Shown here: positions 1-64,000 of the stretch, one piece after another
How positions within the stretch are numbered: position 1 is the stretch's first letter
Layout of the letters: each line of letters starts with the position of its first letter
NCBI GenBank assembly: GCA_003971905.1
Contig: RSEE01000054.1
Location: 62,001 to 126,000, forward strand
Source: Moniliella sp. 'wahieum'
Taxonomy: Eukaryota
Length of the DNA: 64,000 nucleotides
Reading direction: 5' to 3'
Translations under genes and position numbers: made by a program
The notes under the pieces: model-generated
The model's database searches: none
What the model saw: the letters and a program-made list of their open reading frames with translations, nothing else
Told to the model about the DNA's origin: nothing

Positions 1-844
1 TTCCGCAACCTTTCAAGATTCTGCATCTACAGGCACGCTGGTCCGGCTCGTTCCATGAAGGTGCATATACACAACCTTGCCACGCTAGCCGATGCCCCAA
101 TATTTGAAAGGCCTCACCTCGTCTCTTGCTCCGCTCGCATCCGCCAATAATAGCGTTCACGTTTTTTGGTAGACCGTGAGTGGACCCTCCTCCTTGATGG
201 GAAAGAACCCCTGAACCGTGGGTTGGGCTCTAGTTCTGGGCCCGATGGATATCCATATTTTCAAGCCCTATCGTGTCCAACTTGCCGGCTAACGTGATGG
301 AGATAACCACAGGCGCCAAAACTTGAACCATCTCGCACGTATTAGCCATCTTGATCTGTGTATTCATGTGTACTGCCCCCTGCCGTCCAGAAACGGAGCC
401 TCTTTTCACCGTCTTTCTCCACCAACTTCAATATGCAGCCTGTTGTCGGCTTCTTTTGCCTGCGCTGAGACTCCGACAACCACATTCACCGCAAAAAAGA
501 CAGAAGGAGTTTACCTCTCCTCCGTATTATCGAGCGCTTCTGTTCTGCTCTGTTGGCGTTGACCAAGTTGACGGTTGCGGGGGAACCCAGTCAGTGAAAA
601 GCACCCGACTATTACATTCCCAGCATCCCACGCACTGCCCGTTTGGAGCCAGTGCCCTTTCTTTGGACACTCCTTTTTTTCTTGTGCTTTGCGAGGGTCG
701 TGATTATGAGCGAACTTGACGTTCTGATATACAAGCAATAAAACACTTCGGAGGAGACCAAGCTTGCCCTCACCGTGGAGGGGCCCGCGTTTGCTCCCAC
801 AGGGGCGCAACTTCTGAGTGTCAACATGCCACCCACGCCGTGCT

Positions 845-1283
845 TGAAGCTTCACTTGATGAGCTTGATGCATGATGAATGGTGGCGGATATATATGGGT
901 CTAGAATCCAGCTGTGGTATAGGGGACAAGTAGGCATGCTCGCAGTGGGTGCAACATGCACATCAACCAATCACATATGGGTGGTGGCAACCGGCGCTGC
1001 ACCAGTGCTGGAGACGCACTTCAACGTTCAACAACTGTACGCGCCACCCAGAAGAACAGAGAGGTGCAGCGCATGCCCTGCGGTCGAGTCGGACCGATCG
1101 GACTGTGGCGTTTGGGCCGATGTGGCAGCTGTGGCAGGCGAATGTGATGCATGATGCATCAGTGTAACAGGTGTCAACACTAGGATCAACGCGCTCAGCC
1201 AGCACACTCAGCCAGCACTCATGTTAACTAGTCACTAGTCACTAGTCACTAGCCAGTCACTTGTCACATGTCACTAGTCACTT
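845..1283. repeat. Cluster of T(C/G)A + 4-bp-palindrome heptamer repeats (AGCT, TGCA, ACGT, CTAG, CATG cores)
   Basis: TGA-AGCT-TCA 845-854; TGATGCATGATG 866-877 and 1145-1156; TCA-ACGT-TCA 1021-1030; (TCACTAG)n 1227-1252; TCA-CTTG-TCA-CATG-TCA-CTAG-TCA 1257-1280. Confidence 0.9.
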
Positions 1284-2184
1284 AGGGGAAGCATGGCTGT
1301 GAGAGCTGCTACCCCGCCGTAGCCGCAGTCTCTCGCCAATGCTGCTGCGCATCGCCAGCTATTGTCTTCTGTTCCCACTGCTTCCAGAGTGGTACAGTGT
1401 CAATTGCATGTCAATATTCAATCGATTCTTTGACTCTTTTTGTGCATATATACCATTGCTTAAGGCGCTTATAAGGCCTAATTACTAACTGTTGCTTTTA
1501 TTATGGCCTGCGCCTGCTTATACAACTCGTGTACGACAGGGACCTAGAGCTAGTAATAGCTGTTGCTCGAGCGATAGGAAATGGTGTGTTGGTTTGGGGA
1601 GCTATTGATGGTGGCTTGGGCTTTTCTGTGCCTGGCTTTCTGAGGCCGGGGGGAAATCGGACAAAAAGGAAGGCAGATTGTGTCACGCGCGCCACTGGAC
1701 AAGAAGTGCTCTCGTTGGGCCACTTGTGTTGTGGCGTAGAAAGGTTTGATGGGCTCTGGACCAATGGTGGCCAGCTTAATGTTGTTTGAGCCGCGTATCG
1801 CAGGCCGTGGCACCGCCGTGGCCGGGGGGGCGCACGTCCTGGTTTTAGATATACTTTCTGAAGCGTTCCTACAGTTCATGCATTTTTGGTCCATTAGTAA
1901 CCATGCCGCCAAAAGCTCACATTGAACTGAGAGATCGATTGGAGAGTTGCCGCCAGGGAGGGCCAAGAAAGTTTTGCACGCGTGATCTAGCCCGAAACGA
2001 ACCCGGTGGGGGGGCAAGGCAGGGCAAGGCGGTGTATAGGATAGAAATAGCGCAGTCTCTACTGCCTCTCCGCCAGTTATTTACCGCCTATGGTATGGTC
2101 CTGCGGCGCTTAATCGTCCCAGACAAGAGGCGTCCGTTCCCTGGTACATACATAGTCATCGATGCGATCATAGATATCGAGTGC

Positions 2185-2923
2185 TGATGCACTGATGCAT
2201 GATACTGAGTACGAGTTCCTGATTACATTGAGTAACTCAGTACTCAGTACTCAAAATCTCAGACTGAATACCGAAGGCTTGAAGCTAGCTTGAGATCTTG
2301 AGAAGAAGCTTGAAGCTAGCTAGCTTGAAGTTCTTCGACGGGTTGAACGTTGAGACGTTGAGGAACGATGCATGATCAATGATCCATGATGCATGATATT
2401 CGTGTAATGCATGATGCATGATACATGATGCATGATGTATGCATGATGCCGCATGCCAGTACATCACATGTCACATGTTACATGTGGGTGTCAGCGCAGC
2501 GCAATCCCGCATGTACCTGAATCACACGCGCCGCACAGGGGATATTCGATAGTCACTAGTCACTAGTCACTAGTCACAAATCAGTAATCGATTAATCGCT
2601 AGTGCCCTAGCGACTGCTGAAGCGCTGAAGCTTGAAGCGCTCAGCCATCACCGGTCACCCGTCACGTGTCACGCCGCCGCTGTCTTCTACCTAAGTTTCT
2701 CCCCTATATTCTGTCTTTTTAGTACGGGCCTCCTCTGAAGATGCCTGAGGCGGCCTGAGGCCTCAGGCCTCATCTGAGGCATGATGGACTTGATGGGCTT
2801 GATGTAATCCCCCCCTAAATTTGGACCGTCGTCATCGAGCGTCATCGCGTCATCTCTCTTTTTAGTAGCTTGATAACCCTACATTTTCCAAGTAAGAAAT
2901 GAGGCCTGACGCGTGACGCCTGA
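2185..2923. repeat. Dense heptamer-palindrome arrays (GTAC, AGCT, ACGT, TGCA, CATG, CTAG, CCGG, GGCC, CGCG cores)
   Basis: TCAGTACTCAGTACTCA from 2237; (TGATGCA)n 2385-2450; (TCACTAG)3 around 2553-2576; TCA-CCGG-TCA 2648-2657; TGA-GGCC-TGA-CGCG-TGA-CGCC-TGA 2900-2923. Confidence 0.9.
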
Positions 2924-3339
2924 AGGGCCGGAGGATCTAAGGCACAAGGCACAGGTCTGAGGGCGAGAGGCCTATAATAGACCTCCACACATTATTCTAA
3001 AAAGTTCAACCACGAGAACATCGACCTGGCATTTGCTGCATCGTAGCCAACTGTGGACGCCATCAGATGGCCTCTAAAAGAGCTGTTCACGAACACGGAG
3101 AGTGAACGAAGTATCCAGTGGAAGCGGTATCGGTTGTGGAGAGAGAAGACAGGAGGAGACGCGAACATAGGAGCACAAAAGGAAAGCGCAGGTGCGCCCC
3201 CCAAACACTGAGACCTACTGCCAGCGTCGCACAGAGCCTGCCTAGGTCAAGCTATCATCAACATATCACCACAGACTATTGCTTTGCTTCTCTTGAGGGT
3301 TTTCATGAATCTCCTTTTGGGTTCCTCTGGTCCCGCGGC

Positions 3340-3680
3340 ATCACATATGAGTCACATCGTGATATCGGTGTGTCAACGTTCAGTACGTTCAAAACGTTCA
3401 ACGTTCAACGTTCAACTCACCTTTTCTCTTCAAGCTTCAAGCTTCAAGAGCTTCAAGCGAGCTTCAGGCAAGCTTCAAGCTTCATCAATCATCGATCAAG
3501 CCTCAAGCTCTCAAGATTCAAGAGCTTCAAGGCGCAACCTCTGAGGACGAGTACTGGAGTTCGAACCTTCGGCTTGAAGAGCTTAAAGCTTGAAGCTTGA
3601 AGCTTGAAGCTTGAAGCTTGAAGAGCTTGACTAAGCTTCAGCCTAAAGAGCTTGAAGAGCTGGAACGTTAGCTTGAACCT
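3340..3680. repeat. (TCAACGT)n, (TCAAGCT)n and oppositely oriented (TGAAGCT)n arrays
   Basis: TTCAACGTTCAACGTTCA near 3397-3414; TCAAGCT units 3430-3530; perfect (TGAAGCT)4+TGA 3591-3621. Confidence 0.92.
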
Positions 3681-3935
3681 TATCGAGCGTCGCTTCTCCG
3701 TCTGTCGCTTCCGTCCAAGTGGCTGACTGTTTTGCAAGGAAGGGCTTCCAAGTGCGCCCCCTCCTCTGTTCGAGCCGTTGGGGCTAAGACTTAGCGCCCT
3801 TAGCGCTATGCTAAGGACAGGGACAGTGCGGGGCTTGAGGCGTGAGGCTGGTGGGGCGGGAGGGCGTGGCCTAGCGTGGAATTGGCGGCGAATTGGCGTG
3901 GCGCGTTGGAGCAGCAGGTTGGAACCTGTTGGAGT

Positions 3936-4540
3936 TGATGCATGATTAATGATTAATGATTAATGAAATTAATGATTCCTGATGCAATGCATGGTACATT
4001 GTGAAGCTTGGCTGAGGCGCTGGGGTTACCGGTTACCGGTGATTCGATCAATGATCTTTGACGTGTGACATAGTGACACGTGGCATGATGCCATGTGTCA
4101 TGCATGTCACCGGTGACCGAGAACCGAGAACGAGAACCGAGAACCGAGAACCGAGGACCGAACGGCAGGGGTCTGCGGCGCGCATTCCACAGTTCCGGCA
4201 CACCCTTCTCTTTGCACGCACGTACACGAGAAGAGACACATTAGTACTTTTACGTACCGGCTGTACCCGTGATTCTTGCACCGGCGACCGGTGACATGAG
4301 TGACAGAGCACCCACGCCTGTTGCCGGCATCATGCATCACACATACATCCAGTCTCAGATCTGATTTCCCACGTGTCACGCGCACGCCCCTATCATCTAC
4401 TGTCACATGTCACCTGTCCCATGTCCATGTCACATGTCACATGTCACATGCAATACACACCAGTACCCAGTACTGAACTCAGTTGAGTTACTCAGACTGT
4501 GTACTAAGTGTTGAATCTCAACACTCAGTTACTCAGTACG
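3936..4540. repeat. Heptamer-palindrome arrays (TGCA, TTAA, CCGG, GATC, CATG cores) plus a non-palindromic (GAGAACC)n heptamer
   Basis: TGA-TGCA-(TGA-TTAA)3-TGA-AATT 3936-3970; GTCACCGGTGAC near 4106-4117; about 6 GAGAACC units 4119-4159; TCA-GATC-TGA 4355-4364; (TCACATG)n 4403-4450. Confidence 0.9.
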
Positions 4541-5669
4541 CGAAGGGCTCTGTACTTGGTACACTTCTGCTTGGCATGACGCATCACCATCAGCATGCAA
4601 TCGGCATGTGCATGATAGTTGCCTCTGCGTCTAGAAAAGACAGCCATTTGCTTTTGGGCGGGGCAGGCCGATGCCTGAAAGTTGTGGCAAAGACCAACAT
4701 GTGCATGTTTGTGATTCCGGGCGCGATCATCGATCCATCGAAGACTGGCTGAAGACGAACAGAACGACAAGAGAGAGATGATGCATGATGCATGATGGTG
4801 CATGCGGAGTATCCCAACAGAGAAGAAGCAAGATACAAAGGAGGAATAATAGCCGTTTGTAAGGAGAGGCATGATCCACTTGAACGCAACTGCTATTGAC
4901 ATGATGTCTGTGTAGTTGCCATGACGTGCCAACCCAGCGAGAACCTGTAAGCTGTGACCCTGTAACATGATGGTGGCAAAACACACATTTCAGAGCAAAG
5001 CAATTTAAAGCGCGTCTCATCTCCAACAACGTCTCGTCTCGATTTCCTTGCTCATCGGGTATATCTCGCCAGTAATCATCATGCATCACGAGTCACTAGC
5101 TTCTTTTAACCTTCTTTCTATCCGGCGGCCCGCCTTCCTTCTTCCCGTCCGGCCTTGGAGCGCGCCTGCATGAGAGCCTATTAGGCATGGTACATACGGC
5201 AATTTTTGGCCACGGATCTTCGCCGAGACAAACTGTGGTGTCCTCTCTCTGAAATCCCATTCCGGCGTCCGGCCTCAATATTCAATGCACGCCAAGAATA
5301 GAGCCTCTGGTTCTGTAGGCGTGCAAGGCCACACCTTTGTATCATCAGCCCCAGCTGCCCCAGCATGTTCAGCCAGACTCAGCCTGTCTATTTATACAAT
5401 AAGCGCCCACACCCGCTCACATGTCACATCCCAAACTACCCCACAGCCACAAAGATACGTGCAACATGTGAGACTAGTGACTAGCGTCATCAACTTAGTG
5501 GCTAGTCCGGCTAGTGACTAGGACTCCGCTCCGCGGGCCTATTAGAAGAGACTTTATCGAATGCTCCCCCAGAGAAAGGGACCCACCAGAGCCACACTAG
5601 AGCCACCCTGGGCCCTACTATCACCACTGGCCGTTCCTGTTCCCAGCACGCAGTACACTCAGGCCTTAG

Positions 5670-6610
5670 GCTACTCACGTACTCAGTACTGAGACTCAGT
5701 ACGCACCGTTATTGAACGATGATCGATGAAGCTAGCGATCGATGAAGTTCACTAGAGTGAAGCTTGAAGTCACTAGTCACTAGTCACTAGTCACTAGGTC
5801 ATCGATAACCGATCATCGAACACTGGTACACACATCTGTAGGTGACCGGTGACTTCCTGCGACGAGCGACCGATCTAATCCATGGATGGAATGCAATCCG
5901 AAGTAGCACATCCTGTACCGTGTGTGAAATGTGACGCGTCACAGCCTGACGAGTGCCGAACAGGGCCGTGTCTTCCCTTCTCACATTCAGAATCTTCACA
6001 CCTGTCGTTCCAAGGGGGGGGAAAGGGGCTGCTAGGATGGCTGCAGTCTCTATCTGCTCTCAGGCATCAGGGAGGCCTCAGGCGCTCAGGCCGGTCAGGC
6101 CTCGGACTCTGTCCTGCCATTTCGCCTTTATAGACTCTTCCCCCCGTCGTTCGCGTTCACGCATCACGCCCATGATGACATGTCACATGTCACATGTCAC
6201 GAGGATATCAAGTGATTGGGACAGCAAGTGTCCGGCCGCCCCTCGGTCCAGAAATCCCCAAAACACACTCCCGAAGAGCTGGGCAGGCAAGTGTCGTGAC
6301 CAAGAGTTAATTCGTTTAGCATTGAATATTGATATCTGAGATTGATCGATCGTCTTGGTGGCTGCTGGCGGAGGTTGGGGTGGGGGCCTGTAAGACTCTG
6401 GGTGTTCACATGTCACACAGTGGGACTGAGTAGTAACTGAATACTGAGTCTTTGTACTGCGAGGTCCACACCAGAGGCGCCTGATGCTCTTAGGCCCACC
6501 AAACAGTGGCGGTGCGGGCCAGCAGCGCTTGCATAATGCTCTGTAAACACGTAACGAGAGTGTGGCGCCCCCTTTGAGGCTGAGCGCGCTGTGAGCGCTG
6601 TGAGCGTTGG
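5670..6610. repeat. Heptamer-palindrome arrays (GTAC, TCGA, AGCT, CTAG, GGCC, CATG, ATAT, GCGC cores)
   Basis: TCAGTACTGA near 5684; TGATCGATGA 5720; TGAAGCTTGAAG then (TCACTAG)4 5758-5797; TGACATG(TCACATG)2TCA 6176-6199; TGAATATTGA near 6323. Confidence 0.88.
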
Positions 6611-7410
6611 ACACCGCTAAAGTGCACCGAGCCCAGAGAAGCACCCTCGGTCCTGAGTCTGAGAATACTGAGCCCTGGCCTGGGTAGTACACCGTAACAG
6701 CATCCCATCCCATACTCTGCCTCTTCGATCGCCACTTCTCAGATCTCAGGGTCTGTGTCGGTTGGTGTGGGCCATGCTGGGCCATGCTAGGCCACGCGTC
6801 GCACATGCATCGGCCGCCTATTGTCACCATGCCACATGTCATGCCACCGTTCAAGACAGGCACTTCCCCAGCCGCAAGAGCATGGGCGCCTTGCCCATGT
6901 CACCGGTCACCACACGCCCCGCCCAGCGCAGCGCTGGCTATATGCCGATCGACTGGTTCGCTGCCCTAGACGCACAGTCCGTGCTTCCACCCACAGCCTC
7001 CACCCTCCATCGACGCTGGCGCCCGCTTCCCTCTGTCCGTCCTCGGTGGCCAGCTTCTCCGCCGTCTCTCCCTTAAGAGCGTAAACACTCGAGGCCAAGT
7101 CGGGCCCGGAAGAGCAACCAGGGCCTCATTGGGAGCAGGGTCCAACGGCCAACCAACATTGAGAGTCTCTCGCCGTCGGAGTTTTCAAAGGGCCTACGCG
7201 CTCGTGGTTTGCGAAGCCGCCGCCAAGTTTTCCGCCCTCTGCTCTCTTGAACACCGATTTGGGGCACTTTCTTTGTTTCCGGCCTCTTCCGCGCCAGTTG
7301 AGCACGTCAACCAACTGGTGAGGCCGCCCCTTCTTCACCTCGCCCATCTCCTCCTCCTTCTCGTTTCCTCAGTCGCCTCGCACGTAACGCGGCGATCCAC
7401 CAACGCCTCC

Positions 7411-10036
7411 ATGGCCCGCCTCCCCATCCTCCTCACGTCTCTCCGCGCGCTCCCAACGAGACACTCGCGACACAGCATGACCTTGAGCGTCCCGACCAGA
7501 GTCGACACGCAAAACCCACCAGCAGTTCATGGCCCCTCAATCGGTTAGGCCTTCTTCCGGGACCTGTGGGACCTGCTTCCGAGCCTACCGCCAACCTACC
7601 ACTACGTTTGCCGCCGCCTCTGTCCCAAACTCTCTCCAGGCCGCTGCACCCCAACTCAGCCTTGCCACAGACGACACCGCTGCAGCACACTTATGTATCC
7701 CCACCCCCTGGCCCCCCTGTCTCGCAATCGCCTCCTATCACCCTCGCTCCTCTCCGGTCTCGTCCGCCTTGGGGCGCCCACTGTCTCGACCGCCTCTTGC
7801 CCCCTCCCTTGAGCCGAACCGAGGTCGATCAGCCACCCAGATTCGACTTCCTCCCCTCCATCACCCACACCCACCTCGACACGACCTCGAAACCGATCCT
7901 AGACTCCCTCCTTCATCCTCCTCCACTCACCATCTGAGCACTGGCTCCGAGTGGACACGCCCAGGCCCGATTAGCTCGGCTCCTGGACAGCACATGTCGG
8001 GACAGGAGGCTGAAGAAACAAGATTCCTCCAACCCCGTTCCTCGGATCGCGCGTGGCCTGCATCAGGCATCTTTCCACTCCACCTCAGCGCTTCCTTCTC
8101 TCTGGCACCCCTCTGGCCGAGCAAGACCGATAGGATCTTCCCCGTATTCGCGGGAAGAGTATCTCTTTCGTACCGAGCACGGTGGAGCCAGTGTTGGGTC
8201 GGAAGTGGCCACCTCGATTCGTGAAGCAGAACCTCGCGGGTTTGATCAAGGTTCTTCATTAGCACGGATCCTCAACCCTTCCGTCGCCCTCCGGGCTCTC
8301 CTGATGATCCCGAAGCCACAATGTCCGGATCGGCCAGCGCTGTGCACCGCGACTCTGGTTCTTCTGCTGTTGCTCTTTCCATTCCCCAAAGTACTGCCAC
8401 CTCATCGGCCTCCGGAGGGGAAAAACGCCGAGCAGGCCGTCGGCGCCAATTAAGTACTTGACAGACCAACCCCTTTCTTCCCAAGGTAAGGAAGCAGCCA
8501 AGTCGAAAGATGTCGAGGTGCGCAAGAAGAGTCAAAAGGGCCTGCGTGTATTGCAAACGAAGCCATATGCCCTGCTCTTCATTGCGCCCGTGCGTGCGAT
8601 GTGTCAAACGAGGGATTGCTCACCTCTGCAAGGACGAACCTTTGTCAAACGAGCCCGCTCGTCTTCCCCCACCGAAAAGCGGATTTGAGCCCAACAGTTT
8701 TTCGCCTCAACCTCGGCAACGGATGAACGTAGGGTCGCCCAACCAGATCCCGGCATACGAGCCAAGCCGGAATCAGAAGAAATGCCAACATTCGCTTCAA
8801 TCATTCCTGCCGCGTCTCTGGTGGAGACAACTGGTATTACACCTCCGCCGAGACGGACTCTAACAGCCAAGAGCCCGATGCGCGCATTGGCAATTCCCAT
8901 TTCGTTGATTACCCGTGTGGGCGCGACCGATCTTGACTTTTTGCCTCAGGATGATGGCGGACAAGGCGAACGGATCTTGAATCGGGCCATTTCGGATGCC
9001 CTGCATGTCTGCGAACTCTTGTCGGGTCAGGATACTGTTCTAATAGAAGCGATGCTTGACAGATCCCTCACCTTGTCACGAGTAAGTGCCATCTCCTTTA
9101 CCCGTCTTTCCTTCTATCCCCTCCATCCACTCTCGTTTCTGAAGGGCTAATCATATGCATCTACAGACAAGAGTACAGCATGCCTATGCAAAAAAATGTT
9201 GCAGCATCACTCTCCTTTGCGTCGCCTACTTCGATATCCCCAAAGTGTTCTGGGAGAGGAAGCACTAACGTTGGTGGCTTTGCATGTGGACTGGGGCGAT
9301 GACTTAGGCCCATGGGGGTACGGTCAGTTGGCCATTTGGCTCAAGCATGAGCTTGAGGACAAGATGCGCCAAGCAGATTCGACCGTGCCTTGGGAACATC
9401 CGTCTTCGATACTTGCGCCTGAGTCTGTCTCTGACGGAGGAACAATTGGAATCAGCGCAGCGATCCTTCCATACCAGCCTGTCCCATTATCGTCTCAATC
9501 TCTTTGACTCGGTACCGCACGCTATGATTATCGTTTCTCGCACCGGTGTCGTCTTGGCTGGCAATCGACGGATGTGTGATTGTCTTCATTTGGCACCTCA
9601 GGCGATTCATCGGGTCAGTTGCTCTACTTTGATCTGGTCGCTCGTCCGGACGTGATGCGCGTGGTGGAGGCATACGCTTCCTCTGTTGTCTCCTTCCGCC
9701 TGGATCAGCTCCGGCCAGGCGACCATGGACTTGGCCTCAGGTGGTTCCTTTACCTTAACTCACGACTTTATCGTGGACCGACTGGCTTACCTCCATGGCA
9801 CCCAAGCCTGGAACCACAAAACCATGGACTATCACCGCGGTGCCAACCACGAACTTGAAGATGGTTCTCCTACCGTTGTGCACTTCCGCGGCCTGGTCAC
9901 CCTCCAACTCGTCGGTGACTGCTCGGGCATTCCCCCTTTGTTGCTGTTTATGTCGTTGTGCTATCTTGAGGCCTTCCCCCTTATACCACTTGCACTTTGG
10001 TATACCGCGCTCCACCCCCAATTTCTTACCCCTTGA
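7411..10036 (+). CDS. Zn(II)2Cys6 transcription factor with C-terminal PAS-like domain, RDS2/AcuM/ERT1 gluconeogenesis-regulator family (frameshifted; start uncertain)
   Basis: CVYCKRSHMPCSSLRPCVRCVKRGIAHLC from about 8543 has the C-x2-C-x6-C-x5-C-x2-C-x8-C pattern typical of Rds2. PAS-like segment PHAMIIVSRTGVVLAGNRRMCDCL at about 9515-9590. GT-AG intron 9081-9166. ATG 7411 is a guess. Confidence 0.75.
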
Positions 10037-11452
10037 GTATTGAGTGCTGGGCTATTCTATATGTATACCACTCCTTCATATGCGTGGCGGCTTTTTGCCA
10101 CCTAATATTACGCGAGATATGTAAGAAAAATGGAGACATACTACGTTGGACGCATGAATAAATGAATGACCTTCAGCGCATCATATTGGCTGCGACCCAG
10201 GCGTGACGCGTGAGCGACGATAGGAGGGAACTGGTGCCTGCCCTGCCCGCCCTTCAACGACGGCAGTTGGCCGTTTCCACATTAGCACGCGCGTGCGTGC
10301 GCCCACCATCGCCCGTAGCGAACCGTTCAATCGGCGATCAAAGCCGATAAATTATTTGTGGGTTCCATTGTTTCCCCCCGCCAGGGAGGAGGGGGACCAT
10401 ATTTTTCAACTATACTAATGAGGAAGAGCTGGGTCATCGCATCGACCGTCGGAGCCTGGAGAGGCGAGGGAGTGGCCGCCAGTCCGTGGGAAGATACGCG
10501 TCCTTTTCCCTTGCCAACTGCTTCGCCATCTGAGCTTGTCGGCCTCGGATTGGGTCTGTTGGACCTGGGCCACATCCGTCGCTTGGTCTCGGTGGCAATC
10601 AGCGCATCACACAACCTTTGGTCCGAGACGGGCTTACTTGTACCCCACTGGAGTGCCGGGCAAAAGTGCCATGCAGTTGGGATTTTGGCTGTTGACTCAT
10701 TTGTATGTGAGCGTCGAGGGGCGATGGAGGGTGAGTCACACTGATCAGACGCACCATCTCTCAATCGACTTCTATATCCGATAACCCCTACTATATAGGA
10801 GCGGGGCAACCCCCTGGTTGCCACATGTGTATGCGCACAGATTCCCGCTAGAGCACTCAATCAAAACAGTACCGCGTGAATTAATCCATCGAAAGTCCAG
10901 AGCGTTGCATTTCGGGCCTGTTGCAACCTGCTGCACCTCTGGCGTGTTGAGCGTGTGCCCCGTAAATTATGGGTTCCCTGCGGCCGTTCGAGAGGAAGCG
11001 GGTGAAGGGATTTTTGGTCCGTGGCGAGCCCAAACTCTCTCAAGCATTCTGGGATCTTACGGATTCACATTCCAGCTCTGATGGCTCTGATTATTAGTGA
11101 TTCAGACAGGAAGCTTCCAGCATATATTGATGTGTGCCTCCTCCCCCCCCGCAAGCACCTCTCAAGGGCCGTATTTTTGCTAAAACCATGGATGTCTTCG
11201 GGAGCTGTCGCGTCGTGGACTTGACACTAACACTTTCGCCTAGTGTCGTTAGCAAGACGATATCGGCAGTAAGGGATTATTGAGTGGAGCAAATGGATGG
11301 GAGGGGGGGGGCTACGTCACAGGAGGGAACGGAGGTCAGGAAGCGGAGGCCGCGCGCACGCGCGGGCTGCCCTCTGCCCCAGTGCCCTGGGGCGCACCGC
11401 GGCAGCCTGGGCAAGCTGTATATCTATGTCAGTACGTGAAAGCGTGAACGCA

Positions 11453-11463
11453 TTAGGGTTAGG
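11453..11463 (+). promoter_or_regulatory. Telobox-like TTAGGGTTAGG upstream of NOP2
   Basis: Nearly two TTAGGG telomeric units directly 5' of the NOP2 coding region; regulatory role inferred. Confidence 0.35.
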
Positions 11464-11499
11464 CGAAGGGTAAAGTTTCCGTGCCCGGAAAAAAGGTTA

Positions 11500-12925
11500 A
11501 GGGGCACGAAGGCCAAAAAGGATGTCCTTCATCAAGTGGAAAAGGGTGCAGATGACGAGTCACTCACTTCGGAGCAGATAGCCTTCTTGGACGGGCGATG
11601 ATGCTGATGAATTGGAGGGGTCGTCGGACGAGGAAGGGGAGGGGGAAGGCGAGTTTGACATGGAGAGACGGAAGACGAAGAGGAGGCCGTAGGGCCAATT
11701 CGACCAACGGCGATGAAGACGACGACGACGATATGATGCTCCCCACCCTGCAAGATGCCGAAGAAAGCATTGCGGCGCTCCAGGGTACAGACCTGAAGAT
11801 TGTCCAGCAGCGTATGCAGGAGACTGGTCCTGACCAACTGGAAGAACTTTGACAAGTCGGACACGAGCGGTGCTCGGAGTCGGGCAGAGTATGTGGAGAT
11901 GCTGCTCGAGGATATCTGTTCCTACTCTGGCTACAATCGGTTCTTGGCCGAGAAGTTTTTTTTTGACCTTTTCGCTCCCGCCGAGGTACGTGGTGTGCTT
12001 AGTAGTGACGTGAATTCAATTTCCGCACCGTGCTGACGTTTGTTGGAATTATCTCTCTTAGGCACTGGAGTTTTTTGAGGCGAATGAGATGCCTCGCCCT
12101 GTCACAATCCGCACCAACACCCTACGCACCCGCAGGAGGGACTTGGCCCAAGCGTTGATCAACCGTAGTGTGTCGCTGGAGCCGTTGGGGGAGTGGTCAA
12201 ATGTGGGGCTGCAAGTGTTTGAGTCGTCGGTACCTGTGGGGGCGACGCCAGAGTATTTAGCCGTGCAGTACATGCTTCAGGCTGCCTCTTCCTTTCTTCG
12301 TTGCATTGCATTGGCACCGCAGCCCCGGGAGCGGGTGTTGGATATGGCATCTGCACCCGGCGGCAAGTCAACGTACCTGTCGGCGCTGATGCAGAACACG
12401 GGAGCGGTGTTTGCCAACGACGCCAAAGGCGCGCATCAAGTCGTTGACGGCAAATGTGCATCGCTTGGGATGCAAGAATGTGGGGGTTTTGCAACTCCTG
12501 GTCGCATGTTCCCCAAGGTGATGGGCGGCTTTGACCGCGTTCTGCTCGACTAGCCTTGCTCTGGCACTGGGGTGATCAGCAAAGATGCCAGTGTCAAGAC
12601 CAACAAGGGTGAGCGCGATATGCAGTTGCTCACCACTTGCAAAAACAACTGATCCTTTGCGCCATTGACTCCATCAATACCCGCTCGCCGACGGGGGGTA
12701 CGTGGTCTATTACTCGACCTGTTCGGTCCTGGTTGAGGAATGACCAATTTTGGCTCCGGTTCGCGTGCGGTCAATCCCGCCTCCACAGGCAAAAACAAGA
12801 AGGTTGCCGCCGCGAAGGCGGGCGAGTCGCTGTTCAACGATGAGGATGAGGATGCCTCCTTGATCCAAAAGTCGCTGGAACAGGCCAGTAAGAAAAGGAG
12901 CAACGGCAAGTCTTCATCTAGGTGA
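11500..12925 (+). CDS. NOP2: 25S rRNA cytosine-C5 methyltransferase NOP2, damaged in this sequence (frameshifts, in-frame TAG, apparent deletions)
   Basis: EANEMPRPVTIRTNTLRTRRRDLAQALINR, ERVLDMASAPGGKST, FPKVMGGFDRVLLD*PCSGTGVISKD, LQKQLILCAIDS, YSTCSV; intron 11986-12061. Confidence 0.85.
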
Positions 12926-14015
12926 GCTCAAGCCCTGGTTTGGCCAATGTGCGGGTATCGCGACTAGCATAATATGGGGGGAGTATAGGTGGACACATTT
13001 TGCGCTATGATAGGGGAGGATGGAGGATTAAGGGTATAGGTCCCGTAAAGGAGCCCACACTGCTACTGTTCTTCTATTTTTTCAGGTATAGTTCCCATCC
13101 ATCCACTGAATCGGTGAGTCGACGGATGTGCCCGGATTGAGGCGACCATAGAGGAGTAGTAAAGGTCGCAGGCGGTGTCTGGTGGAAGATATTTGCACCG
13201 AATGCGGCGCACGCAGGCGGAGTTTTGCGCTGCGGAACCTACGCAATGACATCATGGCCCAACGTCCAACGTCCAACACCGCCACCGGCTCCTGCCTGCC
13301 CAGTTCGGCCGGCTTGTCCGGTTGCGGTTGTGGCCGGTGTGGCACAGGGCCTGCCATCTAAGGACCGACGCCGGCAGTGAGTGTCTCGCTTGAAGCCTGA
13401 GGCTTGAGGCTCTAGCCGAGCCTGCTGCTTGCCGGGAGATTGGAGAGGCCGTGGCCGCAGACACGGGCACTGGCCCCGTGTCCTGCCCCCGTGGCGGCGC
13501 GGGGGTGAGCTCGCCCACCCCAGGGTGCAGGTGGCCAGGGCTGCCCCCGTGCCCCGGCTGCGCGCCGCAACCGAGTACTCCCTAGTACTCCGCACTGCCC
13601 TGCCCTGCCTGCCCTGCCTCCGCCCCCGCGCTTGTTGATCTCCGCCTGATCACCGGTCACCGCGTAGTGCACTAGTCAGCCACTCGGGCATCAGGCCTCA
13701 GGCCTCGGGCTGCTCCATCCCAGTCGTGTCAGCCGCCTCCTTTTCTCCTTTCCTCCTTTTCCCCCACCCATCATCTCACCCTCATCATCGCCCCCGCCTG
13801 CACCATCCCTCCGCTGCTTGGCCCCCACCCCTACTGCCCCTTCTTGCCCTGCACCTGTGCTCTGGCGCCCCGAGTCCACATTGTCCGTCGTCTTACGATC
13901 GCCAGCCTCATCAGAAACACCTGCCCAGCACTCCGTTTCCGTCGCGCCCGCCCCGCTTGCCCCCTGCCACGCCGTTATTGTTGGCTCTTCCTCTCACCTC
14001 GCGGCGACCTTCTTC

Positions 14016-15802
14016 ATGATGCCCCCCTCTCCCACGAGCCAAGAAGCCCCGCCCCCAAATACCGTCTCTGCCGCTGTCCCCCAAGGCCAACTCTGCGTCA
14101 CCGTCCACGGCGCGCGCAACCTGCCAGCTGCACCCCGTCGACCTTACATTGTGGTGAGCTACGACAAGAATGAGTATGTCGGTCATGAAGGGTTGTGTCC
14201 CACACACACTGGATCAGGCTCCGATTTGGTCTTTGCCTCGGCCGTTGCCCAGTCCAACCCAACGTGGAACGATGAGGTGGTGTTTGTGTGACGTCCGCCG
14301 GCCCCAAAGTTCTTGTTTCGGTTTACGACCGCTCTGCCGACGATGATGGCTTTCTGGGCATGCGCGACATTACCCCACTGTTGCAGAACCAGCATACCAG
14401 CGAGCAGTGGTATCCTCTGATTGGCCGAAAGTATGCGTCCGAGGGCGGGCCGTGCCCAGTGGAAAATGCTTTGGAAGAGCGGGGCGAGATCCTGGTCAAG
14501 CTTCGATACGACCGCCATCCGCGCCGCAAACTCACCGTGCGCGATTTTGAGATGATCAAATGGATCGGAAAGGGCACGTTTGGGCGTGTCTTTCAAGTTC
14601 GCAAAAAGGACACACGGCGCATCTACGCAATGAAGGTGCTGAGCAAGCGGGACATTGTAATGAGGAAGGAAGTCGTGCACACCATGGGTGAACGCAAGAT
14701 CCTGGAACAATCCCTGTCATGCCCTTTCTTAGTCGGCCTCAAATTCTCCTTTCAGTCTTCCACGGAGTTGTTTCTGGTAACGGACTACAAGTCAGGGGGC
14801 GAGCTGTTCTGGCATCTTCAGCGTGAGGGTCGCTTTACAGAGGAACGTGCCAAGTTCTACATTGCCGAGCTCGTCCTAGCTTTGGAGCATCTACACAAAT
14901 ACGACATTGTCTATCGTGACCTCAAGCCCGAAAACATTCTCCTCGATGCAACAGGTCATGTTGCGCTCTGTGATTTTGGTCTATCCAAACCCGACCTGGG
15001 CAACGGACAGCGCACCAACACGTTTTGTGGCACCCCCGAATTTCTTGCACCCGAGGTACTACTCGACGAGGCAGGGTATTCCAAGATGATCGACTTTTGG
15101 AGCTTGGGCGTGTACGTGGTTTTTGTCCTCTTCCGCTTATATGCTTGGGCACGCGGTCTGACTTGGATTTCTTGGATAGTTTGCTTTTTGAGATGTGCTG
15201 CGGCTGGTCTCCCTTTTTTGCCGAAGACACCCAGCAAATGTACCGAAACATCTGCTTTGCTAAGATCAAGTTCCCAAGGGGAGCGATCGGGGATGATGGC
15301 AAGCAGTTTGTCAAGGAGCTTCTCAACCGCAACCCCAAACATCGTCTCGGGTACTTGAACGATGCTCTCGACCTCAAGCGACACCCCTTCTTTTCCAACC
15401 TGGACTGGGACTTGCTCGCAACCAAAAAGATCCCGCCGCCCTTCAAGCCGCTTGTCGAATCGGAGGAGTCGGTGGTCAACTTTGATCCTGAGTTTACCGC
15501 CACCGATTTGCGCTCGGTTGCACGACATGGAGGGGATCGATTTGGCAGAGGATGCTCAACTAGGCCATGACCATGGAAATGAGGAGGAGGACGAATGCTT
15601 CTCTTCGGCACTGCAGCGTCGGTTTTCAGGCTTCTCCTATTCAGGTAAGGACGATGGTACGCCCGTCGGTGGCAGGTCCCGGCGTGGATCGGCTTTCACT
15701 TCATCCCTTGCCTTTGGGGGGGGCATGTTGTTTATGACCCCTCTCCCAGCCGAGGAACCGGCGCCTTCATTACAAGATCCTGTGGTTGGACCGCAAGCCT
15801 GA
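14016..15802 (+). CDS. SCH9: AGC-family Ser/Thr kinase with C2 domain, Sch9/Sck1 type
   Basis: C2 segment (LCVTVHGARNL...NPTWNDEVVF); [67 protein letters not shown]; hydrophobic motif FSGFSY; intron 15112-15178. Confidence 0.9.
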
Positions 15803-16444
15803 GTTCCTCCCCCGCAGCATGATCAACCTCATCATGCCTTCATACTACTTCCTCTATACCGACAATATGTAAGCGCATTTCGTTCTCCGTTATTCTCAGG
15901 GGCCACCCATATGCTATTGTTTCTATACTCTTGCCCCTGCATTGCTTTCCTCCCCTTGGTTTCCTTACATGGGTTTCCTGTATTGAAGCCCACTCTCCAT
16001 TGAGAGTGTAAAAGGGCAAATCAGACAACCTCACTCTTCTTATTATGACCAATACACACTGAATAACTCTTCTTCCCATGGGATCGGTATTGACATATAC
16101 ATTCGTCACATGAAGAATGCGATGTTGGGGTTTTGGCCACGGGAGATCGGCAGAAAAGGAAATCCCGCACCAAGTCACCCCCTTCTGTCGCTCCACACCG
16201 CATCCTCTACTCTACTTCACAGCGCCCTTCCAAACGTCCTGGAAGTGTGTTGTTGGCCTACTGGTGCAACAACCGCAGCGAGAAGGAGGCCGCAGGCCAG
16301 GATGCGCGTTTCAGGATTGCCCCCTTGCCCTGAATTGGCACTGGCTGATGCTCTTGGACTGCCACTTGGTTCCAAGATACACGAACATGACTGCGGTCTG
16401 GCACAAGCAGTAACATGATTATAGGTAGCAAGCATAACCGCGCT

Positions 16445-18181
16445 TCAGACCGAACCGACAATCAAGAGTTCCAGCACAATGCGGCCCACTGGGCTCCAGG
16501 GCGCCCAATCTGGCACCTCGCTGATCTCGGTCACGGTCGGATCGGTTGGTGCAGAGAGAGGGAGAGACGGTGAAGCTGTAGAGGAAGGCAAGGCCGAGTG
16601 GGGATTTACCTTGCGTGCAGCCGCCTGCCGAGCACGCAGGGCCGACGTCCAGGTCACCTGTTCGCTGCCGACCTCACTGGCCTCTCCTTGCGCTGCCGGC
16701 ATGCCGGCTACCACGGCGGCCACGCGGAAGAGACGCTGCTCAAGCTTGTGCAACGCCGCACTCTTGCCTGGTTGCAAGAACGAGGTGTCCACATCTGCAT
16801 CTTCCTTCTCATCGCCCGCATCCACTCCGCTCGCGCTCGCTCCCACTCCGTTCGGTGCACCAGCATTCGCCCCTGCTCGAGCTCGGGCTCGGAAGGGTGC
16901 CGCGTCCGGGGCTTGGTGGGCGGTAACCCGAGTGACTGCAACCGGCTCCACCCGCCCGGAAGAGGGGTCGTTGGTTGGGTCGGTAGGGAAAGCGGGTGCC
17001 ATGAAGCTGACATAGACCTCGGGCGCGGGGGGAGGAGCGTAAGATGAACGACCCACGTGCCCCATCCCTCTTGACCAGTTGGTGGGCAGCGTTCCAGGTG
17101 TAAGCGGAACGGTCGGTCTCGCTTGCCCGGTGGGGTGGCAGACGGGAACGTCGCAACCAGCCATGTTTGCAGCGCTGCCAGATATTGCTCGGCGCTTTGG
17201 CGTGTATACGGCGCGGAGGGTTCGGACCCAAGATGGGAAATCACTTCGATCGGCAACATGGCATGTCGAACCGATTCGGTAGCCCCATCCGGCGGGGTTC
17301 TGTATCGCACACATTAAGTTAGAAATGGTCGAGGGAAGCAAGACGGGACTTACTGAACAGAAGCCAGGACGGGGGTAGACCGAGCCTGTGTGCGAGGCGT
17401 TCAGCCTGGGGAGCAGCCACACCAAGGCGCAGACGTTTGCGCACATGATCGTTTCGAGCCCGCATTGCGCGAAGGGAATGTTGCCCTTGAAGAAGACGCA
17501 CCACCAATGCCAAGGGAGAAGGGCTGGGCTCTATCGCCCCGTCGGGGCCCTTGGTAGAAGGCAGGGAGGTAGCCAATCGAGCGGTACCGCTATAAAGCGA
17601 CTCCATAAGAGACTGTGTCGCTGCATCGCAGTCTTGTACCGAGTCTCGATGCTGGGCATGCCAAACCCCGAGTAGGCTTGGTTCATCTGGGCAAGAACAG
17701 CGCCATTAGGCGCTTGGAGAGGGACCAGCAAATCGGGAAGCTGCTGTACCAATCCTGTTGGTGGCGGCACCACAGAGGCGGAGGCAGAAGTTCCACTAGG
17801 ACGGGTGGTAGTATTTTGGCTTGTGACAGGAGCAGGCGTCTGGGTCGATGGAGGCGGTGGTGGGCGGGGCTGCTGCATCAGAGGTGCATCGTCCGACTCA
17901 TCCGAGTCAGAATCAGCGCCGCCGACAGGTGGGGGCGGTGGCGGCACATTCGTCACCTTGTTCACCTCGGTAGAGGAAGATTCGGGCTGGAGGGAAAGGG
18001 GATCGAGCCATCCGGATGTGGAAGTGGCAGGCCCGATGGAGCTGTCGAGCATTTGGAGCAGGGTCTGCAACTGGCTGATGGACTGCCGCAGCTCAGCCGC
18101 TGTGGGAGGGCGTGGAGGCACGGTGCCCTCGCCATTTAGAATTGGCAGCGAGTCTGTGCCCCCCGACACTGTCCGCTTCAT
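16445..18181 (-). CDS. Hypothetical Pro/Ser-rich protein (split by a frameshift)
   Basis: Consecutive long minus-strand ORFs 17531-18376 and 16445-17446 with coding-like composition; no family recognised. Confidence 0.45.
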
Positions 18182-19685
18182 GGTGCGCGCGGCTTTGGTG
18201 GAGATGGTGATGGAGACGGAGGCAAGACGGAGTTGGCGCTGGCGGTGGGGCGATGGTTGATGCTGGCGACGACTGCCAGGACACTTGTCCAAGAGGGCGG
18301 CTATGTCACATTTCATTGTTGCATTTTGGATCTGGCCTAGCGAGGCGGTGATCGGTGATCGATAATCGATAATCATGAATCACGCGCACGCGTCGTGAGG
18401 CCCTTTTGGTATGCGCCCATGGAGGAAGAGAGGGTTTATTAACCTGTGGTCTTGTTGCGCACAACTTCTTTCATTGACCACTTTCTTCCATTTCACGGAC
18501 TGTTGTTTTCGATACTGTGAGAGCTCCGCGCAGCATGCATGCCCATTGCTTAGGAGCTCAGCAAATTCCCCTTTTGGCCCCTCAAGCTGGAATTAATATG
18601 TCTCCGCGTTTGTATAACTTTTTTACCACTACACCTCGTCCACTTGCCGTGGCAGTTTGGTCACCTGTCAAACTTTGGACCTAGTCTAGCCTAGAACTTG
18701 CAGGATGCTCCATAACAAGACGGCCATGCTCTATAGAGGAAGAAACTGGGCAACGAACCGCGGAAGCGACGTTGTTTACTAGCCATTTCCTGTGGAGCTC
18801 ATTCCTTTTATGCTAAACAAAGAACCGCTAGCACATTTAGCCATGCACTAACAAGTGAATCAAGTCTCACGTTTACATGCCATAGGGAGAGAAGGGAGGA
18901 GAGAGAAGGAATAATGAATGGGAGTATGTAGACTGAGTGACATAGCCATCCAGGCGAACCACAATCATCCTTCTTCCAACCATCTCCACCATGACCATTC
19001 CAAGAACAGAGCGCGCACTCCATGTTCCCATATTTACTATCACGCCACGCTGATGTCTGCTGCTCGGTCAATTCAAGGCTCCACCACTGACCACGGCTGC
19101 AAGCTCTCCGTCGTCGGTGTGGGGCAGCGATAATAACATGTTTTCTCCTCTCGCGTCCGAGTGGTGGAAAGAAAAGGGAAAATTTGGTTTGCTGCACGTC
19201 ATTCTCCTCTCTCGCGTTCAGTTTATTTGAGAAAAAGATGGAGGAGTTGGCCCAGATGGAAGCGCTAACTTTTCGTTCATTCGGGGAACCATGGCCTCTG
19301 TCCCATCTGGGAGGCAGAGGGCATTGTGGGGATCGATGCCATTATACGGCGTGAAACATTGGGATTGCCTCTGAGCATACAGCCCAAGATCCATGATAGG
19401 TATCTGCAGCCACCTCAATCCGGCACCAAGGAGAGTGAGGTCAGGCATTGAGGAGATGGAGAGGTGGAGGAGCTGTGTGCGGGACAAAACAACCTGTGGG
19501 ACTGGCGGGTGTGATGTGGTGGAAACTGGCCGGACAAAATAAAACCTGAACCGAGGTCACTTTAAGTACGCACAAAACATTGAAACTGGGGTTGGCGGAA
19601 TTCGAGCGGAACCCCTTGTTCTTCGGATCGTTGGCCATAGGTTGCTGGCCCCGTCCTACGCTTCGCACCGACCGCCATCATCATC

Positions 19686-20298
19686 ATGTCACTGTCCTGG
19701 GTGAGTCAGGCGCTGGCCCGGGGGACGGTGCGCGTCAAGTGGACAGGATCCACCGTGTCGGTTGCCCTCCGCTTGCCTGCCCTTCCGCCCGCTCTGCCAC
19801 CTCGGGGCCTGACACCTGCCGTGGCTGCGCCGGGCTGTGACCACCTCCACCACGCCACTCCTGCGCCCGAGGAGGATGCACTGAAGTGGGATGGGCTGTT
19901 GAAGGGTGTCCAGAAGCAAAAGAACTCACACAAAATGACCCGTACTCGCAATTCGGCCAATTCGAAGCTGTACCCCACTGTTGGTACGTCCCTTCGGTCG
20001 GCCTTGGGTGAAAGGGTCGTTGCAGATAGCTGACCAGATGTCTCTTTTCCATCCAGCCCTGGTACACTGCCCTGGATGTGGCAAGCCAAAGCGCATGCAT
20101 CACCTGTGCGAGTACTGCTTCAGCCAGATCAATCGCTGGCAAAAGCTCGAGTTTGGTCGGTCGAACAAGGAGCGGGATGTGTTGCTGCAGCAAATCAACA
20201 ACCTCCCCATTGAGCCGGCCACGGGGAAGCCGCAGTTGGCCTCCCAAAAGCAGGACAAGATTAAGCCCCCCAAGGCCACACCATCACAGAATCAGTAG
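19686..20298 (+). CDS. MRPL32: Mitochondrial ribosomal protein bL32m
   Basis: Basic presequence, GVQKQKNSHKMTRTR, zinc-ribbon CPGCGKPKRMHHLCEYC; intron 19984-20056. Confidence 0.8.
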
Positions 20299-20599
20299 TT
20301 CCAGGATGTGCATGATTTTTGACACAGCCTAGCTGCAACTGCAGTTACAATTATACCGGCCGAAGGCCAGAGATGGTCGTCGAGAGGGTTGTAGAAGCGA
20401 GTGCTCCCAGAACGCTGCCCTCTTTACCCAGCACCACACGTTGAACCGGTGCAAGTTGCACAATTTCAATTTTGTCTTTTTTTTTCTGCGGCGGCGGCTT
20501 GCAGGCCGGGAGTTTTCGACAGCTGCGCGCTCGTCTTCATCGTCTGCGCCACCGCCGCCACCACCACCACCAGCCCCACCAGCCCCACCGCCGCCCACT

Positions 20600-22320
20600 A
20601 TGGACTACGTTGTGCCCGAGCGTTCGGCAGGATGGTACTCTGTGCCGACTGCGGTGTGCCCATCACGCCCAACAGTGCCAACCTGTGCTGACCTGCCTGC
20701 GGAACTCGATGACATTACCGATGGCATTCCTAAGCAGGCCACTGTCAACTTTTGCCGCAACTGTGAGCGGTACCTGAACCCGCCAGCCCAGTGGGTCCAG
20801 GCCCGCCTCGAGTCGCGGGAGCTTTTGGCGATCTGTCTCAAGAAGCTCAAGGGTCTCAACAAGGTCCGCCTGATTGATGCTGGCTTTATCTGGACCGAAC
20901 CCCATTCCAAGCGGCTGCGGGTCAAATTGACGGTGCAAAAGGAGGTTTGACCAATACCGTGCTCCAGCAGATTTTCGAGGTTGTTTTTGTGGTTCAGTAT
21001 GGACAGTGCCCCGACTGTACCCGGTTGGCAGCCAAGAACACCTGGAAAGCGATGGTGCAGCTGCGGCAAAAGGTGCCGCACAAACGCACCTTTTTGTATC
21101 TCGAACAACTCATTCTCAAGCACAATGCGCATCGCGACACTGTTTCCATCCGGGAGGCTAAGGATGGCCTCGATTTCTTTTATGTCCAGGGGCCATGCAC
21201 TGCGGATGTGCGACTTTCTTTCGACGGTGGTGCCGATTCGGGTGAGCAAGTCGGAAGAGCTGGTGTCGACGGATGTGCACACGAGCCATAGCAACTACAA
21301 ATTTACTACTCGGTCGAGATTGCACCGATTTGCAAGGATGACCTGATTGTTCTTCCGCGCCCGATGGCCAAAAGCTTGGCAACATTGGCCAGATTGTGGT
21401 TTGCTCCCGCATCACCAATTCCATCCGCCTCTTGGACCCGACGACGCTCCAAAGTGTCGATGTACCTGCGGAAAAGTACTGGAAGGATCCGTTTCAGAGC
21501 CTTGCCTCCATCCCTGAGCTCGTCGAGTTCCTCGTACTGGACATTGAGACGAACACTCAGGCCAATTATGCCGCGGCCATCGGATCGGAGGCCACACCTC
21601 CAATGATGCCAAGTGGGTCGAAGCCGATGCCCAAGTGAGCCCGATGAATGCCACTTCGTTTGGGGAAGCGGATGCTGTCTATCACACCCGTACCCATCTC
21701 GGCCGTCTGTTGGCCGCTGGCGACCAGGCCATGGGCTATCACCTCCGCATCGCCAACTTTAACAACGATGCGTGGGACACTGTGCCGGCAGAGCGCGTGC
21801 CGGACACCGTCTTGGTGCGCAAGTCGTACCCGGATAGCAAAAAGCGCCGCAACCGGCGTATGTGGAAGCTCAAGTCAATCGCCAAGGAGGCCGGGCCGAC
21901 GACGACACCAAGAACCTTCCTCCGGTGCGTCGGCAGTGAACCGGGACCTGGGCGCAGATGGCGGCAAGGGTGCGATTGGTCGTCGGGGCGGCTTGGATGG
22001 CCAACGGGTGCAGCGCGACTACGAATGTTCCTTGCGCAATTGGGGAGGACGAGGAGATGCGGGCCAATGTCAACATTTACCGTGACACTGCTAAGGAACA
22101 AGCACGGGAGGAGCGCAAGCGTGCGATCCGCGAGGCTCGCCAACGGGAACTGCTCGATGCCATGGACATGGACGATGGTCCTGCGGTTCACCCTGAAGAG
22201 GACGAAGGGATCAATACCGATGGCGAGTCTGAATGGGGTGATGACGATGTGCCTACCATTCCTCTCGACGACTTGCTGGATGAGATGGACGAGATGCACA
22301 TGGACCACGAAGACGAGTAG
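20600..22320 (+). CDS. NMD3: 60S ribosomal export adaptor NMD3
   Basis: LCADCGVPITPNSANLC, FCRNCERYLNPP, ESRELLAICLKKLKGLNKVRLIDAGFIWTEPHSKRLRVK, QLRQKVPHKRTFLYLEQLILKH, acidic C-terminus with NES-like IPLDDLLDEM. Confidence 0.95.
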
Positions 22321-22402
22321 CCTGGCCCAATTCACCGTCCCCTTCCCTCCCTTTGCACTATGTACTCCACCATGCATGCTTCCTCTTGAATATCTGACCC
22401 AT

Positions 22403-23372
22403 TTAATTGGATCGAGAGATAAAGAACCACTTGTCTACCGAAGGGTCGATGGGGGCGGGAGGTTGAGCACTACCTGGAACTGGGACGTCGGAAGTGAACC
22501 CCTGGTCCCCTCCAAGGTCACATTGACAATCGAGGTCTTGCCTGCGTCGGCTTGCCCTTCACGAGATGATCCCAAGCCTGGTGGCACTCGCGCACAATCT
22601 CGCTGGCATACTTGCGATCCTTGGCCTGCCCCGAGAAGGCAAACTGGTTCTCAGGCTTGCCGTCGGGAACCTTGTAGATGCGGAACCAGTCGGTAGTGGC
22701 GCTGAGCAGGCCAGGGAGGTGCGTCTCGACGTCCTGAATATCGTTGAGCTGAGGCGCAAGCGGATCGTTGACGTCAATCACAATCACTTCCAGTCGGTCT
22801 CACCCTCATCCAGTAGAGCCATCACACCCCAGCACCTTGACCTGCTTGACCTGGCCGTGTACCCCACCTCTTGGCCAATTTCGCACACGTCACAGGATCA
22901 TTGTCGCCCTTGGCGAGGGTCGGGATGGACGTGGTCGGGATCCTCAAACGTTTGCGGGAAGGCGCCGTAGTTCCAAATATACCCCTTGTGCGGGAAGCAG
23001 TTTCTTACGTAGCGCAGCGTGCCCTTTTTTGGTGTCTTGGAGGATGGGGTTGAGCCGCTCGGATTTGCTGATCTCCTGCTTGGCGTTGGACCAACGCGGG
23101 ATTTCTACCACCATGTTCAAGATAGACTGGCTGGCATTGGCATAGAGGGGGATGTCGTGGAAGGGGGACGGGCTTGCCGTTGTGGGTCACGAAGACGCGG
23201 TAGTCTGGGGTACACGGGTCAGATCAGGTTGGGGAGGCAAGCAGGAGGGCGGACGTACCCAGTGTGTTTGCGGCGCCCAGCTGACGGATGGCGTATTGGG
23301 AGGGCAAGCCGCGGTAGACAAGTGGCGGGCAGTGGAGGAGAGGCGGTGGGCCGCGCGGGTGAGGTGGGCCAT
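22403..23372 (-). CDS. IPP1: Inorganic pyrophosphatase with N-terminal mitochondrial-presequence-like extension
   Basis: [53 protein letters not shown]-terminal [13 protein letters not shown]. Confidence 0.92.
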
Positions 23373-24148
23373 GGCGGAGGAGGTGGGGGGGGGGATAGGT
23401 TAGAAGGACACTGCGGAAGCCAGGCCAAGTCAAGCCAAGCCAAGCCAATTAGCTAGCCGACCGGGGAAAATAGAATTCTTCCGGAGGGGCAGCCGGGAGG
23501 ATGCTCGATGCCAACCCAACGGCCAAACGGAGGAACCCTAGCGCGCGCCGGGACGGTGACATAAGCAAACTGGGAAAGGACAAGAAGGGCGGGGAGTTAG
23601 GGTTGGGCAGGTTAGCACCTGAGAGAGCGGCGCGATGGACAGCATGAGCGTTCAAGTGGGCGTTGGATGTGCTGCGCTGGGGTGCGCTGCACGGCGGCAG
23701 CCGGCGGCGGGCAGAGGCGCCGTGGGGCGTGGGGGCTGCCGGCACGGTTTGAAGCACGCCGCGAACACGCACGGCGCCAGTGTGGGCGCCGGTGTGCCCC
23801 GAGGCAGTGCGCAGTGCCCGAGGCGGCGCGGTGCCCGCCGGTGCTGGGCGCTGGCGGCTGTCCGAGACAGACATCCCCGCCGGCGTGGCCGAGCTCGGGG
23901 GCGGCGGGGCGGCGAGGTGGCGGCGAGGCAGCTGCGCCGGCAGCGCACATGGCATGCATAATGCAGAATGGCAAGGCAGGCACTGCAGAGCACCAGCTAC
24001 AGCACGTTCCTGGCTGCCTGCCTGGCTGCCGTCTGCCTCCTGGCTCGAGCACAGCACACACACTACTCAGCGCGCTCCCAGCCCCACCAGCTCCCCGCCC
24101 CCTTTCTGCTCTTCCTCTCCCCCACCCTCCCCTCCCCACCGCCCCGCC

Positions 24149-25382
24149 ATGGTCTTTGCCTCTGTGCTCCGTGCTGCCCCGCGTGCTGCCTGCGTGGCCA
24201 CACGCTCTGCGCCGCGCGCAGCTGCCTCTGCTGCCTCTCCCTCCCCTCGCCCGCGAGGCCACCCGCCTCACCGCCCTCGTCACCCCCCAGCAGCTCCGCA
24301 ACGCCTCTGGCAGCGGCGATGCCCCCAAGGAGCTCACCGTGCGCGATGCCCTCAACAGCGCCATGGAGGAGGAGATGCTGCGCGACGAAAAGGTGTTTAT
24401 CCTCGGCGAGGAGGTGGCCGAATACAATGGCGCCTACAAGGTCACCCGTGGTCTGTTGGACAAGTTTGGGCCCAAGCGGGTCATCGACTCGCCCATCACC
24501 GAGGCCGGCTTTAGCGGTTTGGTCGTGGGTGCGGCCTTGTCGGGCCTCAAGCCGATTTGCGAGTTTATGACCTTCAAGTGAGTCCTGTGTCCAGCGTGCA
24601 CGCGCCCGAGCGAACCGAAACTGACTCGAGCCGGTGCGGTAGCTTTGCCATGCAGGGCATTGACGATCATCAACTCGGGTGCCAAGGTCCACTACATGAG
24701 TGGTGGCGTGGCTACCTGCCCAATTGTTTTCCGTGGCCCCAATGGCGCGGCGGCCGGTGTGGCTGCCCAGCACTCGCAGGACTACTCGAGCTGGTACGGC
24801 CAGATCCCGGGTCTCAAGGTCCTTTCGCCCTATGACGCGGAGGATGCACGTGGCCTCCTCAAGGCCGCCGTGCGCGACCCCAACCCGGTCGTGTTCCTTG
24901 AAAATGAGATCCTGTATGGTCATTCCTTCCCTGTTACGCCAGAGATCTGTCGGACGACTTTGTGCTGCCCATTGGCAAGGCTAAGATCATGCGCCCCGGT
25001 AAGGATGTCACCTTGTCACCCACACCATCAACGTCGGCCACGCGCTTGAGGCCGCTGAGCAGCTCAAGAAGGAGGAGGCATTGAGGCTGAGGTGATCAAC
25101 CTGCGTTCCATCCGCCCCTTGGACATTGACACGATTATTGCGTCGATTAAGAAGACCAACCACCTGGTCACGATCGAGTCTGGCTTCCCTGCGTTTGGGG
25201 TGGGCTCGGAGATCTGCGCCCAGATCATGGAGAGCGAGGGCTTTGACTACCTCGACGCGCCTGTGGAGCGTGTGACGGGTGCCGATGTGCCCACGCCCTA
25301 CGCCATCAACCTCGAGGCTGCTGCTTTCCCCTCGACCGATTCGGTCGTCACGGCTGCCCGGCACGTTTTGTACCGCGCCTAA
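24149..25382 (+). CDS. PDB1: Pyruvate dehydrogenase E1 beta subunit
   Basis: [14 protein letters not shown]...[58 protein letters not shown]; intron 24578-24642. Confidence 0.96.
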
Positions 25383-25868
25383 GTAGCCCTTTCTTCTGAT
25401 GCTTCTAGCTTCATTTGCTCTCGTTGTTATCACGAACAAATAGTACCCCTATCCTTGGCGATCCTTTGTCGGAAGTGGTCAAATAGTACTAGGAAACCCC
25501 CTTTGCTCCACGCAGGCCAGTGCGAGCAAGTACCGCCGACTCTCCATTGGTAAAAACCTCGAGGGCATAGGAACGAATGACTCTCATGCGACGCTTGATG
25601 GATTTGATGTCATCGACTACCTCGGTCAAACTCATCCTCCAGAGGTGAAATGAGCGGGTTATGAGGCCGTCTACTTAGAAGCAAAAGGATCCCATGCCTA
25701 CTGATCCGGCCGGTCGGGCCGGCGGGTGGCTGCGTGAATACGGATCTCACTTCCCCAGCAGCCCTGTACGCATCTACCTTGAGCCTGCATCGGACCTATT
25801 TCTGCCTTTGATGTCCCGCCTGTACGTGGAATGCAACCAAACATGAATTGTCCTGGCCTCGCAGCCGG

Positions 25869-27620
25869 TCACAGCCAGTCGTCATCCGATTCGTCCATAT
25901 CAGCATCGGCAATCTCGTTGGCCAACTCTCTCTCGCGCTCGCGCGCCGAGGCTGCCTTGGCCAACTCGGCCTTGTGGTGGTTGAGAGGGTAGCGCATCGC
26001 TTTGAGCGACTCGTTGTGCAACTGGAGCGTAAAGGCAATTCGTTGGTTGAATTGGACTTGGGGCTCGGATGTGGTATAAATGTCGACTTTTTCCCTCGAT
26101 TCCATATACCCTTCCTCATGGTGCACTTTGGCCTCAATCACGCCATCGCGGATCGCCTTGGCGATAATGTACTCGGCATCCTCCTCGCTTTCCAGAGCCA
26201 ACTTGCGCGTCACGTCCTTCAGCGAAATCTGGCTGTACGCCAAGGAAATCATGCGGATGCCTGTCTTGATGACATTGTGCCGCAGGCGAATGATGAGGGA
26301 CAATGTTTGTGTCCGCTTTGAACAGCGATTCGTACCGTGACAAGGCTGCTTGGAAAACGGAGAGATCGCCAATCCGTACCGCTTGCACAATCTCCAGGTA
26401 GGGAGCGAGCGGCTTCTTGAGTGCGTCGATACGGAAGATGGCGGTCGGGAATATCGCCCATCAAGAGTTCAACAACGACAAAAAGTTTGTACGCCGATTG
26501 AAGGAAGCCGGCGGCACTCTGGTATGCTGGACCCGTGCCAGGCGTGGCACCAGCGGGTGTGACAGCCGGTTGAGGAGCGCGGCGAATCGCACTTTGCAAA
26601 TGCTCATGCGCTTCGGTATAGTTGAGCTGCACCGCACGAATCCGACCAACGTAATACTCAAACCGCGCGATCTGCCCATTGGATACTTGAAGCGCGGGAA
26701 GGGCGCGCGGGATACGAGCTTGTCCGCCTGATCGTACAAGTTGGATTCAACCAAGTAGTAGCGCAGGAGCAAATTGATAATGGTCGCCTGCGTCTCGGCG
26801 TCATGGCGCAGCGACGCAGTGCGATGAGCGTCCAACAAAAAGTCCCTCTCGCCGGCCAAGGCGGAGCCCTTGTGGAGGTGTTGCTTGATCAGCTCCACCG
26901 CACGGCCAATGTAGTACACGACCTTGGCACGAGCAGGTCCAGCGAGCGCTGGTTCTTGGCCACAATGCCTGCGTACGTCGTTCGGAGCAGCTGCAACGCC
27001 TGTTCGTACTTGCGGTAATCCAAAAGATAAATGGAAACCAAGAGACTAAAGTATGCCTCCAGTTCCGAAACAGCCTCCGAATCGGAGAGTAGGGCTGCTC
27101 AAAAAAACTGCTTCTTGGCTGCTTCTTTCTTGGCCTTCTCCTTTGCTTTTTCCTTCTCCTTTTCAGCTTCGATCGTCTTGGGCCCCTTCTCGACAGCAGC
27201 GTCATCCGCGGCTTTTTCATCCACTTGCATGGCATCCTTCTCAGCCTCGGGCTCCACACGCTTGTGGACGTATGGCTCAGGAAGCACACTCAGGAACTCG
27301 GCACGAAGGGGGGACTCTGCACAAAAAGACAAGGGTCAGGTTAGTTAGGGAGAGCCTAAGCCATCGGCAGTTCTAGCATACCCTTGGAAATGCCTTCCGA
27401 CACAGCTGTGGCAAGCACGTCGGCCACACATCAATCCGCTTGCGCGTGTAGGGGATGGTCCGGAGGACGCGGGCCGTGAAGCGGGTTCGAGGAGAGTGAC
27501 ACTGCGCTCAATCAGGGCCAGGTTTTGGCGTAGCAGGAAGAGCAGTTCACTCTGCGGCGGCACCTCGGGTGCCTCGGGCGATGCGCTGTCCGCCTTGGGC
27601 TCTTCCTTCTTGTCTGCCAT
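25869..27620 (-). CDS. RPN3: 26S proteasome lid subunit RPN3
   Basis: [85 protein letters not shown]; intron about 27318-27382. Confidence 0.95.
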
Positions 27621-27965
27621 GGGGGAGAGAGAGTGGGCGAGGTGGTGGGCGAGGTCCGAGGTAAGCAGCCGGCCTACCCAACTAAGTGCGGCGGGTGTTG
27701 CCTCCTGGGCCCGAACGCGTCACTACGTCAGCGGAACCACATCAGGCTGGCATTCCGCTCCCCGATCACGTGTGGGGTGTGGGTGGCAGGTATGCAGGCT
27801 GTCGGATGCAGAATGGCCACCGGTCACCGGTCACCGACCACGCAATTAGCCCCCAATTGAACCACGCAAACACCAGCCCACCAACACTTCGTATGAATGT
27901 AACAGAACCATCTAATCCTATCTGACGTATCCAAGCCGCGCCCCGAGAAGCCCGGACGACGTCAC

Positions 27966-29526
27966 TCACTTGCTCGTTCCCGCCGCCTTGCCCGAGATGT
28001 ACTCAGGGCGCTCGGCATCCCGGTACTCTTGTATCACTTCCTCCACCGTCTCATGTGCCTCGTCAAACTGGGCAATGTCAAAGCCAGGCTCCTTCTTGTA
28101 GTTGTCGAGGAACGCATTCCGCTTGTACAGCAAGTCAAACTGCTCCAGTACCCTTTAAACGTGCCAGACATGCCCGTGTGGTTCGCCAGCATCAACCCAT
28201 TCACCCGATGGCTCGACGGGACGTAGGGGCTGCGCTTGGCCAGCGCAACCTGCACCGACGCAGGTGCCCACGGGATGAAGCAAGTCGAATGTTTCTCCCG
28301 GATGCGAAGCAAACTCTTGTGCACCTCGCGTGGGTCCACATCGCCTTGGACGATATCCATAATCGACATGTAGCAGGCCGACTTGCTGGCACCCTGCATG
28401 CTTACCATCCGGTTCTTTGGCTGCAATAGCCGTTGCATCACGTCCAGCACGGTTGTCTTGGCCATGGGTTTGCCGCGGTCCACCGTGTCGGCAGTAAAGG
28501 GTGTGTAAGCCGTCATCAAAAAATGGCACCTTGGCGTAGGAATCAAGGAGGCCATCATTCCCACCTATATTAGAACGAGTCTCATCAGTCACCAGTTACG
28601 ATCTTTCCACCAAAGTTGCAATTAGGGAGAACGTACAAGCTGGTTGTTCATGTAGCTTGGGTATCGCAAAGTCAAAGTCGCAGCGCTCATCACCGTGCTG
28701 ATCATCTGATTCATTTGACTAAAAGGACCAACGTCAGTACGAGGGAGGCGGTAAAGTAATAGATTAGAAAACACGCACTTGACACTAGGTTGATGGAGGT
28801 GAAGGCGATCAGTTGCGATGCGACCAAGTGACCCGTTGTCCAGCACGACAACAGCATCGGCATTGTCGACCAGGCGTTTCATAGTCAAGATCGCATTGTA
28901 AGGCTGAACCACAACATCCGAGTTTCCGACATGTTGGGGAAGACAGTAGGTTTGGATCAATGCCTTTGGGTATGCATCGTTCAGGGCTTCTAGCAGATAG
29001 GACCCCAAGCCTGACCCTGTTCCACCGCAATACTGTGGAGGAGGGTGAAGCCCTACAAGAGGAGAAAACGAGTTAGGACCTAGCAATACAGTTGTAAATG
29101 ATCAATAGTAAGCCCGAACGCACCTCTAGACTATCGCTGCCATCGACCTCACGATCAATCATTTCGGTCAGCCCCTCGGTGATTTTCTGACCTGCAGAGT
29201 ACCCATGAGCCCAGTTGTTGCCAGCACGCCCCCCTCTGGAGAGATGAAGATGTTCTCAGAGTTATAAAAGTTGCGAAACGCACCGCCCGTGACGTTCTGG
29301 ATCACACGCGGCTCGAGGTCGACGAGAATGGCACGCGGCACGTAACGTTCGTCGTCGGCCTGGTAGAAAAGACATCCTTGCGGTCGCCTGCGGTACCCTC
29401 TGTGGCAAATTCGGCCAGAGTACCATCCTGGGTAATGCCATGCTCACGGCAGATCTGCTCCCAGAATGCGGCGCCAACCTGGTTGCCGCATTGGCCGGCC
29501 TGGATGGTGATGAGCTCGCGTGGCAT
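27966..29526 (-). CDS. TUB4: Gamma-tubulin
   Basis: [18 protein letters not shown] start, GGTGSGLGS signature, [48 protein letters not shown]; several short introns. Confidence 0.95.
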
Positions 29527-29837
29527 GGTGGGCGTGTGGTGGTTGCTTGTGTTGGTACACGCGCCGCTTAAGCGCCAAGCGCTTTTATATAGCCGTGCCC
29601 TGGGCACCGCCTCCCCCCCAGCCGCCCCCCACGCTCTCAGGCCAGAGTCGCAGGGCAACGCGGGGTTGAAATATTGCAATGCTGGGTCTCCTTCACGCGA
29701 ATTCCGCTGTCTGCCGCGGAATCTCACTCACAAAATTTCTTTGCCTCGCTCTTCCTGTCGACTGGACGGGAGGATTTTCCCACCTTCTCTCCCAAGTCTG
29801 ACGCCCCTCGCTCCAATCTCTTTTTTTCCTCTTCAAA

Positions 29838-30843
29838 ATGGCTTTCGGTGACCGTGGACGTGTGGTGGACGTGGTGGATTCCGGGGGGGACGCGGTGGTC
29901 CCCCGGTCGTGGCGGGCGTGGCGGCGGCCGTGGCGCACCCGTGGTCGTGGTACGTTTTGAACCTTTGATTCCCTATTGGTTGTCCGCACCCAGCTCACCC
30001 GCCTGCGTTTGATGTCTGTAGGTGGCTTTGGCGCTGCTCGTGGTGGCGGTCGCGGCGGTGCTCGCGGCGGACGCGGCGCTCCTCGTGGCCGTGGTGCGCC
30101 CCGTGGTGGCGCGCGTGGCGGCAGCAAGGTGATCGTCAAGCCTCATCGTCATGCTGGCGTTTTCATTGCCGAGGGCAAGGAGCACCTGCTTGTCACGAAA
30201 AACATGGCCCCCGGCGATTCGGTGTATGGTGAGAAGCGCATCTCTGTCGATGTGGTCCAGGACGACGGTGTGCCGGTGCCAAGGTGGAGTACCGCGTGTG
30301 GAACCCGTTCCGTTCGAAGCTCGCGGCCGGTATCCTGGGTGGGTTGGACCACATTCACATTCAACCCGGTGCCAAGGTGCTGTACCTGGGTGCTGCCTCT
30401 GGCACGTCCGTGTCGCATGTGGCGGATGTGGTTGGCCCGACGGGTGTGGTGTACGCTGTTGAGTTTTCGCACCGAAGCGGGCGTGACTTGATCAACATGG
30501 CCAAGAAGCGGACCAACGTGATCCCCATCATTGAGGACGCTCGTCACCCTCAAAAATACCGCATGCTGGTCGACACGGTGGACGTCATCTTTGCCGATGT
30601 GGCCCAGCCGGACCAAGCTCGTATTGTTGCGCTCAATGCGCACTACTTCCTCAAGGACCAGGGCCATGTCGTTATCTCGATCAAGGCGTCCTGCATCGAC
30701 TCGACGGCGCCTGCCGAGGCGGTGTTCGCATCGGAAGTCAAGAAGCTGCAGGGCGAGATGTTCCGTCCGCGTGAGCAATTGACGCTCGAGCCTTACGAGC
30801 GGGACCACGCTATGCTGGGGCGCAGTACCAGCGCCATGCCTAA
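29838..30843 (+). CDS. NOP1: Fibrillarin (box C/D snoRNP 2'-O-methyltransferase)
   Basis: RGG/GAR N-terminus, [59 protein letters not shown]; intron 29950-30020. Confidence 0.97.
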
Positions 30844-32298
30844 GCTGGATCCCTGATTCCTCGCTGATTCTCGCGCATCTCGCCCCAAAATCTGGGGGCA
30901 CGCTTGCCCCACGTCTTGTACACTAGCCCCCATGGGAGGATTGCATTCGTGGTTCCCGTCCTGAACCCTCCTCTCATACACATCTTGATCAACAAACTAT
31001 ATGGCCTATGTCCTCTCTTTTCTTTCCGAGTCGGCCTCTTTTCGAACGCTGGATAGGGACAGCACAATGGATAGCAATGCGTGGCACTGCCGCTTGGCAG
31101 ACGTCGTCCAGCCTGACTCGAAACCTAACCTGAGCAAACCGTTGAGCAAACGCACGGTTAGCTTTTGAGCAAGGCGTAGGAAAATAGCCGCAGTAGGTCA
31201 GGTGGCGACCCTGGCGACACACAGTAATCTCCATCTCTATTAGTACTGCAACCATATCACTGACGGAACAACGAGATGAAACGCTGTGCCTAGTAAACCT
31301 ACCCCTTCATCTGGCGTGTATTGCTCCTTACACACGACCCCGTTTATAGGGAAGCAGGGGAATCGCCAGAAGATCAGGACCTTGTGGTGCCCGCCACATC
31401 CGTTCCCATACAACCGCCGAAGATAGCGCGTGTGGATATGAAAGTCAACGCGATAAACACATCCGAGCGATGACACCTTTTCGTCAATCCGATACGCGGC
31501 CCTCACCTTCTGCCTCAGCCCCGAGTTGCACAGCGCAGTGTGGTCCACCTCCATTCCTGATCCTCCGATTGTTCCAGGTCCCATCACTCGGTAGTCAGTA
31601 CGCTTTGCCTATGGCACTCACTGACCAGGTTGGCAGAACCAGCGTGGGGCGGCTACCTTTTGGTTTCTCCCCCCATCTAAGTCAACTGTGCCGTAGCGGT
31701 GAACCAAGGTGCCAAACACCCATCAGGGCCAACTGCCAGGGTTGTGCGAGTCGGAGGCAACCTCATCTATCCTCTCCAGGCCGGTTCACGCGTGCTCACG
31801 AATGGCCTTTCGGGCGGCAACCGCGCCCCGATGCAGGCTGGGGTTGTGGTGACTAGCAAGCTACTACGCTACCACTCGCTACCACGCTACCACGCCATGA
31901 GAACCGTGCCCTCCCCCCGGGCCAGGACGCGCGAGCAAGTTATGGGGTCGTGAAGCAACATCACTAGATCAGAGTAGCGCAGGCACGGTAGGACCCAGGG
32001 CACGGAGCCAGGGCCGCAAAAGCACGAGTAGAGGGCCGCGCGGCGCGGGACAGAGGGAATCCGCGAGCCTCGACCCCCGTCCCTGGCACGAGAACGTAGC
32101 CCAACAATCAAACAGACAAACAAAACCTGGTGGCAAGGCGTGCGTGTGCGTGTGCAGGCCCAACCCAGCCAGCCAGCCAAAAGGAATACGAACACGAGTA
32201 CGAACACGAACACGAACCCATCCGCCCAGGGTAGGAGGGTGGAAGGGGCAGGGGCAGGGGCAGAGCAGGGCAGTAGTAGAGCGGGGGGGTAAGGGGGA

Positions 32299-35200
32299 TT
32301 AGGCAAACAACAATGACAAATAATCCTGCTCGCGGGCTCGGTTCGCTTGTCTTGTCTCTCGTTCTCGTTTTCGTTCTCGTTTTCGTGCTCGTTCGCCGAG
32401 GGAGGACAGGCGAGACGAAAGAGGGAGGGACAAGGAGCTTGGGCACTCAGGGCGTCCATTCCTGCTTGAGTCTCGAAGGGACAAAGCGGAGCGAGGCAAA
32501 CCGCCAACGATCGAGGCTAGTACGTTGCTCCGCGCCGGCGGTGTAAATGGCCGGCACGCCGCGGGGCCTTGTTCCGGCGGAGGCGGCGGGTGCGGAGGCA
32601 AGTGGTGCGACGAGGGCAGGGGGCGGACGAGGCGAACGCGCACGTTCTTTGCCCACCGCGGTTTGAGCGGCGCAGTAATCTTGTTGTTCCGGATCATCTC
32701 CAGCTCCAACGAGAGCATGTAGAGGTGCTTGCCATTGGCCAACAGACGCGGGCGCATCGTACGCGCGCCCGCACCTGCGCCCGCACCCGCACCCGTACGC
32801 GCACCCGTACGCACACTGGCTCCGCCCGACCCAGCACCCCCCGCAGCAGGTTCTCGCTCTACTTCCGTCTTGGAGTTGCGCCGCGTCGGAGGCGGCGAGG
32901 CCGTGCCCGAGCGAAGCGAACGTGACCGCCGCACCCGTCTCGGCGCCTCGTCGGCGGCGGGGCCGTCGACGCTGGCTCAACCATACTCGTCGGACGGCGG
33001 CGCATGCCCTTGGATCGTCGGCGACCCGTCTCGACCGCCGCAACGTCGGATCGTCGACGGCGCGGGAAAAGGTCACAAGTAGATTCCAGGCGGCCCTCTC
33101 GCTCCTCTCCTTCCTGCTTCTCCTTCCCCTCCCCCTCCCCTTCCTCGCCCTGCTGGGTGTGGGGCAGGGTGAGGACTGGCGGCGGGTAGGAGGACAGTGT
33201 CGATCGCGCTGTGTAAGACGGCGCGAAGGTCGTTGGTGCCCAAGCGCAGAAGAAGAAGCGGACAGATCCGAGGCCAGGCTCACCAGCCCACGCGACCGAC
33301 TGTGGGTCGAACGTACCCGGTCGGCCGAAGGGGTGCGAGAGCGCGAGCGGCCACGTACCGGCTCGTCCTCCAGCGCAGTGCTACGACTGGACCGCACCTC
33401 CACGCCCACGCCCACGCCCACGCCCACGCCCACCCACGCTCCCACTCGCTTCCTCCTCGTCGGGATCGGGAGGAGAGAGAACAAGGTTTCTTCCAGCGCC
33501 AGCGCCAACGCTTCCGGGTCCAGCACATGAGTTGGATCGGCCTCCTCGGCTGGCGGCGCCGGGACCGGGCGATGGAGTCGCTTGTCTTCCGCCTCCTCCT
33601 CGGGGACCTCGCCCGAATGCAGCCGGTACGTCTCGAGGACACCATAGAGGAGAGCTCCACGTCCGGGTCTACCGGTTCCCCTAACCCCGCCACATAGGCC
33701 GACGCTGACGCATCCGCTTCCCAGGGCGTCATCACGCCCGCCCCTTGGAACTGCCAGCCGGAGCGGCCTGAGCCGCTTCGCCTGGGCCGGTCCTGACGCT
33801 CCCAGTCCCATTCCAACTCCATGGCGGGGAGGCCGAGCGTGCGACGCCTGAGGCGTGCGCATCCTTTTCCGCCACAACGGGCGCGGCGGGCAAGCCGATC
33901 GGGCAGGCGGAGTAAAATAATTGGGCAAGCGGGAAAATTGGCGCAGCGAAGCGGCCAACAGCCCGCCTCGTCGTCGCGGCGGTCGATCGACGGGGACGAC
34001 CGAGGGTGCAGAGGTAACCAATACACTGTCCGTTCCGTCGCTGGCCTCTGGCAGAGCAGGTGGGAGCGGCACGTCCCCGTCCAATCCTGATTCCGATCCC
34101 GATCCCGATCCCGATCCCGATCCCAGCCTCTCCTCGGGGATCCGTGGGCTGAGAGATGGCGTCACCGTGTCGGCATCGGAACTGGTCGAGGTGCGTCGGC
34201 TTCCTTGCAGGGTGGCGTGGAAGTTGGAAAGACGGGCGGCAAACCATTCATCGGGGGGCGTGGAGGGGCTGGTGGCTCGCGAGGCGTGAGCGCCAAAGGG
34301 ACGGTAGGGTTGGTTAAACCCATGTTGCAACGGGTCGTCCGACGCCTCAATCCGAATTCGCATTGGTGCCCGTGCCGTACCGAGCTCAGGGCGAGGGGGA
34401 GAAACGGGATCGGTGGGAGTGGGCGTGGGCGTGGTTTGGTCAAGCGAATCAGAGTCGAGCAGCTCATCCCAAGACAGTGTCACGTCCTCTGGGACCATAT
34501 CGGGTGGGGAGCTCGGGCAGGAGCGTCGGCCCGGGATGGCCGGCTGGATGGGCCCAAGAGAACTGCCAAGGAAGGGGAGCGAGAGGCACGGGCTTGGGCT
34601 GAGAGCGTGCCCTGGGAGGCAAGACGGGGATGGCGCGCTCAGTCGGGCAGGGGCGAGGGAGCTCGTCGGCGGTGCTGATCAGCCTCAAGCGCAGCCAGGG
34701 CATGCACGCGTGCCCCTAGTCCCGAGCTGGAAGCATCAGAGCGCTGTACCAAGCCACGAACGTGTTGCGACAGCGTCGACCCTTGCCTGTTCTCCTCGTC
34801 CAAGGAGGGTTGCAACGCTTGGACCCTTGCCAGACGAGAGTGAGGGGAAGACGGATGCACATTCTCCGTCATAGCATTCAACGTAGCACTCGCAACAGCG
34901 AGGGATACGGCCGCCCTAGGTGCGGCGGTAGCGGATAGCCGCATCCGCGCCGGAGGCGAGAGAGAAAGAGACTGTGCCGGAGAGGAACGGGCGGAGCGGC
35001 AGGAAGAGGTCGACAGGGGACTGGTACTTGTTTGGGGCAATGAAGTGTCGCCTGGCCTGTCTCGCCCTTGGCTAGGGCTTGTGCTCATCGTCTCGATGGA
35101 GCTGAGAGAGGAGCCAGACGACGACAAGGAGGCGGGCAACCCTCCAGTAGAAGGCAGGGGTGGGGGGACGGCGGGCGAGCAGGCGTGCAGGGCCGGTGGT

Positions 35201-36170
35201 AGGGGCTCGGTGAGAACGGGGGCAGTCGGACTGGTGGCAAGCTTGTCCTTGGCCGAGGGGGCAGACAAGAGTCTAGGAGACAGCAAGGATTCGTGCGGCG
35301 GGCCATGGGGGGACGGGGTGTCCTTGTTGGCCACAGACCAGCGGGTGAGGCGGGGGTGCAGGACATGGCCTGGTCGGAGGGGGCGGCATCATCACACCTC
35401 GCACGCGTCCTGCCGCGCTTGGGGCTGCAGCTTTTGCTTCTTCCGCGTCTCTGCCCTTCCAGTTCTAGACTGGACGCAGTGGCAGGCGGAAGCGGATGCG
35501 TGGACACAGCAGAGGAGGGTGGGGGGATAAGGGCGCGCGAGAGATGCTCACTGCGGCCACGGCGAGGCGAGTGGGCAGTGCGGGAGCGACGCAGCCGCGG
35601 GATTTGAGGGCAAGCGGCCAAGACGGCTTCATCAAAGCCCAGGCCCTGTTGGCGGCGGGCGGCCTTCCATTGGCGCAACTGGCGGGCCGCCTCCTGGTCG
35701 GCCGAACGGGAAGAGCCAACGGGGTAGCGGGGAGCGATGGTGGGCACGAGATGGGGAGCGTACGTACGTGGACGGTGGAGGGGGGGAGGGCGAGGAGGCA
35801 GTGGATGGCTGCGAGTCCAGGATGGGGCGAGAGGGGGCATTGGGGGCGGGGCTAGCCGTGCTGGGATGGGGATGGGGGTGGGCATGGGCATGAGCATGGG
35901 CATGAGCATGGGCATGAGCATGGGCATGAGCATGGGCATGAACATGGGCATGAGCATGGGCATGAACATGGGCGGCATGTGCGTCTGCCTGGGCACGGGA
36001 GGCGGCGAAGGAGGCCGGGCGGTGGGGCTGGCGGTGGCGGGGCTCGAGGGCGCCAAAGGAGGGCGGAGGGCCAGAGGCGGCGGGCATGGCGAGCAGCTTG
36101 TCGGGGTGGGCGGGGCAGCGCAGAGGGGGATACGCCAGCGCGGCGCTGAGGGGCGGCAGCACCATTCCCA
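32299..36170 (-). CDS. Large low-complexity hypothetical protein (one or two genes, frameshifted) with a His-Ala tract and C-terminal LYMLSLELEMIRNNKITAPLKPR block
   Basis: Chain of overlapping minus-strand ORFs (35632-36183, 35085-36383, 34639-35334, 32447-34498, 32299-32934), Ser/Pro/Arg-rich; boundaries uncertain. Confidence 0.45.
35878..35972. repeat. (GGCATG-ARCATG)n hexamer-based tandem repeat
   Basis: About 15 hexamers read directly; gives (His-Ala)n on the minus strand. Confidence 0.9.
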
Positions 36171-36660
36171 GCGCGGCGGGCACCGTGGGGGGGGGAGGCG
36201 GAGGGCGGGGGGGAACGCCAAGGACGACAGGCGAATGGCCGCCTGTCGTTTGCCAGCCAGGGCCACGATGCGTGATGTGTCATGCACCAGCGCAACCATG
36301 TGCGCCCACCCCCCAACCGCATGCCTCGGCGGCCGACTCGCATTGAGCACGCCGCCTCCAAGTTCACGATTCCGGGCGCTCACCGCTCAGCCTGCTGCCA
36401 TGTGATCCGCTGCGAGCGGGTCACTACCCGCCGCCCAGCACAGCCCCCCTGCCGTTGATGGCGCCTGTCTTGCCTCCCAGCGTGACAGCGCCCGTCACGT
36501 GCCAGCCCGCCCGGCCTGTCTTCCGTACGCGCCTCTTTCCCACCGCCGGCCACTTTTGGCTGGCACACTGCAAAAGCTTAGCGTGTACATCGTCCACCCC
36601 ATGGCCTCGATATTCGATAATCGATAACCCCCCGATAATCCACCTCGGCCCCCGCCCCAT

Positions 36661-36877
36661 TGTAAGACCGGAGGAACCCAAGGGATTGGGTGAAGAACCT
36701 CTGGAAATGTAGAGCAATGCAATCGCGATGGTGGTGGTTAAGGTCTAAGCCTTGTGCCACACCTAGAGACAGGGGTTCAGACAAGCCTGAGTATACACGT
36801 GGAGGCTTCGGAGGACAAATCAGGGGTGAAGGGTGATGAGGCGCCTTGGCCTAAGTACGGGACCACGGGTCCCAACA
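36661..36877 (-). repeat. 3' LTR of the copia element
   Basis: Base-for-base identical to 42002-42218 by eye; minus strand reads TGTTGGG...CTTACA. Confidence 0.97.
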
Positions 36878-36942
36878 CCCCCCCGGGCCAAGGGAACGAA
36901 AGAAGCCCGTTGGCCATCAACAAAAGAAAAGTAGAAAGGGGA

Positions 36943-39900
36943 TCAGCGCGAAGAAAGAGAAGCCAAATCGAAATTGTTACGCGCAGAAATGATCTTGGGA
37001 AGAGAAAGAGGTTTGGTGAACCAGTCAGGGAGATGGTGTGCACCTGGAGTGTAGTGGACTTTAATTTCGCCTCGGTGGATGCGTTCCCGCACCTCGTGGT
37101 ACGAGACGTCAATCTCCCGTATTTTGCCTAGGCTGCCGAGCTTTTCGGCCAACGCTTTGGCAGCGGTGTTGTCAACAAAGAGCTCAATCGGGTGATTAGC
37201 CTTGCAGACACCAAGTTCAAACAGTATGTTGCGAATGAATAGAGCATCTCGAAGGCCATCTCCCATGGCTAGGTATTCAGATGCTGCTGTGTTGCTCACA
37301 CCTTGATTTTGGGACTTGGAGCCCCAGGATACAGGCACACCGAAAACAAAAACAACATGGCCCGAAACGGAGTGAGAGTTGCTCTTGTCTGATGCAAAGG
37401 AGGCATCGGTGTGCAGCTCGAGTAGAGGGCGAGATCGGTTGGGTGTGAGGCACAAAGAGTAGTCAGACGTACCGGCGAAGAAACGTAATAGGTCCTCCGC
37501 TGCGCGTCGGTGGGCGGCGGACGGGTCGTCCATAAACCGCGCTAAAAAGGTAGCCGCAAAGAGGGCATCAGGCCGGGACATACGAGCCGCCCACAAGCTG
37601 GATCCGACAATAGAACGGTAGGCACGGTGCTCGTCTCGAGTGGCACGCTTTTCGTGTTCGGGTCGCTTGGGAGGCGGAAGTTGGTGGCCGATTGGAAGGT
37701 AGCGGGGCCGGTGAGGTGATATGTCATGCGCGGCAAGCGTCTCAGCGATGAATTTGGGTTGGCTGATGTACAGTCGTCCATCGATACGGTCGTATTGGCA
37801 GCCGAGATGGAAACGTAGGGGGCCGTTGGACTTAATTTGGATGCTGCGCCTTAATTCCACTAAGAATTCATCATACGCTTCTTGGGACCGACACGCGACC
37901 AAAAAGTCGTCAGTGTGGACGGCGATTAGGATCAGGCCAAGAGGTTCGGTGCGACGTATGAACAGGCAAGGCTCTGATTTTAGGCTAGTGAAGTGGAGTC
38001 GGTCGCAAAGGAAAGTGCGGAGCCAATCTCCAAAGTTGGCCCCGCTCTGGTGCAGGCCATAGAGACTTTTCTTGAGTCTCCAGCAATGACCGGGCGCTTC
38101 TGGGAAGAAGGGGGGTGGTCGAACATAGACGAGCTCGTTGATATCGGCATAGAGGTAGGCAGCTTCCACATCGGCAGAAAATAAGTGGAGGCCATCAGCT
38201 TCGGCCAACGCAATTAGCGTGTTGACGGCAGCAGTACGAACGGCAGGAGCAAAAGATTTCGCCCATGTGCCAGGAACTTGCCGGTGCCCTCCCACAACGT
38301 AGCGGGCACGGTACTTGAGGAAGTTAGCATCCGCATCCGTCTTAGTACCTATGACCCACATGCCGGGAAGGGGTTTGATCCCTGGGGGGATGGGTACAAC
38401 TTCCTTCACGTCACGCTCGTCAAAACGCCGAAGCTCGAGGCGCATTGCCTCGAGTACGCCATCAAAGGCAGGGTGACCCACCAACTTCTTGATGTTCTTG
38501 GGGGCCACCGGGACCCCATCGGTGGTCAGTATGACCTCGGTGTCACTTGCCGCGGATTCGATTGCGAGTGCAATGGGGGGCGAGCTTGGCTCCGAAGCAG
38601 GTAGCATGGATGTGTCCGGCGCTGGTCCGAAAATACTCACCAAAGCCTGCATTCCTAGGGCGGAGAGGGCGGCCGGGTTGCCAAAGATGCTAGGGGCCTT
38701 GTTGACGAGCAGGGAAAAGGTGCCATCGCGCAAATTGTCGTTGGCTGGAATGGACAGGTCGAGGGGTGGAGCGTTGATACGCGCTTGGCGAACGGGATTG
38801 CGACGCACGAGTGCGGGGACGGCTGTATCGGTCAGGGGCACGGTCACGGGGGCGAGCGTGTCGGTGGGGAGAGAGGGGAGGGGATAGGGCGGGAGAGGAA
38901 GGGGAAGTGGAAGAGGGAGGGGAAAGCAGGACTTGGTGGCCAGTGTCAACGGCATCTTCTGTGATAGTTTCATTTTCTTCGGCTTGCTTTGCCTGGCGTT
39001 GTGCCATGCCTGCGGGGTCAGATGCAACAGGTTGGGGGGATACATGTGGGGGGTTGGAGTTGGTGGGAGTGGGGCCAGGCTCTGAATTCTCATTTTCGTT
39101 GGCTTGAGCCGGGCGATGTGCCTCTGTTTTTCGTTCTTTTAATTTTCTTTTTCCATGGGGGGCATTGTCTTTCTTACCATTAGTATCGCGGGTCAGTTCA
39201 TCTATCGCAAAACGCACACGCCGGGGTGGGGAGCTGTCTGACTTCCCACCAGCACCCATTTCTCCGCCCCCCCGCACCTCTCCGCCACCAGCAGGGACAA
39301 GGGGGTCCAGATGAAAGTGCGTGGGATATTCGGTGGTGTACGGGACATGCGTCCAGGTGGACGGCTTTTTCCAACGGAATCCAACTTGGCCGTCGTCCTG
39401 GTGGATGGCAAAGAGCCACCCCTTCGAACCGCGGCCGTGCCCGTAACCCACCAACATTGCTGGGACGGCCCGCGGACCAAGTTTGCCGCCCTCGCGTTGG
39501 TTGGGCAATAGGTGCAGGTAGGCAAGAGTGCCAAAACCGCGCATGCGAAGGGAGGGTTTGAAGCCATGGTACCGGACAAATCGGCTGTCCCCACCCAGTG
39601 CTTTCGGCGGCGACTGGTTGTGTGCATATGTGGCCGCCAACAAGCTGTGTTCCCACCACTCGTCGGGAGTCAATCTGTTGGCGATTACCATGAGTCGAGC
39701 GCGATCCGTAATCGATCTTATGGCGCGTTCGGCGACCCCATTGGACGCACTTTCGCCAGGATTGGTGCGCTCGCTCACTACTCCCAGCTCGCAGTAAAAC
39801 TCGTCCATTGCGGTGGTGAGTTCAGGCGCATTGTCAGAGCGGACCGTCTGAAGGGGGCGGTCGGGATGTTGGCGATGCTCGCGCCGGATGAAGGCTTGAA

Positions 39901-41895
39901 GTTCGGCTGTGGCATCACCCTTGGACACCAGGGGTAGCGTCCAGGTATACCGCGTAAAGTCGTCGACAATGATAAGGGCGTAAGTATGACCCCGCCGCCT
40001 TGGCGGGATATGTCAAGGACGTCGAGGTGGAGGAGAGAGAAAGGGCGAATGGTTCGGATTGGGCGTCCAGTCGTGGCGTGGGGTGGGGCAGTGGCTCTGC
40101 TTAATGCGCATGGTGCACAGTGCCACGAGGACCGGACTAAAGCGATGTCGCCACTGTTGACCCGTTCGAATGCTGGGTCATCCGACGTGAGGGATGAAAG
40201 TTGATCTAGAGGTGCATGATTCCATCGGATGTGGGCGTTTTTCACCTTGACCAGGGTTGCATCAAGGTTGAGTAGCGAAGTGGCGCTGTTGGCTGTGGCT
40301 GTCGTATTGGGCGCCAGAGTAAGGGAATAGCTTGAGTCGGCGGCGAGACGAAAAGGTTCGCCGTGTCGTCCGAGATAGAGACCATGGCCACCTGGAGGGA
40401 TCCAGCTGCCAATGCCTGCGATAGATAGATGGTAAGCGCTGAGCAGGTTGGTCGGGAAGGTGGGGCAGTACAAGCTGCCGGGTAGGTGGATGCGGATAGG
40501 GGCTCCGTTCTGGGTTTGAATGTACATAGAGATGGTGCCAATGCCTTCAGTGTATGCGATCTGTCCGTTTGCCACTGCTATGGGCTCGCGGTGTGGACGA
40601 AGATTGATAAACGCACTTCGTTCATTGAATACGGATGGTCTCGCACCTGAATCGTGTTGCGCAGGGAGGTTGGCTGGCTTGGGTGGTGTAGTGGCTGCCA
40701 TAGGGGTTACTGCATGGGCAGATGAGGTGGTCTGGGCTGTCGTAGCCGGCCGGCTAAAGTGGCCGCCACGTTGGCCACCACGGTGACTTCCTCTGTACCC
40801 GCTGCCACCTCGGCCTCGTCCGCGGCCTGACACCGTACTGCTTGTTTGGCTGTGCGACGTGGCTTCCGAAGGGGCCGTACTGGAGGGAGCTGGGCTTGAA
40901 CTGGAGGTACTGCCGTAGTTGGAGCCTTTGAGTTCGCTCACTGCTCGGCGCAATTCGGCGTAGCTGCTGTTACGATGGAGGTGCAACCACCCCTGATCAG
41001 TAACGCCTTTCCGTAGCATCTGTGCTAGACCAATCTCGTCCAGCTTGGACTTGGACGTCATCTCGTACTGGGTTACCGCCACAGTGAACTCATTCAGGTA
41101 TTGGCGGCCCGACTTGGTGCCCATTTTGAGAGTGAGAACCTTTATGAGGATATCACAGATCTCAGTGTCTGAAACGGTGCCGTACAAATCACGCAGAGCA
41201 TGATAGTATGCAGACCCTAGAGCCGGCGTGCCATCGCCGGTGATCTGCTGGACGACGTCGGAGTCTATCCACGGGAGTAGAATGTTGGCCAAGTGAGCGT
41301 CCAGTTCTGCGTTATACCCGTCCAGGGCCTTGCCCTGTTCCAGATGCTCACGCGCTCCAGGGATAATCTGGATACGAGGGAGGAAGATCCGGGTCCATAA
41401 CCAAAACGAGCTGTTGTTGTGGAAACGCTCGTGGTACGGCACGTTGCTGCGAGTGGCACTACGGAGGAGCTTGTCGGGAGTCAAAGCCCACGGGTTGTCG
41501 TCGACGGCCGGAGTTGACGATAAGGCACCTTCGTTCTTGCTAGCATTGGGTGGATTCTCACATGATAACATGACAATGGCTTCTGTGGTCGTCTTTTCGC
41601 TGTACCCAAGCTTGATACCAGTGTCCTGTAGCTGTTTGAGGGTGATGTGTTCGGGAAACAATTTGAACATGTTGCGAATGCGGTCGGCGAGGGTGGCGAC
41701 GTCGTTCGCGGTGTTGTCGGGGCCCACGGGGGTGGGTTGAGGTGTAGGGGTAGATTCACGCGATGGTGTCAGCGGCGGGGAGGCGTGGTCAACTCCGACG
41801 GGAGTGGTGCTCTCTTCTGCTCCGGCAGTTGGTGAAGTAGGGGTTGAGGAGTTGAACCAAGACTCCTGAGTCTGAGAGCTCATGATGCTTGCCAT
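36943..41895 (-). CDS. Gag-Pol polyprotein (two frame changes, near 39990 and near 38880)
   Basis: Protease HDSGA...IAVANG; HHCC (HIRWNH...CAPC); integrase HLD, RSDNAPE, NGVAER, SKGW; RT KYRARYVVGG, DVEAAYL, LKKSLYGLHQSG, HTDD; RNase H HTDASFA, FVDN, DWFTKPL. Confidence 0.93.
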
Positions 41896-42001
41896 TAGCT
41901 TACGCAGTTCGAGCAAGCGCTTGTGGATAGGGCCGGCAGCGGAGGACCGAAGAGTGTAAGAGTGGAAGGCTCAGGGCTGAGCGTCAAGAGGATTGTAACT
42001 C

Positions 42002-42218
42002 TGTAAGACCGGAGGAACCCAAGGGATTGGGTGAAGAACCTCTGGAAATGTAGAGCAATGCAATCGCGATGGTGGTGGTTAAGGTCTAAGCCTTGTGCCA
42101 CACCTAGAGACAGGGGTTCAGACAAGCCTGAGTATACACGTGGAGGCTTCGGAGGACAAATCAGGGGTGAAGGGTGATGAGGCGCCTTGGCCTAAGTACG
42201 GGACCACGGGTCCCAACA
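42002..42218 (-). repeat. 5' LTR of the copia element
   Basis: Identical to 36661-36877; lies upstream of gag on the minus strand. Confidence 0.97.
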
Positions 42219-42762
42219 CCCATCACCTCCGTATCACCCGCCGCAGCCGACGGAGCCACCGCCGACGGTTGCCGCAAGCTTGTTTCCTCGCATCTTAGAC
42301 TTGCTCGCCGGTACACTTTCCCAAACCCCATTCACCCCTTGCCCAGCGCCCATTGTCTCTGCCCCCCCTTCACCACCAAAGTCTATTCCCCCCGTGCCAA
42401 TCTCCATTCCCCGCATCGACACTCCTATGTCTCCTCGGCGCACCTGAGCCCCCCCCCCCCCCCGTAAACCTTTCGTGCCCAAACGCACCGGAACGCTGAG
42501 CCTGCTCGCAGCCCCTGTGTTGGGTGTTCGTTCGTGTTGGTGTTTATTACTTGCGCTGCCCCCACCCCTCATTCTGAGATCGATCTCGCTGTCGAACAAA
42601 GTACTCCTGTTCCATAATGTTATGCGGACCCCTCTTTCCGAGTTTGGAGTTTGCCTTCCCCTGTCTTTTCTTTTACGCGTCCCTTTGGTGATGCAGCGGG
42701 GGTCCAGGCCCATCATCCCTGTCTCGCGTCGCTATCGACCCACCGATCCCCCGCCTTCAACC

Positions 42763-43014
42763 TGATGAGGGGAGAATCCTGATCGAGGGTGCGATGCAAT
42801 CGCAGTATAGGGGCGGTTTTGATGGCAGCGGTGGTGCCAAGGCAACCAACGACGTTTGCAGGGCCATCACAGGCAGCCTGTCGCTGCCAGACCTGTCTAT
42901 GTGTGGAACTAAGGAAATAGTAGAGCGAGGCAGCATCGGAGCCCGTCTAGGCTACGCCTGGGCCTGAAAAGAGAGGGGCCGTGGAAGGAGTTTGTGCCCT
43001 ACCCCCTGGCTCCA
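42763..43014 (-). mobile_element. Degenerate LTR remnant, same family as the 45-kb and 55-kb copies
   Basis: Reverse complement ends in ...CTCATCA and shares collinear blocks (GCGATTGCATC, TCAGGA, TTTCCTT...GTTCC) with 54984-55208; no clean TSD. Confidence 0.55.
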
Positions 43015-43610
43015 CCTAAGCGCCGGCAAACTCTTGTAGTCGAAGATATACAGAGGATGGATTGCCGCACGTGGGCTCTTTGGCTGTCTGCGAGACGGTT
43101 GTGTTGGAAACGGATAGGGGTGGGGACGCTAGCGCCATAGATAGCGAGACGCAGGTATGAGGAAAGTCAAAGACGATTAGCCTAAAGAGGAGCAGACACC
43201 TGCATATAATGGTCCGAGGGAACCAATGCCGACTATCCTAAGTGACTACGGAACATATCATTTTCAACAGTGTAGTGTGACGCTGCATAGGAGGTAGGGA
43301 CGGAGGAGAATGCAAAGAAAATGTCGGATACTCGCTGATCGTGTATTGCTGAGTGTGCCCCCATAAGCAAAGGGGATGGAGCGCATTCCACAAGGTTACA
43401 CTCTAAATCACACCTCTTGAAGAGACAAGGCGCGATGACAGTAGGGGTGGGGGTATCATTTGGCAAATGAGAAAGTGCGCCACGGCATGGATGGAGCGGG
43501 GCAGTGGGGGGGCTAGGGGGGGATATGCTGTGGAAGGGAGGGAAAGGGGAACAGGACGTGCAAACAGGTTCGGAGCAACAGTTTTTGAATCGTGACAAAG
43601 GTGGGTCGTA

Positions 43611-43871
43611 TTAGCTGCGGCCGTCTTGGCACCCTTCAGGGTGACGCGGGCGATTGAGGGGATGGTGAAGACTGGCATGGCAATGGCTGCAGTTGCCTGG
43701 ATGGACAAGGTGCGATTCGGTTTTGCACACGGGGCACTCGATGGAGCTGTGTGTGGTGCATAATGTGATGATGCAAGATATGATGGCAGGGGCATTGTGT
43801 GCGTGTTGGTTAGCGGCATGTGGCCCGGAACCAACGCGAGATGCGAAGCAAGAGAAGACATACAAGGCCAT
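43611..43871 (-). CDS. Putative small zinc-ribbon protein (CPVC-x11-CSHC), spliced
   Basis: TATA-like TTATATAA near 43971; ATG 43871; GTATGT...GCTAAC...CAG intron 43863-43747; spliced start MAFSIECPVCKTESHLVHPGNCSHCHA; C-terminus uncertain. Confidence 0.45.
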   Translation of the reverse strand: MALYVFSCFASRVGSGPHAANQHAHNAPAIISCIITLCTTHSSIECPVCKTESHLVHPGNCSHCHASLHHPLNRPRHPEGCQDGRS

Positions 43872-44022
43872 GGTGGAGAAAGAAACGGCTTGGAGAAGAG
43901 AAGGCGACAAGAGGGGGAACGGAAGAAGGGGAAAAACGTTCGCCACAGAAGACAGAAACGCCTGAGTGTTTTATATAACCGCGGGGGGGGGAAGAGGGGC
44001 GGAGGGGGTGACGGGAAGAACC

Positions 44023-44885
44023 ATGTGACATGTCACATCATGCATCATCCGACAGGCGTACCTCTCTCATCCTCGCCTGAGGCCTGAGGCCTTTTGTGGC
44101 TCCGAAGAACAAAAGGGCGTGGGGTAACCGATAAGGCAAGGGTAACTGCGTAGAGTGAAACGCATGGCGCTCATGCGCTCATGGCGCGCGACGGCAACCA
44201 AGCGTGTGACATGGGGATCTGGCGCGGGGCCAACATGTAGGCCGACATTCGCCCCTCTCGGATCCTCGATCCCGCTCCACCGAAGCAAAACAGGGCGCAG
44301 GCACGGCCGCCCACCCAAAGATGGCCACGAGCGCGACTAGGTGGGAGGGGTGGAGCAGCGACGTTGACGTCACCAAGCGTCGCGCTCCCCGCTGTGTGGC
44401 AGCGCGGGATGGGGCCGGGCAGGCGTGTGGCGCGCGCAGAACATTAGTAACCCTGAGCGCCTGAGCCGCCATGCCATGCCGACACTCCGACGGAAGCGCC
44501 ATCAGAGCCCCCATGCAAGCGCGCTGGACTGCCCTGCAGTGCCGCCGTGTGGAGCGGCGCCAGTGTCCCAGCTGAAACAACGTGGCGGCGCTTCCCAGCG
44601 GCGCCGAGGCGGCCAGGAAAATAGGGCCGAGAGGGCGGCGGCGGATCCCCGATCATCGATCACTAGTCACTCGACCACGACCAAGATGGGAAGCACATAG
44701 CGCGGGTTGTGTTGCAAAGGACCGGCCCCTCTGCAGGGCGCGGGACGCGTGAGTGTGCCATGCGCATGCCACACGTCCTGTCAAACTCCCATGGCCGAGT
44801 TTCCACCGAGACGTGCGGTGCACCACACGAGGAGCGCGCCGAGCAAGCGGGGCTGCGGCCATGATGCATGATGCATGATGCCTGA
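44023..44885. repeat. Heptamer-palindrome motifs between the small gene and PKC1
   Basis: 16-bp palindrome ATGTGACATGTCACAT 44023-44038; TGAGGCCTGAGGCC near 44078; TCATCGATCACTAGTCA near 44653; (TGATGCA)n 44862-44880. Confidence 0.8.
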
Positions 44886-44965
44886 CGCACATGAGGATGC
44901 ATTACAGCACACACACCGGGAGAGGCAGCCGTTCAGACGACCAAAACGTATGCCAACCAGACGCC

Positions 44966-45219
44966 AGAAGAGGGAGGGGGGAGTGTTGAGCCATCGGGTG
45001 GCTTGTGCTTTGGCCAATGTCTCTTCCGTTCCTCCTCAGGCCTGGGAGTTCCGTTGTTTTCTCTCTGCTGTTTTTTCCTTGTTCCGCAGCTTAGCCCCTG
45101 GTGGCGACTCGCTCTGCTTGATGTTCCTCTGTAGGCGTTGCTGGTTGGCTTAGGCCCCACCACCACCACCAGTGCGATTGCATCACCCTCGAGGACCATC
45201 AGGACTCCAGGTCTCATCA
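44966..45219 (+). mobile_element. Orphan 3' LTR (44984-45219) with adjacent polypurine tract
   Basis: 18 purines AGAAGAGGGAGGGGGGAG (44966-44983) directly before TGTTGAG; ends CTCATCA; collinear with solo LTR 54984-55208. Confidence 0.8.
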
Positions 45220-45882
45220 TGCATCAGGGAGGGAATGGGAGGAGGCAGTGCAGAGATAAGCGGGCGCCTCGCCTGGAGCGGGGCAGAAGGTGATGCGTGC
45301 GTGCTGCTGATGGTTAGTTGCTCCAGGCACTTGGGTTGCTGCCCTGCCGACCGCCGGAGTTGGAGGGCGCTACTGGCATAAGTCGACCGCACACGGGCGC
45401 CAGACGAGAGAGCGGGGGTGCGAGGGGAGGCAGCATCGGGTTGGCCGACGCAGCCCCCGGCGGAGGGGCGTGGTGTGGCGCAAGCGGGCGGAGGCTGGGG
45501 GACACGCACGGGTGCATATGAGGGGGCTGGCGAGGCCAGGGCGGGAGAGGATCATCGATCATGTGTCGGGTGCCACCCACCAACACGGGCGGGCATGGCG
45601 CGCGTGTACCCAGCACGCGGCTGCCGCTTGCAGGCTGGCCTAGGCTCTAGGCTGGCGCCGCTGACGGTGACCCGCAGCGCGGCGGAGGACGGAGGACAGA
45701 GGGCGAAGACGGCAGCACTCGGCAGCATGACGCAGCATGATGCCAGGACGCGTGACGCAGCACTACGCAGCACGCCGACTGGTGCTGGGTGCTCGCTTGC
45801 GCTCGCTTGTCCCCCCGCACACTTCCCGCCCTGGCCAGTCCGCACCCCACACTCCCCAGCACGCCCGCCTCGCCACCACCCG

Positions 45883-45954
45883 CATCTGTCCCATCTGCCC
45901 CATCTGCCCCATCTGCCCCATCTGCCCCATCTGCCCCATCTGCCCCATCTGCCC
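45883..45954 (+). repeat. (CATCTGCCC)8 tandem repeat just upstream of the PKC1 ATG
   Basis: Seven perfect units and one variant 9-bp unit read directly. Confidence 0.95.
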
Positions 45955-45994
45955 CCCCCCCCCTATACCCACACCTCGCTCGCCCCCTCCCGAC

Positions 45995-48900
45995 ATGCAC
46001 TCCAACGAGCGCGACAAGCTGCTGGAAGTACTCCAGTCCCGCATTAACGCCGAGTGCGTGACGTCCGAGGGCTATCGCAAATTCGCAATGCCCACCGTGA
46101 CTCCAACAATAACGACGCTCAGCGTCTAGCCGAGTCACGCCTCGCCAACAGTGGCAAGAAGATCGAGTCGTACGAGGAGCAGGTCCGCGAGCTCACCGCA
46201 GCTCCCGGCTCACCGCCCAAGAAGCTCACTCCGCTGACCTCATCAAGTACGACACGCCCTCGGCACCGCCAAAACAGTCGCTTGCTCGAACTGCTAGAGT
46301 ACCGGTTCCAAACCGAGATTCAGATCGCCGACGCGACCGAAAAGATGCTCAAAATCTGGCAGGGCTCTCCTTCACCAGACCGCCACTTGATGCACGACAC
46401 TGAGGTCAACTGCGTCGAGGCCAAGTATAAAATCCAGCTGATTGAGCGCGCCCTCGACAAGTACAAGCGCCTCCTCGTTGCCGAGGAACGCACCAACAGA
46501 AAATGGTATGCATTCTCTCCTGCCCCCTCGCCCCCTTTTCACGTGCGAATGGTGTTGACAACGCGGGCTGCTAGCTTTGCTCGCCCAGCGCCGCGAAAAC
46601 CGAAAGTTGTCGGGCACGCTCCAGATCTTCATCAAGAGCGCGCGCTATGTCGATCACCTTCCCCCTCGAGTGGGTACCAAGAAACGTGAGACGTACATTA
46701 CTTTGCGCAGCGACCAGGACGTCATTGCCCATACCAGCCTCTCCCAAACCGACACGTGGGGCGAGAAATTTGAAATCCCGGTGGCAAGCGTACACGATTG
46801 AGCTTATATCCACGACAACTTGTCTAATATCGCGTTCCGTGGTACTGAGAAGGCGCCCGTGGGCTTTGTCTGGATCCGTTTGGCAGATGTGGTTGACGAA
46901 CAGCGTCGACTCAAGATATTCGCTTGCGGCAGCTTATCAACCAAAGTGGCCACACTGATGGCAGCGGCACTGGCTTGTACGACATGGCATCTCTGGGCAA
47001 CTCGCTCCAGGCTGAACCATTACAGCCCATTCATAGTCGAGCCTGAAGGTGCGCTCGAGCTGACAGTCAACTTTATCAAGAGCAATGCGGCCAAGGGCCC
47101 CTATGAAGGTCCCCTAGGCCGTAAAGGTGCCGTACGCAAGCAGCGTCCCGTCAGCCAGAAGGTCACGGTCATGGGTCATCTCTTTGTTAGTACGCAGTTC
47201 TACACGCTTATGCGCTGCGCCGTCTGCGGTGGCAACTTGATCAAAGAAGGATTCGAGTGCGAGCACTGTCACTTTGCTTGTCATCGCCGTTGCTTGGATG
47301 ATGTTTCCCAAGTGTGTTTCGCGCACGATCAGAGACGAAGGAAAGCCGGAAGGGGGCAACATTTCGGAGAACTACAGGATTCCTCATCGCTTCGAGCCCT
47401 TCACCAACATTGGTATAAACTGGTGCTTCCATTGCGGGCACATGCTCCCTATTGGCCGGCGCTCGGCGCGCAAGTGCTCAGAATGTGCCGTTACAGCCCA
47501 TACGGACTGCACGGCTAGTATCCCGCACATGTGCGGGATCAACCCCGAGATCATCCGTGCGCTTAAGCTTGCCCACCCTGCGGCGCCCCGTCCTCGGCCC
47601 GAAAGGAAGGAAAAGCCGTTACCGGCGCCTCAGACATTGACCCAGACCACCACACCGCCTGGGCCGTCTCTGGTTCTTAGTCCCACCCAGCCTTCCTCCT
47701 CCTCACCAGTTACCAGGCCCCCCAGCGCTACCATCCCCGAAGAGCACCCGGTGCCCTACCCCCGTTGGCAACCACACCCTCATCATCAGAGTGCAATTAC
47801 CCTGTCAGTTATAAGGAACAACCGACGCCCGGCCACTCACCTCTAGGTGATAGCATTTCTCTTTACTCGTCCCCTTCATCAGGGTGCGAACACCCACACG
47901 GACCACAGCAAATGCCTACCAGCGACAGAGTGACTTTGCCGCCAGCCCCCCAAATTCCCGCGGCGCTTCCCGAGCCCATCCATCCCAGTCCTCCTCCCGT
48001 TTCTTCTGCACATCCTGCACCCGATCCTCAACTGGCGGTGGCACAGCCAATACCACCGCCTGCTCCGACATCGGGCCAGGACATGCCCGGGCCGAAAGGG
48101 AAGCCTGTCTCGCTGAATGACTTTGTCTTCCACAGTGTACTGGGCAAGGGCAACTTTGGCAAGGTCATGCTGGCTGAGGAGCTTGCGACTGGTGAATTGG
48201 TGGCCAAGGCGTTGAAAAAGGCGCCTTGCATCGAAAATGACGAGGTTGAAAGTCTGCGAAGCGAAAAGAGAGTGTTTCAGGTTGCTTCGCTGGGACGGCA
48301 TCCGTTTTTACTCAGTTTCCACTCGTGTTTTCAAACCACGACACGCATCTACTTTGTTATGGAATACATCTCGGGCGGAGACCTGATGCTCCACATTCAA
48401 AATAAGCGGTTTTCACGCCAGCAAATCAAGTTTTATGCTGCCGAGGTTCTCCTCGCTCTCGAGTACTTCCACGCCCAGGGGATTGTTTACCGCGACATCA
48501 AGCTCGACAATATCCTCCTTAGCCTCGATGGTCACGTCAAGCTGGCAGATTACGGTTTGTGCAAAGAGAACATGTGGGTTGATTCAACGACCACCACTTT
48601 CTGTGGCACACCCGAGTTTATGGCGCTGAAGTACATCCCCCTCCCCCTCCTCCTTTCCCCCTCCTGCAGGCATTTTCGATTAGACACACTCTGGCTGAGA
48701 CTCTTTCTTCTTCCCTAGATTCTTTTGGAAAAGCCCTACACGCGGGCGGTGGACTGGTGGGCGTTTGGCATCATGCTCTACGAGATGATCCTTGGCAAAG
48801 CCCCCTTCTCTGGAGACGATGAGGACGAGATTTTTGATGCGATTTTGGAGGATGAACCGCTTTTCCCGCTTCAGATGCCGCCACACAGCGTGCCACTGCT

Positions 48901-49187
48901 GACGCAACTACTCGAGCGCGACCCAAAGAAGCGGTTGGGAGCCGGGCCAGAGGATGCGGCGGAGATCAAGCGGCACCCCTACTTTTCCGATATCGATTGG
49001 GACGCGCTCTATGCCAAACAAATCCCGGCCCCGTTCAAGCCAACGCTCAAGTCCAAGACCGACACGTCGTGGTTCGACAAGGAGTTTACCAGCGAACGCC
49101 CAACCCTTACCCCGGTCAACTCCCTCCCTCCCCTCCGACCAGAATGAGTTTGCCGACTTTGACTGGACCATGCCAGGACACGCTTAA
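45995..49187 (+). CDS. PKC1: Fungal protein kinase C (HR1-HR1-C2-C1-C1-kinase)
   Basis: Pseudosubstrate [10 protein letters not shown]1 domains (HLF...CAVC; HRFEPF...WCFHCGH), [53 protein letters not shown]; introns 46506-46574 and 48631-48718. Confidence 0.95.
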
Positions 49188-49938
49188 TGGGACACTTACC
49201 ATCGTTGCAACGCTCACGCCGTGGGAGCGGAGCAGATTGGGCGTATAAGTGACCCCATATACCTCCCCTCTCCTCCCCCTCCCCTCCCTCACTTCCCCTC
49301 ACCTCACTTCCTTTTCTTGGCCCCATGGATAACCCTCTCATGTGTTGATACCCCCTCTCTTACCTCTCCTCCTCTGCTGGTGCTGTTTTCAATGCACTTG
49401 CCTCTGAACCTGCTCAGTCCTTCTTCCTACTTGAAGCTTGAAGCTTGACGAAAATGCCATGGGGCTGCGGCCCACTATCTAACGCCTGACGGTTGGTCTG
49501 GTGCCCTGCCCCGCTACGGCGCCGGGGGCTGTGTATGGTAGAGCTGCGCATAGATAGCCGCCCCTGCGCCGTGTCGTGCACGGGGTAAGGCGTGTGGCCG
49601 AGGGCTATACAGCCAACGGCGGAAGCTTGAAGCTTGTTGGTTGACGCTGGAAGGTGGAGGCTGGTCCGCCGCGCCGCCCGGACCTAAGCCTACCCTGGCC
49701 CTCGACCGCGGGATGCCGCGGCTGGGCGGGGCAGGCGAGCGTAGCAACCAGTGCGCTAAGCGAGCGCTGCTTGGTCGCTGCGGCGGCGCGCCTCGGGTGG
49801 AGCGTGCGGTTGTGTGTGTGGCCCGCCGCCCCCCCTCGCAGCTCGGCCAGGCCGAGGACCATAAAAGAGCAGGAGGAGAGTGCCCCCCCCCCCGCCGCCG
49901 CGCCCCCCACCGCACCCGACTCTGGTCCGCTTCGCGTC

Positions 49939-50928
49939 ATGGCCGCCGCTCCGCCCAAGTTCAATGTCCTGGCAGGCAAGCGCATCGTCATCTTTGGAGG
50001 CACGTCGGGCATTGGCCTAGCTGTTGCCCAGGGAGCTATTGAGGAGGGCGCGAGTGTCTTGGTGGTCAGCAGCTCGGCCACCAAGGTGGCCGATGCGGTG
50101 CGGCAACTGTCCGACCCCCATCTCACCTACAATGCCAGTCCCGCCCGCGCGTGCCGGCGCGACACTCGACCTGGCGCAAGGCGCGACGCTCGAAGCCAGC
50201 CTGGAACGCTTGTTTGCCCACCACTTGCCCAGCGCGTGGACGGGCGCGTGGACCACCTTGTCCATACCGCCGGACGCTTCCCCAAGAAGCACACGCTCAT
50301 CACCGATGTATCCTACCCGAGCTGCACGCCGTTGCCGACGCACGTCTGATCTCGGTCTTGCTCATCGCCAAGGTAGCGTCCAAGGTGTGGACCCAGGTGG
50401 GTCCTACACGCTCACCGGCGGCGCGTTCCATCTCAAGCCTCCTGCAGGTGGGATTGTACGTGGATTTCATGGTGGTGCAGGGTGGGGGGGGAAGGAAGGG
50501 CCGGATAAAGATTGACGTGTGTGTGGGTGCGGATAGGGCAGTGTGTTTGTCGGTGCGCTCGAGACGGCGGCACGCAGCATGTCGGTCGACTTTGCCAAGG
50601 TGGGCTTGCATGTGCGGGTCAATGTGGTGGCACCTGGGTTTTTCTGACGCCCCTGGCCAAGGACATGCCGCCGCCGCGGTCACCGCCCTGGGGCAGGCAA
50701 CGCTTTTGCCCCCCGGCAAAGTGACGGGACCCGAGATGATTGCCCAAACATACTGTACGTCTCCATCTCCGTCTACTTTTACGTTTACGTCTTGCTCGGC
50801 TCCTCGCTGGGGTGGGGCTGTGGTGGTGCACTGGAGGCTGACAGCTGTTGGCCAACAGTGGGAGTCATGAAAGACAGTTCGCTGGTGGTCAGTCCATCCG
50901 TTCCGAGGCGGGATGGCTTCTCAAGTAA
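49939..50928 (+). CDS. Short-chain dehydrogenase/reductase
   Basis: LAGKRIVIFGGTSGIGLAVA Rossmann motif, VDHLVHTAG, VRVNVVAPG; frameshifts and introns; TATA-like CATAAAA near 49860. Confidence 0.85.
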
Positions 50929-51257
50929 AGCCGAGATCGTCTCCAAGGCTGCCCAAGATCGGGTTTGCTCGCCATATAGCCTCCTGCCCTCTGTTCCCGT
51001 CCTCTCGTCCTCCTGTCCTCTCCTTCTGCGCGTTTCTACGTGAGACCGACGTTCTCATGTCCCTCTTAGCCCCAATGGCCACTGTGTATGTAGTACATGC
51101 ATCTCGTGCGCAGCACCCGAACCCATCTTATAGGCCCGAGGTTGCCAGCCAGTCATACTTACTACTCGCTCGTCGTTTCCCCTGGCCGAACCAGTTTCCT
51201 TCTGAGGGAGCAGAGTAGACGAAACCTAGAGTAGACAGTGGGTGCCATCACTACGCT

Positions 51258-54200
51258 TCACTTCGATCGTCTCGGAGAACCCCATCGGGAGTCAGAGTCA
51301 CAGGCGGGGGAAAAGATGACCAAAGCAAGGCCGAATAAGCAGGCGAGGGTTGGCCACGGATGGGTAGAGGCAGTGGGGGAAGGATGGTAAAAAATAGAGA
51401 CCAGAGGCACATTCCCTGCGAGCCTACCCACCTCTCCGGCAGCGACGGTCCCCTGCAGCCACAGCGCCGCCATGCTAGGCATAGGCGCTTGCCTCCTCGG
51501 CCAAGGCAGCCAGTTCATCTGCCATCTCTTCATCCTCATCGCGCATTGGCGCCGCTGGGCGGAAGAGGTAAGCGGCGGAGCGAAGACTTGCTGTTCCGTC
51601 GTCAGGGCCGCCTGGGCTTGCAGGTCCGCCAACATTGTCGCAAGCGCGCGGTGGCTGCCTTGGCTTCGGCCTGAACGGTGGCTTGGTGGGAGGAGACTTG
51701 GTCTCGTTGGCTGGCCAAGTAAAGTTGCTGCTCCATGAGCTGTTCTCGTGCCTCGTCCACGTCGCCCTCGACTTCGATGACCTGGGACTCGAGGTGGGCC
51801 AAGTGCCTGCGCGTCCGTTTGAGCCGTTGATTCAACTCGCTGGACCGAACCATGGCTTGGGTGCACTTTTCTGCCACTTGTTGGCGCTTGGTGCGAAGCG
51901 TGTGCGCCTCGAGCTTGGCCATCTCTTGCGACATGCCCACCACGCTCGTCTGGCTCGTCACCACCCGTGCAGACCAGCGCTCCTTCTCGCCGCGCAGAAT
52001 GAACGGCCCCGTGCAGAGACGCGGCAGATAACCATTGTTGGTCCCGTTTCGGCGCGTGGTAGGGTCCGGTGAGGCGCGCGGCAGTTCGACTTCAATCCGT
52101 TTGGCCAGCGCTTCGGGGGGAATGTCATCGGGATAGCCGGTGAGTGCCAAGGGTTCCCCCAGCGTCAGCTCCAATTCGAGGTTGATCGGTGCTAAGGGCG
52201 ATACGCTGCCTCCGATGCCAGTGCCGGGATGAGAGGAAGCAATGACGGTAGCCCCATGTGCATCGACCTCTTTGTCAAGGATGCAGTTGCCTAGAGCATC
52301 CACAAACGAATTGTAGGTGGCGCTGCGCATCAGCAGGTCCACCAGCGCATTGGGCAGCGTGAGCAGCACGCTTTGTGGCAACCGAGGTTCGACAACGAGG
52401 ACCAGCATCGAATGATGGATCACAGACAGCGTCGAATTCCTTTCGCCCTCGTACAAGCCAACCGGCAGAGGCCCCGACAAGGGCACCACCCACACGGGTT
52501 TGGCCAACAGAATGGACTTTTCACTGGGCGGCCGCCATTGGTCCTGCTCAACAAACGTGGCCAGTGCCGTGCGCACCCCCAAGGGGAGACGCGTGGCTTG
52601 GCGCACCTTTTGCGCCACGTACCGCCTCTGCGCAAGAGGAAGAGGGCGTGCCGTACCCAGCGGCGCACTGGGAGGCAACCGCTCCGGCGGAGCGGGGACC
52701 GCCCCAGACCAGGCACCAAGGTGTACCTCTCATCCGACAGCGGGCGAATTTCGTCCAGACGGTCCCCCACCTCAATCCCTTCTCTCTCCAACGTCGGCGA
52801 CCATTGGATGGGACGGGGATGGGGTCGCCAGTCCTGCCCATTCAGTCGGAGCGGAACTTCGGTCTCGCCAGGCAACCAAATGACCGTCTGATCAGGCGAA
52901 GGGTGGCCCTCCTCCTCCACAAGGAAGGCGACTGAGAGGAAGTAGTCTGGGGCGCACGAGAAGTTACTGGAGCGGGTGCGGGTGCGGAAGCGGGTGCGGG
53001 TGTGGGAGCGGGTGCGGAAGCGGGTGCGGAAGCGGGAGCGGGAGGCGATGCGGCGGTTCCCTGTGGCCGGGATGGTGGGATCGTTGGGCGGTGGGCGAGT
53101 TTCGGTGCCGGAATAGAAGGTTGAGGATCAGAAGGACGTGGAGGTTCAAAGGATCCCAGTTCCCCATCCGATTCATCCATAGCTTCCGGGGGAGAGATGA
53201 ACAACGGGGGAGACGCGCCCGTTCCTCTTCCATTTAGTGAGTCGTCAAACTCGTCCTGATGAGCGCTGATTGGAGTCAATGGTGACGAAGCTCGAGAGAC
53301 GTCACTTTGCACATCATCAGGGGGTATTTGCCCTGAAGAAACTGGAGAAGCAATCGTTTGGGTTTGTCGCAAGTCCAGTGACGCAGAGTCCCTCACCCCA
53401 GATTCCGTCGCCGAAGGTTTGGAAAGAGGAGGAGGCAACGGCCGCTCCTTGGCAGATGACGCCTTTGTCAGTTCCAACCGAGGCGGGGAGTGGGGCAGCA
53501 TCGAATGAAAGTCTTCCGGCTTGCCGAGGGATGAGATGGGCAGACGCGGTCGCTTATTGCGCGATTCAACCGACTCGTCCAGGGGACGTTTGCCTGTAAC
53601 TGGCTTCGAGGAGCCATGCATTGGTGCCTGGGGCAAAGTAAAAGTCAGAAAAGGAGTGCGGAAAAGTGGAGCAGAGCGAATAACTCACAGACGCTTCTCC
53701 AGTAGAAGCTAATTCTAGACGCTGGGTAGGATGGGATGAGGGGTTGGACGAAGAGGTGGACTGAAGGCTGGCCTGGGGATGGGACTGAAACTGGACTGGG
53801 GCTTGGATTCCCGCTTCGAAGCTCGCCCGAGCTCAGTGTGTGGAGCGGGTTCGGATACAGGCTCTGGTTTGTGTATCGGCTGGGGCGCCACTGCGGGCGC
53901 TGGATGAAGGTCGGATTGGGGCGGGGGGCTGGAGGAGGAGCAGGAGGGGACAGCTGGGGCTGGAGATCGCGTAGAGCGGGAGGCGGAGGCGGAGTGCCTG
54001 GTCGATGCCGAGGACAGTAGTTCGGTCCTGCTTGTCGAGTGACGCGGCATGGATGTTGGCCATGAGGAGGCTGCGGCGCAGGCGGGAGGGGGCGAGTGTG
54101 GAGGGGAGGGTCCATTGGGTGGAGGGGGGGGGAGGGGGCGCGGGGTTGGGCGGAGGGGCCGGGATGCGGGGGCGGAGGCGGTGGTCTTGGCCCTGGCGGG

Positions 54201-54278
54201 GCTCTGGGTGGCGGAGGCGGATCTGCGCGCCGAGGGAGCACGGCTGCTGGTGCGCGATCTGTGATGGCGGCTGGCCAT
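51258..54278 (-). CDS. Hypothetical Pro-rich protein with C-terminal coiled coil (frameshifted, intron-containing)
   Basis: Chain of minus-strand ORFs; heptad-like segment QEMAKLEAHTLRTKRQQVAEK...HLESQVIEVEGDVDEAREQL; no family recognised. Confidence 0.5.
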
Positions 54279-54520
54279 CGTGGAGCAACAGGTGGCGGTG
54301 GTGGGCTGGGCGTGGGTGGTGTTGTGCGCAAGATAAATCCCGCGCGGCCGACTAAACGCCTCGACTTGTGCTTCGACCCGAGGCAGGCGGGATTGAATAT
54401 TGGTTGCCTTGCGAGTGCCCGTCCAGCGCGTGCGGCTTCCCATTTCAAGTTTTCTGCGGGTTGCAGTTTTCATGCCAATCAGCGACCACCTGTCCCGAGC
54501 TATCCAACCCGGTGACCAAC

Positions 54521-54620
54521 GGTCGGATGGTCTAGCTGGTCATGACGTACGCTTCACATCCTGGAGCAACAGGTCTCGTTGAGACGCGTAAGGTCCCCGG
54601 TTCGATCCCGGGTTCGATCA
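54521..54620 (+). tRNA. tRNA-Val(CAC) with 26-nt intron (54559-54584)
   Basis: Acceptor stem GGTCGGA/TTCGATC, anticodon stem TACGC/GCGTA with loop TT-CAC-A^C, T-arm GGTTCGATCC. Confidence 0.95.
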
Positions 54621-54625
54621 TTTTT
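54621..54625 (+). terminator. RNA polymerase III terminator (T5)
   Basis: TTTTT immediately after the tRNA discriminator base. Confidence 0.8.
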
Positions 54626-54983
54626 GCTTTAGAACACCCTGCCGTAGCACAACTATGCCCTGGCATTTCAACATTTCGATTTGGGTCGCCTCTCTGCCAG
54701 TGCTTTTCGCATCACGCGTGCGGCTGATCACGCATCTTTTGATCGATGCGGCGCTGGCCTCGAGTCGATCTGGCACTCCGCCCATGGCTCTCTCCGAATC
54801 GTACCATCATCTCCCCATGCATGCATGGCACGACACAACACGACAGGACACGTGCTCAGGAGATTCGTTGGATAGCGTGTGGCTGGCTACCTCCAAGTCC
54901 AGCAATGGATACTTGATCCAGGGAGTATGTGCGCCGGTGGTGGCGTTTGGTTATTCTGCTCTTTTCCCGTTGAGACGGATGCC

Positions 54984-55208
54984 TGTTCAGCCACCCGGTG
55001 GTTCGTGTGCTTTGGTCAACTACGTCCCTGCAATTCCTCAGGCCTCAGGCCTAGGAGTTCCGTTGATTTCTCTCCCGTGTTTTCCTTGTTCCGTGGCCCC
55101 TGGTGGCGATTCGCTGGTTGTTCCTCTGTAGTCGTTGCTGGTTGGCTTAGACCACCACCAGTGCGATTGCATCGCCCTCGAAGACAATCAGGACTCCGGG
55201 TCTCATCA
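54984..55208 (+). mobile_element. Solo LTR (225 bp) with 5-bp TSD
   Basis: TG...CA ends; ATGCC at 54979-54983 and 55209-55213; homologous to 44984-45219. Confidence 0.88.
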
Positions 55209-55889
55209 ATGCCTGTGGCAAAGGCCGGAGGCCCCGGCCTCTCAGTCTGAGGAGTCAGCCTGACTAGTGACTAGTGACTATTGACTGGGTGGGGTGGTCT
55301 TTCCAACTCTGGGGTGTCTGTGAATAGAGGACGAGGCCCAAATCCCGCCCCAAGGCTTGGTTTGGCGAGAGACTTACATACGCACACGGCCAGGCGGAAC
55401 GAGGTTATTACAGTGCGAGTCGTCCGTCCCCTATAAACGCAGTGGCCCGACACCACCCAAACTCCACGTATTAGTAGCGGGTGTGCGCTGAAGTGCCGAG
55501 GCACACTGAGGTCTGAGGCTGAGGCCGTCTGGGTCTTCTGAGGCCTGAGGGGACGAACGTTTGTCGATGTTGGCCAAGGACAAGTATCACTGGTGGCTCA
55601 TCTCATCGATTGCTTGCTCGAGCTCAGCAGCGCACAGCCAGCGCCTGCCATCGCCCCGCCCGGCCTGTGTGCCAACCGTGACCGTCACACTAGCAGCGCC
55701 GCACTGCACCACCGCTCCTGCACGGACCATCCTGTTTCGAAGGTACCTGCGTACGCCTAAGACCCTGCGCATCTGGCCTGAGGCGCCTGAAACCCAGCTT
55801 CATCAACTGCATCATCTCCGGTTTGCGGGTGAGATCTTTCCTGTCATGCCCCGGGGTAGCCCAGTTCGCCCCCCCACCACACCATCGCC

Positions 55890-56929
55890 ATGTCTTCATC
55901 CCAACCCAAGTCGGCCCCGTCGTCTGAAGACCCTGCCCGACTAGCCGCGCTGCACCAACGCATTGCGGCGCTCGAAGCCGAGGTGGCTGAGCTCAAGCGC
56001 ACGCTCCCTCCGCCAGCCAAGGTGGTCGCGGTGCCCTCCCCGGTTCCCCTGCCGCCCCCGTCTCCTCCTTTGCCGCAGCCCTGCCCCAGCCGGCCCGCTT
56101 TGCGCCTAACTGGGATCAGCAAGTTTCCACGTTTGCTGAAACAGGTCTCAAGCCGGAGCTGGTGTCGGCTCTGCGTGAGAATGGGTACGACTAGCATGCT
56201 CCCTCTTTCGTCCGACACTGAGGCCCCGTTCTTTATTCGTGTTGCTGACTCCCAATTCCCCTTCCAGGTTCATCAAACCGACCGCGCTGCAGTCAACGGC
56301 CATTGTGCCGCTGATTCAGGGCAAGACGATGCTCTTGCAGTGCCCGGCTGGCGGTGGCCGTACAATCAGTTATGCTCTGAGTGCGCTTCAAGCAATTGAC
56401 CCCAACAGCAAGCACGTCCAAGTTCTCATCCTGGCTGCCTCTAAGGAGCGAGCCGCACAGATTGTCCACGATATTCGTGCCTTGTCAGGTGGTATTTGGG
56501 GGGCCAGTGATTCGGACGATGACGTTGCCAGTCGAGTGTACTCTTGCTTGCCAGGCACCAAGACGGACACTGACCGCCATGCCCTATCTGCCCGCCCGAA
56601 TTGCGTGGTGGGCACGCCTGGACGGGTGTTCCATTTGCTGGACCGAGCGCATCTGCCCATCTCGCACTTGCGCCTGCTCATTGCCGACGAAGTGGATGAC
56701 TTACTTACCACCTTCCGCCAGCTCGTGATGGAGATTATGCGCTTCCTCCCCTCCCCGGACCGCGGACCATGGCTTACAGACAGTCTGGGGGGCGGACCAC
56801 TTTAACAGCAAACTCCTCTCCGGCGCACTTCAGTTCGCTCCGAACCCGACAATGTGTGCCGTTCGACGCAAGGATGGGGTCTGGCGCGTGGTCACGGTCA
56901 AGAAGGACGCTGAGCAGGCGAAGATGTAA
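55890..56929 (+). CDS. Degenerate eIF4A-like DEAD-box protein, N-terminal RecA domain only
   Basis: Q-motif FIKPTALQ, motif I PAGGGRT, Ia-like ASKERAAQI, Ib TPGRV, II DEVD; intron 56185-56268; stop near 56929. Confidence 0.7.
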
Positions 56930-57650
56930 GGGCGTATCTTGCACCCAGCCATGTGCTATTCCCAAGCCTGTATCATGCACAGCAGGGCGTTTTTCAGTGT
57001 CTGCCTACTATTTCTTTTGCTACAATCATAACGCGTAACTATCCTTCATGTTGGCGAGGAAATGCTGGTTCGATCTGGTAATCTGCAAACGGTGAATACA
57101 GCTACACTGCATTAGCTGATCTACCTGATAGTGCTTCGATCTGTGTGCGGCCTGAATACTAGTTCGGATCTTCCAACAGTGTTCAGACTTGGTCGACCGT
57201 AAGATCCTCATCTAAAGACTCGTCCAGTAGGTACTTTGGCGTGCAGGCATGAATGTTCCGGTCTTCTCCAGGAGCTTCACGGCGAGTGGTCTCCGCGATC
57301 AGGCATGCTATCACAACGAAGTAAGCGTCATACACGAGCAGCTACAGCACGTCGACCTGCTCCGGTCATGAAGTTGATGCAGCTCAGACTTTCCAATTTA
57401 CCCAGCTAACCAGCCTGTTCAGACGGACGCAGGACACAGGCTACCCAAGGCTACCCGGACCTTCTCGACATGGGCCCAAGGAATGCTTGTCACCCACAAT
57501 GACCACTTGGTATGCACCCCATTATGCCCGGTCCAAGTTAACCATTCTTCCCTGGCGTGCCCTTGCCAAAACACCTACACAAGTGTGCAACAACAATGGT
57601 CCGCGATGAACAGGTTGTGTATGCATATAAATCGTCCAGCACCATTCACG

Positions 57651-58690
57651 TCAATGCTTGCCGCCGGCCTTGATCATGTCCAAGAACGAGTCTTTCGATG
57701 CAAGACTCTTTTTCGTCCCTGGTGCCAGCGGGGGCTTTCCCATAACACTCCGCACCAGTCCAGACGTCTCCTCCTCCTCTGGAGGGGCAGCCGCTTGGCG
57801 CTGGGAGTCACGGATGACATTGAACAGCTTAACGACACCACGTTGTGCCACTTTGCGTAGCCGCTTCTCGTACCCACCCGAACCACCTTGGTCATCCCAT
57901 GCGGCTAGAGCGTCATCATCCAAAGGATTGCACCCCAGCGCAGGAGTAAGGGCGCCATCATAATTGACCACCTGCCCTGGTGGACCCCAAGAAGAGATGA
58001 CGTCCTTTACATGGGTCAATTCAAAAGCCTTCTTGCGCTCGGCTACCAGCTCCCGTTCCGCCTTCGAAGCAAGTGATGCCTTGGCGCCTGCACGATTGAT
58101 GTGCGGGCAAGAGCAAGGATGGGTCCCTGGGTCGAAGTAGTTTGTGCAGAAGGGGAAGAGACTCGAGCACGCTTCGCTGGCTGCGCAGGCACTTCGTGCG
58201 CTTCATCCTCCTCAACCTGCGAATCGGGGTCGTCCGCCTCAATACCCTGGTCAGAAGACGGCTGCGACCCTCCTCGTCTTCGTGGGCTAGAGCCACGGGC
58301 ATTGGCGCGGACGACCCGAGAAGGTCGAGAAGAGTGGCACCAAAAGCGGTCGGAGACACAGCGCGGCGTTTACGTTCTGTCAACATGATGGGGTTAGTGG
58401 TGTAAATTTAACAGGTAGTAGGTGAGTGGTGAAAGCATACTCTGGGTTTTCTTGCTCTTAGGGGCAGCATGGGCGGCACGAATTTCGTCCTCCGTGTCTG
58501 GTTCCGACTCGCTCTCGGACGCGCTAGAGTCTGAATCGGCATCGTTGTCGCTAGCAGGGTTCCGTTGTGGGGGCGGCCGGCGGCCAAGGGTGGAAGATGG
58601 CCTGGACGGGGCCAGCGCGCATGGAAAACTTAGACTTTGGTTGGGCCTGTCACCAGTGGGGTGTGAAGAGCGGGGGTGGGGCTTGGCCAT
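57651..58690 (-). CDS. RRP15: rRNA processing protein RRP15
   Basis: [23 protein letters not shown] and C-terminal [10 protein letters not shown] match the Rrp15p family; acidic N-terminus; one intron near 58380-58437. Confidence 0.85.
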
Positions 58691-58996
58691 GGCGGCAACT
58701 CAGAGGTGGTGCTTGTTGAAGCTGTGGATGTGCGTGGGTGCCATCAATTCATTCAAATGTCAATAACAACAAGTGGGGATTCCGAAAAAAAATATGGGAG
58801 GCGGGGGCGGAACGAATGGGTGGAATCGCGGGGGATGTACCCTGAGGTACCGCGAATTGCACCGACTGTCGATAGTCGCCGGACCCACTATCGCAGCCCA
58901 ATCTGGATGCGCCAGGGCCAAACGACTGCGTGGCCAATTCAACACCCAGCCGCCACTCCCGTCTCCACTTTCGTTGCCGCTACCTCCGTGTCTGTC

Positions 58997-60444
58997 ATGT
59001 CTAACAAGATCGACGTGCGTTTTTTCCCCTTCCTCGCATCCTTCCTAACGCCCTCACCCTCTTTTCTCTCCTGCACAGAAAGCGATCGAGCTCGTCCAGA
59101 AAGCGATCGAGGAAGACACAAAGCAGAACTACGAGGAGGCCTACAAGCTCTACCAGAATGCGCTCGACTTTTTTATGTTGGCACTCAAGTACGAGAAGAA
59201 CGACAGGCTCAAGACATGATCAAGAAAAAGATCACCGAGTACCTTGACCGTGCCGAGCAACTCAAATCCTATCTTGCCAAGCAGAATGAGGCTCAGTCCC
59301 GCCGCGCCGTTGGTGCCGATGGCGGTGGCAAGTCTGTCGGTGGTACAACGGGTGGAAAACACGATGACAAAGACGGTGTGGATGAGGAGACTAAGAAGCT
59401 CCGGGCGGGCCTTAGCTCAGCCATTCTTTCTGAGAAACCCAACGTACACTGGGACGACATTGCTGGTCTGGCTACTGCCAAGGAGGCGCTGAAAGAGGCC
59501 GTTATTATGCCCATCCTTCTCCCTCACCTCTTTACAGGAAAGCGCACTCCTTGGCGTGGTATTCTTCTTTACGGGCCACCAGGAACTGGTAAGAGCTTTT
59601 TGGCCAAGGCGTTGTAGCGACTGAGGCCAAATGCACCTTCTTTTCGGTCAGCTCGTCCGACCTGGTGAGCAAGTGGATGGGCGAGTCGGAGAGGCTGGTC
59701 AAGCAGCTCTTTGCCATGGCTCGCGAGTCCAAACCATCAATCATTTTCATCGATGAGGTCGATTCTCTTTGCGGGACGCGAGGTGAAGGAGAATCGGAGG
59801 CCTCTCGTCGGATTAAGACCGAGTTCTTGGTCCAGATGAACGGCGTGGGTAATGAGAACTCCGGCATCCTGGTCTTGGGTGCCACCAACATTCCTTGGGC
59901 TCTCGACATTGCGATTAAGCGGCGATTTGAGAAACGCATCTACATCCCTCTCCCGGACGTCCATGCTCGGCAAAAGATGTTCGAACTCAATGTGGGATCC
60001 ACACCTTGCCAACTGGCGCATTCTGATTGGCACCGTCTCGCGGTGGATACAGATGGGTATTCAGGATCGGATATTTCGGTATTGGTGCGTGACGCGATCA
60101 TGCAACCCTGCGCAAAGTGTCACGAGCGACGCACTTTAAGCAGATTCAGGCCCCCGAACGTCCCTCCCCAGAGGAACTGCGGGCGCAGGATTCGGACGGG
60201 CCTGAACCGGCTGAAACGGATTCGCATCCAGTAGATGAGGAGGTCACCACGCTCAGACATACTGGATGCCCCTGGGGACCACAGGCAGTGGAGAAGTCTT
60301 GGACCGAAGTTGATCCTACCGAGTTGATGGAGCCTCCGATCGTTTACGGAGACTTCGTCAAGGCCATCGCCTCCACGCCCCGACAGTTACACCGCCGACA
60401 TTGAGAAGCATGCCGAGTTCACTCAGGACGCCGGGATGGAGTAA
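58997..60444 (+). CDS. VPS4: AAA ATPase VPS4 (MIT + AAA)
   Basis: [93 protein letters not shown]; intron 59015-59077. Confidence 0.96.
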
Positions 60445-61184
60445 GAGTATTCCCGGCCAACTAGATGCCCACCTACATTATATGTTCAAACTCGATTTAA
60501 GCAACACTGCCGTAGTAATGATATCTTGCAAAGCCCAAGTAGCACATATCATCCGTCAAAGTTCTCTGCCTAGTAAATGTGATCATTGTTGTCCCACGCT
60601 GTAGCGCACTCGTTGGCTGAACCAGCGAGCAGGTCCTCGAGGTCTTCGAGGGATCCAACAGCTGGGGAAAAGGGTATGCCACCAATCAGTCCTTCTCTCT
60701 AGTAGGGACGAAAAAAAACACCAGATCATGTCAATCATCATCAATCACAGTGAGCAGCATGAGCAAGAGTGGGGTGTAGGCCTGCTTTTCGACCAGATAG
60801 TATGTGTATATCAAGCCGATGAGTCTCGTACCGTGGCAGATCATCTCGAACATCCATCATTCCCATGTTAGTCCAACGGCGTTCCATGACTTCAAGCTTA
60901 CGGTTACGCGTTAACAAGCAAAACACACGCAGGATGAACGGCTCCGTTTAGACCCAGCGTTTCTTGTCCCAGCCTTAACCTCGTCAATGATATGGTTGCA
61001 GTATAGACATGTCGATGAGCTACAGAGAGGCTAGAGAATAGCCCTGCCCTCCAGGAAGGATATTGGAAGGAATACTACACCTGAGGACAAAAGCTTGGGC
61101 TAGACTAGTTGGGCGCGGCCCGCCACACTTCCTGATGATTGAGATCGCAGAAGAGCACACAAGACAAGCAGGACGAGGGTACTC

Positions 61185-61752
61185 TCAACGTTGGGTGTTG
61201 AGTGTTGAGTGTTGAGCCTCAACGTTGAGCGTTGAGCTTCGCTTCGCTTTGAATACCACTGGTGGCGTATATAGTGGTGCCTCATATATCTCAGTTTTCA
61301 GTGTACTCAGATGGAGTGCTATAGACTGAACTCAATAATCGGAGGCCACCATTTAGTACTTGGCATCTGTCGAGTACGTTGAGTACGTAGAGTCCAGATC
61401 TCAGATCTAAGACATTCATACATTCACGCGTCACGCGTCACGTCAGATCATCGATCATCTCGATCATCGCCCATCGTGCATCGATCCTTCCTGTGTGATC
61501 GATGTGATACAGGATTCAGTATGTGTGACGGATGAGGTCGATGAGGCCCTGAAGCTGCCGTGAAGATCTGAGATCCTGAGATCCCCGAGATCCTGAGATA
61601 TCTCGTCTCTCAGAATCTCTGGCCTCTCATGCTCAGGTGCTCAGGCTAGGCCTTGTGGTCCTAGTACTACGTTCGAATGCACTTTTCTGGCCGTCTCCAG
61701 GGCATAATAGTATGTCATTGATGTCACTTGTCACATGTCACACGTCATATAT
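61185..61752. repeat. Heptamer-palindrome arrays upstream of the Ran1-like kinase
   Basis: TCAACGTTGA; (TGAGTGT)n; TCA-CGCG-TCA-CGCG-TCA 61424-61440; TCATCGATCA; TCA-CTTG-TCA-CATG-TCA-CACG-TCA-TATA-T 61724-61752. Confidence 0.88.
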
Positions 61753-63384
61753 ATCGGCAACAAACTAAGAAAAAGCAGCCCAGACCTTCTCCCCCGCTTG
61801 TCAGTCTCAATGCCTCAAACTTGCCCCCATCACGACATCATCTGCATCATCGACATCCCTCACACGCTCTTTCTTGATATAAGTTGATCTTGGATCAATG
61901 ATTTTATTATTGGTATTGAGAGCATATCGAGCGCATTGTTTATGTGTGGAATATGCGTTTTTAAGAATCTCTGCCGATGCACTTGAGTCGCATACCTCTC
62001 CCCGCCTGAACGATCATCAGTTAAACATGGACCTCTAGCGGGACTGTCACTGTTACCGAAGGATCGCTACTCTCAGCTGTGCTGTTACATGTTCATGTTA
62101 TTTGGACTAAAATCAGTGGCCATTTTTCGTGTATTTGTATGGAGTGCGCGATCCTTGGTGTCACGGGCGGGCGCCGCCAGGGGGCCCGCCCTGGGGTTTT
62201 TGGGGTACAATCCCTTAGGCGACGGTAGGTCGACTCCGGTAGTTTCGGGCTTAGGCTGGTTGGTGTGCCCGAGCGGACCTAGGGACGAGGAGAGGCCTTT
62301 GGTGGGGCGGCTGCACGTGTGGCAAGGCTGCGTCTGCACCGGCTTGGGCCGTAGTAACGTGTCTGAAGCCTCCGGGACTTAGGGACGGGAGGAGGCAGCG
62401 GCGGACAAACACTGCCTTAACTGGGACTGGGAATCGCCGTGACCGAAGGAGGGCTCGCGCGATTGGACTGACGAAGGGCTGGAGGACGAGGTCGGAGGAG
62501 ATGTCGGACGCTAACAAGAGGAGCTGCCTGTACTGGATCAATTGGCTGGAAACGGGCAAGAGTCGGACAGGATAGGCGGGAAAGGGACGAAATGGAGGGT
62601 GGAGGAAAAAATCCCCCACCAACCGGGGGTACAGGCTTAATCAAAAAAGGGGAAAACAGACACAAAGGGGGTGTAGAAAGAAAGGCACGTCAAAAGAGGG
62701 GTTGATCGCCGCAGGCGCGATCGAGAAAGGAAAAAAGTGGTGACGGGCGACGGACGTCGCAAAGATACTGAATACAGTTGGTGGTCTCGTTTTGACCACC
62801 GACTTGGACTTGGGCGGGAGGCGACTGCTGTCGCGCGTACGCATGGCAACTCGGACCACCGTACTTAATTTAGCCAACCATCATCACACTTGGTTGGCCT
62901 GCGGTGCACGCTCTATGGGCATGTGCGGAGCAGGCGGGCCTTAGCTTGGGTCGGACCATCTCGTGTCCGCCGCAGCCCGTGACACTCCCAGACGATGATC
63001 GATGAACGCCACAGTCTGCGTTGAAGGCTGTTCAAAACTCATTATGTATGATGGACCTTGCCTTACTACTATCACCGCCGCCACCACCACCACAGCCACC
63101 ACCATCACAGCCACCACCATCACCTCGACCTTTGCGGATCCACTCCGGGTCCAACAACCCCGCACTCCGCAGCCCATTCTGGATTTATTATGTTCATCCC
63201 ACAATACCACCGTCTCCCTGTGTGTTCTCTCTACACTCACTCTCAGAGAGCAAGGATACCATATTCCTTCCTCTTTCGTACCCCTCTATCTCTGCTTCAC
63301 TGCTCGTCTGCCAATTCATCTCCATAATGTGAGTTCCACACCTCGGTCGCATAACCCGCGATGTTCTTGGTAGGGAAACTGACT

Positions 63385-64000
63385 ATGGCTGCATTACCAA
63401 GTTTTCCTTTGAGAGGCAAACGCGTGCATGCACAACGATCTCGTCGGCAAACACATTGCAGGCGATCGACTCGAGTTTGTCTCCATCATTGGACTCGGCG
63501 CGTATGGAGTAGTTATTTGGCTCGCGATCTGAAGCACCCACTGCATTCTTCTCAAGAACATTGGACGTCCACTTCCATCCAAGCAATGCCCCATGGCGCT
63601 GCTGCTGCAACAGGATTGTACGCTGTCAAATGCCTACATCGCTTGGGGGGCCTCGCCTCGAGCACCTTTCCAACAGCGGGAGATTGCCCTACACAATCTG
63701 GCAGGCACCTACCCATCCGTGGTTACTCTTTATGAGGTACTTCAAGATGCTAGTTGCTACGTCATCATGGACTTTGTCCGGACGGAGATCTCTTCTCCAT
63801 GATCACAGAGAAACATCGGTATTCCGTACAAGGGACAAATCCACCGGGGTCGTCTTCCTCCCACGAGGGCATGTTTCGTGGTTGAGGACGACGAGTATTT
63901 GACAGCGAGGACTGAGATGGATGCCACCATCAAGGATGTCTTTGGGCAGATTGTTCAAGCCGTCGAATATTGCCATGGTCTTGGAATTTACCACCGTGAC
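63385..64000 (+). CDS. Ran1/Pat1/Sks1-like Ser/Thr kinase, truncated by the window end
   Basis: RLEFVSIIGLGAYGVVYLA, YAVKCL, QQREIALH...PSVVTL, IKDVFGQIVQAVEYCHGLGIYHRD. Confidence 0.85.

Follow-up and report, generated by a model that had tools for sequence, protein, structure and literature searches.

A heptamer pattern in which T[CG]A recurs every 7 nt around a 4-nt palindrome is confirmed here as a real feature of the DNA of the basidiomycete fungus Moniliella sp. 'wahieum', being neither an artefact nor general to fungi. In the 64,000-nt stretch of DNA analysed (hereafter the window), the evidence points to events that each add 7 nt at NN-T(S)A-NN, where S is C or G, and that keep the original heptamer beside a copy palindromised from its flank.

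The motif T[CG]A-N4-T[CG]A occurs 179 times in the window, against 47-101 occurrences at the remaining spacings from N0 to N12 and Markov-4 expectations of 56.5±6.5 (25 runs) and 58±7 (30 runs). Its core is palindromic in 95 of the 179 matches, compared with 5.3±2.4 and a maximum of 12 in 30 simulated Markov-4 runs. With the same trinucleotide on both sides, TCA (49 palindromic of 77) and TGA (35 of 68) lead, followed by ATG (9/50) and TAA (4/10), and all 64 flanking trinucleotides pooled give 170/1967. Heptamers made of T[CG]A and a 4-nt palindrome are 224 of the 16384 possible ones and account for 29 of the 51 exact period-7 runs of at least 14 nt; in all, 75 of 181 period-7 runs in the window (41%) obey the rule. 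The first-pass annotation had described TSA-N4-TSA arrays, which lie where it placed them (for example TGA-AGCT-TCA at 845-854), and had proposed comparing the N4 spacing with a Markov background, palindromic with non-palindromic cores, rival flanking trinucleotides with TCA and TGA, and coding with intergenic DNA; each of these comparisons, the last of them given below, bears out the pattern.

Two details of that description are adjusted here. Nearly all cores are indeed used, and the number flanked in register on both sides is 14 of 16 and not 13, with AATT and TATA absent and GCGC found once. The flanking TCA/TGA, described as invariant, is dominated by S at its centre (C in 39 and G in 30 of the 75 rule-obeying runs), but A (4) and T (2) also occur, so that S is strongly favoured (69 against 6) and W (A or T) permitted. 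Anchoring on T and A is strict by comparison, as the central triplet of odd-palindromic units is TNA in 75 runs, ANT in 3, CNG in 2, and GNC in 3, which agrees with the earlier statement that plain slippage cannot explain the rule. Neighbouring units carry the same S in 84 and the complementary S in 11 of 95 cases. Sorted by mismatches in the core pairs, the matches divide as 95/52/32 against 11/67/101 by chance, indicating graded decay through point mutation.

The units are unevenly distributed, and the following features are needed to describe where they lie.

845..6910: gene-free tract packed with rule-obeying 7-nt units that stand singly or in arrays of 2-6 and use many different cores, seen in the sequence.
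3586..3623: longest exact array, (AAGCTTG) x5.4, which is TGA + AGCT (38 nt, period 7, 97-100% matches).
36661..42221, minus strand: young Copia retrotransposon with identical 220-nt LTRs and a 5-bp duplication, CCCAT.
44022..45758: intergenic cluster of rule-obeying runs (from the run list) upstream of a protein kinase C gene, the gene being placed by Pfam.
60903..63005: second tract without genes, containing rule-obeying runs as well as degenerate arrays (from the period-7 run listing).

Palindromic matches avoid coding DNA: only 1 of the 95 falls within Pfam-matched ORFs, which cover 20,834 of the 64,000 bases (33%). Their density is 9.7 per kb in positions 1-7000 (68 of the 95) and 0.13 per kb in 7001-36660; intergenic DNA outside 1-7000 has 0.9-1.6 per kb, the upper value applying to 60301-64000. 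The densest tract (845..6910) gave no Pfam match in ORFs of at least 110 aa, no tRNA, and no Rfam match. Within the Copia element, rule-type events number 0, which makes it an internal control for recent or coding DNA. The pattern is also restricted by lineage, as in 588 kb of other fungi the rule is obeyed by 11 of 577 period-7 runs, against the 75 of 181 here. It is on these two contrasts, between coding and non-coding DNA and between this genome and other fungi, that we base the statement that the pattern is neither artefactual nor fungi-wide.

The edges of arrays show how a unit arises. There, a non-palindromic heptamer, yzTNAcd, adjoins a copy, and the outer arm of this copy matches the reverse complement of one flank of the heptamer. 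Such edges number 47 (22 left-type and 25 right-type), where Markov-4 simulation gave 0.15 of each type (0.3 in total), and the same test with alternative central triplets gave none above 4. At two places both types meet around one original, and a further class of product retains more of the duplication.

1262..1282: two-sided triple TGTCACA/TGTCACT/AGTCACT, the non-palindromic original standing between left-flank and right-flank palindromised copies.
44651..44671: second two-sided triple, GATCATC/GATCACT/AGTCACT.
855..870: +9 variant, in which the 7-nt CTTGATG is directly duplicated and AG, a 2-nt inverted filler, separates the two copies.
6590-6605, 61531-61546, and 61836-61851: three further +9 variants.

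The product spectrum has a sharp peak at +7; +8 products occur at 9 loci and +9 products in 4 cases, forming minor tails, and +5 and +6 products are nearly absent. A direct repeat of 5 nt, or of 7 nt in the +9 class, flanks every junction. The +9 class, with 4 members against 0.05 simulated, shows that the direct duplication can extend over all 7 bases. No +11 product, with both overhangs kept, was found in the window, and the +3 product TSATSA, with both overhangs lost, is not enriched (82 against 90.5±10.3 simulated). The length of rule-obeying runs has its mode at 12-13 nt (20 and 23 runs), with only 5 runs at 14 nt, and of the runs of exactly 12 nt, 11 of 20 start or stop exactly at TNA, against 5.7 expected under uniform phase (hand count). 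The mode and the TNA boundaries together fit a unit of 5 direct and 2 inverted bases and not a plain 7+7 duplication.

The window also contains two related solo LTRs that differ by such events.

44984..45226, plus strand: solo LTR A, TG...CA, flanked at 44979-44983 and 45227-45231 by its 5-bp target duplication, GGGAG.
54984..55208, plus strand: solo LTR B, flanked at 54979-54983 and 55209-55213 by its 5-bp target duplication, ATGCC.

These old copies are 79% identical, retain intact target duplications, and differ by two indels of exactly the rule type. At its 3' end, copy A has an extra 7 nt (45220-45226) and reads CATCA+TG+CATCA (run 45215-45226) where copy B has a single CATCA; TCAGGCC occurs twice in copy B (55036-55052) and once in copy A. 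The terminal inverted repeat with the LTR start is better in the end of copy B than in that of copy A. An LTR end CATCA/GG thus appears to have become CATCA-TG-CATCA/GG, a product that plain tandem duplication would not yield. The direction of both indels is read from just two copies. From 2 events in about 460 nt at 21% LTR divergence, a rough estimate would place the event rate per TSA site in the same order of magnitude as the substitution rate per base.

It can be hypothesized, with slightly better than even confidence, that the heptamer grammar is the mutational scar of a cut-and-paste element with a symmetric 7-bp target duplication, whose flanks are closed as hairpins and of whose two overhangs one is kept. 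Such a DNA element would enter and duplicate a symmetric 7-bp target, NN-T-(C/G >> A/T)-A-NN, and on its departure both flanking ends would become covalently closed hairpins. The host would open each hairpin 2 nt from its tip. Both ends would thereby acquire 3' overhangs of 4 nt that are self-complementary, cd-d'c' for the left end and z'y'-yz for the right, and end joining would retain one of them and drop the other. The empty site would then be longer by exactly 7 nt and read yzTNA-z'y'yz-TNAcd or the mirror form yzTNAcd-d'c'-TNAcd, that is, TNA + 4-nt palindrome + TNA. Because the new palindromic heptamer would again be a good, fully symmetric target, with its two overhangs now cohesive, repeated visits, probably aided by ordinary slippage, could build arrays, which point mutation would later erode. 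The complementary S across the palindrome in 11 of 95 units is as expected if a hairpin were occasionally opened far from its tip.

The observations themselves establish the +7 product, its TSA anchor, the copying of the palindrome from the flank, and the confinement of the pattern to non-coding DNA and to this lineage. What we infer in this scheme is that hairpins form, that a 7-bp target duplication is passed through as an intermediate, and most of all that there is a transposon, the enzyme being included because the window is without such an element. No DDE transposase domain was detected by Pfam in the 228 ORFs of at least 110 aa in the window, and among 777 pairs of terminal inverted repeats (TIRs; arms of at least 12 nt), 18 have a flanking direct repeat of at least 3 nt and none a TNA-centred duplication. 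A candidate transposon-end motif is likewise no commoner in the window than by chance (6 matches, 10.6 expected). An element matching in TIRs, duplication length, and target was accordingly not found in the 64-kb window. A scar density of about 10 per kb over 7 kb would also need very many insertion-excision cycles; it far exceeds, to our knowledge, that of any excision footprints, and we know of no superfamily that pairs a 7-bp duplication with a TNA centre. The product is, moreover, far more uniform than the 28 footprint types found among 128 Candida revertants (PMC5873905).

These difficulties lend some weight to an explanation without any mobile element, although we regard it as unlikely. 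A host or domesticated nuclease could make 7-nt-staggered breaks at NN-TSA-NN in accessible non-coding DNA, and repair, by way of hairpin ends or of synthesis that turns around where the template stops, could then duplicate the target and add the 2-nt inverted filler. The lack of a transposon in the window suits this explanation, and a resident enzyme would account better than rare insertion-excision cycles for the very high density and the near-deterministic product; the rough LTR-based rate is in keeping with it as well. A single cut by a known hairpin-forming DDE enzyme, however, leaves one hairpin and one blunt end at the same position and no duplication, and a direct duplication most simply requires an earlier insertion; the strong clustering in 1-7000 relative to the remaining intergenic DNA resembles local hopping, and there is no known candidate enzyme. 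Ordinary microsatellite growth, in which slippage favours hairpin-foldable heptamers and quasi-palindrome correction perfects them, is a good deal less probable still. Arrays reach 6 units, and since arrays that break the rule or are one mutation off are likewise amplified (CCAGTAC x2, CCAACGT x2.7, ACCGAGA x6.7), slippage probably contributes to array growth. Yet foldability does not need the T and A that nearly every unit has, the first inverted dinucleotide beside a non-palindromic original at the 47 edges is beyond slippage, whole-unit boundaries would be predicted where the mode is 12-13 nt and not 14, and the pattern is missing in other fungi.

The first-pass annotation had itself offered two interpretations. 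One, a DNA-binding factor that reads TSA-N4-TSA, finds no support here, since a protein cannot select 'any palindrome' and only a copying process makes one; 14 of 16 cores are used, they are copied from the flank at 47 edges, and a 7-bp spacing is off the helical phase. Sites selected for a dimeric regulatory or chromatin factor, with TSA half-sites 7 bp apart, would be in keeping with the invariant T-S-A and with the intergenic, in part promoter-proximal, position of the units, but we give the idea very little credence, as only T.A is constant around palindromic cores of any sequence, the densest tract is a 6-kb region without genes, arrays decay freely through point mutation, and units are present or absent between paralogous LTR copies. 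The other, fold-back or template-switch synthesis, holds in so far as the palindromes act like the P nucleotides of hairpin-capped ends; the rest of the unit is a direct target duplication, for which break repair after transposon excision would be a simpler source than dedicated synthesis. An assembly, amplification, or sequencing artefact, such as fold-back chimeras, is the least credible explanation of all, because artefacts would not shun the third of the window that is coding, would not show graded mutational decay, and would not make two old paralogous LTRs differ inside intact target duplications.

If the scar hypothesis is right, a single enzyme has, through one stereotyped product of repair, moulded a visible part of the non-coding DNA, and microsatellites would have a new route of birth, not through slippage but through transposon or nuclease scars that recur at a palindromic target which renews itself. 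The scars would then record, naturally and genome-wide, the way in which DNA hairpins are opened and joined in a fungus, with a nick 2 nt from the tip and one overhang kept, and would point to a still undiscovered element or enzyme whose 7-bp target is centred on TSA. It could be speculated further, though we rate it improbable, that the lineage has a resident DNA-writing activity, supplied either by a transposase or nuclease that is domesticated or highly unusual or by a transposon superfamily not yet described, whose 7-bp target centres on TSA. Palindromised 7-nt units would be added wherever a TSA site is accessible, about as often as a given base is substituted. Such an activity would rank among the main sources of new tandem repeats and of change in promoters and spacers, and would be a sequence-specific insertional mutation signature undescribed in any eukaryote. 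In practice, the arrays are likely to be hypervariable markers and may mislead motif finders that scan promoters.

No published description of the heptamer pattern was found, and its relatives are therefore sought among known systems that share parts of it. The hAT superfamily has an 8-bp target duplication with the consensus nTnnnnAn (T at position 2 and A at position 7), and its footprints centre on the complement of the element-adjacent base. Here, the period is 7, T and A stand one base apart in a T-N-A centre, and the hexamer is A-NNNN-T and not T-NNNN-A; the product is near-uniform, at up to 10 per kb and in tandem arrays, with no element in the window. Assignment to hAT was rejected on the period of 7 in place of an 8-bp nTnnnnAn. 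A precedent is Ac/Ds, which on excision in Candida and in budding yeast leaves P-nucleotide footprints that are palindromic and arise by way of flank hairpins; where these are opened depends on the host, and two footprints dominate (35 and 18 of 128 clones; PMC5873905). As in those and other hAT footprints from plants, S. cerevisiae, and Candida albicans, the empty site keeps the target duplication, the flank serves via a hairpin as the template of short palindromic insertions, and a few products dominate (PMC5873905). The junction nucleotides here are likewise the reverse complement of the adjacent flank end, as in P-nucleotide footprints, at the 47 edges, in the two two-sided triples, and in the CATCA-TG-CATCA of the LTR end.

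In V(D)J coding joints, Artemis opens the RAG hairpins some 2 nt from the tip, which produces 3' overhangs of 4 nt. The geometry suggested here would be the same, a 2-nt offset leading to a 4-nt palindrome at the junction, but V(D)J recombination acts on vertebrate immune genes, uses fixed signal sequences, and makes no target duplication, and membership is not claimed for the heptamer scars. PIF/Harbinger and IS5-family elements make 3-bp TNA/TWA duplications, and Tn10/IS10 has a symmetric NGCTNAGCN hot spot. All share a symmetric T-N-A-centred target with a free middle base, whereas their duplications are 3 bp or 9 bp and the duplicated stretch here is 5-7 nt. A place within PIF/Harbinger (IS5-like) was rejected: the TNA centre is present, but TSATSA is at its simulated level and S outnumbers W as given above. 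The canonical Tc1/mariner footprint is TA + 2-3 transposon-end bases + TA, and each excision site similarly keeps a short, stereotyped scar that is quasi-palindromic and ambiguous at its centre base; the Tc1/mariner filler is constant and comes from the transposon ends, while the filler here derives from the flank and varies over 14 of 16 cores. Heptanucleotide microsatellites, finally, are alike in forming short non-coding tandem arrays that probably grow further by slippage, and they differ in that here one rule governs 75 of the 181 period-7 runs.

The heptamer pattern described in the first-pass annotation, in which T[CG]A (TSA) recurs every 7 nt around a 4-nt palindromic core, is confirmed here by counts from the 64-kb window, with 80 metagenome loci as a control. 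T[CG]A-N4-T[CG]A occurs 179 times in the window, against 47 to 101 at other spacings and 56.5±6.5 in Markov-4 simulations, and the core is palindromic in 95 of these 179 matches (simulated, 5.3±2.4). Both the spacing and the palindromic cores thus exceed the Markov background. When 64 trinucleotides were tested as flanks, only TCA (49/77 palindromic) and TGA (35/68) stood out, with ATG next at 9/50, so that the proposed preference for these flanks holds, as does the claim that nearly all cores are used (14 of the 16 kinds occur with two in-register flanks). Four of ten cores flanked by TAA are palindromic, which hints that the centre base of T-N-A need not be C or G. The rule is obeyed by 29 of 51 exact period-7 runs, the proportion of possible heptamers that fit being 1.4%, and by 75 of 181 runs of at least 12 nt when T-N-A is allowed. 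The S is identical between neighbouring units 84 times and complementary 11 times.

The anatomy of a single event can be read from run lengths, fillers, and array edges. Rule-obeying runs have their length mode at 12 to 13 nt (20 and 23 runs; 5 runs at 14 nt), and 11 of the 12-nt runs, by hand count, begin or finish exactly at T-N-A, where uniform phase would give 5.7. Of 79 single duplications that match over 5 bases and carry 2 nt of filler, 24 have a filler that reverse-complements the outer two bases (about 10 expected); no such excess is seen for single duplications with 1-nt or 3-nt fillers. At 22 + 25 array edges, a nonpalindromic yzTNAcd, where yz and cd are the two bases on either side of TNA, adjoins a unit whose outer arm reverse-complements yz or cd, compared with 0.15 + 0.15 in simulations and at most 4 for any other central triplet. 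At sites 1262 and 44651, the original heptamer is flanked by both mirror products. It follows from the edge, filler, and run-length data that each event lengthens a TSA site by 7 nt: TNA and two of its flanking bases are copied directly, and those two bases are copied again in inverted form.

Further product classes are present in smaller numbers. Four cases gain 9 nt, as a 7-nt direct repeat with a 2-nt inverted filler (0.05 simulated), and nine loci gain 8 nt. Plain 7-bp duplications at nonpalindromic NNTNANN are rare, with three real loci among seven matches. The window also contains a secondary excess of TSA-N6-TSA, of period 9 (97 versus a simulated 58.5±9.5; 68 with the same S versus 31), which is explained only in part by the four +9 events.

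Paralogous copies of a long terminal repeat (LTR) show such events individually. Two solo LTRs, 79% identical to each other, belong to an older, second LTR family with no internal region in the window:
44984-45226, solo LTR, TG...CA, with its own 5-bp target duplication
54984-55208, solo LTR, TG...CA, with its own 5-bp target duplication

One indel between them is a TCAGGCC present once in one copy and twice in the other. In a second, at the 3' end, one copy reads CATCA and then GG, and the other reads CATCA-TG-CATCA before the GG; the filler is TG where plain tandem duplication predicts GG or CT. As the shorter end still pairs better with the LTR start as a terminal inverted repeat, this indel is read as a probable insertion, a direction that rests on the two copies.

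A palindrome of any sequence, copied from the flank, is the signature of an intermediate that formed a hairpin or folded back. The favoured model, held as somewhat more likely than not, is that a TNA-centred 7-bp target is duplicated, as by transposon insertion, and that excision then turns both flanks into hairpins, each of which would be nicked 2 nt from its tip to give 4-nt self-complementary 3' overhangs. Joining that retains one overhang and drops the other would yield the two mirror +7 products; a hairpin opened at its tip could give the +9 class, a 1-nt shift the +8 class, and opening far from the tip the 11 units with complementary S. At a site that is already palindromic, the two overhangs would be cohesive and the target fully symmetric, and repeat visits, probably with slippage, could then grow arrays. 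This symmetric 7-bp model fits all product classes, and no product keeping both overhangs occurs in the window. It is preferred to a 5-bp duplication with one-sided P nucleotides (flank-templated inverted bases), a reading that would treat a symmetric TNA asymmetrically and for which the other P side gives few matches (9, of which 6 are ambiguous); the symmetric model yields the identical product and in addition accounts for the +9 class. A symmetric one-step model, with two different odd palindromes adjoining, finds only four cases. A TNA-loop hairpin, 1-nt or 3-nt staggered cuts, and breaks of the Top1, Top2, or Spo11 type were worked through by hand, and none yields two direct TNA copies that agree in their centre base. 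Scars of an LTR integrase are ruled out by a filler that is flank templated rather than a constant TG/CA.

The first-pass annotation had weighed a process that writes the repeats against a DNA-binding factor that reads them and had judged plain slippage unfit. The writing process is favoured by the flank-copied palindrome, whereas a DNA-binding factor is not supported, as no protein would select palindromes of every sequence that are templated by the flank. Slippage probably helps to extend arrays, and period-7 arrays that break the rule demonstrate amplification of units lacking the palindrome:
4116-4161, (ACCGAGA) x6.7
61189-61237, (GTTGAGT)/(CGTTGAG) x7, with a TGA centre and nonpalindromic arms

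As the sole source of the arrays, however, slippage fails, since it explains neither the T..A specificity (75 runs versus 3, 2, and 3) nor the inverted dinucleotide, and its dismissal stands. A serious rival to a transposon is a resident nuclease that would make the scars. No cut-and-paste element was found in the window, no DDE domain among its 228 open reading frames (ORFs), and no terminal inverted repeat pair with a T-N-A-type duplication in a scan of it; CTCACTG, a candidate end motif, is not enriched there. As the window is without an element, and as scar density and product uniformity in it exceed those of the footprints known to us, we keep the nuclease in play, at roughly a one-in-five standing in our judgment.

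The window is nuclear basidiomycete DNA. Pfam searches of six-frame ORFs identify intron-split housekeeping genes (NMD3, tubulin, fibrillarin, Rpn3, protein kinase C, a DEAD helicase, and an MIT-AAA ATPase) and one Copia retrotransposon; tRNA and Rfam searches of the window returned no matches. Malassezia supplies the best taxon-assigned relative of a kinase ORF (72% identity); mushroom-forming fungi come next at about 67%, and other matches reach 80%. Pfam-matched ORFs make up one third of the window yet hold 1 of the 95 palindromic matches, which answers the question of an intergenic versus coding split. The first 7 kb, which are gene free, contain 9.7 matches per kb and the gene-dense 7 to 36.6 kb contain 0.13 per kb, and the young Copia element has none. 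Cores with 0, 1, and 2 pair mismatches number 95, 52, and 32 (11, 67, and 101 by chance), and the relative enrichment of one-mismatch cores indicates that old units are decaying. The control, 588 kb around protein kinase C homologues (49 to 74% protein identity, presumably other fungi), has 54 of 702 cores palindromic (7.7%; chance, 6.25%) and 11 of 577 period-7 runs obeying the rule. The pattern is therefore a property of noncoding DNA and of this lineage, and is very unlikely to be an artefact. Tract 1-7000, gene free and with 50 to 52% GC against 55 to 66% elsewhere, holds 72% of the palindromic matches; this enrichment may reflect sequence that is neutral and old, a nearby donor from which hopping was local, or special chromatin.

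Other features of the window are as follows:
32450-34678, minus strand, 743-aa ORF without a Pfam match
33400-33433, (CCACGC)5.7 repeat
34084-34124, (ATCCCG)6.8 repeat
35088-36386, 433-aa ORF without a Pfam match
35882-35973, (GCATGGGCATGA)7.7 repeat
36661-42221, minus strand, complete-looking Copia retrotransposon (RVT_2, rve, Pol_BBD) with 220-nt LTRs 100% identical and a 5-bp target duplication, CCCAT
45883-45955, near-perfect 9-nt array (CATCTGCCC) x8, upstream of the protein kinase C gene

The identical LTRs and the CCCAT duplication indicate that the Copia element inserted very recently; by the same identity, its LTR pair is uninformative on new rule-type events. Immediately beyond the element, at 36614-36627, is TCGATAA x2, a unit of the rule type. 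The two ORFs sit in a stretch of 66% GC rich in hexamer and dodecamer repeats, which may be a gene for a low-complexity protein or noncoding repeats. The 9-nt array bears no relation to the heptamer rule.

Among known systems, Artemis opens hairpins by a 2-nt rule, and TNA-centred targets are used by PIF/IS5 and Tn10. Membership of hAT fails on the 8 bp of that superfamily against a period of 7 here, and that of PIF on its +3 product, TSATSA occurring here 82 times versus 90 simulated. Replitron was set aside as irrelevant to the heptamer pattern. For Ac/Ds in Candida and yeast, excision is documented to leave P-nucleotide footprints by way of hairpins, which are opened at a position that depends on the host, with a few products predominating (PMC5873905). 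The available portion of the Cryptococcus T1 paper gives no T1 target motif (PMC9942834), and that of PMC12810828 lists target duplications of 2, 3, 4-8, 5, and 6 bp and is free of the word "footprint." A full-text literature search, with most subscription journals outside its reach, returned no published description of the heptamer scars. As a kind, they would belong with the hairpin-type excision scars already known; what is new here is that they are stereotyped, genome-wide, and repeat building.
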